Of a stretch of 64,000 bases of DNA, positions 1 through 64,000 are shown in pieces. The notes under the pieces were generated by a model. It was not told where the DNA came from, ran no database searches, and saw nothing but the letters and a program-made list of their open reading frames with translations. The stretch comes from a virus (Duplodnaviria > Caudoviricetes). The translations under genes were made by a program, and so were the position numbers. Each line of letters begins with the position of its first letter. Within the stretch, counting starts at the first letter, position 1. The stretch is taken from IMG/VR virus record IMGVR_UViG_3300042868_009047; one strand, given 5' to 3'.

Positions 1-3000
1 ATTACCGTAACCAGAACCAATGGTAATAGATTTTAAAGGATCAACCCATCCACTTACCTTTGTTTTTTTACCGTTTGATAATTTTTTAGTTGGTGGTATA
101 TAAATTTCTTTACTAGTAATATCTTTATCAAGTATCGTATAAGCTTTTGGAAACTCTTTAGTACCCAAAACATCTTTATTAATGTAACTCCTTACAGTTC
201 TTTCTAAAACTATTTTTGATTTTATCTGATCCTCAAGACCTATGGCTATAAAGCTAATGTATGAGTTACCGTTACTAATAGCACCCAATACATCCGCTTG
301 ATATTGTGTGGAGCCAGATAATTCACCAGTTGGTATAAAAGGGTCACCATATGTTGTGAGATACTTAAGTTTACCATTAGTATTTTGACTTTGTGTTGTC
401 CCAGTTGCTGTCCCAAAACCAAGTACAACAGGTACACTATCATTATTATCCAGATAACCAGTTTTATAATTATTATAGGTGCCAATTTTTTTATAGATAC
501 CAAGATTGTTAATAACCCCAATATTATCTCTATCTGTTGTTACTATAGGATAACCATCTGTTGTGACATAAGGGGTATAAACCTCAACAATCATTTCAGT
601 GGTGTTTTGGAATTTTAAACCATTAACTATTATTTGTGGTTTTACACCATTATTTCCCACATAAAATGTTGAATACCTCTCTTTTATAGTACCAGAATTA
701 GTAGGTATAGTTGAAGGTTGAACACCTGACTTAAAGTAAGTACCATCACTACCCTGCAATGGATTATTACCATAATATGATCTACTATTATTAACAGGGC
801 TTTTAATTATTTGATAACCAGAAACCCCATTGTACTGCGCATCAATAGCTTCATACCTATTTGTGGCACTATTTAAATATTTAACAACAGCAAAATATTT
901 TTGATCAGTTTTAATACCAGTAATTGATGCTGCGTCAAAATCAACAAATTGATCACCAGGGTTATTTTTTAATAAATTTAACAAGGAAGGGTTTATTTTA
1001 CTCGGTACTGAACCCTTTGTTTTAAACACATCATTTGTTAAACGATATCTACTAAAACCTTGTAATTCAGTAAAATTATTTGCTGGTTTATCTGAAACCC
1101 AATATGCCGAACCGATAAAATCATTTTTACTTTCATTAGAATGTGTACTTGGTATTTCGATATCAGAAGGGTATGTTATGGTTATTCCAGTTATTGTGGC
1201 AGTTGCATCTTCGGCTATAACACCACCAGCTGCTGTTGTAATTAATGTTGTTTTAATACCTGTTAATGGTTGGTCGTGTTCTAAATATTTAAAAACGTTG
1301 TTATCACCCCCCTCTAAAGTTGTTTTTGCGAATTCAGATAGTATTTCTTCATATGCTGTGTTGACTGTTGAGTATTCGCTTAATAAATTATATAATGATG
1401 TATCAACTCCTAATTTAACAGACATATCATATAAAACAATGTCCATAAAATATTTAATTGCTGTTGCTGGATCTGAACTACCAGATAATGTGTAAGCGTT
1501 ATTATATAGGTACGCAATTAAAGCTTTTATTAATAACTTATTATTCTGATCACCATTTGTCATTAAACGTAGATAGGCAGCTGTTACCCATAAACCGCTA
1601 TAGTTTACATAAAGGCCAGGATTTGCTGTTGTTGCTTGTGAAAATATACCATATTCATTATCAGTACCGTTGGTTTCTCTATTGTTATATGCGTAAACTT
1701 GTCCACTTGTTGGTACTTGTAATCTACTATTAGGATCAATATAACCAGCAGCTTCAGCATTAGCTTGTGCAGTTTTAAGTAATTGTTGTAATATAGAGGT
1801 GTTTGCCGTTGGTTTTTTTGATATTGGTTGTCTAACACCTTTAAACGTTGTTGTCATATTATTAGGTGTTATTTTATGGCTTACATTTGTAATCCAATAA
1901 CTTCCGTAAAATAACGGTACATTTTTAACATAAAAATATGTTAATGGTTGTATACCAGCATTACCTAAACTTGTAACGGTACAAGAATAAGATCTGTTTT
2001 CCATTGCGGTAAATAATTTACCGCTTGATAACTGAGTTATATTATCACTTGATGTTAAACTAACTTGAGTATATATACTTTCTTCTGTATTAGCAAATTC
2101 ATCCGTTGATAATTGGATGTTCTGGAACATATTTTGGTTCTTATTTCCAAAATCAACAATGAATGACGAAACATTTGAGTTTACGATGTCATTTGGTATA
2201 CCCTCATCTAAAATTTTACCTCTACCGTCTGGACCCAGTTGGGTTGTTTCTATGTCCATACAAAAGGTGTTACTTAAATCAAATTCAGATAAACTATTTT
2301 TCTTTTGTTTATTACCCGCAGAAACATTTGATGTTAATGAACCTAATTGGAATATAAATGCTGGGTTTGAATCAAACATTTCAAGATTGTTAAAAACACC
2401 AAACATATCATGGGCCACTTCAAATGGGTCTTTACTGTTTTTAACAGCACCGTTTAAGTTAACATAAGATGTTAAAGGTAATAACAGAAACTCATGGTCA
2501 CTTGCTAAAGTAGATAAAACGGACCACATTGATTTTGACCTTAATGTGTTTTCAACTTGTGTAACGTTTGTTAAATCATCGGCAATAACCTTTTTAAGTG
2601 CATCAATATTTGCTAATACCTTAGTACCGTAATCATTATTACCTCTATCAAGAACCGATGCATAATCATAAAGATCTTTTAATTTACCATCAATAAGACT
2701 TTTGTCAGCGCTTAATTTTTTATCAATACAATTTTCATAATCAGTATCATCAGTCTCAATATTAAAATTGAAGAATAATGGATGATTTAATATATCGCTT
2801 ACATTTATGGTTGCTAAATCTTTACTTCTTTTTTTAATTAATCTACTATCGTTTAGATCTATATTGTTAAACGAAACACTTCTATCATATAAGGTTTTAA
2901 TCCTATAGTAGGTACCTGTTCTTCTTTCAATCTCACCCTTGTCTAAATCTTCTTCATACTCATCAACAGAATTAGAATCTTTTAACGTACTAACTCCATC

Positions 3001-6000
3001 AATTTTTGATTTTGTTAGTTCTGAAAATTTCTTTAAACCCGTGTTAAACGCTTCTATTTGTTTTGTTAAAATATTTTTATTGGTGTAATCAATAAATTCT
3101 TTAAGTTTATCAACTGGTTTAAGATCGTCAATGGTATTAAATTCATATTTAACCTCTCCAACTTTTGTTAAAACACCACCTATAACTTTATTTGTTATAA
3201 TAAAATCGTCAATAGTATAATCAAATTCTTTATCAACCGCACCTTCAGCTGATGGGAATATTGTTGCATTCCTATTTGCTAAAAAAATAACGCCTGTTGT
3301 ATATTTACCCCCACTTAGAATCCCAAAATTATTTATATAACTTTTTAAATATGTTAATAATAATTTGAAATTACCTTCGGTAATTTCAATATTTAATGTA
3401 CTAAAGAATAATCTTGTTAATTCAGGTAATAATGTTTTACGAAGTTCTGGGTTAACAACTCTTAATCGCCAAACATCCAGATATTTATCAACCAAAGTGT
3501 TAAAATTATCTGGTATTGTTTTTACATCATACGGGCTAATTGGTTGGTCACCAAATAATAATGTTCTAAATAATAACCTATAGTCAAGTTTACTAATAAT
3601 ACTATCAGCTGTTCTTGTTTCACTAGCATACATTATTATCGGGTTAAATATGTTAGAATTTAACCTAAGACCTTCTGGGTTATCACCAGTATTATCTACA
3701 TATAAAGGCCCTGTTGTTGAATAGTTATTGATTGTTATTTTTGCGTTCATAAACTCATCAATAACAATTTTAGCCTTATTTTCTTGACCAATTGTTAAAG
3801 CGTAGTTTATTATTTTAGATACATCGTTTTTGGATGCAAACTCAATAAAATCACCAGAATAACCGCATAAAAAAGCTGATATTTCTTCTTTTGTGTATAC
3901 CCTATCTAATGTAACGCTATCTGGTAAATGTGTATAACCAAAAATATTTGTGTGTTTAATTAACGACTGAAAATTAAATGTATTAAATGCTTCTGTAAAA
4001 TAATTTTTTGTGTCCTTATCAACAAAATTTTTAAATAAAGCCCTAAAATCTTCTAATTTATCAACACCAAATATATCAATATATATGTCAATGTCAGACT
4101 TATAACCATCGAAATAAAAGGTTCTATCCTTTTCAAATTTTGAGTAGTCGTAAATCCAAAGGTTAGACTCAGCATCTAATGGATCACCCCATTCATATAA
4201 CTGTTTTACGTTATCACCATAGCCATATTGTGCCACCTCACGGTTATCAACAACTTTAATATCTTTTAAATGTTCACCATTTTGCGATCTATAAATCTCA
4301 GTATACGGGAAAACATTTCTTGTTTGGTCAAACCAAAATAATTTGGATGTGTTATTAATAAGCGTTCTGTTGTCAAAATATAATTCTTTAACTCCAGATG
4401 GATCTGTTGTATTTGCAATAATATACAAGTCATCATATCTATCAAGATTTGACGTTACCATTGGGTTTGTTATATTTGTGGTTATTAAACCAAGACCGTA
4501 TAAAGACTGGTTATATCTACTCAAAAAGAAATTATCGTTATCTGGTATTGATTTTGGTACCGTATTCTTTTGCGAATATTTAAGCGTGCTAACTAAACCT
4601 TTTAAATTTAAAAACTCAGTAAATGGGTTATTAATTGAAATGTTGTTTGGTAAGTTACCATAAAAAGTTTTGTAATCAAAATTTAAAGCACTTAATGTAT
4701 CATTGCTTATATTATCATAATATTTACCATCCGTATCAGTATTAGTAAATGATGATGTTGTTAAACCTGTAACATAAGAGTTACTTAAATCAGGTGTTTC
4801 TATAAATGTTGATACATTATTTGTTTTATGATAGGTATGATTTTTATTTGAAAATAATTCTTTAATATTAATCTCACCACCGCAGCTTGGGTAAACAACA
4901 TATGTACCTTGTTTATCTAATGGTGATAACCTAGAACCCTTTTCTGTGTTAAATTCTTTTGTCCATAAGGATAATAATAACTTTGAAACTTGTTCGTGTT
5001 GTTTTTCCTGGGTTTCTCCTAATATAAATAACAAAAAATCTATAGTTGTGTAAAGAGTATTTGTTTCATATTCCACAACATTCGTGAATGAATTTGGGTC
5101 CACATCATATAAAGATAATACCCTAACTGTTTTGTTAGGTCTTCTAGAATCTTTTTCAGCACCATCTGGGTAAAAAAGTAAATGTATTAATAATGCGGCA
5201 AAATCGGATAAAGGAACGTCATTAGATTTTGCTTTTAAATTATTAACGGTACATAAATCTTTTATTACTGTGTATAGATAATCTGTTGCGATGTACCCAC
5301 CAAGATAATTAGCTTTAATTTTTGACAGCATTAAAAAAAACTCAGTTTTTTTAGGTGATTTTGAAAAAACAAAATTAGTGTCAAGGGTTATTGTTTTTGT
5401 TAATGTATCTAACGCTGCTTTTAAACCGTTAAGGTCATGTTGAATTTTGGTTCCGTAATTGTTGTATGACGCTAAAAAATTAATTTGAGTGTCGTTATAA
5501 GTTTTAAAAGTTTTTAGGTTACCTTTAAAATTACCTATAATATGATAAGGTATACCGTTATTATTTCTCGTGTCAGTTATGTCAGTACCACCATCAAGAC
5601 CTTCCCCAAAAAAGAAATGGGACATCGAATTCATATAATTATTCAATACACCGTAACCACTAAATGGCATGTGTGATGAAATATTATTATTTAAAGATAA
5701 TTCAAGACCATAATTATAATCGTAATATTTTTCTTTATAGTTTTTACTAATATTAGTTTTACTAAAAGAATCACTACCATTACCAATCGAGTCATCAATA
5801 TGCCTTGGGGTAATTGGTTTTACAAATGGTGCTGTCGCTAAAATAAGGTTTTTATCATCAAACACATAGGTACCGTAATGTTTGTTCTTTACAATAGGGT
5901 CATCGAATAAATCATAACCGTTATTTGTTTTTAAACCATTTACAATGTCAAGATCAATTTTAGTATCTTTTTCGTAATCATTATAATAATAAAAATCATA

Positions 6001-6390
6001 TATACCACCAATTTTTAATATTGTGTGTATTGGTAATTCAACTAATCCTTGTGTTGTTTTAAAAGCTGTTCTTAGGAAAGATGTATCCAAAAAACCAAAA
6101 GAACCAAAATTTGATTCACATTTGATGGTATTTAAAAACATTTGGCCGCTTTTAAAAAATTTACCAGTGGTTGTTTCTTTAACCATGTTTTGTGCAAAAA
6201 TAGCGTGATTATTCACACCAGCATCTAGCATAGTATTTGGGTATGCGTTAGTATCTTCTAATTCTTTTCTGAGTGTTAAAAAAGTTCCATCAATAGTTTC
6301 CCCTGTAACACTACTCATCATAGCGTTTATGTCAATATCAGTATTTGATATATATCTTTTATCTAAAAAATTTTGATTATATGATGGCAT
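1..6390 (-). CDS. Giant baseplate hub / tail-associated lysin-like protein, >2130 aa, 3'-truncated by the window edge (absent from the ORF track)
   Basis: ATG at 6390 (MPSYNQNFLDKRY...). The frame stays open to base 1 in by-eye translation and spot checks. It contains the hub motif SLGNAGIQPLTYFYVKNVPLFYGSYWITNVSHKITPNNMTTTFKGVRQ (~1830-1995). It ends ...GWVDPLKSITIGSGYGN, resembling the start of an M23 peptidase domain. Confidence 0.8.
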   Translation of the reverse strand, partial: MPSYNQNFLDKRYISNTDIDINAMMSSVTGETIDGTFLTLRKELEDTNAYPNTMLDAGVNNHAIFAQNMVKETTTGKFFKSGQMFLNTIKCESNFGSFGFLDTSFLRTAFKTTQGLVELPIHTILKIGGIYDFYYYNDYEKDTKIDLDIVNGLKTNNGYDLFDDPIVKNKHYGTYVFDDKNLILATAPFVKPITPRHIDDSIGNGSDSFSKTNISKNYKEKYYDYNYGLELSLNNNISSHMPFSGYGVLNNYMNSMSHFFFGEGLDGGTDITDTRNNNGIPYHIIGNFKGNLKTFKTYNDTQINFLASYNNYGTKIQHDLNGLKAALDTLTKTITLDTNFVFSKSPKKTEFFLMLSKIKANYLGGYIATDYLYTVIKDLCTVNNLKAKSNDVPLSDFAALLIHLLFYPDGAEKDSRRPNKTVRVLSLYDVDPNSFTNVVEYETNTLYTTIDFLLFILGETQEKQHEQVSKLLLSLWTKEFNTEKGSRLSPLDKQGTYVVYPSCGGEINIKELFSNKNHTYHKTNNVSTFIETPDLSNSYVTGLTTSSFTNTDTDGKYYDNISNDTLSALNFDYKTFYGNLPNNISINNPFTEFLNLKGLVSTLKYSQKNTVPKSIPDNDNFFLSRYNQSLYGLGLITTNITNPMVTSNLDRYDDLYIIANTTDPSGVKELYFDNRTLINNTSKLFWFDQTRNVFPYTEIYRSQNGEHLKDIKVVDNREVAQYGYGDNVKQLYEWGDPLDAESNLWIYDYSKFEKDRTFYFDGYKSDIDIYIDIFGVDKLEDFRALFKNFVDKDTKNYFTEAFNTFNFQSLIKHTNIFGYTHLPDSVTLDRVYTKEEISAFLCGYSGDFIEFASKNDVSKIINYALTIGQENKAKIVIDEFMNAKITINNYSTTGPLYVDNTGDNPEGLRLNSNIFNPIIMYASETRTADSIISKLDYRLLFRTLLFGDQPISPYDVKTIPDNFNTLVDKYLDVWRLRVVNPELRKTLLPELTRLFFSTLNIEITEGNFKLLLTYLKSYINNFGILSGGKYTTGVIFLANRNATIFPSAEGAVDKEFDYTIDDFIITNKVIGGVLTKVGEVKYEFNTIDDLKPVDKLKEFIDYTNKNILTKQIEAFNTGLKKFSELTKSKIDGVSTLKDSNSVDEYEEDLDKGEIERRTGTYYRIKTLYDRSVSFNNIDLNDSRLIKKRSKDLATINVSDILNHPLFFNFNIETDDTDYENCIDKKLSADKSLIDGKLKDLYDYASVLDRGNNDYGTKVLANIDALKKVIADDLTNVTQVENTLRSKSMWSVLSTLASDHEFLLLPLTSYVNLNGAVKNSKDPFEVAHDMFGVFNNLEMFDSNPAFIFQLGSLTSNVSAGNKQKKNSLSEFDLSNTFCMDIETTQLGPDGRGKILDEGIPNDIVNSNVSSFIVDFGNKNQNMFQNIQLSTDEFANTEESIYTQVSLTSSDNITQLSSGKLFTAMENRSYSCTVTSLGNAGIQPLTYFYVKNVPLFYGSYWITNVSHKITPNNMTTTFKGVRQPISKKPTANTSILQQLLKTAQANAEAAGYIDPNSRLQVPTSGQVYAYNNRETNGTDNEYGIFSQATTANPGLYVNYSGLWVTAAYLRLMTNGDQNNKLLIKALIAYLYNNAYTLSGSSDPATAIKYFMDIVLYDMSVKLGVDTSLYNLLSEYSTVNTAYEEILSEFAKTTLEGGDNNVFKYLEHDQPLTGIKTTLITTAAGGVIAEDATATITGITITYPSDIEIPSTHSNESKNDFIGSAYWVSDKPANNFTELQGFSRYRLTNDVFKTKGSVPSKINPSLLNLLKNNPGDQFVDFDAASITGIKTDQKYFAVVKYLNSATNRYEAIDAQYNGVSGYQIIKSPVNNSRSYYGNNPLQGSDGTYFKSGVQPSTIPTNSGTIKERYSTFYVGNNGVKPQIIVNGLKFQNTTEMIVEVYTPYVTTDGYPIVTTDRDNIGVINNLGIYKKIGTYNNYKTGYLDNNDSVPVVLGFGTATGTTQSQNTNGKLKYLTTYGDPFIPTGELSGSTQYQADVLGAISNGNSYISFIAIGLEDQIKSKIVLERTVRSYINKDVLGTKEFPKAYTILDKDITSKEIYIPPTKKLSNGKKTKVSGWVDPLKSITIGSGYGN

Positions 6391-6393
6391 CTT

Positions 6394-9348
6394 TTATATT
6401 AATATTTTACTATATTTAGTTTGATCTTTAATTTTTTTATTAGGTATGAGACCTGGATTTATTGCATCAGTTTTAACTGATATAGCTAAAGCGTTTGAAT
6501 TTTCTTTATTGGTCGAAACTTTATTGTCTATTTTAAAATCTAATGGGTATGATTCCACATCCACATCAAATGATTGAAGATAACCACTTGTATTTTTAGT
6601 TGGTTTAGTATAATTAGCTTTAATTTCTGCCGCCAGTGTACTTAGGTTAGGGTCATTACCTTCAATCTGATCATGCATGTTTAAACCGTTAAAAAACACA
6701 GCATGTAATCTTTCTGGTGTGTTGGGGTTTTTACGACTCTTATATTCTAAAGGGTCATAATCATATAATGTTTTAAACGTTTCTAAATTCGTTGCGCTAT
6801 TAATGTACCCCTCTATTTTTTGTTTGGTCATATTTAACTCAGTAATAGTATATTGCTTATTCAATAATTGTGTTATTTGTACAATTACGTTATTAATGTT
6901 ATTAACAAGTCCAGTTGAATTTGTATCGCTACCCGCCATTGTTCTTGCAAAAGCATCGTAATATGTTTCTGTTGTACCAGCAGCTGTTTTTATTTTATTA
7001 TTTATATTGGTATAAAAAACACTAAGACTTGTTTTATCAGCATTTCTAACCGAATCCTCTAACATTGAAAATTCATGTGTGGCCAACATGTCAATTAATT
7101 TTGGGTTTATTTTCTCTGTTTCAGTATTTGCAAAACCAGAAAATAACATCAATTTATCAACAAACTCATAAACTGTTTCGATTGGGGTTTGTTGTGTATC
7201 GTAAGGGTTAAGATTGTTTATGACCAATAACGATGATATCAACCCTTTAATTTGATTACTAGCGGTTAAAACCGTTTGATTTCTTAAATTTTCATAGTAT
7301 ATTTGTGTTTGGTTATCGTATGGGTCGATATTGTTAATATTCTCACCACCATACACAGTTTTCATTCTTGTTAGTGCACGAAAAATTTCCTCGGTAAACT
7401 GAACCTCAAACCAATGTTTTGTATTTTTATTCCCAGGGTATGTTTTTTTAAAAACGTATGTATTACTTTCAATATCCAATTCTTTTTGAAAATAATTTGG
7501 GAATGGGTAGAATTTTTTTATGTCTGGGTTATCAATATCGATTTCATACTCACCAAAAAGTGATTGCATTTTTTCCCTACTATCATCATCTTTAATTTGC
7601 CTAAATGAGTTTAATGCCGATAGATTTAATAATGTTAAGAATACTTGCATGTTATTCATTAAAATACGAATAACATTGTCAATATTAGGTACAAAACCTA
7701 TTTTTTCTTTTAAATTAAAAAATAACTGATCTTCAGTAACAGAATCTGCTTTTTCAAAAAAATTAATAAGATTTTTAATTATAATTTTATGTATCTTTTT
7801 AAAAAACACCTCACTAAAATACACATTTTTAAGGCTGTCACTATCCCTCAATGAAGTGTTATTAAACAGTATTAAATCATCATTAAAAATAGTTTTTAAA
7901 TTACTGCTATTTAGTTTTTGTATATATGAAGTTTCGTTTTTAAAACCTTTAGCTGCTGTCAACTCTAACTTAATATCATTAATAATATTTTGTTTTAAAT
8001 TAACGTTTACACCTTCAGATGTTTTATAATCGCTACCCGAAAACTTTTCCAGCTCTATAGTGACTGTTTCAGAATACTCTCTTATTAAAAGATACGGATC
8101 AATTTTATTGGCGCCAGTCTCATTAGCCATTGTTTGGTTAGATAGATTGGCAACGGATCCATTATTTAACCTAGACAAAAGATTTTCATTAAGGTAATAA
8201 TCACCAGTGTTTCTTTTATCTTGTACTAATTTTTTTCCCCACACTGGTATTTCTTTTCTTATTGCCTGATCAAATTTTTCTTCTAATTTAGCGTATACTT
8301 CTAAAGCTACCCCCCTATCTTTATTTGTTTCATTTAATTCATTCGCATAAGCCAATTCATTTTTATTTAGAACACTACTTGTTCTAATCATATCTAATAT
8401 TGATGGGTATTTTACAAATTGGTGTTTTTTAAACTCATTTATACTTTTTTCATTTGGTCCAGTTACAACCCAATTACCATCAACAAATTTGGCTGTTACA
8501 CCATATTTTTTTTCATATTTTTTGTTTTGTTTTTGGTACAACCCTTTTAATAATCTTTTACCGAGATAATCACCACTATTTGCATCACCAATTTGATACA
8601 TGTAAGGTGCTAAGTAAGCATATACCATTAAAAAGTTATTGTATATTGAAAACGTTCTTGATAAGAATTCAGCTCTAATTATGTAATTACCCGTTGATGA
8701 GTCAAAAGTTGTTGACGTTTTTGTCATTGACAAAGGATATTCAATACCTTTACCGTAATAACCTTTTATCGTTAAACTAAATAAAGGATACGGGAACCTA
8801 TAAAAAATATTATATGGGTTTGTTGGGTCATTACCTCTCTCAAGCAATGTTCTACCCTGTACGTCAACGAATTCTATTTTTATGATAGGTGTCATCGATG
8901 CGTTATGAGAAACGTCAATGCTTGTTATACCAAATGTTTCTGGGTCAAAGAAACCTTCCTGATCACTATTTGTTGTAAAAAAATCACTCCAGTCTGTTGT
9001 AAAAACACCCTTATTTCTTTTTTTAGAAAAATCTATAGTACCATCATTATTTTTTACAGCTCTTTCTAAAGGGTTCATAAAATTAACCCCTATTTGACCA
9101 ATAGTAATAATTTTAGATTTTTCCCCATCACCATTATTTACAATAGCGCTGTCAGGGTTTAAACGAGCGGTAAGATTTGCGTACATTACAAGATCTTCCT
9201 GTTTAACATATCTAGGAATAATATTGTTATCGCTATTAATTACCTTATTTGGGTCAACTACAAAAATCCCATTAGGTATGGAACTATTTGCTTCAGTTGA
9301 TCTTTTACCAAAACTGGATAGTATTTTTTCATCATACGTATTAGCCAT
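6394..9348 (-). CDS. Baseplate hub-type structural protein (984 aa)
   Basis: Long ORF in the baseplate operon. The N-terminal FGITSIDVSHNASMTPIIKIEFVDVQGRTL...FPYPLFSLTIKGYYGK segment is typical of the N-terminal part of large-phage hub proteins. Confidence 0.6.
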   Translation of the reverse strand: MANTYDEKILSSFGKRSTEANSSIPNGIFVVDPNKVINSDNNIIPRYVKQEDLVMYANLTARLNPDSAIVNNGDGEKSKIITIGQIGVNFMNPLERAVKNNDGTIDFSKKRNKGVFTTDWSDFFTTNSDQEGFFDPETFGITSIDVSHNASMTPIIKIEFVDVQGRTLLERGNDPTNPYNIFYRFPYPLFSLTIKGYYGKGIEYPLSMTKTSTTFDSSTGNYIIRAEFLSRTFSIYNNFLMVYAYLAPYMYQIGDANSGDYLGKRLLKGLYQKQNKKYEKKYGVTAKFVDGNWVVTGPNEKSINEFKKHQFVKYPSILDMIRTSSVLNKNELAYANELNETNKDRGVALEVYAKLEEKFDQAIRKEIPVWGKKLVQDKRNTGDYYLNENLLSRLNNGSVANLSNQTMANETGANKIDPYLLIREYSETVTIELEKFSGSDYKTSEGVNVNLKQNIINDIKLELTAAKGFKNETSYIQKLNSSNLKTIFNDDLILFNNTSLRDSDSLKNVYFSEVFFKKIHKIIIKNLINFFEKADSVTEDQLFFNLKEKIGFVPNIDNVIRILMNNMQVFLTLLNLSALNSFRQIKDDDSREKMQSLFGEYEIDIDNPDIKKFYPFPNYFQKELDIESNTYVFKKTYPGNKNTKHWFEVQFTEEIFRALTRMKTVYGGENINNIDPYDNQTQIYYENLRNQTVLTASNQIKGLISSLLVINNLNPYDTQQTPIETVYEFVDKLMLFSGFANTETEKINPKLIDMLATHEFSMLEDSVRNADKTSLSVFYTNINNKIKTAAGTTETYYDAFARTMAGSDTNSTGLVNNINNVIVQITQLLNKQYTITELNMTKQKIEGYINSATNLETFKTLYDYDPLEYKSRKNPNTPERLHAVFFNGLNMHDQIEGNDPNLSTLAAEIKANYTKPTKNTSGYLQSFDVDVESYPLDFKIDNKVSTNKENSNALAISVKTDAINPGLIPNKKIKDQTKYSKILI

Positions 9349-9658
9349 AATATTCTACCCTGTTTTTTAATTTTGTTTCATATTCCTTTAAAGTATCTTG
9401 CAAAGGGTAAGGTATTCTAAGTGTTGTGTTGTCGGGTATTTCCCATTCACTAGGTGCCACATCTGGGTTCGCCATTAAAATTAACCAACCATAATATGGT
9501 GCAGAATAATATTGTTGACTAATTTTATCCAACCTACTTTTACCCGTATTATAAACAGTGAATAAATCGGTTGTTTTTTCAATCAATTTAATAAACGGTG
9601 GGGATATGTGCTTTGAATCACTATCTAACGTTTTATATCTATTAAAATATCTAGCCAT
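9341..9658 (-). CDS. Baseplate wedge subunit, T4 gp53-like / LysM-tail X fold
   Basis: RLDKISQQYYSAPYYGWLILMANP...IPDNTTLRIPYPL motif; small size; position in the baseplate operon. Confidence 0.8.
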   Translation of the reverse strand: MARYFNRYKTLDSDSKHISPPFIKLIEKTTDLFTVYNTGKSRLDKISQQYYSAPYYGWLILMANPDVAPSEWEIPDNTTLRIPYPLQDTLKEYETKLKNRVEYYG

Positions 9659-9666
9659 ATCAATAA

Positions 9667-12600
9667 TTAATTATAAAGCTCTGGGTAAAGCATTGCCAAT
9701 TGTGTTTCGGTGTTTACTTTAATCGATTCAGCCTCGTTTGTTGAACATATATTAATAATAGGTTCATTTTTATATTTTGTAAAGAGTTTTAAGTTTTTAA
9801 TGATCGTACTGTCTAGTTTACTTGTCTCCCTGAATGTAACCGTATAATCGTCAAAATTACCCTTAATTAACTTATTTTTTATTTCAAATTTGTCTAATAC
9901 TTTAGCTGAATTATTAACACCAAAAATATTTTTATTTATATTTTTTATGGTGTTATCATTCAGGTTTGATGTATAGCTAAGCACATCAGCCAAATCAGAG
10001 TCGTATTTTTTAACAAAAGTTTCAATAAGTTTGAACGCCCCCTCAATTGATTTTTTAATTTTAACCGTTTGGTCTTTTTTGTATTTATCAACCCTTATTG
10101 GGTTATTCTTAATACTTGCTGGTGGGTTGATACCAGTTTTTTCTATTTTAGCCATAATAGCTTCAATATGAACTGATTTACTCACATATAAGTTATATAA
10201 AAATTCTATAAATAAAACATCTTGCATTGCTGACATTTTTACGGTTTCACCATATGTTATACCAGTTGTTGTACCGCTTGTAGATCCACTGACAAATCCG
10301 TTTAATTTAAACTTTTGCTGATCTGGTAGTGAATTTACGTATTCCTCTGTTATGGTATAATCATACATCATTAAAGTATTAAGATTTTTTAATTGTGTAT
10401 TTAATGTAGTCCCTGTTAAATTAGGGTTATTTTCGTTAAATAAATAATAATTTATATCTTTTATAAAGCTATTTTGTGAATTGGTTTTCTTATTTAAACC
10501 GTAGTAAAATAAAACATCTGAGGTTGTTACACCACTTGTTGAACCCGTTGGGTTTAAAGTTACACCAGTTAAACTATTAATTTGTAAATCAAGCTCATAG
10601 TTTGGTGTATAAACTAAATCAATATCATTGTTTTTAGTTTCAGACTCATCTGATAACATAAACTCTAAAGTTTTATTACTAAAATCTAACAACTCATAAT
10701 TAATTTTTTCAAACGTGTATTTCATTTGATACTCACCTTGTTGGTAAACATTATTTGCTGTATTATTTACAATATTACTACTATCTCTACTAACCAATGC
10801 GTATGATGTTGTTTCCAAAGATCTAGCGCTTGAGCTAGTACCATACTCATAAGGGTTAAGTGAGAAATTCTCGTCTGTTGGGTTTCCGCTTACCGCTGGA
10901 TTTATTTGACCAAATTTAAAGGTGTTTGCTGTTGAAATTGACGCTGTTAAATTATTATTCGTTGGTAAGAAATTATCAAAATCATATTGATTTGGTAAAT
11001 CACCAACAGTGGTATAACCAAACACTTTACTAATATAGGTCATATTTCTTACATACTCTTTAATAACACTATCAGATGTTGTGTTATTTAAATTGTTTTT
11101 AAGTTGTTTAAAGAAATACATACCGTTACCAAGTGATGCGTATTTATTTATTGTGAAACCACTTGTTTGAATACCGTTCGCTTCAGTTAAAATACCATAA
11201 ACATCACTTAAACTAATTAATTCACCACCATCTATCGATAGTTTTTTGTATTTTTCGTATGGGTTGTAACCAAACATGGTACTACCAGTAACTGGTGTGC
11301 TTAATTTTTTAGCGTTAGGTATTACTTCGTATAATTTAGCCCTACCTTCTGAAAGCGTTGCATCGTAACCATACAATGGTAACGATAAACCAGCCAATAT
11401 AACCGACATTCTTGCGATTGAATCGTTTAACGCTGTTATTGTTGAATCGGTGTCAGAATCTCTCTTAGAATAGAATGAAACAAATTGTGTATCAATATAA
11501 CTAGTAAAATCTTTTATGTGACTAGTTTCCAGATTTTTATAAAAGTTTTTAAACCCTTTTAAATTATCTGTTGTATCAAACCAAAAACCTAACGTGTTTG
11601 TCGCAATTTTTGTTCTAAACTCATTGACAAAATTAGATTCAATATCCTTATATATTTTTATACCGTTTGTGTCTCTAAAGAAAATACCACCAGTTTCAGA
11701 ATTACCATCTACATTGTTTGTATAACCGTTTGTAAAGTTACCTTGGAAATATTTGCTACTTCTACCGTTATTAGTTGCACCTGTTAAAGCTGTGAAATTA
11801 TAAGGTAAACCTTTACCGTCACCAATTTTAAACATGTACTCTTGTGGATGTAAATTTAATTTTAAAGCCTCAAAAGGTTCTTCTTTATTATTATTTTTAC
11901 TTAAAAAGAATGGGTGATATTTAAACACATCACCAAGTCCAATATATCTTCTTTCATTAGCAACGGTGTTAAAAATTTCGGAATAAGTTAAACCACTAAG
12001 ATTTGTGTTTGGTAATGTTGTACCAGATATATTACCGATTATTTCACTAATGGTTGTACCAGTAGTTGATAAAGGTTTTTTATAGTTTTTATTTTTTAAT
12101 ACGTTATTAATTACCTTATATTTACCAATTGTTTTGTCTTCGGTTTTACCTATGTAATTAGCAAAATTATTTACATAATCACCAAAGCTATAATACAACT
12201 CACTAAATAGGTCATAATATTGTATATCATATCTTTGTAAGTATAATCTACCGTATTCTTGTCTAAATGCAAATTCACCAAAATTAGAGTGGTCTATTGC
12301 TGTCCAAGTTGCTGTGTCTGTTGGTAATGTTTTAGTATATAAACCATCTGCTATCGGGTATTTTACGTTTTTTCTAACATAGTATTGACCTTGGTATGTA
12401 ACACATGTTTCCGCTATGTACTCTTTTGTTAGGTCAAATGTTGCTGCACCAGTTAAATTATGGTAATACGTACCACCAGCCAATTTTGGTAACAATCTCT
12501 CACTAATAACCCCAATAGTACCATAAGGTATTGGTAAACCTTCTGTTGAAGGTGTTATTAACTCAGCTGCCGCAACGATTGGTATTAAATCCAACGAATT

Positions 12601-15600
12601 TTCAGCAAAGAAATCTTGTTCAAGATTTATTAAGTCCCTTTCTCTTCTATCTGTATTAGCAAATGTTCTTTCATCGTAAACATCTGTGTTACCGTAATAG
12701 TTAAATGTTAATGCATTCTGTAATTGATCAACGTATCTTCTTAAACCTTGTCCACCAATATATTTAAATGAAATATTAACTTTTGCTAGCATTGGTTGTA
12801 CACCAATACCTTCAGGGTTTAAATCCCATAATAATGGATCATAACTAATATTTAAACTATTAATGATGATTTTTGTGTGGTAAAAATCTCCGATTCTTAA
12901 AACAGATACAGGTGGTCTACCAAACGCTGTATTCTTAGCGTCACAGCCAGAAACACCAACGTCCTTAGTGATTGTATCACCAGGTCTCATACATTGCTGT
13001 AAAAAGGTTAATCTAGCGTTTAACCCTTCAGGTGTCATTGCATGGAATGCTGGGCTAAAATATTTTAATTTTTGTTTTAAACTATCAAAAATAATTGGTG
13101 ACTCTTTTGACAAATATTCAAAATAATCACATTCTGTTAATAATTTATTAAGTATTCTTTGTGCAATCTCTCTTTTTGTTACATTGGTTGTTGGGACCTG
13201 CTCTTCAACATATAATGGTGGTGTTTCACCTGGCGGATTTTTTCTTTCCAATGGGATTTCCTTCGGTATTAACTTTGCTTCAATCTCAACCCTTCTCGCA
13301 AATGATGCAATTGGGGACAAGCTACCACAAATAACGTCCGCTTCTCTGGTCTCTGGTCGCTTTCCATTGCTTAGTATAGCTACACAAGTACCAATATATT
13401 TACTTTTTATTGGTGTTGTAATACCTTTTGGTACAGAAGGTATAAAAGTAGTTTCATCAGGTGACCCAGCTACTATAAGTTTATTAAACTCATCATATGT
13501 TTTAACCATATAATAAGTTTCATTAGCACCATAACTTATAGGAAAATACTCAACACCAGAGGTTGCTCCTGTAAGTGGTCTACCGAATAAACTAGTATAC
13601 TGATTCCTATCCCGAATAACATCAACTGGGGTGGTTGATTCTGGATTTTTTTGAAATAAATCATTAATATCTTGGCCTCTTGAAACAATATTAAAACTAA
13701 TTTCTTGTCTTGAATTAAGGTCACCCCTTAATATTGTAATTGATTTAGATATTTCTAAATCACCATGTAATTTATCAACATCCTCTACTGATTTTATTTC
13801 TTGGTTACCTAATGTATAACATTTAATTTCACCATTATCACCAGGAGATTTCAGTACATTAAGTATTAACCATTTTGTAACTGAAACAAATCTTCTTGAC
13901 GCTAATTTATTGTTATACTCTTTTAGTGCTGCATCATTGCTACCAGGTGCTGAAGGTGATGCATGCGCAACCATTGCAAATCTTAGGTTATAGTCTTTAA
14001 CACTAGCATATTTGTCTGCTGAATATTCTAAAGCAATGCTTTCATACTGTTGTTCATACCCATATGATTCTTTATCATATTTTACCCTATCTTTTGTAAA
14101 GAAATGTTGGTTATCTGCTGGTGCATTTTCACCTATAGTATAATCATATCTAATCCAATTCGTTCTTCCAGATTCACTTAAACCAGAGTTACCACCTACA
14201 GCTAATTCTTGAAACTCTGAATTTTGATTCAGATTTTTACCTCTAGCTAAATTAGCGTATATATTGTAATATGTATCATACCCAGCCACATTAAAAGGTG
14301 TTAGAGGGTTTTTATAAGAATCTTTAGGTAATGGTATATCGTTTTCGAAAAATAAATCAAATTTAGTTAATGGTACTATCTGAAGCCTTGGTGTTTCAAT
14401 TTTAACACCTTCTTGTTGGAAACTACCTGATGACTCAACTTTACTTCTAATTTTATCATTTGGTAATCTAATATCTAAATCTGATATAACCTTTTTAAAA
14501 TACTCAATATCACTATCACTAAATACACCCCAAATTCTAGCCAATTCAAAAATGTCGTAATCCAAACAACCAGCCCAGAAAGCCGCCAATAATTCATCAA
14601 CTTCACCATCTGTTAAAGCTGCAAATTCTTTATCCACCAATAAGTTCATTATTGTTGGGTGATCGACAACAATATCCCAAGATAATGTTCCAGATCTTTC
14701 GGTGTTGTTATATGTATATATTGCCTCTGGTCTACCTAAGAATTGGTGTGTTGTCCAGTTTGTTGTTGTATCGTCTGTAAATCTTATGTTATATGGTGGG
14801 AACCACATAATTCTACCACCGTTAGAACCTTTTTCACAAGGTGGTAATTCGTTAAACTGTGCAGAATCTCTCCAAGCTAAGTTCTCAAGTGAGAACATAT
14901 ATTTTCTAGCTCTTTTTTCACCAAAAGCTTCAACAACAGCGTCACCCAATCCATCGCCTAATCTACCGTAACCTTCGTTAACGTTAAGTGCTGATGGGTG
15001 TATATTTAAGTTTCCGTATCTATCCAATACAGAGTTTCTTTCTTTTCTATTTAATTCTTTCCATCTAATAAGATCTGTTATTTTTGAGAATGGTTTTGCT
15101 TTTGTCCAAGCTCTACATAACTCAACCTCATTATACATTCTATTATCATCTCTTTTACCACCTTTATCTAAACCTGGTACTAAATAGTTATAACCCGTAA
15201 CTTCACCCTTTTTGTTTTTTCTTTCAACTTTAAAAGGTGTTATCACACCAGAACTTTTTGGTGCAAAACTATAACCATCAAAAAATTTAGTTTTAGTTTG
15301 GTCGATAGATCTAATCGCTTCATTTCTTTCACCTGCTTCCAATAATTTCTGTGTAACATCTAGTATTGAGCAATCTCTAAAACGATTTGTAGAATTGTTT
15401 GATAAACTATTTTGGTTTTTAATCCTACTATCCCAGTTGTCAATTGTTGATTGTTGATTTACTGGATCCATAAAACGTTCATTGGTCGCACCTCTCCAAA
15501 TAAATGAAGTTTGTACTGACCCATATTTTGAAACATCCTCAACACCTGGTTCAGTGTAATAATTTTCAGTACCATCTTCACCTATTCTAATGGCTCTGGT

Positions 15601-18435
15601 TAATTCACTATTAGATTTAACCTGCAAACCATTGTCATCTTGTAATAAATGGAATATACTAATATTTTTACCAGCTATAATGTATGGGGTAAAAACAACA
15701 TCTTCAGTACCCCTTTGAGCTTTAGCCGCTCTTCTAAATAACCTATTATCAGCATCACTTAATTTGGTTTGATAATCTGGTGAATACTTGTTAATACCGA
15801 GATTTGAAAATAAAAAAAATCTTTGTGCTCTTCCAGTTTCATCTAATCTACTAATAACTCTATGTTCTAATTTATCTTCTATTTGAGAATCACCAAAACA
15901 TGTTGGTCTTAAAATAATAGAATCGTCTTTAAAGAAAGCGGATGTTAAACCACCTAAACCGCCAATATCTGAAATAAAGCTAGCTAATTTACCTAAACCA
16001 CCTTTAAATGTTGTGATGTCAGCATTACCTCTTTCAAGTATTGAGGCAGGGTTTTTAATAAATTCAATAACTTTCAATGGGTTGGTTAACATATCATCAA
16101 TGGTTGTTAAACCAGCGACTTCTTGTGCAGCTTTTGCTAACAATCTTGTGTTTAAATTAAATTTTAACTGTAAAGCACCTATTTGTGCTAATAACGTATC
16201 ATTTTTTAAACCAGGTTCAGTTAATAAATTTGCAATATCTAAATCAGCACCCAACAAAGCACTCAACGGAGTTGATGCCGTAGGTATGTTTAAAAAATCA
16301 CCCATTCTTATTTCTGTTGGATCAGCATTACTTAGCTTATCTTCAGTAAGATATGGGTTTTGCGGTGTGTTTGGTGTTTGATTTAATAATAAATTTTCTA
16401 AAATTTCATAAACAACAGTGTTTTCAGCACCATATTTATTGGTTGTTATGTTAGTTGTGTAGCTTGGTGTTAAACTAGATAATTGAGTTTGGTTAGGTAT
16501 AATAAAATCGTTTATTAAGGTTGCTGTACCAACTGGTATAGCACCTGGATTAGCCAACGCAAAAGCATCTGTTGGATCTGTTGGATCCTTTGCCATGTTT
16601 TTGTTAAACAAACTGATCATTATTGGACCAGCTAATGTAACAACATCCCCAGGGTTAACATTTGCGAATGTACTTATTTGTGCCAATGTACCTCTACCAG
16701 CTAAATACTGAGCAGCAATGGACGCACTTGGTGACAATGTGGTAATACCAGCAGCAACATCAACTGGCGTGTTTAATGTCATTGAAAAATTTAAATTTCT
16801 TGGTGTTACGGCTTGTGTAACAACATCACCAGGGTTAACAACATTAAAGTTATTAATTGTTGTGTCTAAACCTCTACCACCTAAGTATTGTGATGCAATT
16901 AAAGCTGAAGGTGTTAAATTAAGAATACCAGCGGTAATATCAGCTGGGGTATTTAAATTTTTTGAAAGATCTAATGTTCTTGGTGCAAATGAATCAGTAA
17001 CAACATTACCAGGGTTTACGTTAACATAATCATTAATAACACTATTTAAACCTCTACCAGCTAAATATTGTGCGGCAAAAGCACCGCTTAAATTTGTTAG
17101 TCCAGCGGTAATATCAACAGGTGTGTTTAATGTGCGTGCAAAGTTTAAATTTCTTGGTATTACAGAATCTGTTACAACATCACCAGGATTTACGTTAGGT
17201 AAAGTTGTAACCGCAACAAACGATCCCCTACCAGCTAAATATTGTGCGGCAAAAGCACCGCTTAAATTTGTTAGTCCAGCGGTAATATCAACAGGTGTGT
17301 TTAATGTTTGAGCAAAGTTTTGTATTCTAGGTGTTACAGCCTCACTTAATACGTCACCAGGATTTACATTAGGTGAAGTTGTGATCGCAACAAATGTACC
17401 CTTACCTGAAAGGTATTGTGCTGCCAAAGAAGCGTTAGGTGACAAATTATTTACACCAGTGGTAATATCAACAGGTGTGTTTAATGTTTGAGCAAAGTTT
17501 TGTGTTCTTGGTGTTATTGCATCTGATAAAACATCACCAGGGTTAACAACATTAAATGTATTTATAACGCTAAATGTTCCAAGACCAGCTAAATATTGGG
17601 CAGCGTAAGCAGCATTAGGTGTTAAATCATTCACACCAGCGGTAATATCCGTTGGGGTACCAATGTTCATTGCAAGATCTAAAGCTCTTGGTACAACCGC
17701 ATCGGTTAATACATCACCAGGGTTTATATTTGCAAATGTATTAATTACGGTAAAAGCACCTTTACCAGAAAGATACTGAGCAGCGTATGCTGCGTTAGGT
17801 GTTAAATTGTTTACACCAGCGGTTATGTCCGTAGGTGTGTTTAATGTCATAGCAAAATCCAAATTTCTTGGTGCTACGGCATCTGTTAGAACATCACCTG
17901 GGTTTACATTCACAAAATCATTTACAACGCTAAACGAACCTCTACCTGAAAGGTATTGAGCCGCAAACACAGCGTTAGGTGTCAAATCATTTACACCAGT
18001 GGTAATATCTGTTGGGGTATTTAATGTGTGTGATAAATCCAAATTTCTTGGTGCAACAGCTTCTGTTAGCACATCGCTAGGATTTACGTTTGAAAAATCA
18101 TTTATTACTGTTAATTGACCTTTACTATTAACCAAAGAAGCTACATAAGCAGCGCTTGTGGTTGTGTCAAGTAAACCAGCGTTAATATCAGCTGGTGTGT
18201 TTAATGTTTTATTAAGGTTTGCTATTCTTGCTGGAATACCGTCAGTATCAACATCACCAGGGTTTTGTACATTATAAAAATGTATCGCAGCGTCTTGTCC
18301 TAACGAACTTAAATACGCATTAACTGTCACTGAATTTGTTAAATTAACCAAACCAGTTACAACATCAGGTGGTGCCTGTAAATTTAAATTAAGGATTACA
18401 TTTCTAAATTGTCCCGATATACTATTTAAGCTCAT
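9667..18435 (-). CDS. Giant multidomain baseplate / tail-tube initiator protein (2922 aa): N-terminal 60-aa repeat array, gp48/gp54-like tube-initiator domains, interrupted OmpA-like domain, CBM-like motif
   Basis: RIMWFPPYNIRFTDDTTTNWTTHQFLGRPEAIYTYNNTERSGTLSWDIVVD and FGRPPVSVLRIGDFYHTKIIINSLNISYD (tube-initiator-like). YNNKLASRRFVSVTKWL and ARRVEI (OmpA-like). Confidence 0.7.
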   Translation of the reverse strand: MSLNSISGQFRNVILNLNLQAPPDVVTGLVNLTNSVTVNAYLSSLGQDAAIHFYNVQNPGDVDTDGIPARIANLNKTLNTPADINAGLLDTTTSAAYVASLVNSKGQLTVINDFSNVNPSDVLTEAVAPRNLDLSHTLNTPTDITTGVNDLTPNAVFAAQYLSGRGSFSVVNDFVNVNPGDVLTDAVAPRNLDFAMTLNTPTDITAGVNNLTPNAAYAAQYLSGKGAFTVINTFANINPGDVLTDAVVPRALDLAMNIGTPTDITAGVNDLTPNAAYAAQYLAGLGTFSVINTFNVVNPGDVLSDAITPRTQNFAQTLNTPVDITTGVNNLSPNASLAAQYLSGKGTFVAITTSPNVNPGDVLSEAVTPRIQNFAQTLNTPVDITAGLTNLSGAFAAQYLAGRGSFVAVTTLPNVNPGDVVTDSVIPRNLNFARTLNTPVDITAGLTNLSGAFAAQYLAGRGLNSVINDYVNVNPGNVVTDSFAPRTLDLSKNLNTPADITAGILNLTPSALIASQYLGGRGLDTTINNFNVVNPGDVVTQAVTPRNLNFSMTLNTPVDVAAGITTLSPSASIAAQYLAGRGTLAQISTFANVNPGDVVTLAGPIMISLFNKNMAKDPTDPTDAFALANPGAIPVGTATLINDFIIPNQTQLSSLTPSYTTNITTNKYGAENTVVYEILENLLLNQTPNTPQNPYLTEDKLSNADPTEIRMGDFLNIPTASTPLSALLGADLDIANLLTEPGLKNDTLLAQIGALQLKFNLNTRLLAKAAQEVAGLTTIDDMLTNPLKVIEFIKNPASILERGNADITTFKGGLGKLASFISDIGGLGGLTSAFFKDDSIILRPTCFGDSQIEDKLEHRVISRLDETGRAQRFFLFSNLGINKYSPDYQTKLSDADNRLFRRAAKAQRGTEDVVFTPYIIAGKNISIFHLLQDDNGLQVKSNSELTRAIRIGEDGTENYYTEPGVEDVSKYGSVQTSFIWRGATNERFMDPVNQQSTIDNWDSRIKNQNSLSNNSTNRFRDCSILDVTQKLLEAGERNEAIRSIDQTKTKFFDGYSFAPKSSGVITPFKVERKNKKGEVTGYNYLVPGLDKGGKRDDNRMYNEVELCRAWTKAKPFSKITDLIRWKELNRKERNSVLDRYGNLNIHPSALNVNEGYGRLGDGLGDAVVEAFGEKRARKYMFSLENLAWRDSAQFNELPPCEKGSNGGRIMWFPPYNIRFTDDTTTNWTTHQFLGRPEAIYTYNNTERSGTLSWDIVVDHPTIMNLLVDKEFAALTDGEVDELLAAFWAGCLDYDIFELARIWGVFSDSDIEYFKKVISDLDIRLPNDKIRSKVESSGSFQQEGVKIETPRLQIVPLTKFDLFFENDIPLPKDSYKNPLTPFNVAGYDTYYNIYANLARGKNLNQNSEFQELAVGGNSGLSESGRTNWIRYDYTIGENAPADNQHFFTKDRVKYDKESYGYEQQYESIALEYSADKYASVKDYNLRFAMVAHASPSAPGSNDAALKEYNNKLASRRFVSVTKWLILNVLKSPGDNGEIKCYTLGNQEIKSVEDVDKLHGDLEISKSITILRGDLNSRQEISFNIVSRGQDINDLFQKNPESTTPVDVIRDRNQYTSLFGRPLTGATSGVEYFPISYGANETYYMVKTYDEFNKLIVAGSPDETTFIPSVPKGITTPIKSKYIGTCVAILSNGKRPETREADVICGSLSPIASFARRVEIEAKLIPKEIPLERKNPPGETPPLYVEEQVPTTNVTKREIAQRILNKLLTECDYFEYLSKESPIIFDSLKQKLKYFSPAFHAMTPEGLNARLTFLQQCMRPGDTITKDVGVSGCDAKNTAFGRPPVSVLRIGDFYHTKIIINSLNISYDPLLWDLNPEGIGVQPMLAKVNISFKYIGGQGLRRYVDQLQNALTFNYYGNTDVYDERTFANTDRRERDLINLEQDFFAENSLDLIPIVAAAELITPSTEGLPIPYGTIGVISERLLPKLAGGTYYHNLTGAATFDLTKEYIAETCVTYQGQYYVRKNVKYPIADGLYTKTLPTDTATWTAIDHSNFGEFAFRQEYGRLYLQRYDIQYYDLFSELYYSFGDYVNNFANYIGKTEDKTIGKYKVINNVLKNKNYKKPLSTTGTTISEIIGNISGTTLPNTNLSGLTYSEIFNTVANERRYIGLGDVFKYHPFFLSKNNNKEEPFEALKLNLHPQEYMFKIGDGKGLPYNFTALTGATNNGRSSKYFQGNFTNGYTNNVDGNSETGGIFFRDTNGIKIYKDIESNFVNEFRTKIATNTLGFWFDTTDNLKGFKNFYKNLETSHIKDFTSYIDTQFVSFYSKRDSDTDSTITALNDSIARMSVILAGLSLPLYGYDATLSEGRAKLYEVIPNAKKLSTPVTGSTMFGYNPYEKYKKLSIDGGELISLSDVYGILTEANGIQTSGFTINKYASLGNGMYFFKQLKNNLNNTTSDSVIKEYVRNMTYISKVFGYTTVGDLPNQYDFDNFLPTNNNLTASISTANTFKFGQINPAVSGNPTDENFSLNPYEYGTSSSARSLETTSYALVSRDSSNIVNNTANNVYQQGEYQMKYTFEKINYELLDFSNKTLEFMLSDESETKNNDIDLVYTPNYELDLQINSLTGVTLNPTGSTSGVTTSDVLFYYGLNKKTNSQNSFIKDINYYLFNENNPNLTGTTLNTQLKNLNTLMMYDYTITEEYVNSLPDQQKFKLNGFVSGSTSGTTTGITYGETVKMSAMQDVLFIEFLYNLYVSKSVHIEAIMAKIEKTGINPPASIKNNPIRVDKYKKDQTVKIKKSIEGAFKLIETFVKKYDSDLADVLSYTSNLNDNTIKNINKNIFGVNNSAKVLDKFEIKNKLIKGNFDDYTVTFRETSKLDSTIIKNLKLFTKYKNEPIINICSTNEAESIKVNTETQLAMLYPELYN
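16640..18330 (-). repeat. Coding tandem repeat: 9 full 58-60 aa (174-180 bp) units plus degenerate flanks
   Basis: Units begin NPGDV at residues 58 (nt 18264) to 594 (nt 16656). Consensus NPGDVlTdAVxPRxLxFxxTLNTPxDITAGxxxLxPxAxxAAQYLxGxGxxxxIxxxxNV. Confidence 0.95.
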
Positions 18436-18439
18436 ATAT

Positions 18440-18447
18440 TATAAATA
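18440..18447 (-). promoter_or_regulatory. Late promoter motif TATTTATA (representative of ~12 copies)
   Basis: Coding-strand TATTTAT(A/T/G) occurs shortly upstream of structural gene starts. Minus strand: 18440, 21348, 24922, 27009, 30376, 31746. Plus strand: 34806, 37598, 41202, 55072, 59253, 63192. Confidence 0.75.
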
Positions 18448-18472
18448 TTATTCAAACTGTTTTTTTATTAAA

Positions 18473-21319
18473 TTAAGCAAGTGGCTCAACGAAAAAATCA
18501 CTAGTATAATTCGCAGTACCATTGTCGGTTTGTGACATTGTTTTTTTAAGCCACGCACCCGCCATAACAGGATCTGAACCAAAAAATTCTTTTGCACTTA
18601 TTTTTTGGGTACCATTTTTAGTTTTTGCTTCAATTTCTCCGTTTATCACAACTGTGATTGTTTGGTCACCACCATTTGTATTAGAATTTGCATATTTATT
18701 AGCATTTAATTCTGATATCATAGCCATACCTTGTCCAGCACCACCATTTGTATTAGAATTTGCATATTTATTAGCATTTAATTCTGATATCATAGCCATA
18801 CCTTGTCCAGCACCACCAGACCATTCTGTTCCGTCAGAAAATCTAACATAATCCTGTACGTTTTGTGTTGGTAGGTATTCCATGTCATATACATCTCTAG
18901 CCCAAGCACCATTATTACCAATACCTTGACCCTTTACAGCGTTATCAATAATTGATGATTCAAGACTACCAACACCAATACCACCAGTTTGTAAAGATGC
19001 TAAAGCGTCTATTGTTCTAGCCCCACCAATACCTGTTCTGGCGATACCAGCTGTAAGATAATCACTGTTACCAAATGCGGCTGGAATTAAACCAATAACC
19101 GATTCAGCGGCACCACCAATTACATTTAAAAGACCACTACCAAAACCAATCGCTGAATCACCAGGCCCCATATACAAAGCATTTTGCGCTACATTACTAA
19201 TTTTTTTATCAATTAATTTTTGATTATCAATACCCATTTTTTGGCTTATAGCCTTTGTTTTGGCATCACCTTCTTCTAATTGTAATGCCGCTGATAACAT
19301 AGCATCTCCAACACCAAAAGGTAAACCTTGTAAAGCTTTAAATATTTCAGCAAAAGCTATCTTAATAAAAGGCATTACACCATCCATAAAAAAACCACCT
19401 ATTTTTCCAAAAACTTCACTGATCCTATTCCAAAAAGGTGTTTTTTCATTACCCATAATAGCTTTAATTTCACCAAGAAAATCCGTAAAACCTTTTAAAA
19501 ACATATCAAGACCCTTACGTAATGGACTATCTGCGTTAAATAAGTCTGTAATCATCGGTATTAATTGTGACGCAATAGTTTTGCCCAATTCTTCAACTTT
19601 TTGTAAAAAACCAGAATTTGATAATAACTCGTCTAGCTTGGTAAATAATGGTGTTAAACCAATTGCAAATCTATCCAAAACATTATTAAGTCTTTCTTGA
19701 AGGGTTAATCTTTGTTTTGCCGCATCTTCATTTGCTTTTCTTTGTGATAATATATTTTTTAACTGATCTTGACTTGTGATATTACTAACTAATTCACTAA
19801 CACCGTTAGGCATTTTAATTTCATATTGACCTTTTTTATTTATAGTCATTAGGTTAGCCAACGCTTGTTGGTCGTCATCAGTAATACCAATTAAAGAGCC
19901 AGCGCTTTTGCTTAGCGTATTCATCTTATCAGCTGTCCTAGCTTGTTCAATGCCAGCGTTAACTATTTGATCGTAATTTTGACCTAAGGCTTCCGCTGTT
20001 TCCTTTAATATTTGACGTTGAGCTGGTGGTATAATAAAATCACCATTTTTGTTTTTAATCGCTAAACTCTTTGCGGAATTTATTAATTTTTCAGCCATAC
20101 CATCCGCATTATTCATTGAGTCATACATTAACTGGAATGGATCCCCAAACATTTGCGCAAACTCACCACCAAGTACTTGTATCTTAGCAGCGGCTTCTAC
20201 AGCTTTTTCTGGACTAAAGAAAGCGTCTTTAAAAGATTTTATTGATTCACCTAAGTTAAATCTTAATGATTCAGCTTTAGCGGCCAATTTTGTTAAACCC
20301 TCAACGCTTCTACCAAAACCAGATCCTGTTAAAGCTTTAACAACTTCTGTGGTTGTTTGTAATAATTTTGTTTGGTTAATATTAAATCTAGCAGCTTCGT
20401 TTCTACCTTTTTGAGCAACTTTAAGTGTTGTGCTTAAAGAATAACCTAAGTTATCAAATTCTGCAACCATCTTAGTTGCACCTTCAACAGCCAATCCAGT
20501 GTTATTACCTAATTTAACAATATCGGTAATTTCTTCAGCGCTAAAAATTCTATTCTTACCAGTTTCATCACTAAATCCTTTTATGATTTTACCAATATCT
20601 TCAATCTTACCACCATACCCAAGTATTTCATTGTATATTGTTGGCATCATATTTAATAAGTTTCGGTACTCAATAGCTGTCATACCAATATCAGCTGATA
20701 ATGCACCAACAACTTTTTGCATTTCAAGAAATAACTTATAAGCTTTTTCGATAGGAAAAATAATTTTAAGTAACCCTACGCCAATATCAAAAGCCGCACC
20801 CAATATACTACCAAATACACTAAATAAACCACCAAAATTTGATGATAAGAATCCACCCACTTTACCAAACATATTAAGGGCTTGACCCATTTTACTAACC
20901 GAAGATTTAGCTGTTTGATAATTTACTTCTTCTATCTCTTTTTCAACCTGAAGTTGTTCTTTTTTCTTTTTAACTAACGCAGCCGCTTCTTTGTTACCTC
21001 TTCTTGTAAGTTCATCGGCAACCTTGCCCATGTTAACAATATCATCTTCGGTTTTTTTAAGACTTTTTTTGGCTTTTTTAAGGTTTTGAGCATCTTCAGC
21101 CATTTCTTTACCAAATCTTTTTAAGTTTTGATAAACCGATTGTGTTTTTAAATCCCACTCTCTACCAATCGCTTTTTTTTCGTTAATAGCATCGTACATT
21201 GACAACATACTATTAACGTGTTCCTCTTCTTGTTGGGCTGATATGATACCAGCTTTTTTTAGCGCATCAAGTTTCTTTTGTGCCCCTTCTAAATTACCAA
21301 AAAAATCTGCTTGTCCCAT
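18473..21319 (-). CDS. Tape measure protein, paralog A (948 aa)
   Basis: Coiled-coil N-terminus, Gly/hydrophobic central patch and AVEAAAKIQVLGGEFAQMFGDPFQLMY motif. Lies downstream of the tube/chaperone genes and upstream of the baseplate genes. Confidence 0.8.
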   Translation of the reverse strand: MGQADFFGNLEGAQKKLDALKKAGIISAQQEEEHVNSMLSMYDAINEKKAIGREWDLKTQSVYQNLKRFGKEMAEDAQNLKKAKKSLKKTEDDIVNMGKVADELTRRGNKEAAALVKKKKEQLQVEKEIEEVNYQTAKSSVSKMGQALNMFGKVGGFLSSNFGGLFSVFGSILGAAFDIGVGLLKIIFPIEKAYKLFLEMQKVVGALSADIGMTAIEYRNLLNMMPTIYNEILGYGGKIEDIGKIIKGFSDETGKNRIFSAEEITDIVKLGNNTGLAVEGATKMVAEFDNLGYSLSTTLKVAQKGRNEAARFNINQTKLLQTTTEVVKALTGSGFGRSVEGLTKLAAKAESLRFNLGESIKSFKDAFFSPEKAVEAAAKIQVLGGEFAQMFGDPFQLMYDSMNNADGMAEKLINSAKSLAIKNKNGDFIIPPAQRQILKETAEALGQNYDQIVNAGIEQARTADKMNTLSKSAGSLIGITDDDQQALANLMTINKKGQYEIKMPNGVSELVSNITSQDQLKNILSQRKANEDAAKQRLTLQERLNNVLDRFAIGLTPLFTKLDELLSNSGFLQKVEELGKTIASQLIPMITDLFNADSPLRKGLDMFLKGFTDFLGEIKAIMGNEKTPFWNRISEVFGKIGGFFMDGVMPFIKIAFAEIFKALQGLPFGVGDAMLSAALQLEEGDAKTKAISQKMGIDNQKLIDKKISNVAQNALYMGPGDSAIGFGSGLLNVIGGAAESVIGLIPAAFGNSDYLTAGIARTGIGGARTIDALASLQTGGIGVGSLESSIIDNAVKGQGIGNNGAWARDVYDMEYLPTQNVQDYVRFSDGTEWSGGAGQGMAMISELNANKYANSNTNGGAGQGMAMISELNANKYANSNTNGGDQTITVVINGEIEAKTKNGTQKISAKEFFGSDPVMAGAWLKKTMSQTDNGTANYTSDFFVEPLA
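18667..18818. repeat. Perfect 72-bp direct tandem duplication (2 copies + 8 bp) in the TMP-A C-terminus
   Basis: Identical units start at 18667 and 18739 and encode GGAGQGMAMISELNANKYANSNTN twice. Confidence 0.97.
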
Positions 21320-21372
21320 ATATTAAATTTAATGATTATTGTTTAACTATAAATATTAAACATTCTATTTTA

Positions 21373-24087
21373 TTATGCATTATAGGCCATTTGGTTTATA
21401 ATTTGTTTGGATACGATATTTGTTGCATCTTTAATACCATTGTCATCTAAATCATGTTGTGTCATATCAATTGTACCTGTTAAGTTTAAGGTAACAATAG
21501 GTTTTTTAATTGATAAATTATCTTGGGCGCTTTGTGTAGCTTTTTGGTCAAAAAGTAATAAAGCGTCATCTTTTCTACCTTTTATGATTTTATCTTCTGT
21601 TTTTATCATTAAACCATCTTTATTGATAACATTATCACCACTAGAGTAATCTATGTAAGCGTTAGTGGCATCTAAACCTATTGATACCAATGTACCGACA
21701 CCAGGAACGGTTGATGCTATACCAGATGCTAAGGCTATTGTTGCTTGCCCATAGTCACCATCCATAGCTTGGCCTATAGCATCAAAAACACCAATAGCTA
21801 AACCAAGACCTGGTATTCTTTTACCAACGGTTTTAAAAGCGTTTTTTTGCATATTTTTTGCAATTATATGGGCACTAGCTTCAATCATTTTTGCACCTGA
21901 CTTATTAGTTAAACCTGTCATGTCCATACCACCATTTTTTTCATTGTAGATGGTTATTTTTTCTACAAGATTTTCTTGTTGGGTTTTAAATAAAACACTG
22001 TCTTGACCTGCGACTATAAGAGCGTTTTTTTGCATTTCTAATCCACTTTTTTCAAGTGACGTTACACCTAGTGTGGCATTATCTATTAGTTTACCAATTT
22101 TTTCAAGAAGGAAACCACCAGCAAATTTTAATATTGGTTTAAAACCAATATCAAGTCCATCAAGGAATTCGTAAATTGTTTCACTAAATTTTTCACCAAA
22201 TTCTTTTTTAGGGTCTTTCCAAATACTAAGGATTTTATCCATAATAATAGACATTGTGTTAAATATTTGCATTAAATTTTGACGAAAAGACCCCCCTTCA
22301 GAAAAAGCTTTATCTAAAAATATTATCATCTCGCTTGATATAGCTTTAACTGTTTCATCTAAATTGTTTAATGTGTTATGATTAGTTAGTAGATTGTTTA
22401 ATTCAACAAAAACTTGAGAAAAAGCTGTTGTAAATCTATCCACAACAATACCTATTCTTTCAGCTAACGAGTTTCTTAATAATGCTGATTGTTGATTTTT
22501 TCTTTCTTGGTTAAGAATAGCGTATATTTCCGTATTACCAGGTATATTCTCTAATCTTTGTATTACACCGTTTGATAACCTTATACTGTAAGAACCATCC
22601 TCATTTAATGTCATTAAATTTGTTAATAATTCATTTTGTTCATCAGTTAAACCAAATGTTGATACATTTCTTTTTCTTAACGCTTCAATTTTATCTGTAT
22701 ATTTAGCATCTTCAATAGCTGCATTAAATAACTCATCAGCATCTTGACCTATTGACTTAGCAAACTCTCTTATTAATTCACGATCAGCTGGTGATATTTG
22801 AAATCCGTTTCTACCTTTAAATGCTTTACCTTTAACAACTTCCATTAAATCAGCTGTTAGTTGTAAAGGATCTTCAATACTTTTAGCCATTAACATAAAA
22901 GGATCACTAAAATAAGTGGCAAATTTACCGCCAAGTAACCTAGCTGTTGCCGCAACTTCTATTGCTGTTTCTGGGTCAGTAAAAGCATCCTTAAAGGCAC
23001 CCACACTTTTTTTAACATCAATTCTAGCTTTTTGCGTTTTAATAACTAATTTTACCATACCCTCTAAACCTTTTTCAATACCAAAACCAGTTAGTTCAGT
23101 TATTGTCTCACTGGTTTTTTTAAGAACTTTTGTTTGGTTTTGAGAAACGGCCATGGTTTTATCTCTAACAAAACTTGTAAATTTTAATGTTCTATCTAAA
23201 GAATAACCAAGGTTTTCAAAATTACCAACAAGTTCACTAGCGGCACTAACACCAAGTCCAGTACCTAAACCAAGTTCGATTATTGATTTAAATTCAACAC
23301 CACTAAAAACTCTATTTCTGTTTGTTAATTTGTTATAACCTTCATATGCTTCACCAACTTGTTCAATACTACCACCAACATCTAAAACTTCTTGCATTAT
23401 CATCGGCATTTTATTTAAGAATTTAACGGATTCTTGTGCCAATAAACCAGAGTCGGCCGAAATACCACCAACAAGTTTTTGCATTTTTAAAAATTTTTCA
23501 TATACAGCACTAAAACCAAAATCGGCACCAAGTATATTACTTAAAAATGAAAAACCTACTTTAACAATACTAACAGCAACATTAAATAACATTTTTGCTG
23601 CGCCAATAATAACACCACCAACCACCATTATGGCAGCTAAATAAGGGTTACCAGATTTTGCGCCAGTTTCAACTGTATCAGCAACACTATCCATAGCCTC
23701 TTTAACATTTTTTTCAATTTCTAGTTGGGCTCTTCTTTTAAATAATGCTTGTCCTAACTCATTCTTATGGTTATTTATCGCTTTATTTTCTTTTTCTTTA
23801 TAATGATTTATTTGTTCTTCAAGAAATTGTATATTATTTTTTCTTTTTTGACGTTCTTTATAAATCTTTTCCTTTTCTTTTTGTACTCTTTTAAAATACC
23901 CCCATAAACTTTCGTTTTTGGCATCCCATTGATACATTTCTTTTTTTTGGGCAATAGCATCGTTATACGTATCAATTACATTTTGTACGTGCCCTTCTAT
24001 TATTTGTTGTGAATTGGCCGAAGCTGCTGTATTAACTTGCAGCTTTTTTACCATTTCATCTATTGCTGATGCTATATCTCCTTGCAT
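21373..24087 (-). CDS. Tape measure protein, paralog B (904 aa)
   Basis: Same architecture as 18473-21319, e.g. AIEVAATARLLGGKFATYFSDPFMLM and NLGYSLDRTLK vs NLGYSLSTTLK. The C-terminus has Gly/Ala-rich hydrophobic segments (KRIPGLGLAIGVFDAIG...VPGVGTLVSIGLD). Confidence 0.8.
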   Translation of the reverse strand: MQGDIASAIDEMVKKLQVNTAASANSQQIIEGHVQNVIDTYNDAIAQKKEMYQWDAKNESLWGYFKRVQKEKEKIYKERQKRKNNIQFLEEQINHYKEKENKAINNHKNELGQALFKRRAQLEIEKNVKEAMDSVADTVETGAKSGNPYLAAIMVVGGVIIGAAKMLFNVAVSIVKVGFSFLSNILGADFGFSAVYEKFLKMQKLVGGISADSGLLAQESVKFLNKMPMIMQEVLDVGGSIEQVGEAYEGYNKLTNRNRVFSGVEFKSIIELGLGTGLGVSAASELVGNFENLGYSLDRTLKFTSFVRDKTMAVSQNQTKVLKKTSETITELTGFGIEKGLEGMVKLVIKTQKARIDVKKSVGAFKDAFTDPETAIEVAATARLLGGKFATYFSDPFMLMAKSIEDPLQLTADLMEVVKGKAFKGRNGFQISPADRELIREFAKSIGQDADELFNAAIEDAKYTDKIEALRKRNVSTFGLTDEQNELLTNLMTLNEDGSYSIRLSNGVIQRLENIPGNTEIYAILNQERKNQQSALLRNSLAERIGIVVDRFTTAFSQVFVELNNLLTNHNTLNNLDETVKAISSEMIIFLDKAFSEGGSFRQNLMQIFNTMSIIMDKILSIWKDPKKEFGEKFSETIYEFLDGLDIGFKPILKFAGGFLLEKIGKLIDNATLGVTSLEKSGLEMQKNALIVAGQDSVLFKTQQENLVEKITIYNEKNGGMDMTGLTNKSGAKMIEASAHIIAKNMQKNAFKTVGKRIPGLGLAIGVFDAIGQAMDGDYGQATIALASGIASTVPGVGTLVSIGLDATNAYIDYSSGDNVINKDGLMIKTEDKIIKGRKDDALLLFDQKATQSAQDNLSIKKPIVTLNLTGTIDMTQHDLDDNGIKDATNIVSKQIINQMAYNA

Positions 24088-24089
24088 TA

Positions 24090-24908
24090 TTAAAGAGTGA
24101 CAATTATTTGTTTACCACTTTTTTCTATTTTTACAATGTCTTTTGATAAAGCATTGTTAACAAATTTTAAATTATTTTTATCATTAAAATAGGTTATAAT
24201 CTTATCAATTGTTGTTGTTTTTATATTATTAAACTCAATTTTTTTTGTTTCTGGTGGGTTTTGTTTATCTACATACACAACAACCGTATTATTATCAGTG
24301 GTTAATATAATTTTGTTAGGGTCATTTGGATCTATCTGTTGAGTAACATTTGTTTTTATAAAACTATCACCTTTTAAAATAGCAGATAAATTTTTAGCGT
24401 TTAAAAAAACTAAATTTGCGCTATAGTTAATTTTAATGTCATTATATTTTTGTAAGTCCTCAAAATACGCCATTGTTAATATAATTAAAGCTACATCTTC
24501 TGCATGACCTAAAACACTATTTTCGTATTTAAGTGAATACGATCTAATAGGTCTATAATTTTTACCAACAATTTTTAATAAACTACTTTTAGCGTTGTCA
24601 AGATTTCTTTCGGCACTATTAGCTGAAACATTAGCCGCAACATTTGACTTTACATCGTTTGCTACAGCATTTGGGTCTTTTTTAGCATCTTCTTCAGATT
24701 TTTTTAAAAACTCTGAAAAACTTAAAGGTTTAATACTTTCAGCATAATCTTTATTGTTATCATCATCACTTTTATTTGGATCTGGATTTGGGTTTTTAAA
24801 ATCGGGTGATTTAGAAAATTTAACTTTATCACTACCAAATGGCCATATCTCATCCAACTTATTGACAAGCTTCTCTAATTGAGCTTCTGTTATAATATAT
24901 TTTTTCAT
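24090..24908 (-). CDS. Hypothetical protein (272 aa), likely virion-associated
   Basis: Preceded by a late motif (24922-24929); N-terminal MKKYIITEAQLEKLV motif. Confidence 0.7.
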   Translation of the reverse strand: MKKYIITEAQLEKLVNKLDEIWPFGSDKVKFSKSPDFKNPNPDPNKSDDDNNKDYAESIKPLSFSEFLKKSEEDAKKDPNAVANDVKSNVAANVSANSAERNLDNAKSSLLKIVGKNYRPIRSYSLKYENSVLGHAEDVALIILTMAYFEDLQKYNDIKINYSANLVFLNAKNLSAILKGDSFIKTNVTQQIDPNDPNKIILTTDNNTVVVYVDKQNPPETKKIEFNNIKTTTIDKIITYFNDKNNLKFVNNALSKDIVKIEKSGKQIIVTL

Positions 24909-24942
24909 AACTGTGTTTTAATATAAATATCGAATAAAACAA

Positions 24943-24967
24943 AAAACCCACCTTGATAGTGGGTTTT
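24943..24967 (-). terminator. Intrinsic terminator after the chaperone genes
   Basis: AAAACCCAC-CTTGATA-GTGGGTTTT hairpin followed by a U-rich tract on the minus strand. Confidence 0.75.
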
Positions 24968-24969
24968 AT

Positions 24970-25143
24970 TTATCTTCTTCCAGCTTTCGCCTTATTCATC
25001 TCTCTTTCTCTTGCTTCTTTTATCTTATCATTTTCTTCCATCAAGATATCAATAAATTTCCTTCTCTCAAAAACTGGCATTGCCATTACGTCAGCATAGG
25101 TAAAATTAGCATGTTTAACCAGGATATATGATTCATACATCAT
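24970..25143 (-). CDS. T4 gp51-like tail/baseplate assembly chaperone (57 aa from ATG 25143; frame open upstream to ~25240, see finding)
   Basis: YILVKHANFTYADVMAMPVFERRKFIDIL motif; directly follows the gp26-like gene. Confidence 0.7.
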   Translation of the reverse strand: MMYESYILVKHANFTYADVMAMPVFERRKFIDILMEENDKIKEAREREMNKAKAGRR

Positions 25144-25156
25144 CTGGTTTCTATAA

Positions 25157-25915
25157 TCAAACGTAAGGCCAAAGAAATTTGGCTGTAATAGGAAGTTCAC
25201 CAAAAAAAAACTCTCCACTAGGAGCCTGTATATTAATGGTCAAATCAAGACCTGGTTCGTTGTCAGATAGATGCTTCCTGAACTCCGCTGAATCCATTGG
25301 TGACATGGTGTCAATAAATTGTGCAATAGCAACTTTTTCTCTAATACCATCTATTTCAGTAATTTGGGTTTGTAACCTAAGAGTCATAACTTGACTAATA
25401 GCATTTGAACCCATTTTTTTGGTTCTTGATTGATCTTCTTTAACCAACTTATCATCTTCATCAGATGTTAAATATTTAAATTTAACCGTTTTCTTGCATT
25501 TTGGTAAAGTAAATGAACACTCACCGTTTTCATCTGGTTGTAGAACATTCTCTTTCATTGGTAATTGACTAATATCAATATCCTCTGTAAATTTTTCACC
25601 TGTTTTAGGATCAGTTAATTCAACTGGGTATATTTCACCGTATCCTGTTGCTCTTAAAAAGAAAATGATAGCGTTTCTATCACCTGGTAATAATTGACCA
25701 GCTTTGATATCTTTATCTAAGATCTTTTTTTCTAATAAAACATCCAATACCTTACCGTTTTGTAATAAGTTTGGGGATGTTAAAATGTTCTCATCAGACG
25801 CTGTCATATAAGCAACCTTGATAGTATCTTTTTTGTTTTTGTAAAATTTACCACCTGAAGGTAAGCTAATCACGTCATGTGCTGGCTCAAAGTAAACTTG
25901 TTGTCCGTTATCCAT
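25157..25915 (-). CDS. T4 gp26-like baseplate hub / tail assembly chaperone
   Basis: ISLPSGGKFY, MTASDENILTSPNL and GDRNAIIFFLRATGYGEIY motifs; located between the tube and tape-measure genes. Confidence 0.8.
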   Translation of the reverse strand: MDNGQQVYFEPAHDVISLPSGGKFYKNKKDTIKVAYMTASDENILTSPNLLQNGKVLDVLLEKKILDKDIKAGQLLPGDRNAIIFFLRATGYGEIYPVELTDPKTGEKFTEDIDISQLPMKENVLQPDENGECSFTLPKCKKTVKFKYLTSDEDDKLVKEDQSRTKKMGSNAISQVMTLRLQTQITEIDGIREKVAIAQFIDTMSPMDSAEFRKHLSDNEPGLDLTINIQAPSGEFFFGELPITAKFLWPYV

Positions 25916-26031
25916 ATTTTTTATTTATTTAAATTAATTATAGTATATTATTAAATAGTGTAAACAGTATTTTTTTTAAAATTTACCGTTTAACCGTTTT
26001 TTGACGGTACTTATCATAATAATACACACAT

Positions 26032-26433
26032 ATGGCTAAAAAGAAAAGTAAAATAGGAAAATTATTTAAAAAAATGGGTGGAACTTCTAACCTTGAAGTA
26101 TCTTTTGCTGAAATACTTACAAGTTTGGGTGTAAAGTTTGAACAACATTTTGTCTTTAAAAAACGAGAATTTGATTTTTTGTTGACTGAACATAACATTT
26201 TGGTTGAAACTCACGGTTGTTTTTTCCATTGTTGTAAGAAACACAACCCAGAGGCCAAATACGCCTTTCAAAGACGAAACTTAAAGAATGATCAGTACAA
26301 GGTTAAAATCGTCAAATTTGACCCCGCATACACCTTAATGGTAATTTGGGAACATGAGTTGGAAACTCAAAACGTATTAACTGAAAAAATTAATACTTTC
26401 ATTGGAAAATACAGCAAATTGCTTAATGGATAA
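26032..26433 (+). CDS. Vsr/DUF559-like PD-(D/E)XK endonuclease
   Basis: FEQHF..KREFDFLLTEHNILVETHGCFFHC...NDQYK...LMVIWEHEL pattern. Confidence 0.8.
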   Translation: MAKKKSKIGKLFKKMGGTSNLEVSFAEILTSLGVKFEQHFVFKKREFDFLLTEHNILVETHGCFFHCCKKHNPEAKYAFQRRNLKNDQYKVKIVKFDPAYTLMVIWEHELETQNVLTEKINTFIGKYSKLLNG

Positions 26434-26463
26434 AAAAAGGGGACGCTATGCGATCCCCTTTTT
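26432..26463. terminator. Bidirectional intrinsic terminator between the convergent tail tube and endonuclease genes
   Basis: AAAAAGGGGA-CGCTATGCGA-TCCCCTTTTT; an A-tract and a T-tract flank the stem. Confidence 0.85.
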
Positions 26464-26483
26464 GTAAATAGTAATTGTAAATC

Positions 26484-26972
26484 TTAGTAGACCAATATAC
26501 AACGGTCCATTCTCAATGTCACGGTGATATCTGCGATTTCATCATCGCTGTATTCTAACGATCCAAAATCAGCATTGGTTATAAATGTACCTTGAAGGAT
26601 CCATTTTTCTACAACAACACCTGTTGGATCAAGCATTTCTAATTCAATATCTTTTTTATAACCAGCAGCATAACCCATTCTTCCTGTTACTGATTCAGCA
26701 TGTAAACGAACCCATTCCATTAATGCTTGTGAAGCAGAAGGACCAATTGGATCTTTAAACGTAACGTCAATAGCATCCCAAGTAAATCTACCAGCTACCC
26801 AGGTAGAAGTATTTAAGAACGGAATCTCAACTTCGTTTATTGCGATTTTTGGTCTTGACGTAGAGATTACAAACCACTCGTTAATACCAAGTGAGCTTGG
26901 AAATCTTAAAATAAACCTGTTCTTTCTTTTTGGTTCGTAAGGAACAGGCATTTTCATTAGTAAGTTAGCCAT
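26484..26972 (-). CDS. Tail tube protein (T4 gp19-like)
   Basis: YEPKRKNRFILRF, TSRPKI, GRFTWDAIDVTFKDPIGPS, YKKDIELEMLDPTGVVVEKWILQG and ADFGSLEYS motifs. Confidence 0.93.
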   Translation of the reverse strand: MANLLMKMPVPYEPKRKNRFILRFPSSLGINEWFVISTSRPKIAINEVEIPFLNTSTWVAGRFTWDAIDVTFKDPIGPSASQALMEWVRLHAESVTGRMGYAAGYKKDIELEMLDPTGVVVEKWILQGTFITNADFGSLEYSDDEIADITVTLRMDRCILVY

Positions 26973-27065
26973 ATTTTTTCTTTATTTAATTTTGTTTTAT
27001 TGTTTATTTATAAATATCTTTGTTTTTGCTTTTGTACACCTTTTTAAAAAAATATTTCAAAATAC

Positions 27066-27096
27066 TTGACTTTTACAGTTTTTTATCTTATTTTTG
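27066..27096 (+). promoter_or_regulatory. Bacteroidota-type promoter, antisense to the tail operon, with no downstream ORF
   Basis: TTG (27066-68), N20, TATTTTTG (27089-96), matching TTG-N19/20-TAnnTTTG. Confidence 0.55.
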
Positions 27097-27242
27097 TTAA
27101 GGGTCTTAACCAAAGTACTCTATTATTATAGTACTATAATATAATACTAATAATATTCTATTATATATATGTACTATATATTATTTTTTCTTTGTTACTT
27201 TCTTTTTTACCGCTAACGTAAATCTACCTACGGTAAAAAATA

Positions 27243-27267
27243 TGGGGGTACTTTTAAGGCACCCCCA
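27243..27267 (-). terminator. Intrinsic terminator after tail sheath
   Basis: Minus strand TGGGGGTGC-CTTAAAA-GTACCCCCA followed by TATTTTTT, 7 nt after the sheath stop. Confidence 0.8.
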
Positions 27268-27273
27268 GTATTA

Positions 27274-30200
27274 TTATATATTATCAAATAGTACGTTTTG
27301 TGGAGTTACTGTAAATTCAAGTTCAATGAATTCCAAAGTAGGTGTTGGTTTGATAAAGATTTTACCTTTTAAAGTATTTCTATCGTTATCTTCAACGTCC
27401 ATCGCAACGCTAACTCTAAAGTCTGTTAAACCTCTTTCTTTTCTAATGTTATCCAAAATTGGGTTAACCAATGACAAGAATTGATTTCTAACTGTGGTAT
27501 CGTTTGGATCAAATAATAATCTCTTAGATACACTCATAATCAATCTTCTTGCTTGTAATAACAATCTTCTAATGTTAAGTCTATCAAGAGCGCTTGATTT
27601 AATTTGCAAGTTTCTGTTACCCCAGATAACAACACCAATGTCTGAATAAGTTGCTAATGGGTTAATTCTTCCTGGATATAAAACATCTCTAGCTTCTTGA
27701 TCAAGAACAATACGAGCTCTATTACATTTTACTAAACCTCTATTGTAACCAGCAGTTGCAAACCAAGGGAACGCTACGTTATCAGTATAAGCCATATTTC
27801 TTACTACCTCAGCAGTAGGTGGAATATACAAGTTTGCGTTATTCTCTGTATCTGTGATTTGAATCCAAGGGTAGTAAACCGCAGTGTAGTTAGAATCAAT
27901 ATCAGTGTTTTCTAATTCACTAACGATATCTTCAGCATAGTACCAACTTTCAGTATCTGAAGGGTTGTTATTGTTTAACAACTTGATATCAGGTAATGTT
28001 GGTAAGTAAATAGCATCCAATCTCTTCTCTTCAACAACTTCAATAGCGTCTCTAACCAAGTCAGTATTATTTAACACGTCAATACCAGGTGTAGCCAAGA
28101 TATTGATAGCTGTTTCTTCAGGGTTTTGGAATGTTTTGATACCATACATTGTAGCGTAGTAATCAGAAGTACCGAATAATTCAGCGTATTCAACGTTTGT
28201 AAATGTATCAAATGTACCAGCTACGAAACCAGTTCTACCGATTTTATAATCATCCGTATTCGTTCTGTTAACTCTATATTCATCCCAACCATCAAAACCA
28301 CCAGAAAATAACGTTGTGAATTTTCTTGTTCTCATGTTATTATATGGGTGAGTTGATGTTCCATCAACAACGATAGCATCAACGAATGAAGCAACACCAA
28401 CAGCAAAAACTTGTTCACCAGTTACGGAATCAATAACACTGCTTGCGTTAATATCCATGTGGAAACCTTTTGTTTTAGTTGTGTAATCATCACCAGTATT
28501 ATAAGCGTTATCACCTATTGTGCTGATCTTACCTTTGAATAACAATAAATCTCTATCAACACCAAATTGACTTGAGAAACCTAAGTAATGTTTTCTTATT
28601 ACATCACCACTAGAAACCGTAGCATTAGCAAATGGTGGGTTGTAAATCGTATCACCAGGTGCATAATATTTAAGTTTGTATGGTATTTCTGGAACAGCTG
28701 TTGCTGTGTAACCAGTTAAAGCGTTTGTTCTAAATTCATAACCTTCGAAACCAGCTGGAACACCATCTGTAGGTGCGTTTATAGCCATTTCAAGTACAAC
28801 GTAAGAACTCTTAAGTGGGTATTTGTTATCAATTGTACCGATTTTTCTACCAACAAAGTTATCCAAACTTTCATCCATTGTACAATCAACAAATTTTTCA
28901 AGTATAGAAACGTTTGCATCGGTATCACTGAATAATCTAACGTAGATATCAAATGTTTTCTTAGATAAGTCAACATTAGTGATTGAAGCTTTAATTTCAG
29001 TATTAGCGTTAGCACCATCAGAGATTGAAATTAATCTAAACAATCTTTGTGGTAAACCACCTCTTAATTCAGATACAAAGAAAGGTGTTACAGGTGATTG
29101 ATATTGGAATCTATAGTGATCCCAGTTATTAACAGATGTTAATTCACTGTATAAACCTTTAATTTTACCGTTTAATCTACCAAATTTTAAAGAAGCATCG
29201 TAAACATCCTCAACATAGATATAAGAATCTTTATTGTTAGGTGTTGTACCAATTACTTTTTTAATGTAGTTAGATTTTGTGCTATCTAAAGAAACTGTGT
29301 ACGTAAATGTGCTACCAGTTGGGTTTGCGGTTGTACCAGTTAACTCAAAAGCTAAATAAGGATCATTAACAATGTCTGCTGGAGCAACCATATCTAATGT
29401 ATTAACTTTATAACCTAATATATCTGAAGTATAAGTACCTCTGCTTCTTATAGTAGCAACGTTTTTATTGTGACCATCTATAAATGGATCAACCGTTAAA
29501 TCAACATTGAATAACTCTAAAACACCATTAATTTTTTGTGCACCAGCAGATGTAAATGTATGACAATATAAAGCAAATGAAGGCCCGTTATATGTTTGAG
29601 TGGCTGTGTTATACGCTAACTCATTGTTTAATATAAAAGCATCTCTATCAGCAGTTGGAACACCAAATGGTAATTCATATGCATCAATGTAAGTTGGTGT
29701 TAAACTGTTTGTGGCTGCATCAACTGTTAAATCAGTGTCCATATCATCGGTCAAAAGACCCCAATATAAAGCGTTACCAATATAAAAATCTTGTGTGTTA
29801 TAACCACCGATACTTGTGAAGAATTGATTAAATACTGTATCAAAATCAGTTGCAGCAACACCAGTTGCGGTAGCAATATAATCAATTAAATCTGTGTTAC
29901 CAGAACCACCAGTAATATAGAAAGTATTATCATCAGTATCAAATTGAAAATTAATTGTTGTTTGAGTAACACCAGTATGTGTTAACGTTGACTCATCACA
30001 CGCACCTAATGTTTTAATAACCCAAGCCATACCAGCATCGTAGCCAGATAAACCCAAAAGTCTTGTTACATACATTTGGTTTGATTGTGTTAAATACTGT
30101 TTTGCTATGTATGGTAATTCATACTTTACAATTTGTGTATTTTTAAATTTTTCTGGATTAGTACCACCAAAAGTAGTCTTAAATTCATCAAAATTTCTGA

Positions 30201-30339
30201 TGAACATTGGTTGGAACGCTGGACCCTTTAAGGTTTCACCCACTACACCTAATGTTGTAACACCAACTGTCTCAGTTGTAAATGTTAAATCTTTTTCGGT
30301 TGTGTAGACACCTGGAGACGCATAAACTTTGTTTGCCAT
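27274..30339 (-). CDS. Tail sheath protein (T4 gp18-like, 1021 aa)
   Basis: N-terminal YASPGVYTTEKD and GETLKGPAFQP. C-terminal INILATPGID, YYPWIQI, PWFATAGYNRG, RINPL, WGNRNLQ, LDRLNIRRLL and IFIKPTPTLEFIELEF. Confidence 0.97.
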   Translation of the reverse strand: MANKVYASPGVYTTEKDLTFTTETVGVTTLGVVGETLKGPAFQPMFIRNFDEFKTTFGGTNPEKFKNTQIVKYELPYIAKQYLTQSNQMYVTRLLGLSGYDAGMAWVIKTLGACDESTLTHTGVTQTTINFQFDTDDNTFYITGGSGNTDLIDYIATATGVAATDFDTVFNQFFTSIGGYNTQDFYIGNALYWGLLTDDMDTDLTVDAATNSLTPTYIDAYELPFGVPTADRDAFILNNELAYNTATQTYNGPSFALYCHTFTSAGAQKINGVLELFNVDLTVDPFIDGHNKNVATIRSRGTYTSDILGYKVNTLDMVAPADIVNDPYLAFELTGTTANPTGSTFTYTVSLDSTKSNYIKKVIGTTPNNKDSYIYVEDVYDASLKFGRLNGKIKGLYSELTSVNNWDHYRFQYQSPVTPFFVSELRGGLPQRLFRLISISDGANANTEIKASITNVDLSKKTFDIYVRLFSDTDANVSILEKFVDCTMDESLDNFVGRKIGTIDNKYPLKSSYVVLEMAINAPTDGVPAGFEGYEFRTNALTGYTATAVPEIPYKLKYYAPGDTIYNPPFANATVSSGDVIRKHYLGFSSQFGVDRDLLLFKGKISTIGDNAYNTGDDYTTKTKGFHMDINASSVIDSVTGEQVFAVGVASFVDAIVVDGTSTHPYNNMRTRKFTTLFSGGFDGWDEYRVNRTNTDDYKIGRTGFVAGTFDTFTNVEYAELFGTSDYYATMYGIKTFQNPEETAINILATPGIDVLNNTDLVRDAIEVVEEKRLDAIYLPTLPDIKLLNNNNPSDTESWYYAEDIVSELENTDIDSNYTAVYYPWIQITDTENNANLYIPPTAEVVRNMAYTDNVAFPWFATAGYNRGLVKCNRARIVLDQEARDVLYPGRINPLATYSDIGVVIWGNRNLQIKSSALDRLNIRRLLLQARRLIMSVSKRLLFDPNDTTVRNQFLSLVNPILDNIRKERGLTDFRVSVAMDVEDNDRNTLKGKIFIKPTPTLEFIELEFTVTPQNVLFDNI

Positions 30340-30442
30340 ATTTAGTTAATTTTATTTATTTAATTTTATCTTATTCATAAATATCGGATTTTTTACCAAA
30401 AAACCAGAATACCACTTCATTTTTAAAATTCTTTATTTATTT

Positions 30443-31210
30443 TTAAATATTTTCTGTTATTGTAAAAGTTCTACTAATCGCTGGTGTTACAATATAATCG
30501 TCTGGATCTGATAAAAATCCTTGTAAATTAAAATTGTACAGTTGCACGTAAAACCTTTTATTATTAAGATCAGTCACTTGACTTTCATCTGAAGAATCTT
30601 CTAAAACAATTGGAATATAATGTCCATTAACCACCGTATAAGCTTGTCTGCTTTGGAAATTTTTTAAAACCGTGGCGTTAAATTTATTAAGTTCTTGTTG
30701 TCTGTAAGCAAAAATTCTAACATCATAAGTTATATCAACAGGTATTGGTTGTGGTATTTTATAAACGTCAACACCAATTTTATTACCATCCCAAGTTGGA
30801 ACTTCAGCATATGTGTAATGTTTTCCTGTTGGTATGTTATAAATTAAAGATGGGTTTGTACCATATTTTGTATCTGGATTTCTAACAATATTAACAAAAG
30901 GTATTTTTAAATTTTTATATTCATCTGAAAATTTCCATGTTTGTGAAAACTCATTCCATTTTTGAATACCCATCATAAACACAGGGACTTTTTCACCGTC
31001 AATAGAAATAGCTAATTCGTTAGTAATAAAATCTTTAAAACCTCTATCTAAATCAATGTGCATAACACCTTTTGGTAAATAAGTGTCTTTATTGATAATC
31101 ATATCTTTCATATTTTCAGCCGCACCGCTTTGCATTGAGTAAGGATACTCGATGTTAGCACGTTGTTGTGTTAGATTGATTTTCTTTTTGAATGAACCTG
31201 GTAAAGCCAT
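30443..31210 (-). CDS. Tail terminator / sheath stabilizer (gp15-like)
   Basis: PIPVDITYDVRIF...ELNKFNATVLKNF...RFYVQLYNFNLQG; located immediately upstream of the sheath gene. Confidence 0.6.
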   Translation of the reverse strand: MALPGSFKKKINLTQQRANIEYPYSMQSGAAENMKDMIINKDTYLPKGVMHIDLDRGFKDFITNELAISIDGEKVPVFMMGIQKWNEFSQTWKFSDEYKNLKIPFVNIVRNPDTKYGTNPSLIYNIPTGKHYTYAEVPTWDGNKIGVDVYKIPQPIPVDITYDVRIFAYRQQELNKFNATVLKNFQSRQAYTVVNGHYIPIVLEDSSDESQVTDLNNKRFYVQLYNFNLQGFLSDPDDYIVTPAISRTFTITENI

Positions 31211-31212
31211 GA

Positions 31213-31734
31213 TTATACTCCCTTAAATACGTTAGGATCAACGTTTGTACATTTTATTCTTCTAAAATAACCAGAATAACCAAATTGAGTACTTGGATTA
31301 TCCGTATTTACTTTATCATCGTCAAAAACGGTAAAATATTTTAAATTGTTTTGTTTATCCGAATAACCAACAATATCCCCATAACTTATTTCAGTATTTT
31401 TTTCATTAAGTTGTTTTTGTAAAACCATAAACTCAAGATTACCATAATCTTGATACCTTAAATTACCGTTTGGTGAATATGATTTATTCTCACCGTTTTC
31501 AAGTTTAAGAATAACCTTTAACTCAACGGGTGATAAAAATCTGACATCATTTACATTACTTTCACCGTAAACGTCATCCATTTGGGTGTTAACTCTGTCA
31601 ACTCTAAATAAAACAACAGTAAAATTCATATCCCCCTCAATAAGCTCTGTCGCCATATCAAGCTCTAGTTGAAAATCCTCTTCATCATAAAACCTATTCA
31701 ACCTTGTATTTGGTATTCTAGTTTTTCTTTCCAT
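31213..31734 (-). CDS. Head closure / neck protein (gp14-like), likely start 31734 (MERKTRIP)
   Basis: VLFRVDRVNTQMDDVYGES and ISYGDIVGY motifs. The late motif at 31746-31753 and the divergent promoter argue against the longer track ORF. Confidence 0.6.
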   Translation of the reverse strand: MERKTRIPNTRLNRFYDEEDFQLELDMATELIEGDMNFTVVLFRVDRVNTQMDDVYGESNVNDVRFLSPVELKVILKLENGENKSYSPNGNLRYQDYGNLEFMVLQKQLNEKNTEISYGDIVGYSDKQNNLKYFTVFDDDKVNTDNPSTQFGYSGYFRRIKCTNVDPNVFKGV

Positions 31735-31771
31735 TATTGTTTTTATATAAATAGTTTGATTTATTAATGAA

Positions 31772-31802
31772 TTGACTTTGTCATAAAAATTTATTATTAT
31801 TG
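31772..31802 (+). promoter_or_regulatory. Host-RNAP promoter for the helicase gene
   Basis: TTGACT-N17-TATTAT; it also reads as TTG-N20-TATTATTG, one mismatch from the Bacteroidota consensus. Confidence 0.6.
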
Positions 31803-31834
31803 AGTAATAATAAATTAAAGGAAAACAAACATAA

Positions 31835-33613
31835 ATGCAGTTACCCATAGAAAAGAGAGCGCTGGATATATTAAAAACATATAAAGGGTCAAATGATTAT
31901 ATATTGGGTATACAAAACACATACTTTACGAGTAAAAGTTTTATACCAACAAAAAACCAAAGCGATTATGTTATTAAAAACGGTAATGTTGACCCTGTTG
32001 TCGTTAATAAATTATTCGATATAAGTAAATCTTGTAGACCTTTTATCGCTGAACAATTAAAATTAGATTTTATACCAGATAAAATATTCATTAATAAATT
32101 ACTTAGTAGAAAAGAAAATTTTTTACATATTTACGGTTGTTTTGAAGAAGGTTGTGACCAATACTATACATTTTACATTTCAAAAGAGTGTGTAAAAGTT
32201 AGTCGCCCTGAACCAGAAATTGACCCAACAAAGTATGAAAGGGATCCAAAACCACATCAAATAACAGCAATTAAAAAATTATTGACAAACGATAAATTTA
32301 TATTGGCTGATGAAATGGGTCTTGGTAAAACTACATCCGCTATCATTGCGGCCATAGAAGGTCAATTTAAAAAAATATTGATTGTTTGTCCAGCATCACT
32401 TAAACTTAACTGGAAAATTGAAATTTCAAACTATGATTCCCCAGATAATATTAGCGTTGTTGACGGAAGTAACCTTACTGTAAAGAAATGGACAATCGTA
32501 AACTACGATATTCTTAAGAATTTTCACCATTTACCTAGACGTGGTGTTAAGACAGCTGATTTACCCGTGTCACCAATTGATTACCATAAGTTTGATTTGG
32601 TAATTGCGGATGAAGCTCACTACCTTAAAAACGCTGCGTCAAACAGAACTAAGATCTTTAATGATTTTGCAATGAAAATACCAGTAAGGTGGTTATTGAC
32701 AGGTACACCAATCACAAATAAACCGATTGATTTCTATAATCTTTTGTATTTGTGTGATTCACCTGTTGCTTCTAACTGGGTTGGCTATGTTAAAAGATAT
32801 TGCGCTGGTAGACAATTCAACCGTAAAGGTACCAAACAAAAGTATTGGGTTTGTTCAGGATCTTCAAATCTTGAGGAATTAAAAGATTTCTCTGCTGATG
32901 TTATCTTAAGGAGAACTAAGAGTGATTCTATTGATTTACCACAAAAGACTATTAAACCTGTATATCTACCATTGGAATTCTCAACCAGTTACAACGCTTA
33001 TATTGATGAATATGAAGCTTGGATTGAGGAAATGGAAGCGGCTGGTGAAAAACCAACAATTACAGATCACTTAACAAAACTTATTAAAGTTAGACAATTA
33101 TTATCCTACGATAAAATAGCCCACACAATTGAAATGGCTGAAGAAATGCTTGAGAATGATCAAAAGGTAATTATCTTTAGTTGTTTTACAAACACAATTA
33201 AAGAATTGCAAGCTCATTTTGGTAAAAAGTCAGTAACGATTGACGGGTCTGTTTCAAAAGAAAAAAGACAACAAGCTGTCGAAGCATTCCAAAATGATAA
33301 CAACATCAAAGTTTTTTTAGGTAATATTGTTGCGGCTGGCGTTGGTTTAACACTTACTGAAAGTAGCGTTGTAATATTCAATGATCTGGATTGGACACCA
33401 GCTAACCATATGCAAGCTGAGGATAGGGCTCATAGAATTGGTCAACAAAATCAAGTCCATATTATATACCCATTGTTTGCGGACACTTTAGACATGATCA
33501 TGTATAAAGCACTTCAAAGTAAAATGAAAATTATTAGCACGATTATGGGTGATAACCCATCAGAAGAACAAATTTCTGTTGGTAAAGAAGTTATTATGCA
33601 CCTTAGACGTTAA
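31835..33613 (+). CDS. SNF2-family (SMARCAL1/HARP-like) helicase
   Basis: ILADEMGLGKT (motif I), IVCPASL, ADEAH (II), LLTGTP (III) and QAEDRAHRIGQ (VI). Confidence 0.95.
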   Translation: MQLPIEKRALDILKTYKGSNDYILGIQNTYFTSKSFIPTKNQSDYVIKNGNVDPVVVNKLFDISKSCRPFIAEQLKLDFIPDKIFINKLLSRKENFLHIYGCFEEGCDQYYTFYISKECVKVSRPEPEIDPTKYERDPKPHQITAIKKLLTNDKFILADEMGLGKTTSAIIAAIEGQFKKILIVCPASLKLNWKIEISNYDSPDNISVVDGSNLTVKKWTIVNYDILKNFHHLPRRGVKTADLPVSPIDYHKFDLVIADEAHYLKNAASNRTKIFNDFAMKIPVRWLLTGTPITNKPIDFYNLLYLCDSPVASNWVGYVKRYCAGRQFNRKGTKQKYWVCSGSSNLEELKDFSADVILRRTKSDSIDLPQKTIKPVYLPLEFSTSYNAYIDEYEAWIEEMEAAGEKPTITDHLTKLIKVRQLLSYDKIAHTIEMAEEMLENDQKVIIFSCFTNTIKELQAHFGKKSVTIDGSVSKEKRQQAVEAFQNDNNIKVFLGNIVAAGVGLTLTESSVVIFNDLDWTPANHMQAEDRAHRIGQQNQVHIIYPLFADTLDMIMYKALQSKMKIISTIMGDNPSEEQISVGKEVIMHLRR

Positions 33614-34785
33614 TGTTGTAGTAAATAACTACCTTTAACATCTTTTCTTTGAGCTGCAATATCACTGTCACCAGTTGGCAATACAATAACATTGTATTTA
33701 AATGCTTCACCTTGTGTTGTTGGTAACTCATCCGTATAAACAATTGATTCGTATGGTATGTTATATTTAATACTAACACGATTTTTTAATGTTTCTTTAG
33801 CTTCATCATCAATAAAGGTTGCTTTTTCTTTTTCATCCTTAACATAGTGAGGACCTTTTTTAACAAAAATATCTTTAAATAACTCTTTTGGTACTATCTT
33901 AGAAATTTTAACTGTATCTGTATCAACTTTAGCTGTTTCTTTTTTATTCGCATCATCAGAAAAATTCATAACAAAATTTGGATCCGCTATGTTTGCAATA
34001 TCACCCATCTTTGTATATGCATAAGATTCAATATTATAGCCATCTTTAAGTAACTGGTTTGTAACACTAATTGCTATATCATAATATTTTTTAGCAAAAA
34101 AATCACCAGCATCATTCCATCTAATAATTAATTTAATGTCAATACCTTCTTTTTTTGATTGTCTTTTTATACTATAAGCTAAAGGATCTAACTCATCCAT
34201 TATAATGTTTTCATACATTTCAGGATCATTTAATAATAGATTAACTCTTTGTGTATATTTTAAATTTTTACCATCACTCATAATATAACGACCTTTTCTA
34301 GCGTAACATCCAACCGCACATGAGCCAGCCCCAGGACAAGTATTTATGGTATAAAATTTACCTTGCTCTTTATCATAAAGAATACTTCTTAACGCTGGTA
34401 TACCCGTATTAACAGTATATTGCCCACCACCCCTGTCACCTTTTTCCATTTTAGGGTTTCTATCAAATATCAATTTAGGTAAAGCCGTAATTTGTCTAAT
34501 AAAATGGTTAATATCAATTTCACCCTCTTTATCCATTGGTATATTATTACGACTAATTATAGGTGTATTAGCGTCAATTTTCTCCCTATTTTTTTCTGGT
34601 GAATTTAATCTATCTATTTGTGAGTTTAGCATACCAATAACAGATTCTGGGGACAAGCAAGTTTTTTTAACATCACTAAAATCATTTTCCCAATCAACCT
34701 CAGATATATTTGTGGACTCATTTAAACGAAAACCGATTAATTCTTTTGTTCTGAGTATTGCGTTATTAAATTTGTTATTAGTCAT
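33610..34785 (-). CDS. GP88-like protein (Cys-cluster), likely start 34785 (MTNNKF)
   Basis: NTCPGAGSCAVGCYARKGRY, IRWNDAGDFF and SYAYTK motifs. Confidence 0.7.
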   Translation of the reverse strand: MTNNKFNNAILRTKELIGFRLNESTNISEVDWENDFSDVKKTCLSPESVIGMLNSQIDRLNSPEKNREKIDANTPIISRNNIPMDKEGEIDINHFIRQITALPKLIFDRNPKMEKGDRGGGQYTVNTGIPALRSILYDKEQGKFYTINTCPGAGSCAVGCYARKGRYIMSDGKNLKYTQRVNLLLNDPEMYENIIMDELDPLAYSIKRQSKKEGIDIKLIIRWNDAGDFFAKKYYDIAISVTNQLLKDGYNIESYAYTKMGDIANIADPNFVMNFSDDANKKETAKVDTDTVKISKIVPKELFKDIFVKKGPHYVKDEKEKATFIDDEAKETLKNRVSIKYNIPYESIVYTDELPTTQGEAFKYNVIVLPTGDSDIAAQRKDVKGSYLLQH

Positions 34786-34805
34786 AATATTCCCGTATTT
34801 AAAAG

Positions 34806-34820
34806 TATTTATAATAAATA
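34806..34820. promoter_or_regulatory. Back-to-back divergent late motifs (TATTTATA on +, TATTTATT on -)
   Basis: TATTTATAATAAATA lies between the divergent starts at 34785 and 34829. Confidence 0.6.
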
Positions 34821-34828
34821 TTAGGCAA

Positions 34829-35920
34829 ATGAGAATAAATCCAATCGAAAAGCAAAAAATATACAAACAAGCTAAACACAGACTTGGTGCCCCTATTAGA
34901 AAGATTCAATTAGAGGATGAGCAAATGGACTCTCTTCTTGAAATCGCAACAGAAGATTATGTTGAGTTTATTAACAACTGGTTAATTGAACACCAATGGC
35001 CAAGTTTGATTGGTTTAAGTGTTAGTGAGGCTGACCTAACAAGGGCTTTTATTTATAGAAGCTTTGATTTGGTTACTCAATATACCTATTCTTACTCAAA
35101 AATCGTTGGTTTAGGTGCTGGTGAAGGTGGTTATGTACTTAAAAAAGACTATGTTGAATTATCTAAAGGACAACAAATATATGAAATTCCAGCGAATAGG
35201 GAAATAAATGAGGTGTTATGGTTTACCCCAGCTTCTTTAGATCAATCTGTAATTGACCCATTCTTAGGTGTTTGGAATAATCAATTTGGTGCCGAATACA
35301 TGGGTTTAGGTAGTTATTATATTCTACCAGCCTTTGATATCTTAATGAGAACAACGGATAGAAACCTTAAAAATAGAATGATTCGCTCTGAGTTAATATA
35401 TAAGATTACGAATGCACCTGATGGTAAAAAATATCTTCATTTAATGAATACCCCAGGTGGTAAGTTTGATTTTAGGGGTTCAATGCTTGACCAGGGTAAA
35501 TGTTGGTATTGGTATTACGATATTAACCCATTAATTAAAGACGATTGTTTAGCAAAAAACAAAGATATTATTAAATCACCTTCTGATGTTCCGTTGGATA
35601 ATATTTCATTTGATGATTTAAATGATCCAGCTAAAGTTTGGATCAGAAGATATTTTATTGCATTATGTAAAGAAACTTTAGGTAGGGTAAGAGGTACATT
35701 TGGTGGTAAAATACCAGTTCCAGATGCAAATATGGAAATTGAATACCAATCGCTTTTATCAGAAGGTAAAGATGAGATGGTTACACTTAAAAAAGAATTA
35801 GAGGATAGAATGTTTAAATTAAATCCAATAGAAATTCTTAAGAGAATGTCTTCTGAGGCTGAAGAAATTAATAAAGCCCTTAAATTTAGAGCATTCCAAA
35901 AACCAATTAAGATTATATAA
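34829..35920 (+). CDS. Neck / head-tail adaptor protein (gp13-like), likely start 34829 (MRINPIEK)
   Basis: HRLGAPIRKIQLEDEQMDSLLEIA and WIRRYFIALCKETLGRVRGTFGGKIP..LLSEGKDEMVTLKKEL. Confidence 0.8.
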   Translation: MRINPIEKQKIYKQAKHRLGAPIRKIQLEDEQMDSLLEIATEDYVEFINNWLIEHQWPSLIGLSVSEADLTRAFIYRSFDLVTQYTYSYSKIVGLGAGEGGYVLKKDYVELSKGQQIYEIPANREINEVLWFTPASLDQSVIDPFLGVWNNQFGAEYMGLGSYYILPAFDILMRTTDRNLKNRMIRSELIYKITNAPDGKKYLHLMNTPGGKFDFRGSMLDQGKCWYWYYDINPLIKDDCLAKNKDIIKSPSDVPLDNISFDDLNDPAKVWIRRYFIALCKETLGRVRGTFGGKIPVPDANMEIEYQSLLSEGKDEMVTLKKELEDRMFKLNPIEILKRMSSEAEEINKALKFRAFQKPIKII

Positions 35921-37620
35921 TGTTTTATACAGCCCTAGATAATAGTGATTATTTTGATTTAGTTGTCACAAAAGATTGTCGTGATTTTTATCGTAATTAT
36001 AGTGAATGTAATTTAATAAACATTAATATTACTGAAGATCTATGTTCAACCCCTGGGAGTGTTCAAACAGAAGAAGTTGAATTAAAGAATATAACCCTTA
36101 CTGGTTATGATAACTTTTTTATACATAATGGTGAAATATCTAACATTAATAATTTCACTGGTGATACAATAGGGTATACGGTTAATCAAGATATTGTTAT
36201 TGATGTCGATAAAAATTTAACATATGTGGTCGAGACTGGGGATACATTCTGTTTTCATGAAATATCAGGTTATAGTGGTAATTATTGTTATGAGATCGAT
36301 CATTTAAACCTTGATAACGGTGTTTACTACAACAAATTAAACGGTGGTTTTTACCAAGGCTTTTATAAAATATTTGGTGAGAACGTTGAATGGTATCCAG
36401 CCAGAGCAAAAATGGGTTGGACCGTTGACATGGTTGTTCATTTTCCTATGGACGTAACAGGTTCAACTGGAACTAGTGGTACTTCAGGAACATCTGGTTC
36501 TTCTGGATCTAACGGTACTAATGGAACTATTGGTACTTCAGGAACATCTGGTTCTTCTGGGTCTAACGGTTCTTCAGGATCTAACGGTACTAATGGCACT
36601 TCAGGAACATCTGGTTCTTCTGGATCATCAGGGAGTTGTGTAACTTTGAACGAGGTTTACCCAAATAATAGTGGTTTTATTTTTTATTTAGGAACAAGAG
36701 CTGAAAATAAATTTGCTGATAAGACTGACATTGAGATACAAAAATTTGAAAATAACTATGAAATCTTACCGTTAAACACAACAAACTTATTCACCTATAA
36801 TAATTTAATAAGTTTAGATGGTTTAACCAATTACATTGGTTATTTTAACTATTATAATGGTTTAATGTATACTGGTAGAAATTACACAACAGATTCTCAA
36901 CCTTTACAATATCATCAGGAATATAGCGATTTAACTTATAATGCATTTGGTATAAGAGTTACCAATGATGGTAGAATTGGTTATAGAACAATATACCCAA
37001 CTGACATATGTTACACTGGGGCGACACAAGAAGTAAGCGGTATAACAAACAACTCATTTATAATGGAACCCGATGATCCTTGTGTTAGTCATACAAAAGC
37101 TCTTATTATTACAAAATACTTTACCATTGAAGAATGTTATACAAAAAAACCAGTTATCAATGTTAATGAAAAAAAGTTTTTAAATATAACTGGAGTGTTT
37201 GAAAGGGATTTTGGATATGGTGATAATTGCCAGTTAAAATACGGTGACTATAAAAAAGGAACCTTCTCAATTTACCTAAACGGATTTCTAGTTTTTAGAA
37301 ATAAAAAATTTGTTGAGGTTATACCACATGAATTAGATACCGATGCGAAATACCAAGAAGGTGTACCGTTTAATATTTCATTTGGTGGTGGTACCCAAAG
37401 TTTAATTGATGCTGTTGTGTTTGATAAGACAAAAGTACTTGGTACCGTTTTAGAAAGATTTTTTGCTGGAACATTTTTAGGTGGTGTTAAATCATTTAAA
37501 ATGTATTGTGTACCTTTGTATACTGTTGAAGTTAAAAAAGAACTTAGAAGTATTGCAGGTATATATAACTTACCAATAATAAACGGTGGAAGACAAATAT
37601 TTATAAAAAACCTATTCTAA
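35920..37620 (+). CDS. Virion structural protein with a Gly-X-Y (Gly-Ser/Thr) repeat and a lectin/LamG-like beta domain
   Basis: 19 G-X-Y triplets followed by the beta-rich GFIFYLGTRAENKF...GTFSIYLNG...QEGVPFNISFGGGTQSL region; follows the neck gene. Confidence 0.6.
   Translation: MFYTALDNSDYFDLVVTKDCRDFYRNYSECNLININITEDLCSTPGSVQTEEVELKNITLTGYDNFFIHNGEISNINNFTGDTIGYTVNQDIVIDVDKNLTYVVETGDTFCFHEISGYSGNYCYEIDHLNLDNGVYYNKLNGGFYQGFYKIFGENVEWYPARAKMGWTVDMVVHFPMDVTGSTGTSGTSGTSGSSGSNGTNGTIGTSGTSGSSGSNGSSGSNGTNGTSGTSGSSGSSGSCVTLNEVYPNNSGFIFYLGTRAENKFADKTDIEIQKFENNYEILPLNTTNLFTYNNLISLDGLTNYIGYFNYYNGLMYTGRNYTTDSQPLQYHQEYSDLTYNAFGIRVTNDGRIGYRTIYPTDICYTGATQEVSGITNNSFIMEPDDPCVSHTKALIITKYFTIEECYTKKPVINVNEKKFLNITGVFERDFGYGDNCQLKYGDYKKGTFSIYLNGFLVFRNKKFVEVIPHELDTDAKYQEGVPFNISFGGGTQSLIDAVVFDKTKVLGTVLERFFAGTFLGGVKSFKMYCVPLYTVEVKKELRSIAGIYNLPIINGGRQIFIKNLF
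36460..36636 (+). repeat. Collagen-like (G-S/T-S/N/T)19 low-complexity repeat
   Basis: GSTGTSGTSGTSGSSGSNGTNG...; three copies of acttcaggaacatctggttcttctgg. Confidence 0.95.
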
Positions 37621-38021
37621 TGATATTCAGTATAAGACAAAACGCGACATTACCTATTTTGAAAATGAAAGTTTTCAGAGATGGCCGCAACGATTTTAGA
37701 CGTTTCGAAGAGTTAATCGAAAATTGTGTGGTAACATTTGCCATGAAAGATGAAAAAACTGGTATATACAAAGTTGCAAATAAAGCGGCAAATGTTGTAC
37801 TTGAAAATCCTTGTGACGAAAATGGTTACAAAAACTATATCATAACATACCAATTTACAAAAGACGATACCGACAAACCTGGGGTGTTTCTTGGTGAATT
37901 TAAATTAACCTTGTTTGATCTAGCCGACCCAACTGAAGTTTATGGTGAGTTAATAGCACCAATTCAAGAGGAATTATACATACACATCCTCGATTCATTC
38001 GTAAAAACAGATATTATTTAA
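37620..38021 (+). CDS. BppU N-terminal-like Ig-fold structural protein
   Basis: FSIRQNATLPILKM...ITYQFTKDDTDKPGVFLGEFKL; late motif at 37598-37605. Confidence 0.6.
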   Translation: MIFSIRQNATLPILKMKVFRDGRNDFRRFEELIENCVVTFAMKDEKTGIYKVANKAANVVLENPCDENGYKNYIITYQFTKDDTDKPGVFLGEFKLTLFDLADPTEVYGELIAPIQEELYIHILDSFVKTDII

Positions 38022-38027
38022 CCTTTT

Positions 38028-38058
38028 TTTGTTTTTTTAAGTTTTATACTTATATTTG
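38028..38058 (+). promoter_or_regulatory. Bacteroidota-type promoter for DNA polymerase
   Basis: TTTG (38028-31), N19, TATATTTG (38051-58), ending 17 nt before the ATG; exact consensus. Confidence 0.8.
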
Positions 38059-38075
38059 TGCCAAAATAACGAATT

Positions 38076-41000
38076 ATGGCCGAATACAAAATTTCCCTTG
38101 AAGAAATAGAAAAATTTTTAAATGGACACAATGATGAGAAATACATTGTGAATGTTGAGTACGATGCCGAAACTAATCTAATCCATAAGGTTAAACAAGA
38201 TCCTGAAAGAGGTAACTATGTCGAAACAGAACCGTTACTCGCTTTCATGTGGATTAAAAATCTTAATAAGATTAAGGAATTAACCAATTTTTATGGTAAT
38301 AGCGATTCAAAGATTAAATCTGCTAGACAAAGATTTGGTATTGAAATTAAATCTTTAGGTGGTGATCACCCAAAACTACTTGAGGGTTATAGATACTTGG
38401 TCACTTGTAATCAAGGTAATAAAAGAATGTTAGATTTCTTCAGAGAAGGTGGCATCTATGTCTATGACACAAGAAACGATATTAGATCACACTTTTTAAT
38501 GATATCACCTGTTGAACAATACTTTATACACACTGGTAAACGTTTGTTTAAAGGGTATGAAGAATATGATGATATTCATAAATTTATATTTGACTTAGAG
38601 ACAACAGGTTTAGATCCACATATCAATAGGATATTTTTGATTGGTGTCTATACTAATAAAGGTGTTAAAGAAATTATACCAGTTGAGGATGATGATGAAT
38701 CTGAAAGACAAGCAATTACAAAATTCTTCGAGGTTATTAATGACATTAAACCAACAATTATTGCTGGTTATAATAGCGCTAACTTTGACTGGGATTTCTT
38801 TTTTGTTCGTTGTCAAAAACTTGGATTAAATATTCAAGATATAGCTATAACACTTAAACCAGGTGAGCTTATCCAAAGAAAAGAAAAAAGCGTACTTAAA
38901 CTTGGTAATGAGGTGGAAGAATATACACAAACTAATATGTTTGGTTATAGTGTTATTGACATTATCCACTCAGCTAGGCGTGCACAAGCAATTGATTCAA
39001 GTATGAAGTCAGTTGGTTTAAAGTATGTTTGTAAGTATAACAAGATTGCCAAAAAGAATCGTGTTTACATTGTTGGTGATAAAATTGGTAATACATGGTA
39101 CTCAAAGGATAAATTCTATTTTGACGATAGAACTGGTTCGTACACTAAAACAAAACCAGCTTTAGAGTTTATGGATTACATTCGTAGAGAAGACATCCAA
39201 GCTAATCCAGATAAAATATTTGTTTTTGGTGATAACATGACGAGGCAAGGACTTGGTGGTCAAGCAAAAGAAATGCGTGGTGAACCAAATGTTATCGGTG
39301 TTGTAACAAAACATTCACCAGAATCAACACCTGAATCTTATTTTAATGACAAAGATTTTGATTCCATTAAAAAATATATTGATACTGATATTAATCAGAT
39401 AATTGAAAAGATTAAAGAAGGTAAAACTATTGTGTTCCCTAAAATGGGTATTGGTACAGGTTTGGCTCAGTTAGATATGAGAGCACCAAAAACTTTTAAA
39501 TATCTAATAGATTTATTACGTGCATTACGTGATTATATTAACACCTTCCAAGAAGTTGACGGTAAATATATTGTTGAGCGTTACTTGGTTGATGATTTAT
39601 GGGAAACCATGGAAGTTGATGCCGTTTATAATCAATCATCATTCTTGTTGGCTAAATTGGTACCGACAACGTACCAAAGGGTATCGACCATGGGTACAGC
39701 TGGGTTATGGAAGTTATTGATGATGACATATTCATTTGAAAATGATTTAGCGATACCTGTATCAGATGTTAAAAGAGATTACACGGGTGGTTTATCAAGG
39801 TTATTTAAAGTTGGATACTCAACCACTTTAAGAAAGATGGACTACAATTCACTATACCCAGCTATTCAATTGGCTCATGATGTATTTCCGAGTGTTGATG
39901 TTAACGGTGCAATGAAATCGATGTTAAAGTATTTCCACACTGAACGTTTTAACGCTAAGAAATTATCTGACAAGTACAAAAAAGAGGGTAATTACCAATT
40001 AGCTGACAAATATAAACGTAAACAGTTACCACTTAAGATCTTTATTAACTCGATGTTCGGTGCCCTTGGAGCACCAATGGCTTTCCAATGGGCTGAAATT
40101 GATGTCAGTGAACGTATTACATGTACGGCAAGACAATACCTTAGACTGATGGTTACATTTTTTGTTAAACGTGGTTACACACCTTTGGTACTTGATACGG
40201 ATGGTGTGAACTTTATGGCCCCTAAAAACGGTGAGCACTATACATATATTGGTAAAGGATTAAACGATGAAGTTGAAGCTGGTAAAGAATATACAGGTGT
40301 TAAAGCTATAGTCGCTGAATTTAACGATACGTACATGCGTGGTGAGATGGGCCTTGGTTTGGATGGTATTTGGCCAGCAACCATAAACCTATCAAGAAAA
40401 AACTACGCTTTATTAGAAGATGATGGATCAATTAGTTTAACTGGTAATAGTATCAAGTCAAAAGCTATGCCTGTTTATATTGAGGAGTTTTTAGCTAAAG
40501 GCATGAAAATGTTATTAAACGGCCATGGTTATGATTTTGTTCAATATTACTATGAATACGCTGAAAAGGTTTATAATAAAGAGATACCGTTAGCAAAAAT
40601 TGCCACAAAATCTAGAGTTAAGAAATCAATAAACGCTTACATAAATCGTGGTGGTGATAAAAATGGCAGACAATTGGCTAAACAAGCTCACATGGAGTTA
40701 GCGATTAAACATGATATTGATGTTAATCTTGGTGATACAATTTATTACGTTAATAACGGTAAAACAAAATCGCATGGTGATGCTCAAGAAGATAAACACG
40801 GTGAAATGTACGCAACATTAGTACCAAATGATATTATTGAGAACCAACCAGATTATATTGGTGAATATAACGTACCAAAATATTTGGAAGCCTTAAATAA
40901 AAAGGTTGAACCGCTATTAGTTGCTTTCTCTCTTGATGTTAGAGATAAAATTTTAATTAAAAAATCTGGTGAAAGAACAATGTTCTTAAGATCTGAATTA

Positions 41001-41177
41001 GATTTAGTAAATAACCAGCCAACCGATATTGAAGACCAAGACACCTTGGAAGAATTTTTCACACCATCCCCAATGGAAAAAGAATTCTGGGCTAAAATGA
41101 AATATGAATCTGATTATTGGTTTTCAGATGAAATAAGATTTAAAATACCTGGTCTAGATGAAGAATTTACGGTTTAG
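38076..41177 (+). CDS. polB: Family B DNA polymerase with an in-frame ~125-aa domain insertion in the exonuclease domain
   Basis: ExoI FDLETTGLDP, ExoII GYNSANFDW and ExoIII YLVDD; PolA MDYNSLYP, PolB KQLPLKIFINSMFG and PolC LDTDG. Confidence 0.97.
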   Translation: MAEYKISLEEIEKFLNGHNDEKYIVNVEYDAETNLIHKVKQDPERGNYVETEPLLAFMWIKNLNKIKELTNFYGNSDSKIKSARQRFGIEIKSLGGDHPKLLEGYRYLVTCNQGNKRMLDFFREGGIYVYDTRNDIRSHFLMISPVEQYFIHTGKRLFKGYEEYDDIHKFIFDLETTGLDPHINRIFLIGVYTNKGVKEIIPVEDDDESERQAITKFFEVINDIKPTIIAGYNSANFDWDFFFVRCQKLGLNIQDIAITLKPGELIQRKEKSVLKLGNEVEEYTQTNMFGYSVIDIIHSARRAQAIDSSMKSVGLKYVCKYNKIAKKNRVYIVGDKIGNTWYSKDKFYFDDRTGSYTKTKPALEFMDYIRREDIQANPDKIFVFGDNMTRQGLGGQAKEMRGEPNVIGVVTKHSPESTPESYFNDKDFDSIKKYIDTDINQIIEKIKEGKTIVFPKMGIGTGLAQLDMRAPKTFKYLIDLLRALRDYINTFQEVDGKYIVERYLVDDLWETMEVDAVYNQSSFLLAKLVPTTYQRVSTMGTAGLWKLLMMTYSFENDLAIPVSDVKRDYTGGLSRLFKVGYSTTLRKMDYNSLYPAIQLAHDVFPSVDVNGAMKSMLKYFHTERFNAKKLSDKYKKEGNYQLADKYKRKQLPLKIFINSMFGALGAPMAFQWAEIDVSERITCTARQYLRLMVTFFVKRGYTPLVLDTDGVNFMAPKNGEHYTYIGKGLNDEVEAGKEYTGVKAIVAEFNDTYMRGEMGLGLDGIWPATINLSRKNYALLEDDGSISLTGNSIKSKAMPVYIEEFLAKGMKMLLNGHGYDFVQYYYEYAEKVYNKEIPLAKIATKSRVKKSINAYINRGGDKNGRQLAKQAHMELAIKHDIDVNLGDTIYYVNNGKTKSHGDAQEDKHGEMYATLVPNDIIENQPDYIGEYNVPKYLEALNKKVEPLLVAFSLDVRDKILIKKSGERTMFLRSELDLVNNQPTDIEDQDTLEEFFTPSPMEKEFWAKMKYESDYWFSDEIRFKIPGLDEEFTV

Positions 41178-41197
41178 TTGAAATATTACTCAAATCA

Positions 41198-41221
41198 CCG
41201 ATATTTATAGTAAAATATCGG
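41198..41221 (+). promoter_or_regulatory. 9-bp hairpin overlapping a late motif and abutting the next start codon
   Basis: CCGATATTT-ATAGTA-AAATATCGG; TATTTATA at 41202-41209; ATG at 41222. Confidence 0.7.
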
Positions 41222-41794
41222 ATGAACACTAATAAAGATATAAACGAATTTATTGATGCAGATGGTGATATAATTAGTGGTGATAAAAAATACATTAATT
41301 ACGTTAACACCACTCATGATACAACTGATGCTACTATTTTAAAAACTAGACAACCGTTTGTTTTTCAAAACTATAGAAGATATTACGGTGAATCTGTATT
41401 ACCTTTTAATAACGAAGCAGATTATTGTAAAAGCAACCCTAAGAAATTCTATGAATTTTTGGGTAAAAAAGGTATGGAACATACTTTTGAGGATTATTTT
41501 ACTGAAGTAAAACAAAGAAAAGATGTTAAACCTGTCATTGACCCCAAAGATAAATTAAAAGAAATTGCCAAAGAAAAAGCGTTTAAAATGCTTGAGGATC
41601 TTATTTCAAAAAGAACGGACAATGATTACCTTATTTCAAAGAATATGCCAACGAGTATAGAGGAAGTTAAAGATAAAGAAAAATTGCTTTTTGATAAATT
41701 TGACAAAATTCTTGAATTTTTTAAGAACAACTTAAATGAAGGTGAGAAAAAATTATTAATGTCTTATTTTGAAGACTCATTAAAAAATGGATAA
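41222..41794 (+). CDS. Hypothetical protein (190 aa)
   Basis: Intact ORF with a late motif upstream; first of a tightly packed cluster. Confidence 0.7.
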   Translation: MNTNKDINEFIDADGDIISGDKKYINYVNTTHDTTDATILKTRQPFVFQNYRRYYGESVLPFNNEADYCKSNPKKFYEFLGKKGMEHTFEDYFTEVKQRKDVKPVIDPKDKLKEIAKEKAFKMLEDLISKRTDNDYLISKNMPTSIEEVKDKEKLLFDKFDKILEFFKNNLNEGEKKLLMSYFEDSLKNG

Positions 41795-42281
41795 AAATTC
41801 AAAATTATATGAGGTAAATTCAAAACTTATCGGTATGACTTATGACATACCAGATGAGGTTTTGATTCATATTAAAAATACATTAAAAAAATTTAAAGAC
41901 CACAAAACAGTTAAAGGTTATAAAAGAGCTAATTTTTTGGTGAATAACCCAAATCAACCGTATGTTAATTTAGCTATGATTAAATCATATTTTGATAACG
42001 TAAATAAAGATGAGGTTAATCCAGTTGAATACGCTTTAAACGGTGGTGATGTATTAAATGTTTGGGTTCAGGATCTCATAAAAAGAGAAAAAGAAAGAGT
42101 TCAGGGTAATAAAGTTGCTAGGACAAATGCTGGTATGAACGGTCAGTTTAGAAAAGATTCTGAAGGGGATGATTTTAATACCGATTTACCAAATAACGTA
42201 ATGGATACGCCAGACATAATGTTTAATAGCGCATTACTTGAAGATATAACTAGAATAAAAAAATTAATAAATAAAATATAA
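41787..42281 (+). CDS. Hypothetical protein (164 aa)
   Basis: Overlaps the upstream stop; C-terminal LLEDITRIKKLINKI motif. Confidence 0.7.
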   Translation: MDKNSKLYEVNSKLIGMTYDIPDEVLIHIKNTLKKFKDHKTVKGYKRANFLVNNPNQPYVNLAMIKSYFDNVNKDEVNPVEYALNGGDVLNVWVQDLIKREKERVQGNKVARTNAGMNGQFRKDSEGDDFNTDLPNNVMDTPDIMFNSALLEDITRIKKLINKI

Positions 42282-42283
42282 TC

Positions 42284-42547
42284 ATGGCAGATAACATTTT
42301 AAAAGTACCAGCATCCACACAATTAAGACAGGTTGCTGATCAAGAACTAAACGGTAAATTAATACCAGTTAATGAGTATAAACCAAACTCTTTTGAGTAT
42401 AGCTCAACAAACCCTAACGCACTTAGTGGTGACGCTAAGGGTAAAGGTGATATCGGTAACACCACTGATGTTGAAGAAAGATCAAAATTGGTTGCTGTTA
42501 ACAATTATAAAGACAGTAATACATATCCAGATTCATCTGTAGTTTAA
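42284..42547 (+). CDS. Hypothetical protein (87 aa), possibly structural
   Basis: Tightly packed ORF, rich in N/S/D/T. Confidence 0.65.
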   Translation: MADNILKVPASTQLRQVADQELNGKLIPVNEYKPNSFEYSSTNPNALSGDAKGKGDIGNTTDVEERSKLVAVNNYKDSNTYPDSSVV

Positions 42548-42559
42548 TTTTTTTTATTT

Positions 42560-43195
42560 ATGCTTATTATTGAAAACACAAGTGGTAACAAACTCGACAT
42601 ATTAAAATACGCAATTGAAAATAAATATTCAATTGTATTTTGGTATAGAGGTGTTAAACTAGGTGACCCAAATGAAAAAGGTTATACACGCCAAAATTAT
42701 AGACGTGTTGAACCCGTGGCTTTGGGTAAAAGTGATAAAACAGGTAAAGACATGTTAAGAGCTTTTCAATATAATGGTGCGACAAATACTAAAAACCAAG
42801 TTTATAAAACATTTATTGTAGATGAAATAAAAGATGGTAGTATACAAATGGTTTACGATTCAACAGGTAAGCAATTAAGAACCTTTGATACTAATAACCA
42901 AAGATATACAGATAAAAACGGAAATAGCGCTGAATTTAGGTCAAATGGTAATGATTTAAAAATGGCTTCTGGTAGATCAGAAAAATATGTAGATACTAGC
43001 AAACCAGCTGGACCAACAGACCCTAAATACGCTAACATGAATTATAAAGAACCAGAAATAAAAAATAAACCAGAACAAAAACCAGTGGAACCCCAACCTC
43101 AAGGACAAAATGTCCCTGAGAACCCAAATGACAAAGAGGTTGTAACTGAACATAGTTCTGGATTCTTAAAATGGATATATAACATATATGGATAA
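42560..43195 (+). CDS. WYL-like domain protein
   Basis: AIENKYSIVFWYRG...YRRVEPVALG...MLRAFQ...YKTFIVDEI resembles the WYL SH3-like pattern. Confidence 0.55.
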   Translation: MLIIENTSGNKLDILKYAIENKYSIVFWYRGVKLGDPNEKGYTRQNYRRVEPVALGKSDKTGKDMLRAFQYNGATNTKNQVYKTFIVDEIKDGSIQMVYDSTGKQLRTFDTNNQRYTDKNGNSAEFRSNGNDLKMASGRSEKYVDTSKPAGPTDPKYANMNYKEPEIKNKPEQKPVEPQPQGQNVPENPNDKEVVTEHSSGFLKWIYNIYG

Positions 43196-43796
43196 TCAAG
43201 ATAAAGCAGCGTTATTAGCACAAGGAATTGCTAAAGCAAGAATAGTAATGGAAAAAGTTGAAGCCAATACTGGCGGTAAAATGGCACAAGATAGAGGTAT
43301 GTCGGGCATGAATAGAGAAGTTTATTCAGACAACTACCAAGAACGTGAACCAGAATATTTAACCGAAGAGCAAGTTGCAGCTAGAACAAGAAATGCTGGT
43401 GGTGGTGTACCTAAAAACACTATGAAAAACCTGTCATCATCAAAAATGCCTAAAGAAATACTACAGTCGTTCATCGATAATCCGATTGTTGACCCAACGG
43501 TACCAGTTGGTATGGATAATTTAATGGAGCAAATCGCTAAAGCACAACCTAAAATTAGACAAATTGATGAAGTTGTACAACCAAGATCAGTTGCACCAGC
43601 TCAATCAGCCCCAGCTTTAACAATGGATAGGGAGTTAATTGAATACATTATCAAAAAAACCGTTGAGACTGTTCTTGAAGAACAAGCTAAAAAAACTAGT
43701 ATTGATGAGAATTTTCAAATTAAAATAGGTGACAAAATATTTGGTGGTAAATTAAATGTTTTAAAAGAAAATAATAATAAATCAGTTAAAAAGTAA
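43188..43796 (+). CDS. Hypothetical protein (202 aa)
   Basis: SSKMPKEILQSFIDNPI and ENFQIKIGDKIFGGKL; overlaps the upstream ORF. Confidence 0.7.
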   Translation: MDNQDKAALLAQGIAKARIVMEKVEANTGGKMAQDRGMSGMNREVYSDNYQEREPEYLTEEQVAARTRNAGGGVPKNTMKNLSSSKMPKEILQSFIDNPIVDPTVPVGMDNLMEQIAKAQPKIRQIDEVVQPRSVAPAQSAPALTMDRELIEYIIKKTVETVLEEQAKKTSIDENFQIKIGDKIFGGKLNVLKENNNKSVKK

Positions 43797-43800
43797 AATT

Positions 43801-43962
43801 ATGAAAAAAGAACAAGTATTAGGAATCGTAAGACACGTATTGACGTTTGTTGGCGGTATTTTAGTAGCAAAAGGTTTGGCGACAGATGTTTTGTCTAATG
43901 AATTAATTGGCGCTGCCATGACATTAGTTGGTGGTATATGGTCAATCACCTCAAAAAAATAA
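43801..43962 (+). CDS. Small two-helix membrane protein (53 aa), holin-like candidate (missed by the ORF track)
   Basis: MKKEQVLGIVRHVLTFVGGILVAKGLATDVLSNELIGAAMTLVGGIWSITSKK: two hydrophobic helices with basic termini. Confidence 0.7.
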   Translation: MKKEQVLGIVRHVLTFVGGILVAKGLATDVLSNELIGAAMTLVGGIWSITSKK

Positions 43963-43982
43963 CTCTTTAAATAAATAAACAA

Positions 43983-44171
43983 ATGAGTAATAATATAATA
44001 AAATTTTGTAAAAACAAATGCTGTCCAGTTATTGAGGTTCAAGAAAACGCAATTGTATTGGGTGATAAAGAAGGACCAGAAGGAATAACAACATGGACTA
44101 AAACCCAATTTGCTGACTTTGTTGAAGCGGCTAAAGAAGGTAAATTTGACGAAATTGTTAACGAATCTTAA
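43983..44171 (+). CDS. DUF397-like small protein (62 aa)
   Basis: CCPVIEV..NAIVLGD..GPEG...WTKTQFADFVEAAKEGKFD parallels the DUF397 pattern CVEVA..VxVRDSK..GP.L.F...W.AF...K.G.F. Confidence 0.5.
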   Translation: MSNNIIKFCKNKCCPVIEVQENAIVLGDKEGPEGITTWTKTQFADFVEAAKEGKFDEIVNES

Positions 44172-44202
44172 AATTAAGGTTCATACTAAGAAAAAATAAA
44201 TT

Positions 44203-44232
44203 ATGGGGAATTTAATATTCCCCATTTTTTTT
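44203..44232 (+). terminator. Intrinsic terminator
   Basis: ATGGGGAAT-TTAAT-ATTCCCCAT followed by a T-run. Confidence 0.85.
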
Positions 44233-44293
44233 GTACTTTTGTTTGATTTTTAAACCTTTTTTCCTATTATTATGGAAACATAATATAAAACCT

Positions 44294-45514
44294 ATGAGTA
44301 AAATTAATATATTAGTACAACCAAACGATAGAGCTGGTTCAGGTAAATATCGATGTGTAGACCCACATGTAACACTACAGAATAATAACGCGGATGATTT
44401 TTTTGTTGAGATTAATGAAAACGTTAATTTTAATGATGATGGTTACCTAAAAAAATTCCAGTTGTTCTTTTTCCATAGAGCCCCAGGTGGTAATTATTTA
44501 CAAGGTGCTGAAATCATCAAAAAAATTAAATCATTTGGTGGTAAAGTTATTATTGACTTAGATGATCACTGGGATTTAGATCCATCACATGGTTTATATC
44601 AAACAGCAAAAAAAAATAATATACCAGGCCACACGATTAATATCGTAAAAGAAGCTGATTTAGTAACCGTGTCAACGCATTTTTTACAAAAAGAGGTTTT
44701 AAAATATAACAAAAAATGTGTTGTTTTGGCTAACGCAATAAACCCAAATGAAACACAATTTAAACCAAAACCAAGTGAGTCAGATAGGTTAAGATTTGGC
44801 TGGTTAGGTGGCTCATCACACGCTAAAGATATCGAGTTATTAAAAGGTGTACCTCAAAGGTCAAATGAGTACGGGGATAAGATGCAAATTGTATTATGTG
44901 GTTATGACACAAGAGGTACTGTTAGGGCTCAAAACCCTGAAACAGGTGAAATGATGGAAAGACAAATGCAACCTGTTGAAACAACTTGGTTTATGTATGA
45001 AATATACCTAACCGATCATTTTAAAACGATTAAAGATCAGGAATATATTAAACATTTGTTGAAATTTGAGCAAGACCTAAATTACGATGATACAAATATG
45101 CCATATAGAAGAATATGGACTAAGCCAATTGATACATACGCAAAGGGTTATAATGAATTTGATGTGGCTTTAGCACCGTTAAATGATAGTTCTTTTAATA
45201 AATATAAATCCCAGTTAAAGGTAATTGAGGCTGGGTTCCATAAAAAAGCTATAATAGCTCAAAATTATGGGCCTTACACCATTGATTTGGTTTCTGCAAT
45301 TGAAAAGGGTGGCGGTTTTAATTCAAAAGGTAACTCTTTATTAGTTGAATCAAGTAAAAACCACAAACAATGGAGTCAACACATTAAAAGGTTAATTGAT
45401 AACCCAAATCTTGTTGAAGATCTTGGTGAAAAACTATATGAGACCGTTAAAGACAGGTATGATATAAATCACGTAACAAAATTAAGAGCTGAAATTTATA
45501 AAACATTAATATAA
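44294..45514 (+). CDS. GT-B (GT4-like) glycosyltransferase, likely start 44294 (MSKINIL)
   Basis: GSGKYRCVDPH, IIDLDDHW, RFGWLGGSSHAKDIELL and FDVALAPL...FNKYKSQLKVIEAG. Confidence 0.85.
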   Translation: MSKINILVQPNDRAGSGKYRCVDPHVTLQNNNADDFFVEINENVNFNDDGYLKKFQLFFFHRAPGGNYLQGAEIIKKIKSFGGKVIIDLDDHWDLDPSHGLYQTAKKNNIPGHTINIVKEADLVTVSTHFLQKEVLKYNKKCVVLANAINPNETQFKPKPSESDRLRFGWLGGSSHAKDIELLKGVPQRSNEYGDKMQIVLCGYDTRGTVRAQNPETGEMMERQMQPVETTWFMYEIYLTDHFKTIKDQEYIKHLLKFEQDLNYDDTNMPYRRIWTKPIDTYAKGYNEFDVALAPLNDSSFNKYKSQLKVIEAGFHKKAIIAQNYGPYTIDLVSAIEKGGGFNSKGNSLLVESSKNHKQWSQHIKRLIDNPNLVEDLGEKLYETVKDRYDINHVTKLRAEIYKTLI

Positions 45515-45515
45515 T

Positions 45516-46103
45516 ATGAGTAACAACAGATTAGAAGATTTAAACATGGATGATCTTTTTGATGATGAAACAAAAAATGAGTTGGATAGTATTCTAAAAG
45601 AAACCCAGCACATGATGGGTGATTGGGATTATGATCCAGCTACAATGACAATTAAATTGAAGGTTTCTTTCATTAACAAATCGAATAACCCAGACCCTAC
45701 TTATGAAAAAGAAGGAGATAGTGGTTTTGACATCAGAGCTTTTATTGGTAACCCTGTTGATATTGAGCCAGGTTGTAGAGCTTTAATAAAAACAGGTTTG
45801 TATTTTGAAATACCTTTGGGGTATGAATTACAAATTAGATCTAGAAGTGGTTTAGCTTTAAATAACGGTGTTATGGTTTTAAATAGCCCTGGTACTGTTG
45901 ATTCTGGATACAGAGGTGAGATTGGTATTATTTTACACAATACGGATAAATTAAACCCGTTCTATGTACACAATGGTGATAGAATAGCACAAGGTGTTAT
46001 TGCCGCTGTACAAACAATGGGTAAAACTAAATTTATAAAAACAAACGAACTATCAAGTAGCGATAGAGGTGCTGGTGGTTTCGGTTCAACTGGGGTTAGT
46101 TAA
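45516..46103 (+). CDS. dut: Trimeric dUTPase
   Basis: All five motifs present: GFDIRA, RSRSGLA, PGTVDSGYRGEI, GDRIAQ and RGAGGFGSTG. Confidence 0.97.
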   Translation: MSNNRLEDLNMDDLFDDETKNELDSILKETQHMMGDWDYDPATMTIKLKVSFINKSNNPDPTYEKEGDSGFDIRAFIGNPVDIEPGCRALIKTGLYFEIPLGYELQIRSRSGLALNNGVMVLNSPGTVDSGYRGEIGIILHNTDKLNPFYVHNGDRIAQGVIAAVQTMGKTKFIKTNELSSSDRGAGGFGSTGVS

Positions 46104-46408
46104 TGATAGTATTTAAAGACCAAATAAAAGCTTATAAAGCAATCACAAGTGATATCTTAAACCAAATAGAATATAAAACTGTTTGGTCAGGTAAAAGAAT
46201 TGATATTGGTGATAAAGTTTTATATGCGTTTGTATACCCTTTAAATTCAGAGGATTATAAATTAGCAACGTTTCTTGAACGTGAATTAGGTGAAGTTAAT
46301 CAAATGTTTACCTATCTTCAAACAATAAAAGGTATTATACCAGTATTAAAATATAAAAATGATAATCTGGTAAGAGATTTAATCATAGAAGAAGAGAATG
46401 AGTCATAA
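46103..46408 (+). CDS. Hypothetical protein (101 aa)
   Basis: Translationally coupled on both sides. Confidence 0.65.
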   Translation: MIVFKDQIKAYKAITSDILNQIEYKTVWSGKRIDIGDKVLYAFVYPLNSEDYKLATFLERELGEVNQMFTYLQTIKGIIPVLKYKNDNLVRDLIIEEENES

Positions 46409-47834
46409 AATAAGCGTTGTTTTCTCAACAAGAAAGATAGATGAAAATTTTATTGAGCATGTTAAGAAAACCTGTATGTATAAAGGTGTTGAAGTTTTAC
46501 CATATGAAAATAATGGTGAATATTCTTTAACGGAAATATACAATAAAGGTTTAAAAGATGCGTCAAGCGATATTATTATTTTTTGTCACGATGATATCCT
46601 GTTTGAAACAAAAAATTGGGGTGAAAAGGTTTTAAAAGCTTTTGAAAAAAACCCCGAATACGGTATTCTTGGCGTTGCTGGGACAAACCATATGGTTAGT
46701 GGTATGTGGTGGGAAGTACGTAGTGCAATGCATGGTACAGTAAAACATACTGACGGTACAAAGGTATGGGCAAACAAATACTCCGAAAATTACGGTAATC
46801 AATTAAAAGAGATGGTTGCTGTGGATGGTTTATTTATCGCTGTTGACAGAACCAGAATAGAAAATATTTTTGATGATCGATTTAAAGGTTTTCACTTTTA
46901 TGATATATCATTTTGTTTATCAAACTATATTAATGGTGTTGATATTGGGTTAATATCAAACATAACAATATTACATAAGTCTGTTGGTCAGGTTAATGAA
47001 CAATGGGTTGAAAATAAAACTTTATTTGAAGAAATATATGGTGGGGAATTACCAATTTGTTTAAATGAGAATAATAAACATATTCTTTTTGATAAAGATT
47101 TACCAAAAATTGATATGTATGTTCTTTGCTGGAACGAAGAAAAAATTATACCTTACTTTTTAAAGCATTACGAAAATTATGTTTCAAATATATATGTCTA
47201 TGATAATAAATCAAACGATGGTGGTACCAAATTATTAAAATCACACCCAAAGGTTACCGTAATACCATATGATACCAAAGGTGAGATTAGGGATGATACT
47301 TATTTACAGATAAAAAATAATGCCTGGAAAAACTCAATTGGTAAGGCAGACATTGTTATTGTCTGTGATATGGATGAATTTTTACATAGCGATGATTTAA
47401 AAAAATCGATCATTAAGTTTTATGAAAGTGACTCAACTATCATTAAACCAACTGGTTATGACATGATTGTAGATGAGTTTGAATTTAATTATGGTGATGA
47501 ATTAACTAATCTTGTTAAAACTGGATATAAAAACCAACTATTTGATAAACTAGTTATGTTTAAAACAAAAAATATAACTGAAATGAACTATAACGGTGGT
47601 TGTCATGTTGCAGCACCAAGAGGTAATAAAGTTAAATTATTTGAAGGTGAATTTTTACTTTTACATTATAAAAGACTTGGTTTAAAATATTTTTTAAATA
47701 AAATGTCACTTTATAAAAAAAGGTTAAGTGAGTTTAATAAAAAATATAAACTTGGTTATGAATATGAGTTTAATAAAAATAAACACACTGAAGATTTTAA
47801 TGAATCTTTGGGTAAAATATCTGATGTTATTTAG
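46398..47834 (+). CDS. Two-domain GT-A (GT2-like) glycosyltransferase
   Basis: Domain 1: LTEIYNKGL..DIIIFCHDDI, VDGLFI, FHFYD. Domain 2: WNEEKIIPYFLKHY..YDNKSNDG..IVCDMDEFL. Confidence 0.85.
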   Translation: MSHKISVVFSTRKIDENFIEHVKKTCMYKGVEVLPYENNGEYSLTEIYNKGLKDASSDIIIFCHDDILFETKNWGEKVLKAFEKNPEYGILGVAGTNHMVSGMWWEVRSAMHGTVKHTDGTKVWANKYSENYGNQLKEMVAVDGLFIAVDRTRIENIFDDRFKGFHFYDISFCLSNYINGVDIGLISNITILHKSVGQVNEQWVENKTLFEEIYGGELPICLNENNKHILFDKDLPKIDMYVLCWNEEKIIPYFLKHYENYVSNIYVYDNKSNDGGTKLLKSHPKVTVIPYDTKGEIRDDTYLQIKNNAWKNSIGKADIVIVCDMDEFLHSDDLKKSIIKFYESDSTIIKPTGYDMIVDEFEFNYGDELTNLVKTGYKNQLFDKLVMFKTKNITEMNYNGGCHVAAPRGNKVKLFEGEFLLLHYKRLGLKYFLNKMSLYKKRLSEFNKKYKLGYEYEFNKNKHTEDFNESLGKISDVI

Positions 47835-47866
47835 TTTTCATAACTATTTAAATTAAAAAATATTAT

Positions 47867-48862
47867 ATGGGATTTTTTAGGATTAAAAAAACAACAAAAG
47901 ATAGTGATAACAATCAGGTTATTTATGATAAAACAGACAATTTTATAAAAGAGGAAAGATTGTCCGACACAGAAAAAACAACAATAAAAAAAAGCTATGT
48001 GGATACAAATAAAAGTGAGTCGTATATGATAAAAAAAACAGTAGTTAAAAAAAATAATCTTGTTGACGTAACAAAATATTTTGAAAAAAAAGAACTTGTG
48101 GTTGATTACTCTTTACCAGAAGTTACAGAAAATTTTGGTATTATAGACAATATTAATACAATCACACCTTTCCCTTTTAGACAAAAAAAATTGGCTGTTT
48201 TTATCCATATGTTTTATCCAGATCTATGGAGTACCTTAGATAGTTATTTAGATAACATTAAATGTAAGTTTGATTTATATATTAACGCTGTAATAGATAA
48301 CTATGATAAAGATGTTATACATAAGATAGTTGATAAATATCCTAACGCAAAAATTATTAAAAATATTAATAAAGGTAGAGATATTGGTGGTTTAATAACC
48401 ATGTCAAAGTATATAATAAAAAATCAGTACGATTCCGTTTATTTTATACACACAAAAAAAAGCCCACATTTAAAAAGTGGTAACACTTGGAGAAATGATA
48501 TGTTAATAGCGTTAATGGGTGATGAAAACAAAGTTAATAATCTTATTAAAGATATAAGGTATTATGAGTTTGGTCTGATAACTCCAGGTTTATATAAAAC
48601 AAATTCCATGGGTAGTAACCACAATAATTTAAGAAGATTGATGCAGTTATATAAAATTGATTATGACTTAAAACAATTAGAATTTTCAGCTGGAACATTT
48701 TTTTTATGTAGTGCGGAATTAATTGAACAGATAGGTATGCTAACGGATTTATCATATTTTGAAGATGGTTCTGATCTTGATGGGCAAATGGCTCACGCAT
48801 TTGAAAGATTTTTACCTATTTTAACAATAAAAAAATTAAATAAAACTATTAAATATGTCTAA
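47867..48862 (+). CDS. RgpF-like (rhamnan synthesis F) glycosyltransferase
   Basis: LAVFIHMFYPDLW, FDLYI, NKGRDIGG, IHTKKSPH, WRNDML, FSAGTFF and DGQMAHAFER. Confidence 0.85.
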   Translation: MGFFRIKKTTKDSDNNQVIYDKTDNFIKEERLSDTEKTTIKKSYVDTNKSESYMIKKTVVKKNNLVDVTKYFEKKELVVDYSLPEVTENFGIIDNINTITPFPFRQKKLAVFIHMFYPDLWSTLDSYLDNIKCKFDLYINAVIDNYDKDVIHKIVDKYPNAKIIKNINKGRDIGGLITMSKYIIKNQYDSVYFIHTKKSPHLKSGNTWRNDMLIALMGDENKVNNLIKDIRYYEFGLITPGLYKTNSMGSNHNNLRRLMQLYKIDYDLKQLEFSAGTFFLCSAELIEQIGMLTDLSYFEDGSDLDGQMAHAFERFLPILTIKKLNKTIKYV

Positions 48863-49937
48863 ACCAAAAATTATTTGTTTTTACCTTCCGCAATTTCACC
48901 CTTTTGCTGAAAACGATCAATTCTGGGGTCGTGGTTTTACTGAGTGGAATAATTTATATGATGTAAAAATATTCCATAAAAACCAAAGATTTATAAGGAC
49001 ATCATCCGAATTTGGTGATTATGATTTACGGAGCTATGCCGTAAGAAAAAGACACGCTGAGTTAGCTAAAGAACATGGTATAGACGGGTTTTGTTTATAT
49101 CATTATTGGTTTTATGGTCACCCAGGTAATAAAGTTATGTATGAAGTTGCTGAAAGAATGCTTGAGGATGGTGAACCTAACATTAATTTTTGTTTTGAAT
49201 GGGCTAATGAACCCTGGACAAGAACTTGGGATGGTATGGAAAAAAACTACCTAATAAAACAGGAATATGGTACTGAAGAGGATTGGACAGAACATTTTAA
49301 TTATTTATTAAAATTTTTTAAACACAAGAATTACATAAAAGTTGATAATAAACCGATGTTTCTTGTTTATAGAATGGGTCATTTTAAAGAGTTCGATAAA
49401 TTTAAAAAACATTTTGATGATTTAGCTAAGAAAGAAGGTTTTGATGGTATTATTTTTTCACAAACTTTAAACCATTTTAATGAAGATGGTAGTAATGATG
49501 GTGTTAATAAAAATGCTGATGCGTATATTGAGTATCATCCAATGTATGTTAATAGGTTTTCTGAACCAGAACCAGAAAGTAATGATAATGTAACCATATT
49601 TTATGCACCTAAAAAATGGGAAAACATAACTAACCTAAAAAAACCAAATGATGTTGGTATTAAACCTTATATTCGTGGTTTTTATAGTGGTTGGGACTCA
49701 TCCCCAAGAGCTAAAAACAGAGCATCAACAATTGATTTATACAACGACCCAAAAAACTTTGAGTTTTATTTAAAGAAACAATTAGAAAATGTTGTTAATG
49801 ATAATAATGAACCGTATAATTACTTATTTATTTTTGCTTGGAATGAGTGGGGTGAGGGTGCTGTAATTGAACCAAGTGATCTGTATGGTAACCAATATTT
49901 ACTGGCTATAAAAGACGCATTAAATGGTATCAAATAA
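48855..49937 (+). CDS. WbsX / GH99-like domain protein
   Basis: ICFYLPQFHP..ENDQFWGRGFTEW, LAKEHGIDGFCLYHYWF, CFEWANEPWTRTWDG, GWDSSPR and IFAWNEWGEG. Confidence 0.9.
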   Translation: MSKPKIICFYLPQFHPFAENDQFWGRGFTEWNNLYDVKIFHKNQRFIRTSSEFGDYDLRSYAVRKRHAELAKEHGIDGFCLYHYWFYGHPGNKVMYEVAERMLEDGEPNINFCFEWANEPWTRTWDGMEKNYLIKQEYGTEEDWTEHFNYLLKFFKHKNYIKVDNKPMFLVYRMGHFKEFDKFKKHFDDLAKKEGFDGIIFSQTLNHFNEDGSNDGVNKNADAYIEYHPMYVNRFSEPEPESNDNVTIFYAPKKWENITNLKKPNDVGIKPYIRGFYSGWDSSPRAKNRASTIDLYNDPKNFEFYLKKQLENVVNDNNEPYNYLFIFAWNEWGEGAVIEPSDLYGNQYLLAIKDALNGIK

Positions 49938-50565
49938 AGTTTGTATAATAGCTTTAAAATATTTAGAGTCATACTGGGAGTCAACACAAAAAGATATAGT
50001 TGATTCAAATTTACCTGTTATATATGTTGATAGGGAAGGTGTTGGGTCTATGACAAAAGCTTTTAATTCAGCTATACCAGAATTATATAAAAATTTTGGG
50101 GATAACCAACCTGAATATTTATTTTTTGTAACAAATAATAATTTTACCACAGCTACTGTTAATAGGCTAATAGACTCAATGGATAAAACTAATTTTGCTG
50201 CAATACATCCGTCACATAATAGTGACCATCCTTCACACAAAAATAATAAATCTGATCAGGTTATTGAAACAAAATATATTGAGTGGACCTCACCAATTGT
50301 TAAAACTGACCTGTTTTTAAAATATCCTTTAAATGAAAATTATTATTATTGGTTTTTTGATCTGGTTTGGAGTTATGAAATCAAAGCGCTTGGCCACAAA
50401 ATTGGTGTCGATCATGGTGCTTTTGTGGATCATAGGTATCTTGTAAAAGATTTATCAGATCCAATATCAAAAAAAAGAAAAGAATTAAGAGATACCAGAA
50501 ATGTGGTAGAACATCAAATATTAAACGAAACCTATGGGAATAACTGGCAATCAATTTTATTATGA
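49924..50565 (+). CDS. Putative glycosyltransferase (degenerate GT2-like)
   Basis: GSMTKAFN, YLFFVTNN, YWFFDLVWSY and IGVDHGAFVDH pattern; lies within the glyco cluster. Confidence 0.55.
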   Translation: MVSNKVCIIALKYLESYWESTQKDIVDSNLPVIYVDREGVGSMTKAFNSAIPELYKNFGDNQPEYLFFVTNNNFTTATVNRLIDSMDKTNFAAIHPSHNSDHPSHKNNKSDQVIETKYIEWTSPIVKTDLFLKYPLNENYYYWFFDLVWSYEIKALGHKIGVDHGAFVDHRYLVKDLSDPISKKRKELRDTRNVVEHQILNETYGNNWQSILL

Positions 50566-51005
50566 TTAATGAAGTAACTAAAATATTAATAGATTTTGAT
50601 GGTGTACTAACCGATGGTAAAATATATTATACCCATAACGGTGAACAATTTAAAGGTACTAACACACGTGATGTTAGGGCTATTAGAGAATTAATATCAT
50701 ATGGTTATGATGTTATCATATTAACCGCAAGTAATTGGCCAGGTTCAGAAACTTTTGCCAAAAAAACTGGATCAGAGATTGTTATATCAAAGGATAAAAA
50801 ACTTTTTGCTGATCAACTAAACGAAAAATTTATTGCTATTGGTGATGATGTGTGGGATCTTGGTTTAATAGAAAAATCAGACAGATTCTTTGCACCAAAA
50901 GATTGTGATAGAGCGATTCGTTATAATAGTGATAAAATTGAAATACTTAATAGTAAAGGTGGTGAAGGTGTTATAGCCGAGTTAGTATGGTTATTATGTA
51001 AATAA
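50562..51005 (+). CDS. KdsC-like HAD phosphatase
   Basis: ILIDFDGVLTDG, AIGDDVWDL and GGEGVIAE. Confidence 0.85.
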   Translation: MINEVTKILIDFDGVLTDGKIYYTHNGEQFKGTNTRDVRAIRELISYGYDVIILTASNWPGSETFAKKTGSEIVISKDKKLFADQLNEKFIAIGDDVWDLGLIEKSDRFFAPKDCDRAIRYNSDKIEILNSKGGEGVIAELVWLLCK

Positions 51006-51018
51006 ATAAATCAAATAT

Positions 51019-51783
51019 ATGAATACAAGACAAACAAAAACAGCAACTAGAAAAACAAGAAAAAGATTAACGCCCGAAGAAGAGAGTGAAGCTTTTGAAG
51101 AAATTAATAAAGCTCATATCGGTAATGTTCTTGATAAGATGAAAGTTGACATCAAGTATAAAACACAAAATCAAAAAAAATTAGTCACTGAGATAAAAAA
51201 TAAGGAAATTGTTATTTGTTCTGGGTTACCAGGTACAGGTAAAACCTTCTTATCTTGCGCTGTAGCGTTAGAACTTCTTAAAAGTGACCCAAGATACCGA
51301 AAAATTGTTATCGTTAAATCTGTGACAACTTTAAAGGATGAAGAGATTGGGTTTTTAAAGGGTACCATGAAAGAAAAGATGGAACCGTTTATGTATTCTT
51401 TTATGCATAATTTTGAAAAGGTAATTGGTAAACACAATGTTGAGCTTTTAAGAGCTAACAATATGATCGAAGAAATGCCAATTGCATATATGAGGGGTAT
51501 TAACATTGATAATTCAATTACAATCATCGATGAAGCTCAAAATATCTCTATTGACAATATTAGAACAATTATGACTAGACTTGGTGAAAACTCTAAAATG
51601 ATATTTTTAGGGGATGAAAACCAAATTGATATGAAAAAGAAGGGTGAAAGCTCTTTAAATTTTATCATTAAAAAGTTTAGTGATTTTGATGAGGTTGGAA
51701 CAATCACATTGGGTGAAGATGATGTTGTTAGAAACCCGTTAATCAAAAAAATCGAAAAAATATTCAACGAAAATAAAATGTAG
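51019..51783 (+). CDS. phoH: PhoH-family ATPase
   Basis: GLPGTGKT, IAYMRG, IIDEAQN, IMTRLGENSKMIFLGDENQID and DVVRNPLI. Confidence 0.96.
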   Translation: MNTRQTKTATRKTRKRLTPEEESEAFEEINKAHIGNVLDKMKVDIKYKTQNQKKLVTEIKNKEIVICSGLPGTGKTFLSCAVALELLKSDPRYRKIVIVKSVTTLKDEEIGFLKGTMKEKMEPFMYSFMHNFEKVIGKHNVELLRANNMIEEMPIAYMRGINIDNSITIIDEAQNISIDNIRTIMTRLGENSKMIFLGDENQIDMKKKGESSLNFIIKKFSDFDEVGTITLGEDDVVRNPLIKKIEKIFNENKM

Positions 51784-51836
51784 ACTTTATTTTAGACCAA
51801 GATCATGTTATTTTTATACAAAAATAATAAATAACT

Positions 51837-52472
51837 ATGGTAATAGGTATTACAATAAATAACATTCTAAGAGAACATATTAGTAAGTTAATGGATTTAT
51901 ATGAATTTGAGTTTGAAAAAGAACCCATTTTACCTATAAATCCTTTTGACTTATCCAAATCGTTCCCAGACATCGAAGGGGAGATTATTGACACTAACTT
52001 TGAAGTTGATAAAGAGTTAGAGTTATCTGAAAATAAAAAAGACGCTTCTTTTAACCTAAGTAGGTTTATGTATGAAGATGCGTGTTTTGAGGTATTTGGT
52101 CGGGTTGAGGAAAGTCAACCTGGTATTATTAAACAAATATGCGACTTCTCTAACAAAAACAAGATTAAAATCGTTTTATTAAATAATGAGAGTCAAAGAT
52201 CTAAGTCAGCAACATTATTTTTCCTAAGTAAAAATTACTACAACCTAGAGCAAATAATCTTTCCAAGTAAATGGAAGGATTTTTGGTTGTATTGTGATAT
52301 TTTGGTTACTGATAATCCTAAACTATTAAAAAACAAACCAAAAAATAAGATATCAATAAAACACAAAAATGATTTTAATGTTGATATTAAGTCAGATTAT
52401 ACTATAATTAACAATGAAGAATTATTTAAAATCCTAAAAAAATTAAAGAAAGAACAAAATGGAAAAAACTAA
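51837..52472 (+). CDS. HAD-fold 5'-nucleotidase-like protein with a degenerate catalytic motif
   Basis: MVIGITINNILR (DxD replaced), KSATLFFLSK, CDILVTDNP and FNVDI. Confidence 0.55.
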   Translation: MVIGITINNILREHISKLMDLYEFEFEKEPILPINPFDLSKSFPDIEGEIIDTNFEVDKELELSENKKDASFNLSRFMYEDACFEVFGRVEESQPGIIKQICDFSNKNKIKIVLLNNESQRSKSATLFFLSKNYYNLEQIIFPSKWKDFWLYCDILVTDNPKLLKNKPKNKISIKHKNDFNVDIKSDYTIINNEELFKILKKLKKEQNGKN

Positions 52473-53541
52473 CGAAATAGTTAAAAACATTGAATCAGCT
52501 ATAAGTAAGATTCAAAACAAAGAACAAAAAATTGTTTTTTTGGTGCCAGACACTAAAGGTAATGCTAAATCAAGTGTTATTCATCTGTATAAACAAGCGC
52601 TAACACTTAAAAACTTGGGTTATAGCGTTAGTATGTTACACGAAAAAAACGATTACATTAAAGTCGGATCATGGTTAACACCAGAATGCGATGAATTAGA
52701 ACATTTATCGATTGAGGATAACAACCTTGTTGTAGGTGCATCAGATTTTATTATTGTACCAGAAGTGTATGGTACTGTATTTGAACAAATTGAAAAAATG
52801 CCCATTGAGAAAATTGTCTACGTACAATCATTTGATTATATGCTTGAGGCTTTTGCTCCTGGTAAATCTTGGGCTGATTTAGGTGTTGAAGAGTGTATCA
52901 CAACATCAAACTCACTTAAAACAATGATTGAAGATACTGTACCAGTTGAAGATGTTCAATTTATCGAACCAACTATTTCAAATGAGATGTTTACTTTAAA
53001 TGATAAACCACAAAAACCTATCATTGCAATATATTGCCGTGAAGCTAGAAAGGCTGCTAAAATGATTAAATCGTTTTATTTGAAATATCCAATCTACAGA
53101 TTCGTATCCTTTAAAGATATGCATACAATGCCACAAGATACTTTCGCTAAGAATCTAAAAGAATGTTGTGTTTCTATATGGATTGATGACGACTCATCAT
53201 TCGGTAGATACCCAATTGAATCTATTAAGTGTAACGTACCTGTTATTGGTAAAGTACCTAATATCATCCCAGAATGGATGACAGATGAAAACGGTGTTTG
53301 GGTTTACGATGAAAATCAAATACCAGAGATTTTATCTAGCTACATTAAAAACTGGTTAGAAGATACTTTACCAGAGAATCTATTAAATGTTTCAAAAACA
53401 GTTGAGGGTAAATACACCGAAGAGATTTTCGAAAAAAATACTAAAGAAGTTTATGAATACCTTTTTAATAAAAAGATCTCAAAACTAGAAACAATAAAAG
53501 AAAATTTTAAAAAAGAAGTAGAACAAAATGAGCAAAACTAA
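52459..53541 (+). CDS. GT-B-like glycosyltransferase
   Basis: IVFLVPDT..SVIHLYKQAL, DFIIVPEVYG, FAKNLKECCVSIWIDDDSSFGRYPIESIKCNVPVIG. Confidence 0.7.
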   Translation: MEKTNEIVKNIESAISKIQNKEQKIVFLVPDTKGNAKSSVIHLYKQALTLKNLGYSVSMLHEKNDYIKVGSWLTPECDELEHLSIEDNNLVVGASDFIIVPEVYGTVFEQIEKMPIEKIVYVQSFDYMLEAFAPGKSWADLGVEECITTSNSLKTMIEDTVPVEDVQFIEPTISNEMFTLNDKPQKPIIAIYCREARKAAKMIKSFYLKYPIYRFVSFKDMHTMPQDTFAKNLKECCVSIWIDDDSSFGRYPIESIKCNVPVIGKVPNIIPEWMTDENGVWVYDENQIPEILSSYIKNWLEDTLPENLLNVSKTVEGKYTEEIFEKNTKEVYEYLFNKKISKLETIKENFKKEVEQNEQN

Positions 53542-54358
53542 TTTAACCGTTATAATTCCCGTACATTCAGTTGCTGATATCGGGAAACAAAAATTTGATG
53601 ATTTATTCGATATCGCATTATCATCAATTAGTAGAAATGAAGTTAAACCAGAAAAGGTTTTAATCGTAAGATGTAATTGTATTGAGGTTGACGCTAAATT
53701 AGAGTCAATGGACCTATCAAAATACGGTTTAAATGTTGAGATCATAGTAAACGATGGTGATACCGACTACCAAAACCAAATAAATTACGCAGCAAAACAT
53801 GTTGACACCGAATACATGTCAATTTTAGAGTTTGATGATGAAGTATCAAAAACATGGTACGGTAATGTTAAAACTCATGTTGAAGCGTATCCAGAAGTTG
53901 ATATGTTTTTACCTATTGTTAATGATGTTTCTGAAGATAACGGCTTTATAGGGTTATCAAATGAAGCTATTTGGGCTTATAACTTTAGTGAATCACTTGG
54001 TAATGTTGATTTAGAGTGTTTATTAGAATATCCTAATATTAGCCCTTGTGGTATGGTTATTAAAACAGCTATTTTTAACGAGATTAACGGTTTTAAACAA
54101 ATCAAATTAACATTTAACTATGAGTTTTTATTACGTTTTCATAAAAACGGTTACAAATCAATGGTTATACCAAAAATTGGTTACAAACACGTTAACATGA
54201 GAGAGGAATCCTTGTTCTGGTTATATAAAAATAGTGAAGCTGTTGAATATAAGATGAACCCTAAACAGGCTTTATTTTGGATGGAAACCGCTAAAAAAGA
54301 ATATTTGTTTAACAATGATAGGTATATAATATATGAGGAAAATGACGTTAGTGAGTAA
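53528..54358 (+). CDS. GT2-family glycosyltransferase
   Basis: LTVIIPVH, QINYAAKHVDTEYMSILEFDD and FNYEFLLR. Confidence 0.8.
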   Translation: MSKTNLTVIIPVHSVADIGKQKFDDLFDIALSSISRNEVKPEKVLIVRCNCIEVDAKLESMDLSKYGLNVEIIVNDGDTDYQNQINYAAKHVDTEYMSILEFDDEVSKTWYGNVKTHVEAYPEVDMFLPIVNDVSEDNGFIGLSNEAIWAYNFSESLGNVDLECLLEYPNISPCGMVIKTAIFNEINGFKQIKLTFNYEFLLRFHKNGYKSMVIPKIGYKHVNMREESLFWLYKNSEAVEYKMNPKQALFWMETAKKEYLFNNDRYIIYEENDVSE

Positions 54359-55071
54359 TGGCAAAACAGAAAAAAGATCGCAACTACTATGGCGTAGAGC
54401 AAGAGAAAGCGGTGGTCATGTTTCTGGAAGCTAAAACGGTTGGCGAAAGAGAAAAAATTTATAGAGAATTCTTACAAGAACCTATCAATACTATGATAGA
54501 AAGTATTATTAGAACCTATAAATTATATAGACAATCATACGAATTCCACGATTTACATGCTGACACTCTGTCATTTTTAATGACAAAATTTGATAAATTT
54601 AAACCTGAAAAGGGTAAAAGATCATTTTCGTATTTTGGTACGATATGTAAAAATTACCTTTTTGGTGAAATGGTTAAAGAATATAAGAAAACAACATCTA
54701 TTGTTGATATTGATCAACATGAAGGTGATATTTTAAAAAGAGACGAATTATTATATCGTATTGATAATGAAGATCTTGACTTAACAATTTTTATTGAAAC
54801 TTTAACCACCAATATAAAAGATGAATTAAAATCAGACGATTTAAATGAAAATGAATTTAAAGTTGGTCATTCTCTGGTAAAGATACTTGAAGAGTGGCGT
54901 GAATTGTTTTCACAAGTTAATGAGGGTAAAAATTCACCAAAATTCAATAAAAACTTAATATTATTGTATATCCGTAATATGACTGGCCTAAATACCAAAG
55001 AAATTAGGAACAGTATGAAAAGATTTAAGTCATTATACCGTATTTTTAAGGACAATTATTTAGATGGTTGA
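54358..55071 (+). CDS. Phage late sigma factor (T4 gp55-like)
   Basis: Region-2-like DLHADTLSFLMTKFDKFKPEKGKRSFSYFGTICKNYL, comparable to the sigma/gp55 FDPxKxxxxFxYF pattern. Confidence 0.7.
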   Translation: MAKQKKDRNYYGVEQEKAVVMFLEAKTVGEREKIYREFLQEPINTMIESIIRTYKLYRQSYEFHDLHADTLSFLMTKFDKFKPEKGKRSFSYFGTICKNYLFGEMVKEYKKTTSIVDIDQHEGDILKRDELLYRIDNEDLDLTIFIETLTTNIKDELKSDDLNENEFKVGHSLVKILEEWRELFSQVNEGKNSPKFNKNLILLYIRNMTGLNTKEIRNSMKRFKSLYRIFKDNYLDG

Positions 55072-55095
55072 TATTTATATTAAATAACATTTATT

Positions 55096-55479
55096 ATGAT
55101 ACCAAAAAAGAAAAAAGTTGACGTTTCAGAAGATAGCATGAAAGAGCTTATGCAAGAGACTTATAATGAAATTGTTGACGAAAGAAATAGAGCTTTAACA
55201 GCCTATAAAAAATTTACAAAAGATATTAACGAAAATTCTGATATCGCTTTGGTTGGTAAAATCACTAATGATTTATTAAAAATAATCGATTCATCCATTG
55301 AAAAAAAACTAAGGTTAATCAAAATACAGGGTGATATTCTATATAAATCTGGTAGACCATCTGATGCCGCTGCTGGTAATATGACAATTACCGATGATGA
55401 TAGAAAGTGGGCTGAGGATTTTATCAAAAGTCAAGCAACTGCAAGTGAATCGGATACGAATGAAAAAGAGTATGAATAA
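55096..55479 (+). CDS. Helical protein (127 aa), candidate small terminase
   Basis: Late motif at 55072-55079; size and the NDLLKIIDSSIEKKLRLIK helix resemble gp16-like proteins (weak). Confidence 0.4.
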   Translation: MIPKKKKVDVSEDSMKELMQETYNEIVDERNRALTAYKKFTKDINENSDIALVGKITNDLLKIIDSSIEKKLRLIKIQGDILYKSGRPSDAAAGNMTITDDDRKWAEDFIKSQATASESDTNEKEYE

Positions 55480-55481
55480 TA

Positions 55482-57386
55482 ATGGGTTCACAAAGCGAAA
55501 TATTTTCAAGATATAGGTCACTCGTGGTTTCTAATAATCAGAAACCATACGCTACCGATGCACAAAAAAAATTAGATAAATTAGAGTTTGTTGACTTTTT
55601 AGTTGAGTTAGTAAAATCAACCAGAGGCCAAAAAGAATTTAAAAGTCTAATATTAAAAGGTAGTTTATCCCAATTAAAAAAATTCGATGATATTAATAAG
55701 ATTATTATTGATAATTTTATTGCTTTATTTGGTTGTGACACTAATTTAATAATCCCACAAAAGTATACAACATTAGCAGTCGGTGGTATAGAAATGACCA
55801 AACAAGAAATTGATTCTTTTGGTTTGTTAAATATTGATCCAGATAGTAGGACTGGTAAATTAATGTATGAGGGTAATGATATTACCAAGCACGTAAATTA
55901 TTTTTTTAGTAAATCACAAATTGCTATAAGCGACTCACCTTTAGTACTTAAAAAAGGTAATAGAGTATTATTTACTATACACGCAAAAGATTCATCAACA
56001 TTCGTATTTAAATTTGGTGAATTTTACTCAAAAAAATTATACGGTGATTTTTTAAATGACTACATGGGTGTAGTAACACCAGTATTTAACTTTCCTAATT
56101 TTATGGCTATATTAATGGACATATTAACTGGATCGGTATCCACCAAATCAAAGTTAAATAAAAAAATCATAGTTAAACAAAGCGCTTTAATTAAAGGGTT
56201 AAAAAAAATGTTTGGTTTTTGTAATGAAAATGATGATGAAAAGCCAGATGCATCAAATAAAAATTTCCTAGATAAAGAGTTTAACCCATCAGACGCACAA
56301 AAAAACGGTGAAGATAGTGGTGTTTTAAACGCTGACGCTGATTTTGATAATGTTTTTAATTTTAATAAAAAAGAATTAGATGATATTGAAAACACTGGTA
56401 ATCTTAGGGCGAATGGTTTTTTAAGATTTTCTTCATGTGGTAATCTAGATATTGCCATAAATGCAGATGATATTATAAATTCTTTAGAGGAATTATTTAA
56501 TAATAGCCAGGGTGACAGATTAATCTTTCCCAACGAAAATCCGCAAAATGTTACACCGCAATCAAATACCAGTACAATAGATAATTCTAAAAAGATACCA
56601 AGCTTAGATCAAGCATCTGATGTATTAGATAGAGCCTTAAAAAACGGTATTAATGATGTTGTTAATTCAGGTGAAATAAATGCAGCAATTAATTTACCTA
56701 ATATAAACGCTGAAATTCAATTAAATATTTTAAAAGCAATACCATATGCTATTATGCAAATGATTATGACACCTAAATTATTGGTGGTGCCTAAATTATA
56801 CTTGGTTTTAAAAGGTGATAACACAAAAAAATCACCAGAAGAAATGATATCTTTTATGAGACCTTTAGTTAAAAAAATCGGTAGTTTTGTTACAGATTTA
56901 TTAATTAAAAATATTTTTAATATGGTAAAAAAAGATTTGATTGGTTTAGCTAAAAAAATTAGCGCTGATTTCTTAAAACAAAGAGGTCTTGATTACATAT
57001 CTTCATTAAAAAGTTTATTAGCTCTTTTAAACGCTTTAAAAGGATTCAAAGTAGGTGGTTGCCAATCAATAATTGATCAGATACTTCGTTTACTAAAGTT
57101 ATTGAACGTTGTACCTATGCCGCCAATACCACCACCGTTAGTTTTACTCGGGGGTGCTTTAAAACCAGGTTTAAATCACGTATCTATGATAAATGACCTT
57201 AAATCTAATTTAGGTGAAAAGGGTATTGAAACAGCGGCAACTTTTCCAGACGGAACACCAAATCATCTTATCATTGCTTTGGAAGAAACAATGAAAATTA
57301 TGGTTTCAAACATAAAAACAAACGCAAAGGTTGAGGTAACAACAGTAGGTGTTGGTTTTACAACAGGATTTGGACAAATACAGTAA
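55482..57386 (+). CDS. Hypothetical protein (634 aa), probably structural
   Basis: Long intact ORF in the late operon before the spike gene. Confidence 0.7.
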   Translation: MGSQSEIFSRYRSLVVSNNQKPYATDAQKKLDKLEFVDFLVELVKSTRGQKEFKSLILKGSLSQLKKFDDINKIIIDNFIALFGCDTNLIIPQKYTTLAVGGIEMTKQEIDSFGLLNIDPDSRTGKLMYEGNDITKHVNYFFSKSQIAISDSPLVLKKGNRVLFTIHAKDSSTFVFKFGEFYSKKLYGDFLNDYMGVVTPVFNFPNFMAILMDILTGSVSTKSKLNKKIIVKQSALIKGLKKMFGFCNENDDEKPDASNKNFLDKEFNPSDAQKNGEDSGVLNADADFDNVFNFNKKELDDIENTGNLRANGFLRFSSCGNLDIAINADDIINSLEELFNNSQGDRLIFPNENPQNVTPQSNTSTIDNSKKIPSLDQASDVLDRALKNGINDVVNSGEINAAINLPNINAEIQLNILKAIPYAIMQMIMTPKLLVVPKLYLVLKGDNTKKSPEEMISFMRPLVKKIGSFVTDLLIKNIFNMVKKDLIGLAKKISADFLKQRGLDYISSLKSLLALLNALKGFKVGGCQSIIDQILRLLKLLNVVPMPPIPPPLVLLGGALKPGLNHVSMINDLKSNLGEKGIETAATFPDGTPNHLIIALEETMKIMVSNIKTNAKVEVTTVGVGFTTGFGQIQ

Positions 57387-57389
57387 AAT

Positions 57390-57608
57390 ATGAATAACCC
57401 AAAACTAAAAGAGATTTTTGAAAACGTTGATAAAAAGTCAAATAAAGATTTGGCAACACTATTGGTTGCCCTAAAAAATGATTTCGAGGATGTTAAAGAA
57501 ACCGTCCTAAGATTAACAACAACAATGGAAGAAGTTGAAGTTACTTATGATAAAGTTTATAATGAATTAAAACAAAGATTAAAATTCGAGGATAAAAATG
57601 AAGGCTGA
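57390..57608 (+). CDS. Small coiled-coil protein (72 aa)
   Basis: Heptad pattern; coupled to neighbouring genes. Confidence 0.65.
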   Translation: MNNPKLKEIFENVDKKSNKDLATLLVALKNDFEDVKETVLRLTTTMEEVEVTYDKVYNELKQRLKFEDKNEG

Positions 57609-59250
57609 GTTTAGTTTAGGTATTTGTTTTAACAATGGTGATCCCTTAAATTTTGGGAGAATACTTGTTGCCTCATATGAGGATTACAAGGGACACGTTT
57701 CCTATACATCTATTGAGAATGCAATTAGTTTATTAAACATAGGTTCAGTAAAATACGATAAATGGAGTGATAGGGGTGGTGTTACCAGTAAAATTGGTGA
57801 TCCATATCTAGCGTCACCATTTTTGCCTAATCAAATATCAGTTATACCTAAACCTGGTCAGGTTGTTAGATTAATTAAATTTGATGATGGTACTGTTAAT
57901 TATATTGGTCCTGTAACACAAAATCCTTTAAAGCTAAACACAACATATTTTGAGGAAACTAGTAGAAGAAAATTTCCTGTATCCGATGACATTTCAAATA
58001 ACGTTAACGACACAGTCTTTTCTGGTTTTAATAATGAACAAGTTTCTTTAGGTAATGACAGAATTCTACTTAGATTAGATCACATAGATAACCAGGATAG
58101 AAAAAAAACATACCCAGTATTTCAAATATCAAAATTTACAAAAACAACAAATTATACTGTTAAAGATGTTACTGAAACAAAAAAACCAGATGTTTTTTTG
58201 GATTATATCGTTGAAATAACATTTGATTATACTAGAAAGGAAGCTCTTGACAGTAAAAATATTGTATGTAACATAAACTTATATAGCACTTTAGATATTG
58301 TATCAAAAATTGTTAGAGGTTTAATGAAAAAAGATTATAATAGCTTTCAAAACTATACGTCTGGTACAAACTATAATCAATATATTGTTAATCACACGTT
58401 AGAGTTTAATGATATCGAATCAATGGATAAAACTATTGAAGATATTATTTCAGCTTACAAAACAAAAAAGATTAAATTTTATAACCCACAAACAGTTGGC
58501 TCACAAAGAATTGAATCCGCTAGTAATATTATAAGTTTAGTTAATAGGATACCTTTTAGAGCGAATAGTTCTGGGGCAAACCATGATACACCAGATGAGA
58601 TCTCTGATTTAAAAAACTTTGTTGTTAGGATAAATCCATACAACAGGGATACGTATACAACACCTAGTATTGAATTACAAACCCAACTTGGTATACCAGC
58701 AACACAACCAACAGATTCAACATCATTGGATTATGTTAGATTTAAAGAATTTAACACTTTTATAAGTAAAATTAGAAAGTACAATAACGCTAGATTCTTA
58801 GGTGATCAGGAATTACAAGCACCTGTTACAACAACAACTAAACAAACACAATCTTCCGTAAATGATAAAGAGGTTACAGTAAATGTTAATTATGCTGATA
58901 AATTTTTATTTTTAAGCAGTATTAACTCAAGGGATTACCTTGAAAGTGCCAATGATGGTATGAGTAAAGAAACTATTTCCAAATTTTTATCAAATCTTTC
59001 TTCGGACGATTCGGGTAGGAGTTACGAAACTTATGGCCATGTTAGGGGTGAAAAAATACTAGACCTGTTAGATCAAATACTAAGTGTTTTCTTATCTCAC
59101 GGCCACTCAATTGGACAATCTGAGGGTTCTTTAAGTAAAAACGCGGTTGCATTGGTTGCAGAATTAAGAGGGCAAATTGCCCAAGAAATAAACGGAAACA
59201 CAACAAATTCCACAACAAAGATAATTAATCATAACTTACGTATTAATTAA
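57598..59250 (+). CDS. Baseplate central spike (gp5/VgrG-like OB-fold N-terminus)
   Basis: GICFNNGDPLNFGRILV, PFLPNQISVIPKPGQVVRLI and C-terminal VRGEKILDLLDQIL..HGH. Confidence 0.6.
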   Translation: MKAEFSLGICFNNGDPLNFGRILVASYEDYKGHVSYTSIENAISLLNIGSVKYDKWSDRGGVTSKIGDPYLASPFLPNQISVIPKPGQVVRLIKFDDGTVNYIGPVTQNPLKLNTTYFEETSRRKFPVSDDISNNVNDTVFSGFNNEQVSLGNDRILLRLDHIDNQDRKKTYPVFQISKFTKTTNYTVKDVTETKKPDVFLDYIVEITFDYTRKEALDSKNIVCNINLYSTLDIVSKIVRGLMKKDYNSFQNYTSGTNYNQYIVNHTLEFNDIESMDKTIEDIISAYKTKKIKFYNPQTVGSQRIESASNIISLVNRIPFRANSSGANHDTPDEISDLKNFVVRINPYNRDTYTTPSIELQTQLGIPATQPTDSTSLDYVRFKEFNTFISKIRKYNNARFLGDQELQAPVTTTTKQTQSSVNDKEVTVNVNYADKFLFLSSINSRDYLESANDGMSKETISKFLSNLSSDDSGRSYETYGHVRGEKILDLLDQILSVFLSHGHSIGQSEGSLSKNAVALVAELRGQIAQEINGNTTNSTTKIINHNLRIN

Positions 59251-59263
59251 AATATTTATTACT

Positions 59264-60637
59264 ATGGGTATATACAGAACATATTTTGATAAAAACAACA
59301 CCATTCTTAGAGATAGTGACGTAAACACTGGTAAAAACCAAGTGTCAGAACTATATTTTGGTAATCTCATCAGTAGGTTTTTATTCTATTGCTCGTTTGA
59401 TGAGATTAAAAATCTTGTAACATCTGGTGTTATAAATCCAAACGGAAATGTAAAACACACGTTAACAATTAAAAATACTAGTAATTTTGATATTAAAGAT
59501 ATTTTAAGTATTGACAACAATTTAATGTTTGGTGATTATTATCGACCAACATCTTTTGACCTTGAGTTGCATGATGTAAATCAATTGTGGGATGAGGGTA
59601 ATGGTTATGATTTCGCCACTGGGATTAAATCGTTTCCACAGAATATTGAGTATATTTTAGGCCCATCTAACTGGACTAAAGCTACTAACACGACTAATTT
59701 CTCAACACCAGGTGTTATAAGCGGAGCCACCCCAATTGCCGTACAACATTTAGGTTTCGGTAATGAGGATATTAAAATGGACGTTACTGATTTTGTAAAC
59801 TCTTTATTAACTGGAACCACAACTGGTACAACTTATAATGGTTTTTGTTTAAAATATTCAGATGCTATTGAAGCTTTGACATTCCCAGATAATAGGGTTT
59901 GTGCTCTTGGTTTATTTACAAGACACACACAGACATTTTTTGAACCCTACATTGAAACAACATATGATGACCATATTGATGACGAAAGGATAAGTTTTTA
60001 TTTGGGTAAAGAAAATAAATTATTCTTTTATTCAGTTATTAATGGTAAATTAGAGAATTTAGATCAATTACCAACCTGTACAATTAATGGTACTGGATAT
60101 ACTGTTAACCAAAAAACAAAAGGTGTTTATTATGTAACGGTTGATGGTGATGAAACAAATTTTGTTAGTTACACAGAATATAACGATATTTGGAGCGATA
60201 TTATTTATAATGGTAATGCTAGACCCAACGTTAAACTAAGGTTTGTCCCAATTGACGCTGATAAATATTATAACTTTAATATAGATGCTTTGGATGATAC
60301 TAGATATGGTTTATCTTTGAGTGGTATTAAAGTTGGTGAGGGTTTACAACAAGGTGAACAAAGAAAGGTTAACATCCTTTTAAGAAAACCTTACACAGTT
60401 TCTGAATACTACGTTAGTAATAGTGTTTATTATAAACTATATGTTAAACAAGGACCAGCTATTATTGATATTTTTGATTGGCAGCCAGCAAATAAAGCGT
60501 TAAATAATAACTATTTTACAATTGACACAACCTGGTTGGTGCCGCAAAGATATTTCGTTGACATCAAAATAGAAACCAACGGTGAGACAACATTACATAG
60601 TAATGAACTACATTTTGATATTGTAAATAAAGCGTAA
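59264..60637 (+). CDS. Beta-rich virion structural protein (457 aa)
   Basis: RTYFDKNNTI, WDEGNGYDF, NYNGFCLKY and LGLFTRHTQTFFEPYIET; late-like motif at 59253-59260. Confidence 0.6.
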   Translation: MGIYRTYFDKNNTILRDSDVNTGKNQVSELYFGNLISRFLFYCSFDEIKNLVTSGVINPNGNVKHTLTIKNTSNFDIKDILSIDNNLMFGDYYRPTSFDLELHDVNQLWDEGNGYDFATGIKSFPQNIEYILGPSNWTKATNTTNFSTPGVISGATPIAVQHLGFGNEDIKMDVTDFVNSLLTGTTTGTTYNGFCLKYSDAIEALTFPDNRVCALGLFTRHTQTFFEPYIETTYDDHIDDERISFYLGKENKLFFYSVINGKLENLDQLPTCTINGTGYTVNQKTKGVYYVTVDGDETNFVSYTEYNDIWSDIIYNGNARPNVKLRFVPIDADKYYNFNIDALDDTRYGLSLSGIKVGEGLQQGEQRKVNILLRKPYTVSEYYVSNSVYYKLYVKQGPAIIDIFDWQPANKALNNNYFTIDTTWLVPQRYFVDIKIETNGETTLHSNELHFDIVNKA

Positions 60638-60640
60638 TAT

Positions 60641-61045
60641 ATGTATTTAATTTATATAAACCCACTTAATAAAAATTTTAAAGGTCAATACACCTACGAG
60701 TTTATCTTTACAAAACGTTTGGATAATGTTGAGTACGGTGATGACTGGGATGTTCAACCAGCATCAAGCGGAATACCAACACCACCAAATGTTAAACAAA
60801 TTGAATCAATCGGTATGCTAAAATCAGATGATATTGAATTAGATTTGGCTTTGAATTCGGATACATTCTCAATGTATGATTGTGTTGAAGGTATTATAGC
60901 AATTGGTTGGGAATCAGAATCACCTGAAATTGATGATAGATTGGTTTTTAGATACGGTGAAACTATTGAATCAGTAAAAGAAAAAATATACAGTAGGGAT
61001 AAACTACTAACAATAATAAATAAAGAAGAAATCGATAAATTTTAA
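60641..61045 (+). CDS. Hypothetical protein (134 aa)
   Basis: Intact, tightly packed ORF. Confidence 0.7.
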   Translation: MYLIYINPLNKNFKGQYTYEFIFTKRLDNVEYGDDWDVQPASSGIPTPPNVKQIESIGMLKSDDIELDLALNSDTFSMYDCVEGIIAIGWESESPEIDDRLVFRYGETIESVKEKIYSRDKLLTIINKEEIDKF

Positions 61046-61053
61046 TTAAAAAC

Positions 61054-61839
61054 ATGGAAACAAATAATAACGCAATAGGTGCAGTAGCTGCCGCAGCAAT
61101 TGACAACCCAGGGGAAGTAATGCAAAGTTTGGATAATTTAAAAAATACATTACAACAAATTTCTAATACAGCTAGTGGTATGCAAACAGAAGATGATTCT
61201 GCTAGTCAGTGGTCTTTTGAGGATACCATTGATGAGTTAATGTCTAAAATTTCGGGTTACACATATTACGATTTACCATGGACTAAAAGAAATACACCAA
61301 AGGGTAGTAGTAATAGATATAATATTGATGATGAATCTGGTACAGTTAAAGCAAATGCGTCTGAAGAAGATGTTATTGAATACGCTAACACTGTTTATCA
61401 TTATGATATGTCTGATAATGAGTCTGAGGAATTTAAAACTTTTGATGACGCTAAAAACGCCTTAGAAAACGAAGGTAATTTTAACGTTGTTAATGTTGCG
61501 GATACAAAACAAATAAGTTTATTCCCAACTGAAAAAAAGAAAGAAGTTATGGAGCCAGCAAATACTATTATTAGTAAAATGGATGATGCAGCTTACACAC
61601 AGTTTATTAACGATATTCAAAACCCTTATCTGAAAGCCCAAATTAACCAAGCAGTTGATTTACTAAAAGCTAATAAACAAAAAGAAGCTTATTCAAAATT
61701 AAGAGGTTTATTGGATAATTTAAAAAATCTTAAAGAAAGTTTGGTTAATTCAAAAACATTTAGTATTATTGCACAGTCAGAAAAACCAAAATTGACAAAA
61801 TCAGATATTTTGGAATTTGTTAAACAACGTAAAAAATAA
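61054..61839 (+). CDS. Hypothetical acidic protein (261 aa)
   Basis: Intact ORF; C-terminal KPKLTKSDILEFVK. Confidence 0.7.
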   Translation: METNNNAIGAVAAAAIDNPGEVMQSLDNLKNTLQQISNTASGMQTEDDSASQWSFEDTIDELMSKISGYTYYDLPWTKRNTPKGSSNRYNIDDESGTVKANASEEDVIEYANTVYHYDMSDNESEEFKTFDDAKNALENEGNFNVVNVADTKQISLFPTEKKKEVMEPANTIISKMDDAAYTQFINDIQNPYLKAQINQAVDLLKANKQKEAYSKLRGLLDNLKNLKESLVNSKTFSIIAQSEKPKLTKSDILEFVKQRKK

Positions 61840-61848
61840 ATTTGCAAT

Positions 61849-61980
61849 ATGAAAAATAATCAAGAAAACCCAACACAAGCACCTGTTGAAACACCAGTAA
61901 AGACACCCACGCCAGTTAAGGATCCATCAAAAATTAACATCCCTAACCCAAAAACAAACCCTGGTCGACCAAAAGCTTAA
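61849..61980 (+). CDS. Pro/Thr-rich microprotein (43 aa; missed by the ORF track)
   Basis: MKNNQENPTQAPVETPVKTPTPVKDPSKINIPNPKTNPGRPKA; fills the intergenic gap with phage-like codon usage. Confidence 0.55.
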   Translation: MKNNQENPTQAPVETPVKTPTPVKDPSKINIPNPKTNPGRPKA

Positions 61981-61986
61981 AAAAAA

Positions 61987-62018
61987 TTTGTTTATTTAAA
62001 AACTTTTACTTACATTTG
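61987..62018 (+). promoter_or_regulatory. Bacteroidota-type promoter
   Basis: TTTG (61987-90), N20, TACATTTG (62011-18); exact consensus. Confidence 0.8.
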
Positions 62019-62049
62019 CCTTGTTAATAATAAACAAGGCATTTTTTTT
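62017..62049 (+). terminator. Intrinsic terminator overlapping the promoter -7 box
   Basis: TGCCTTGTT-AATAATA-AACAAGGCA followed by T8 directly before ATG 62050. Confidence 0.75.
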
Positions 62050-63186
62050 ATGAGAAAATCAGGAATACAGTTGGGTGATTACCCTAATTTTATCGCTAAG
62101 GCGACAGTTGATGCGTTATCCAAAAGAACACATCCTTTGGCTAAAATGCCATACTACGACCAATCCACACACCCAGAGAGGTGGAGAGAGGAAGTTATTG
62201 CATCTGAAAGATATAAAGAGTTGGTCGACTCTTATAGTAACACATTTGGTATAGACAAATCACAACTAAATCCAATGGAAGTTATGATGTGTGCAGGTTC
62301 TGCTAATTATATTGCAACAAATAAAGAGAGTGGTAATAGACCAAAACTTTGCAAACTTGCTGAAAAAATCATAAGAGAAGAATGGTTTCTCGGTAAAGAT
62401 GAGGTTATTTTTGATTTAGAAATATTAGAGCCAGGTAATATTAAACTACCTGAGGAAACAAATATGGAATCACCTTTAACTGAAGAAGAAAAAGAGGAAA
62501 TTGAAAATGAAATGGAAGATGAGGTTGTAAAAAGAAGAACAATTAATGGGTTTGCACAAGGTGCTTCATTAAGAGGTCACTATTTATTTCATTTATATAG
62601 TTCCGAAATTGAGGAGATTGTACCAGATATTACTGGTTACTACCAAAAAGCTTTAATTGCTAATGACTTGTTTTATTATTTAATTAGCGATGAGATGTTT
62701 CAACAACAAATTGAAGCTGATGATTCTAATAACGCAGGTTACGTTAAGCTTGACTTTAGTGGAGAAACACCTAAAATTATAGCAAAAGCGATTAATTTAC
62801 CGATATTAATCCATGAAATGATAAAAGGTATTATATCTTTATTATCTGTAGCTGGTTTACCAAAAGAAAACTCAGATAAAGTAATTGATTATACTGATAC
62901 AATTATTTCTGAATTATGGGATATTCGTTTATTCCCTGTTATATGGGGTAATTTTCACGCTTTAATTGATGAAGAAGATTATGACATTAAAAAATTAATC
63001 TTAATTGATCTCTTCAAAAGAGATGCTGAAGATTTTATTGATTTTATGTCGTTGTTAGAGCATCGACCTGATTACGCTAAAAAAGAGATAAAAGATATTG
63101 TCAAGGAAAAAAGAATGGAAATTATGGAATATAATTTTATTAAAGATGACCTTGATAATTTTGATTTAAGCGATTTAGGACTATAA
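62050..63186 (+). CDS. Hypothetical helical protein (378 aa)
   Basis: VVKRRTINGFAQGASLRGHYLFHL, IAKAINLPILIHEMIKG and ELWDIRLFPVIW; no function recognised. Confidence 0.75.
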   Translation: MRKSGIQLGDYPNFIAKATVDALSKRTHPLAKMPYYDQSTHPERWREEVIASERYKELVDSYSNTFGIDKSQLNPMEVMMCAGSANYIATNKESGNRPKLCKLAEKIIREEWFLGKDEVIFDLEILEPGNIKLPEETNMESPLTEEEKEEIENEMEDEVVKRRTINGFAQGASLRGHYLFHLYSSEIEEIVPDITGYYQKALIANDLFYYLISDEMFQQQIEADDSNNAGYVKLDFSGETPKIIAKAINLPILIHEMIKGIISLLSVAGLPKENSDKVIDYTDTIISELWDIRLFPVIWGNFHALIDEEDYDIKKLILIDLFKRDAEDFIDFMSLLEHRPDYAKKEIKDIVKEKRMEIMEYNFIKDDLDNFDLSDLGL

Positions 63187-63214
63187 TAAACTATTTATAT
63201 GGAAAGAATAGACC

Positions 63215-64000
63215 TTGGCAAAACAAATTACCGATAAAAAAGAGTTACTATTAGAGTATGCAAAATGCTCTCAGGATTTTTGTTATGTCATAGAAAGTTA
63301 TTTTGAGACATTTGATAAAACCAGAGAGGGTTATGTCCCTTTTGAGCTTTTTGATGGTCAAAGAAAACTTGTTGCTAATTATAAAAAACATAGATTTAAT
63401 CTAGTTTTAAAATATCGCCAGGCTGGTATCTCAACAGTAACAGCCGCCTATTCTGCTGTACTTACAGCTTTTGCTAGTCCAGATAGACCTGAGAAGGTTT
63501 TGATTCTTGCGAATAAACAGGAAACAGCGATTGAGTTCCAAAACAAAATCATTAACTTTATCAAACAATTACCTGATTGGGTAAATGTTTCATTTGATAA
63601 ATCATCACAAAAACACGTTAGATTATCTAACGGTTCCGAAATTAAAGCCGTTGCAACATCCCAGGATGCCTTGCGTGGTTATACACCAACTGTTTTATTA
63701 ATTGATGAAGCTGCCTTCGTTGAGGGTGGTCAGGAGTTATGGACAGCGTGTCTCGCTTCAATTGGTACTGGTGGTAAAGCTGTATTAATCTCAACTCCTA
63801 ATGGATTAGACCCAATTTATTATGCTTCATATGAAGGTGCTATCAAAGGTGATAACAGTTTTTGTGTTACCCATTTAAAATGGTGGCAAGATCCACGATT
63901 TAACAAGGATTTACGTTTAATCAAAACTAAAGATATTGTTGACTGGATCCAAAAACCAGCGTCTGAAAAAGATGAAGATATTATTGAATCGGTTATTGAT
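63215..64000 (+). CDS. terL: Large terminase subunit (T4 gp17-like), TTG start, 3'-truncated (missed by the ORF track)
   Basis: Frame open from TTG 63215 to the window end. PFELFDGQ, Walker A LKYRQAGIST, Walker B LLIDEAAFVE and coupling motif LISTPNG. Late motif at 63192-63199. Confidence 0.95.
   Translation, partial: MAKQITDKKELLLEYAKCSQDFCYVIESYFETFDKTREGYVPFELFDGQRKLVANYKKHRFNLVLKYRQAGISTVTAAYSAVLTAFASPDRPEKVLILANKQETAIEFQNKIINFIKQLPDWVNVSFDKSSQKHVRLSNGSEIKAVATSQDALRGYTPTVLLIDEAAFVEGGQELWTACLASIGTGGKAVLISTPNGLDPIYYASYEGAIKGDNSFCVTHLKWWQDPRFNKDLRLIKTKDIVDWIQKPASEKDEDIIESVID

Follow-up and report, generated by a model that had tools for sequence, protein, structure and literature searches.

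The question raised by this locus is whether an uncultured lake phage makes its counterparts of T4 gp26 and gp51 from two genes or from one. The tail assembly chaperone genes of phage lambda are reportedly joined by a conserved frameshift that yields gpG and gpGT, as Levin in 1993 and Xu, Hendrix and Duda in 2004 are said to have described. To our knowledge, the conserved frameshifted pair of tail chaperones found in other long-tailed phages has been taken to be absent from the T4-type phages, and our search of the literature found no report of a gp26/gp51 frameshift. In T4, gp26 and gp51 are baseplate hub assembly chaperones, the roles of which are still poorly understood (Leiman et al. 2010, PMC3004832). 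Judging from the comparisons set out below, a single gene of the lake phage very probably supplies the counterparts of both gp26 and gp51, in the fashion of lambda G/GT, and we regard recoding of some kind at this gene as highly likely.

The window, i.e. the whole stretch of 64,000 nucleotides that was analysed (IMG/VR record IMGVR_UViG_3300042868_009047), carries the gp26-like locus of this phage on its minus strand, among tail genes (Table 1). Read along that strand, the order is sheath, tube, the 252-aa gp26-like ORF, the 57-aa ORF, a 272-aa ORF and a 904-aa ORF, so that sheath and tube lie upstream of the gp26-like gene, and an endonuclease-like ORF sits on the opposite strand between the tube gene and the 252-aa ORF. 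The 252-aa and 57-aa ORFs together are flanked by a promoter-like site and a strong terminator-like hairpin. The 252-aa protein matches PF12322 with 45.0 bits, against a cut-off of 24.5, over residues 17-232. The 904-aa protein occupies the place where the records of relatives name a tape measure; it had no match to a tape-measure family, no NCBIfam matches and no similarity to the tape measure of the Flavobacterium phage immuto.

Table 1. Features of the gp26/gp51-like locus and its neighbours, in window coordinates
Feature	Position	Strand	Remarks
gp26-like ORF, short product	25157..25915	-	252 aa; Pfam PF12322 T4_baseplate, phrog_150
U9 run, codons F236-F238, favoured candidate +1/-2 slip site	25202..25210	-	A9 on the plus strand
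GGTGAACTTCC, 3' context of the run, nucleotide-invariant	25191..25201	-	entropy 0
Second candidate +1 site, UUU_CUU_UGG	25169..25177	-	position of the family-wide FF motif
+1-frame continuation: bridging stretch, then gp51-like C-terminal domain	24970..25209	-	open in all relatives
57-aa ORF, +1 frame	25143..24970	-	gene-caller-style ATG at 25141..25143
Small 4-bp hairpin, CNCC-4 nt-GGNG	25213..25224	-	2 nt 5' of the run; significance uncertain
6-bp hairpin of the preliminary description	25168..25183	-	unconserved
Promoter-like site upstream of the gp26-like ATG	25937..25964	-	11/12, consensus match only
Terminator-like hairpin and T-run directly past the +1 ORF stop	24943..24967	-	10 pairs
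Tail tube gene, gp19-like, upstream neighbour	26484..26972	-	phrog_4542, 1e-28
Tail sheath gene	27274..30339	-	family matches
904-aa protein, candidate tape measure with peptidase/lysin-like segment	21373..24087	-	position only

The TGA of the 252-aa ORF is located at 25159-25157, and around the U9 run, 14 codons earlier, the minus strand reads GAG TTT TTT TTT GGT. A preliminary description of this DNA had drawn attention to the run, to an immediate stop in the -1 frame and to an open +1/-2 frame joining the gp26-like ORF to the gp51-like ORF, and the sequence bears out all three. The invariant GGTGAACTTCC that follows the run codes for G-E-L-P in frame 0 and V-N-F in the +1 frame, and in the -1 frame it reads TGG TGA, i.e. 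an immediate stop. In the +1 frame, the 10 codons before the run and the 79 codons after it are free of stops, the frame ending at the stop at 24972-24970, and the fusion predicted through this frame is ~315 aa long. We propose that the 252-aa ORF and the small ORF downstream are one recoded gene. Ordinary decoding would give the 252-aa gp26-like hub and tail assembly chaperone, and a minority of decoding events would enter the +1 frame within 25210-25169 to give the ~315-aa protein, the added C-terminal domain of which would be the counterpart of the extra C-terminus of T4 gp51.

The comparison with relatives is based on a protein-guided scan of viral contigs, which gave 52 loci of 62-98% identity, and a profile-guided scan, which gave 80 further loci of 34-50% identity. 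In each of the 50 clade loci, the +1 frame runs through the junction without a stop, for 74-79 codons, and it crosses the stop in all of the ~99 unique family loci (41-92 codons), while the third frame closes quickly. From the FF motif near the end of the gp26-like ORF onwards, the +1 peptide is conserved as FF.L[ST]..Y[RK]...MP..ER across 73 diverse loci; in the window this conserved part begins at 25176. In 12 family loci a +1-frame stop lies one codon before the motif, and the frame change in these must fall within the five to eight codons that contain UUU_UUU_CGN. No long form encoded in frame was present among the 120 matches listed of 1782 relatives, and a 324-aa relative among the matches listed proved to carry an N-terminal extension. 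A related-loci search with the query P0088 returned no loci, and among cultured phages there was no match by blastn, nor by tblastn with the small ORF.

These data bear directly on the simplest reading of the locus, in which there are two ordinary genes, the 57-aa ORF starts from the ATG at 25143 and U9 just encodes Phe-Phe-Phe. It would agree with the ATG ATG at 25143-25138 in the window's own subclade, with the promoter-like and terminator-like sites that bracket both ORFs, and with another run of nine in the window (44608-44616), which is plainly just coding. However, the ATG is absent in the relatives of ~70% identity, where no ATG, GTG or TTG is found from the run to an internal Met ~40 codons later, and the peptide upstream of that Met is still conserved. 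The preliminary description had proposed looking before ATG 25143 for coding-like conservation, and the peptide upstream of this ATG is in fact conserved family-wide. Moreover, the codon monomorphism at the run, described below, cannot be explained at the protein level and counts against two ordinary genes, a reading that we consider hardly credible. The ATG at 25141..25143 is probably not the true N-terminus of the +1 product. The earlier suggestion of a recoded short/long pair of the G/GT kind, rather than two genes, is thus supported by a +1 frame that is open and conserved as protein in every relative, and also by the many relatives that have no start codon for the downstream part.

A different way to do without a frameshift in the clade would be for the +1 ORF to start at the UUG at 25203-25201 or the GUG at 25200-25198 inside the invariant block. 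The U-run would then serve as an S1-type enhancer, and the product would be a free protein 82-83 aa in length. A GTG-started ORF of 82 aa (25218..24970) is indeed on the ORF list, neither UUG nor GUG varies in the clade, and the block could serve translation initiation. But the divergent clade members L146 and L147 have TTA CTG at this place, i.e. no start codon, and nevertheless keep both T9 and the +1 domain, which makes independent initiation at UUG or GUG unlikely. Nor do the sister groups have any start, or 14 of the family loci, in which no ATG, GTG or TTG occurs anywhere in the open +1 frame, and T4 gp51 is a covalent fusion of both parts. Taken together, we judge such a free protein to be very unlikely.

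If the gene is recoded, the next question is where the frame would change. By composition alone, a run of nine is unremarkable in a window of 31% GC (two runs of at least nine and 26 of at least eight; an iid model expects about six). The conservation of T9, as judged from the aligned sequences, is far beyond chance. Retention of the poly-T in relatives was among the checks put forward in the preliminary description, and T9 is present in 50/50 related loci that cover the region; it is codon-invariant in every clade member, including the divergent L146-L149. We compared codon use at ~94 fully conserved degenerate codon columns in 33 unique clade sequences, and the only columns with a single codon were F236 F237 F238 G239 E240 L241 and F247 L248. 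The first six correspond to T9 plus GGTGAACTT (block A) and the last two to the TTTCTT before TGG (block B). TTT is used 33/33 times at each of F236-F238, where other conserved Phe columns mix TTT and TTC; the GGT, GAA and CTT after the run are each found in 33/33, and CTT is elsewhere a minor Leu codon. Entropy is 0 at all 11 positions of 25191..25201 in these 33 unique sequences, and the 3' context varies only in the most divergent members, as ACT GAA CTT, AGT GAA CTG or GGT GAC ATG. The run marks the exact point at which synonymous variability drops, from levels of about 0.4-0.5 down to about 0.2.

The run encodes the beta-strand E236-240 of the AF2 model, and the F-F-L-V-N-F read in the +1 frame would preserve this strand, which would account for dual coding being strict along the strand and for the loop after it varying freely. 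The divergent members of the T9 clade keep the run and alter block B in three incompatible ways (TTT CTT TAC in L049, TTT TTA TGG in L148 and TTC CTT TGG in L149). We therefore lean, if not strongly, towards the U9 run at 25210-25202 as the main slip site. Several findings go against it. Between the two blocks, all of the variation in the clade leaves the frame-0 protein unchanged and alters the +1 protein (L/R/P/Q and similar), which is the pattern expected if +1 is not read there. The run presents UUU_UUU_UUU_G without the hungry A-site codon seen in sister groups; the A-site codon at its end, GGU, is not rare. Phage immuto and the locus L003 are without the upstream motif. The bridging segment of 10 residues, compared to the sister-group profile, fits better as +1 in the window clade and as frame 0 in groups II and IV, and so does not discriminate.

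The second candidate, UUU_CUU_UGG, lies 33 nt downstream of the run, inside the 6-bp hairpin of the preliminary description, and it can be envisioned that recoding is real but that the +1 shift takes place at this ancestral motif (25177-25169), with tRNA-Phe moving from UUU to UUC, or tRNA-Leu from CUU to UUU as in prfB, and with the U9 block as an accessory. The position corresponds to that of UUU_UUU_CGN in a large sister group where, given the +1 stop one codon upstream in the 12 loci, a shift is possible solely next to the stop of the gene. In the clade, the TTT and CTT of the downstream motif are used in 33/33 sequences, the motif also occurs in immuto and group II, neither of which has T9, and the variation keeps its frame-0 periodicity for ~45 nt past the start of the run before changing to +1. 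A fusion at the motif would also be colinear with T4 gp51, with 30-31 residues from FF to MP. Yet no single slip rule fits UUU_UUA_UGG in L148, UUC_CUU_UGG in L149 and UUU_CUU_UAC in L049, group IV has a non-slippery UUC_UUC_UGG, and a shift at the downstream motif leaves both the invariant block of 20 nt and the conservation of the upstream UUU_CGY unexplained. For these reasons, we consider the downstream motif as the place of the shift to be somewhat unlikely. Both sites, the U9 run and the downstream motif, could also operate. The earlier designation of T9 as the slip site can be kept as probable rather than proven; T9 replaces, at the same codon position, the UUU_CGY of the sister groups.

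The sister groups, which were defined from a search of 5.8 billion proteins followed by retrieval of the DNA, have other motifs in place of the run. Group II has no T9 and carries NNN TTT CGY ACT GAA CTT CC at its position, group III has TTT CGC there, and group IV has TTT TTT CGT there together with TTC TTC TGG at the downstream position; since the latter is non-slippery, the upstream site alone remains in group IV. At the T9-position site, Arg is encoded by CGY in 16/16 unique sequences from groups II, III and IV, and elsewhere in these genes by AGR (90/108 in group III, 30/30 in group IV). The preliminary description would have counted homologs without the T-run against slippage at this place; such homologs exist, but the objection is only apparent, as these distant relatives bear another +1 motif instead. 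The clade gives a natural series of three slippery motifs that replace one another at two positions of one gene, and this series is useful material for studying the evolution of +1 sites. It can be hypothesized, although we find the full scheme doubtful, that the shift site has migrated and changed type, from UUU_UUU_CGN at the FF motif to UUU_CGY 11 codons upstream and then to U9, with U9 acting at least partly via RNA-polymerase slippage aided by the 5' hairpin. Such a scheme would predict three products, of 252 aa, of 239 aa (cut at the UGG UGA of the -1 frame) and of ~315 aa (the fusion).

As to how the frame would change at U9, the peptidyl-tRNA-Phe would re-pair perfectly one base forward or two bases back, and a -1 slip would lead to termination at once by UGG UGA. 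RNA-polymerase slippage on the run, giving U8 or U11 transcripts, would result in the same protein. The UUU_CGY motif of L144 and L145 is not a homopolymer, which favours a +1 slip of tRNA-Phe on the ribosome there and, by extension, on the U-run too; provided that U9 is the site, we think it fairly likely that the slippage is ribosomal rather than transcriptional. Contigs from the lake metatranscriptome (four runs; a relative of 95% identity) span the region with U9 and no indel, and because contigs drop minority forms, they exclude slippage only in the majority of transcripts. What the comparison shows directly is that the open frame, the peptide hidden in it and the nucleotides are conserved; from there we infer that slippage takes place, where and how often it does so, and what the two proteins do.

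RNA structure around the run is slight. The small hairpin 5' of the run has one covarying pair (paired in 27/30 sequences with 5 pair types, broken in 3), and RNAalifold finds the same helix, which is weak (-5.6 kcal/mol, z-score 0); ~7% of random codon pairs are estimated to do as well. The other RNA folds around the run have z-scores of 0 to -0.6, and their pairs are lost in relatives. The 6-bp hairpin at 25183-25168 that the preliminary description had placed 3' of the run is present in this sequence, but it is not conserved, as its outer pairs (73-88 and 75-86) are disrupted in 18/30 and 14/30 relatives, respectively, without compensation.

The identity of the two products follows from their relation to the T4 proteins. 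T4 gp26 (208 aa) and gp51 (249 aa) both match PF12322 along their full length, with 216 and 178 bits, and match each other in BLASTP with an E of 2e-6. The ~48 extra C-terminal residues of T4 gp51 are covered by phrog_634, 'baseplate hub assembly catalyst'. This family is matched by 10/73 aligned +1 peptides of relatives (best E 1.2e-8), the window's own +1 peptide having no match to phrog_634, and DUF6760 is weakly matched by 21/73. Aligned by hhalign to single T4 sequences, the family profiles gave weak matches, with E of 0.04-0.13 (0.039 to residues 219-244 of gp51), so it is the Pfam and PHROG models that carry the relation to T4. The FF and MP motifs are separated by 30-31 residues both in T4 gp51 and in the predicted fusions. 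The PF12322 and phrog_634 matches together with this spacing suggest that gp26 has its counterpart in the product made without a shift and gp51 in the one made with a shift; by its PF12322 match, the short product is the analogue of T4 gp26.

The AF2/AlphaFold model of the 252-aa protein has a pLDDT of 89.8 and a pTM of 0.83. With this model, Foldseek against the PDB gave nothing at E <= 0.001, and the PDB sequence search gave no matches. An exhaustive VIA-align search, in which a Z below 8 may mean just a common arrangement, matched model residues 128-222 to 3klu (YqbN; Z 6.0, rmsd 3.8, 85 aligned), residues 8-101 to the uncharacterised rbstp2171 (3fgx; Z 5.9) and residues 1-93 to the HK97 tail assembly chaperone (2ob9; Z 4.7). 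We take YqbN (3klu) to be XkdN-like. The model suggests that the 252-aa protein consists of two tandem chaperone-like domains, and its likeness to tail assembly chaperones, along with the synteny and the putative recoding, provides a lead that would fit the G/GT analogy. The predicted complex of the tube protein with the +1 domain had a score of 0.00, which counts neither way.

The recoding proposed for gp26/gp51 is a variant of the known principle of frameshifted tail chaperones. As in lambda G/GT, two overlapping ORFs follow the tail tube gene and precede the presumed tape measure; the first has a slippery site close to its end, the second lacks its own start codon, and the best matches of the predicted fold are tail assembly chaperones, albeit with modest Z of 4.7-6.0. 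It differs from lambda in that the shift there is -1 and would here be +1/-2, and in that the protein here is about twice the size, apparently with two tandem chaperone-like domains, and has no sequence relation. What this locus would add is a form that shifts +1 on U9, evidence for a second shift position, further upstream, that is common to the sister groups, and the turnover of motifs between positions. With T4 it shares PF12322, common to the window protein, gp26 and gp51, and a short and a long form of one fold, gp51 being the domain plus a C-terminal extension homologous to the +1 peptides of relatives (phrog_634). In T4, however, the two forms come from separate, divergently transcribed paralogous genes, whereas here one gene with a change of frame is proposed.

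Known +1 frameshift sites include UUU_CGU in PA-X of influenza A and CUU_UGA in prfB of E. coli. The UUU_CGY of the sister groups, in which a rare Arg codon stands where the window has its run, resembles these, as does the CUU_U of the downstream candidate, whereas the window has a homopolymer of nine U followed by GGU and thus no rare or stop codon in the A site. Transcriptional slippage, on the other hand, is known on runs of nine A or T in Thermus dnaX and in IS elements. The window is alike in having nine U with a small hairpin immediately 5' of them; the differences are that the RNA contigs, which drop minority forms, show only U9, and that the non-homopolymer motifs of the sister groups point to the ribosome.

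This locus, together with hundreds of relatives, points to a single chaperone of which gp26 is the short and gp51 the long form, and indicates that most relatives outside T4 probably make both from one gene by recoding. This would correct the annotation of a very abundant environmental phage gene and account for the surprising shortness of the protein that is annotated as 'gp51' in cyanophages and marine phages. The gp51 of cyanophages was noted, without explanation, to have only about 20% of the length of that of T4 (Sullivan et al. 2010, PMC3037559). In the cyanophages S-H38 and P-RSM4, the Pelagibacter phage HTVC008M and the Sinorhizobium phage phiM7, we found that the short gp51 continues in the -1 frame, starting at U_UUU_UUC or U_UUU_UUU at the end of gp26. 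As in the window's family, gp26 of these phages ends on an FF motif encoded by a U-run, and the gp51 frame runs on through the junction, where a conserved peptide precedes the annotated Met; the difference is that the continuation is in the -1 frame there and in the +1 frame here.

In the public records of cyanophages S-H38 and P-RSM4, Pelagibacter phage HTVC008M and Sinorhizobium phage phiM7 (loci L137-L140), the reading frame of the annotated short gp51 is open upstream of its assigned start, with the -1 frame running in all four from the gp26-terminal U_UUU_UUC or U_UUU_UUU, and the peptide preceding the annotated Met is conserved. The division into two genes in these four records is apparently an annotation error.

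In its predicted structure (model me66080c0910f), the gp26-like protein appears to consist of two domains in tandem, residues ~1-101 and ~128-222, both similar to small tail assembly chaperones. If this reading of the model holds, PF12322 would have originated by duplication of a chaperone domain. With a promoter-like site at one end and a strong terminator-like hairpin at the other, the gp26-like gene and the small gp51-like ORF proposed to be joined to it by a +1 shift may form a separate transcription unit within the tail gene block.

Positions of features in the window and in related loci
Feature	Locus	Position	Strand	Remark
gp26-like gene	window	25157-25915	-	
Promoter-like site	window	25937-25964		11/12; 5' of gp26-like ATG
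Terminator-like hairpin	window	24943-24967		directly 3' of small ORF
Endonuclease-like ORF	window	26032-26433	+	weak Vsr/HNH-type matches
Vsr-like or T5orf172/MUG113 ORF	L144	992-1408		equivalent spot
same	L148	464-799		equivalent spot
same	L149	284-538		equivalent spot
904-aa protein	window	21373-24087	-	tape-measure position
A9 run	window	44608-44616		inside ORF 44231..45514
Short gp51	L137	3447-3674		-1-frame continuation
same	L138	1381-1605		-1-frame continuation
same	L139	1369-1590		-1-frame continuation
same	L140	1363-1575		-1-frame continuation

The endonuclease-like ORF separates the tube gene from the gp26-like gene and is on the strand opposite to both, and the same interval is occupied by a Vsr-like or T5orf172/MUG113 ORF in the sister-group locus L144 and in the divergent loci L148 and L149. 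This interval appears to be an insertion hot spot for homing endonucleases.

The 904-aa protein matched none of the tape-measure families; its residues 719-815 are peptidase/endolysin-like, and hydrophobic Gly-rich stretches are also present. The A9 run, the sole nine-base run within the window besides the U9 of the gp26-like gene, encodes K-K-N, both of its alternative frames close within 14 codons, and it looks ordinary.

What the first reader, a model, noticed from the sequence alone, without database searches (positions are those of the whole stretch)
39162..39540. Macrodomain-like module inserted inside the proofreading domain of the phage DNA polymerase: a candidate replisome-borne anti-DarT / de-ADP-ribosylase
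Seen in sequence: residues ~363-488 of PolB form a self-contained alpha/beta domain (LEFMDYIRREDIQANPDKIFVFGDNMTRQGLGGQAKEMRGEPNVIGVVTKHSP...YFNDKDF...KTIVFPKMGIGTGLAQLDMRAPKTFKYL). It sits between ExoII (GYNSANFDW) and an intact ExoIII (YIVERYLVDD), with no intein termini. Established knowledge: macrodomains bind ADP-ribose with two Gly-rich loops (GGG-type and GIxG-type). DarG macrodomains reverse DarT ADP-ribosylation of ssDNA. DarTG blocks phage replication, and phages escape it through polymerase changes or NADAR-type anti-DarT factors. Inference: the FVFGxN..GxGGQA and PxxGIGTGLA loops look macrodomain-like. Fused to the polymerase, the domain would be placed to sense or erase ADP-ribosylated template bases at the fork. 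I do not know of a described PolB with such an insertion.
Basis: partly seen in the sequence, partly recalled or inferred. Interest (0 to 1): 0.85.

Follow-up and report, generated by a model that had tools for sequence, protein, structure and literature searches.

The report
ADP-ribose-type domain inside phage polymerase
A lake-water phage carries, spliced into the proofreading part of its DNA polymerase, a small uncharacterised enzyme-like domain (DUF7831) that looks like a stripped-down ADP-ribose-removing macrodomain, so the polymerase may clean a bacterial defence mark off the DNA it copies; this function is untested.

Summary
Residues ~363-488 of a 1033-aa family-B DNA polymerase (window 38076-41177, +) are a full-length copy of Pfam DUF7831 (E 4e-44). 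The domain lies between ExoII and ExoIII. About 940-aa relatives lack exactly this segment.

The insert is old and dispensable for polymerisation. It is intact in three of the four main PolB clades, degenerated at least four times, and was lost cleanly once or twice. The window's copy keeps all 21 family-invariant residues.

The macrodomain reading is partly supported.
- **Against:** Foldseek, Pfam Macro and the PADLOC DarG model see nothing, and profile-profile comparison with DarG macrodomains is weak (P 8e-4, probability 24%).

Independent context points the same way. Elsewhere DUF7831 is fused to NADAR, SLOG, DUF4326 and DUF488-N3a domains. It also sits in giant multidomain proteins, one with a MuF domain, and next to a relaxase and SSB in Pyrinomonadaceae genomes.

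Best reading: a polymerase-tethered eraser of ADP-ribose-type DNA adducts, working like AdfM or AdfN but from another family. This is inferred, not shown. No paper in the searched library names DUF7831 or such a PolB. The scan had noted this same stretch once before.

The parts
38076..41177 (+). Family-B DNA polymerase gene, 1033 aa, host of the insertion
   Evidence: ORF. Pfam DNA_pol_B_exo1, RNase_H_2 and DNA_pol_B; phrog_262 DNA polymerase. phmmer hits archaeal PolB structures. AF2 mean pLDDT 89, pTM 0.79.
38589..38609 (+). ExoI motif FDLETTG (aa 172-178)
   Evidence: Sequence. D173, E175 and T176 are invariant in 41 relatives.
38766..38798 (+). ExoII motif GYNSANFDWDF (aa 231-241)
   Evidence: Sequence. 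It aligns to ExoII of Pyrococcus abyssi PolB. D238 is invariant.
39162..39539 (+). Inserted DUF7831 domain (aa 363-488; Pfam match aa 364-479 = nt 39165-39512)
   Evidence: PF25176 E 3.7e-44. Indel against relatives. AF2 pLDDT 94. Keeps 21 of 21 family-invariant residues.
39219..39290 (+). Strand plus first Gly-rich loop, FVFGDN..GLGGQAKEMRGEPN (aa 382-405); predicted ligand or catalytic site
   Evidence: F, G, D, N, G, G, Q, M, R, G, E and N are invariant in 47 family members. By eye the spacing matches DarG and AdfM TVN-x4-xGxGxA, but this match is not statistically supported.
39291..39320 (+). Strand ending in invariant K (with near-invariant T before it), then P (VIGVVTKHSP, aa 406-415)
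   Evidence: K55 and P58 invariant, T54 in at least 90% of members. A low-confidence hhalign extension puts this TK on the PTK of DarG macrodomains.
39432..39473 (+). Strand plus second Gly-rich loop, VFPKMGIGTGLAQL (aa 453-466)
   Evidence: P, G, G and G invariant; T, L and A in at least 90% of members. This is the only stretch that hhalign aligns to DarG macro (P..LGCGLGGL; P 8e-4, probability 24%).
39567..39608 (+). ExoIII motif YIVERYLVDDLWET (aa 498-511), nine residues after the insert
   Evidence: Sequence. It aligns to ExoIII of archaeal PolB. Y503 and D507 are invariant. The C-terminal helix of the insert (471-488) leads through a short strand into the ExoIII helix (496-518), all at high pLDDT.
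39840..40208 (+). Polymerase motifs A (DYNSLYPA), B (KIFINSMFGALG) and C (VLDTDGV)
   Evidence: Sequence. The catalytic D589, D707 and D709 are invariant.

Best explanation
The segment is a DUF7831 domain, a compact (~120 aa) alpha/beta module that is normally a free-standing protein of phages, giant viruses and mobile elements. An ancestor of this uncultured myovirus PolB lineage captured it into a loop of the 3'-5' exonuclease domain, just before the ExoIII helix. It is an accessory to the polymerase, not a part of its core. Shown: the insertion, its age, its repeated decay and loss in relatives, its intact state here, and its confident, apparently rigid packing in the model. Inferred: DUF7831 is a minimal macrodomain-like enzyme, closest to the DarG/TARG1 type. 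It would bind an ADP-ribose-type group between its two glycine-rich loops and use the conserved Asp-Asn, Arg-Gly-Glu and Thr-Lys residues to cleave it. Further inferred: fixed to the polymerase, it removes ADP-ribose (or a related NAD-derived adduct) from single-stranded template DNA at the fork. Such marks are laid by DarT-like defence toxins. It would do in cis what the free phage enzymes AdfM and AdfN do in trans.
Confidence: 0.4

Rival explanations
1. DUF7831 is an enzyme of the NAD/ADP-ribose network that acts on a soluble molecule: an ADP-ribose-derived immune signal or toxic metabolite such as cyclic ADPR variants, ADPr-1''-phosphate or Appr>p. Its position in the polymerase is incidental. 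Fusion to an essential replication gene only secures its expression and retention.
Against: An in-frame insertion in a folded exonuclease domain, kept at one site across PolBs that are only ~50% identical and modelled as rigidly packed, is an odd way merely to express a soluble-metabolite enzyme. Other contexts are DNA-centred: relaxase and SSB, UvrB_inter, MutL_C.
Confidence: 0.25
2. The domain binds a nucleotide or ADP-ribose-like ligand but does not cleave it. It would act as a sensor or regulator of the polymerase-exonuclease balance, or as a docking surface for another replisome or host protein.
For: Some macrodomains are readers only (established knowledge). Relatives with mutated Gly loops or wholly degenerate inserts still keep a folded segment of similar length at this site, which suggests a scaffold role can outlive the motifs. 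The insert adjoins the ExoIII helix rigidly.
Against: The family-wide invariance of polar residues (D, N, Q, R, E, N, K, D) is typical of catalysis. Whole clades of related PolBs work without the segment.
Confidence: 0.15
3. DUF7831 is not macrodomain-like at all. It would be an unrelated Rossmann-like fold with another chemistry, for example a phosphatase, a methylase-like fold or a nucleotide-sugar enzyme, and the resemblance of the Gly-rich loops would be convergent.
Against: In the exhaustive structural search, macrodomains of many clades fill most of the top rows, whereas the other folds appear singly. The domain-fusion network is specifically the NAD/ADP-ribose one.
Confidence: 0.2

Closest known systems
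AdfM (anti-DarT factor macrodomain: T4 Tk.4, PhiKZ gp104)
   Same: It is a small phage-encoded domain of about the same size. Its DarG relatives are the best structural neighbours of DUF7831. It acts where phage DNA is replicated: PhiKZ AdfM is imported into the phage nucleus (PMC13309987). By eye it has similar collinear motifs: strand-N-x4-xGxGxA, PTK and P..G.G.GL.
   Different: AdfM is a clear DarG homologue (HHpred 99.7%, PMC13716836). DarG-type macros are found by tblastn in 1213 phage records. DUF7831 gets no Macro or DarG profile hit, is about 30 residues shorter between the first two motifs, and here is not free-standing but built into the polymerase. Its activity is untested.
DarG macrodomain / TARG1 / Poa1p clade of macrodomains
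   Different: The resemblance is sub-threshold by every sequence method. The model shows fewer strands. No DarT-binding C-terminal domain is present.
AdfN / DarG1 NADAR ADP-ribosylglycohydrolases
   Same: They are phage counter-defence erasers of DNA ADP-ribosylation (PMC11825919). NADAR domains are fused to DUF7831 in several multidomain proteins.
   Different: The fold and family are unrelated. There is no NADAR hit in this polymerase.
A1S_2505 family phage non-structural protein
   Same: It is the nearest named family both by structure (TM 0.59-0.60) and by language-model features (0.79). It is also mostly viral, and some members are fused to ADP-ribosylglycohydrolase.
   Different: It is a separate family without a known function. 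The similarity scores are leads only.
Insertions in family-B polymerases (inteins; split gp43 of some T4-like phages)
   Same: These are also foreign sequence lodged inside a PolB gene. One relative of this very PolB (P0173, 1392 aa) also carries an intein.
   Different: This insert has no intein domains, is not spliced out in an RNA-library contig, and stays in the mature protein as a folded domain.

Membership tests
Pfam PF25176 DUF7831 | Match to the family profile above the gathering score over its full length | tested here: met
   149.8 bits against a cut-off of 27, profile positions 2-117 of 118. All 21 invariant residues are kept.
Family-B DNA polymerase with proofreading | ExoI, ExoII and ExoIII motifs and polymerase motifs A, B and C with their acidic residues | tested here: met
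   All motifs are present and invariant among relatives. Pfam and PDB matches support this.
Macrodomain superfamily | Detectable sequence-profile similarity to Macro families | tested here: not met
   No PF01661 or other Macro hit for any of 47 members at E 10. hhalign against a MacroD-type alignment gives probability 0.2%.
Macrodomain superfamily | Three-layer alpha/beta/alpha fold superposable on solved macrodomains | tested here: inconclusive
Macrodomain superfamily | ADP-ribose bound between two Gly-rich loops; binding or hydrolysis of ADP-ribose | not testable with these tools
   Two invariant Gly-rich loops follow strands 2 and 4. No coordinates or assays were available.
DarG / AdfM-type macrodomain | Match to the DarG profile | tested here: not met
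   No PADLOC DarG hit at E 10, whereas small orphan macros score 1e-25 to 1e-38.
DarG / AdfM-type macrodomain | Profile-profile homology and a conserved catalytic Lys after the central strand | tested here: inconclusive
   hhalign gives P 8e-4, probability 24%, 34 columns. The TK-on-TK register appears only in a low-confidence extension, and an alternative non-collinear alignment exists.
Intein | Hint or splicing domain, homing endonuclease, removal from the product | tested here: not met
   No intein Pfam hit, in contrast to relative P0173. The domain is a known stand-alone family.
NADAR | Match to PF08719 | tested here: not met
   No hit in the polymerase or the insert. NADAR occurs only as a separate neighbouring domain in other proteins.
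SLOG / LOG-like nucleotide-binding domains | Match to SLOG family profiles or structures | tested here: inconclusive
   No SLOG Pfam hit on the insert and none among the top 50 structural rows. SLOG domains occur beside DUF7831, not in place of it.

The most novel reading that the evidence does not exclude
A replicative DNA polymerase has a built-in adduct eraser. The DUF7831 domain, fixed next to the ExoIII helix, would strip ADP-ribose-type marks from the template as it is fed in. Counter-defence would then be carried out by the replisome itself. DUF7831 would be a new, widespread family of nucleic-acid de-ADP-ribosylases used by phages, giant viruses and conjugative elements.
Probability: 0.3. 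Interest if true: 0.85.

Novelty: new variant of a known kind. Interest (0 to 1): 0.7.

Why it matters
Phage erasers of DNA ADP-ribosylation (AdfN, AdfM) were found only in 2024-2026, and all are free proteins of two known families. If DUF7831 does the same job, two things would follow.
- **A third eraser family.** The family is large: about 2,600 clusters at 50% identity in the profile search. It spans phages, giant viruses, crAss-like phages and bacterial genomes, including sites next to a relaxase.
- **A polymerase that carries its own template-cleaning module.** The polymerase would no longer have to evolve lesion bypass.

The system also suits study of how such a module is gained and lost. 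Intact, half-decayed, fully decayed and excised versions all sit at one site in related polymerases. Whatever the chemistry, it gives a testable function to a domain of unknown function that is tightly wired into the NAD/ADP-ribose conflict network.

Tried and rejected
- **Foldseek, solved and reviewed structures.** The domain model found nothing significant in PDB or in AFDB Swiss-Prot. The weak best rows were CbiL-type methylases, dual-specificity phosphatases and BioD.
- **Profile search of PDB sequences.** It gave only an insignificant triosephosphate isomerase loop match (E 0.16).
- **Other protein family libraries.** NCBIfam gave nothing for the insert. PADLOC gave nothing for the insert or for four stand-alone members.
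- **My first idea, a SLOG/LOG-like fold (PGGxGT motif).** I dropped it. No SLOG structure or profile matched the insert, and SLOG domains occur next to DUF7831 rather than in its place.
- **Intein or mobile-intron reading.** Rejected: no intein domains, no compositional shift, no flanking repeats, no joint in DNA or RNA-library contigs.
- **Joint at 39886-40182.** The single joint that read laying reported lies in the conserved polymerase core with short sides. I take it to come from other organisms.
- **RNA libraries.** They hold only small shares of the stretch and may contain DNA, so I do not claim expression.
- **Whole-genome search.** It was not possible because no genome is held for this window.
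- **Other copies in the window.** A six-frame scan with my own Macro, DarG and DUF7831 profiles found no copy other than the insert.
- **Neighbouring ORFs.** ORFs on both sides of the polymerase (37620-38021 upstream, four at 41222-43796 downstream) gave no Pfam or PHROG family.
- **Host identity.** Cluster look-up gave no organism names.
- **Model coordinates.** They are not available to scripts. I therefore could not check strand order, the pocket, or its orientation relative to the DNA path.

Full report
**What is there**

The + strand ORF at 38076-41177 encodes a 1033-aa family-B DNA polymerase. Pfam finds the PolB exonuclease and polymerase domains. Between them is a full-length, very strong match to PF25176, 'DUF7831' (aa 364-479, profile 2-117 of 118, E 3.7e-44). 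PHROGs gives phrog_262 (DNA polymerase) and, for the insert, phrog_2072 of unknown function.

The polymerase looks fully functional. ExoI (FDLETTG, aa 172-178), ExoII (GYNSANFDWDF, 231-241) and ExoIII (YIVERYLVDDLWET, 498-511) are present, as are polymerase motifs A, B and C. Their key residues are invariant in an alignment of 41 relatives.

**It is a real insertion**

Relatives fall into three classes when aligned.
- **Intact insert.** PolBs down to about 50% identity carry the same domain at the same site.
- **Degenerate insert.** Several carry a segment of similar or shorter length in which the conserved motifs are gone (P0185-P0187, P0201, P0203-P0206).
- **No insert.** A large group of 919-948 aa proteins, plus two of 1067 aa, lack about 115 residues exactly here, while both flanks align.

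Compared with Pyrococcus PolB, the ExoII-ExoIII spacing is 243 residues instead of 74.

Nothing suggests an intein or a recent mobile insertion.
- No intein family is hit. One relative, P0173, does carry an intein elsewhere.
- GC content equals that of the flanks, and there are no meaningful flanking repeats.
- The phage recurs in many lake-water metagenomes.
- Contigs from other samples, and a 4.8-kb contig from an RNA library of a ~9% divergent strain, run through the insert without a joint. I do not claim expression from this.

**Evolution of the insert**

I built a PolB tree with the insert columns removed, rooted on a Salinibacter phage PolB. The root is long-branched and therefore unsure.
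- Intact inserts occur in three of the four main clades.
- The insert-less forms are nested: one group is sister to an intact form, another is sister to a degenerate form.
- In a tree of DUF7831 domains, the PolB inserts form one 32-row clade (support 96) and a second 6-row clade.

Together with the identical site, this points to one old capture. It was followed by at least four independent degenerations and one or two clean losses.

Of 84 long PolBs, 51 keep all 21 family-invariant residues, this window's copy among them. Relatives only 21-27% diverged (P0128-P0137) have already changed 5-8 of these residues, including Gly-loop glycines. The module is therefore dispensable for polymerisation and is under on-and-off selection, a pattern typical of accessory counter-defence functions.

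**What DUF7831 is**

The family is large. There are 714 hits among proteins of similar size and about 2,640 clusters at 50% identity in an exhaustive profile search, 665 of them below 1e-30. Where it occurs:
- **Stand-alone.** Most members are free proteins of ~120-135 aa in phages. Examples are Caulobacter, Rhizobium, Ruegeria and Rhodobacter phages, at up to 50% identity to the insert.
- **Other viruses.** It is also present in giant viruses and inside large crAss-like phage proteins.
- **Bacterial genomes.** It occurs in Pyrinomonadaceae, Hymenobacter, Methylobacterium and Dehalococcoidia.

Invariant residues form three blocks: strand-FGDN-x4-G.GGQA..MRGE.N, strand-TK..P, and strand-P..G.GTGLA.L...AP.

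With 47 sequences, AlphaFold2 gives a confident model (pLDDT 94, pTM 0.87). It shows four main strands alternating with helices, and both Gly-rich loops lie at the C-terminal ends of strands.

**Is it a macrodomain?**

The evidence is mixed.

*For:*
- Next come 2afc, Poa1p, TARG1, alphavirus and coronavirus macrodomains, PARP14, PARP9 and MACROD2. About 20 of the best 32 rows are macrodomains, while other folds appear singly.
- Among AFDB clusters, after the family's own models, one neighbour (TM 0.61, probability 0.99) is named a Macro-domain protein.
- I built a DarG-type macrodomain alignment from genomes. hhalign against it gives P 8e-4 over helix-strand-loop 2 (P..G.GTGLA.L on P.LGCGLGGL). 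A low-stringency extension puts the family's TK on DarG's PTK.

*Against:*
- Foldseek sees no macrodomain in PDB or Swiss-Prot.
- No member hits Pfam Macro, even at E 10.
- PADLOC's DarG model is silent. The same model scores small orphan macros at 1e-25 to 1e-38.
- hhalign is null against MacroD-type macros.
- The DarG comparison reaches only 24% probability. It also offers a second, non-collinear alignment of loop 2 onto DarG loop 1.

I therefore call the domain macrodomain-like, closest to the DarG/TARG1 type. I do not file it as a member of that family.

**Independent contextual evidence**

Domain fusions tie DUF7831 to NAD/ADP-ribose biochemistry.
- Atlas clusters combine it with DUF4326 and with YAcAr/cpYpsA SLOG domains.
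- Pfam scans of multidomain representatives show DUF7831+cpYpsA, DUF7831+DUF4326+NADAR, DUF7831+NADAR and DUF7831+DUF488-N3a. A 3535-aa protein carries NADAR, DUF7831 and cpYpsA together.
- The Aravind group describes phage Macro domains as combining with these same partners (SLOG, NADAR and the phosphatase-like DUF4326). They note that DUF4326 is also fused to replication and restriction-modification components (PMC9503650, PMC7824862).
- The nearest named family by shape and by language-model features, A1S_2505, has members fused to ADP-ribosylglycohydrolase.

Several contexts are DNA-centred.
- One protein combines a P-loop AAA_33 domain, UvrB_inter and a MuF head-packaging domain. It looks like a polyvalent injected protein.
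- Another has a MutL C-terminal fragment.
- In Pyrinomonadaceae genomes the gene lies directly after a MobL/MobA relaxase and before SSB and RNase H genes. This looks like the region of a conjugative element that enters the recipient first as single-stranded DNA.

Other contexts point elsewhere.
- In phage RcXuper and in a 271-kb contig, the neighbours are a metallophosphatase, HicA and (in RcXuper) a CCA-adding enzyme.
- In Hymenobacter the neighbours are housekeeping genes.

**How it probably works**

- **Shown.** A catalytically intact-looking DUF7831 domain is built into the exonuclease domain. Its C-terminal helix (aa 471-488) leads through a three- to four-residue strand into the ExoIII helix (496-518). 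The whole-protein model is confident across the junctions (block pLDDT 88-94, pTM 0.79). No floppy linker is predicted.
- **Inferred from fold and network.** The domain binds an ADP-ribose-type moiety between its two Gly loops and cleaves it.
- **Inferred from the fusion and from literature.**
  - DarT toxins ADP-ribosylate single-stranded DNA and stop phage replication.
  - Phages escape through polymerase mutations or through the free erasers AdfN (NADAR) and AdfM (DarG-like macrodomain). PhiKZ AdfM is imported into the replication compartment (PMC11481870, PMC11825919, PMC13309987, PMC13716836).
  - A polymerase-borne eraser would put the activity where the template is single-stranded.
- **From my own knowledge, not tested here.** In family-B polymerases the template overhang passes between the N-terminal and exonuclease domains.
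- **Confidence.** I give the polymerase-tethered DNA-adduct eraser reading 0.4. The main rivals are a soluble-metabolite enzyme merely hitch-hiking in the polymerase (0.25), a non-macro fold with other chemistry (0.2), and a non-catalytic ligand sensor or scaffold (0.15).

**Novelty**

- 'DUF7831' occurs in none of the 8.4 million papers and preprints searched.
- A search for 'macrodomain', 'family B DNA polymerase' and 'phage' together returned one paper, the jumbo-phage survey PMC7824862. The passages on Macro, NADAR, SLOG and DUF4326 that I read there do not describe such a fusion.
- The INPHARED phage collection has no polymerase with this architecture. The best full-length matches there are 24% identical Salinibacter phage PolBs without the insert. 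The fusion is so far confined to uncultured phages, with contigs up to 359 kb.
- The kind of function proposed is known (AdfM, AdfN). The family and the architecture are new, hence 'new variant of a known kind'.
- The scan had noted this same stretch once before, from an overlapping window (e1-5404907).

**Limits**

- No model coordinates were available, so strand order, the pocket and its orientation to DNA are unverified.
- The host is unknown, and no whole genome is held for the window.
- The function rests on resemblance and association only.

Noticed in passing
relatives P0185-P0187, P0201, P0203-P0206 (aligned to window 39162-39539): Related polymerases keep a degenerate remnant of the insert with the Gly loops and polar residues gone. 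Close relatives P0128-P0137 have changed 5-8 of the 21 invariant residues. This gives a natural series from intact to decayed to excised at one site.
   Followed up: partly
P0173 (relative of the window's PolB, 1392 aa): This PolB carries an intein (Pfam LAGLIDADG_3 and Intein_splicing) as well as the DUF7831 insert, whose profile score is lowered (51 bits).
   Followed up: no
L001-L003, L019, L047 and other Pyrinomonadaceae loci, around 3100-10000: Bacterial DUF7831 genes lie directly after an 826-aa MobL/MobA-type relaxase and before SSB and RNase H genes. This looks like the leading region of a conjugative element.
   Followed up: partly
P0245, P0249, P0252, P0275, P0290, P0337 (2,000-6,800 aa): DUF7831 is embedded in giant multidomain proteins. 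One of them (P0249) also has NADAR and cpYpsA. Another protein (P0292, 1118 aa) has AAA_33, UvrB_inter and MuF, like an injected polyvalent protein.
   Followed up: partly
L114 (Rhodobacter phage RcXuper) 2975-5910; L050 5296-7504: Stand-alone DUF7831 recurs beside a metallophosphatase and a HicA-like toxin. In RcXuper a tRNA nucleotidyltransferase also lies nearby. This may be an RNA-repair or toxin-related cassette.
   Followed up: no
BFVD hits: DUF7831 proteins occur in giant viruses of amoebae (Tupanvirus, Hyperionvirus, Yasminevirus) and inside ~1,400-aa proteins of crAss-like phages, so the family crosses the boundary between prokaryotic and eukaryotic viruses.
   Followed up: no
window 35920-37620 (+): This 566-aa protein has a ~59-residue collagen-like Gly-X-Y run rich in Ser, Thr and Asn (aa ~180-238). 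The run alone gives the tail-fibre PHROG hits.
   Followed up: no
window 31835-33613 (+) and 27274-30339 (-): A helicase (phrog_62 'DNA helicase', E 1e-107) and a 1021-aa tail sheath protein mark this as a large contractile-tailed phage. The polymerase lies between structural genes and a run of ORFs with no known family.
   Followed up: no
window 38076-41177, runs X1-X20: The polymerase gene is held nearly word for word in many lake-water metagenomes dated 2018 to 2024, so this phage is a persistent freshwater population.
   Followed up: partly
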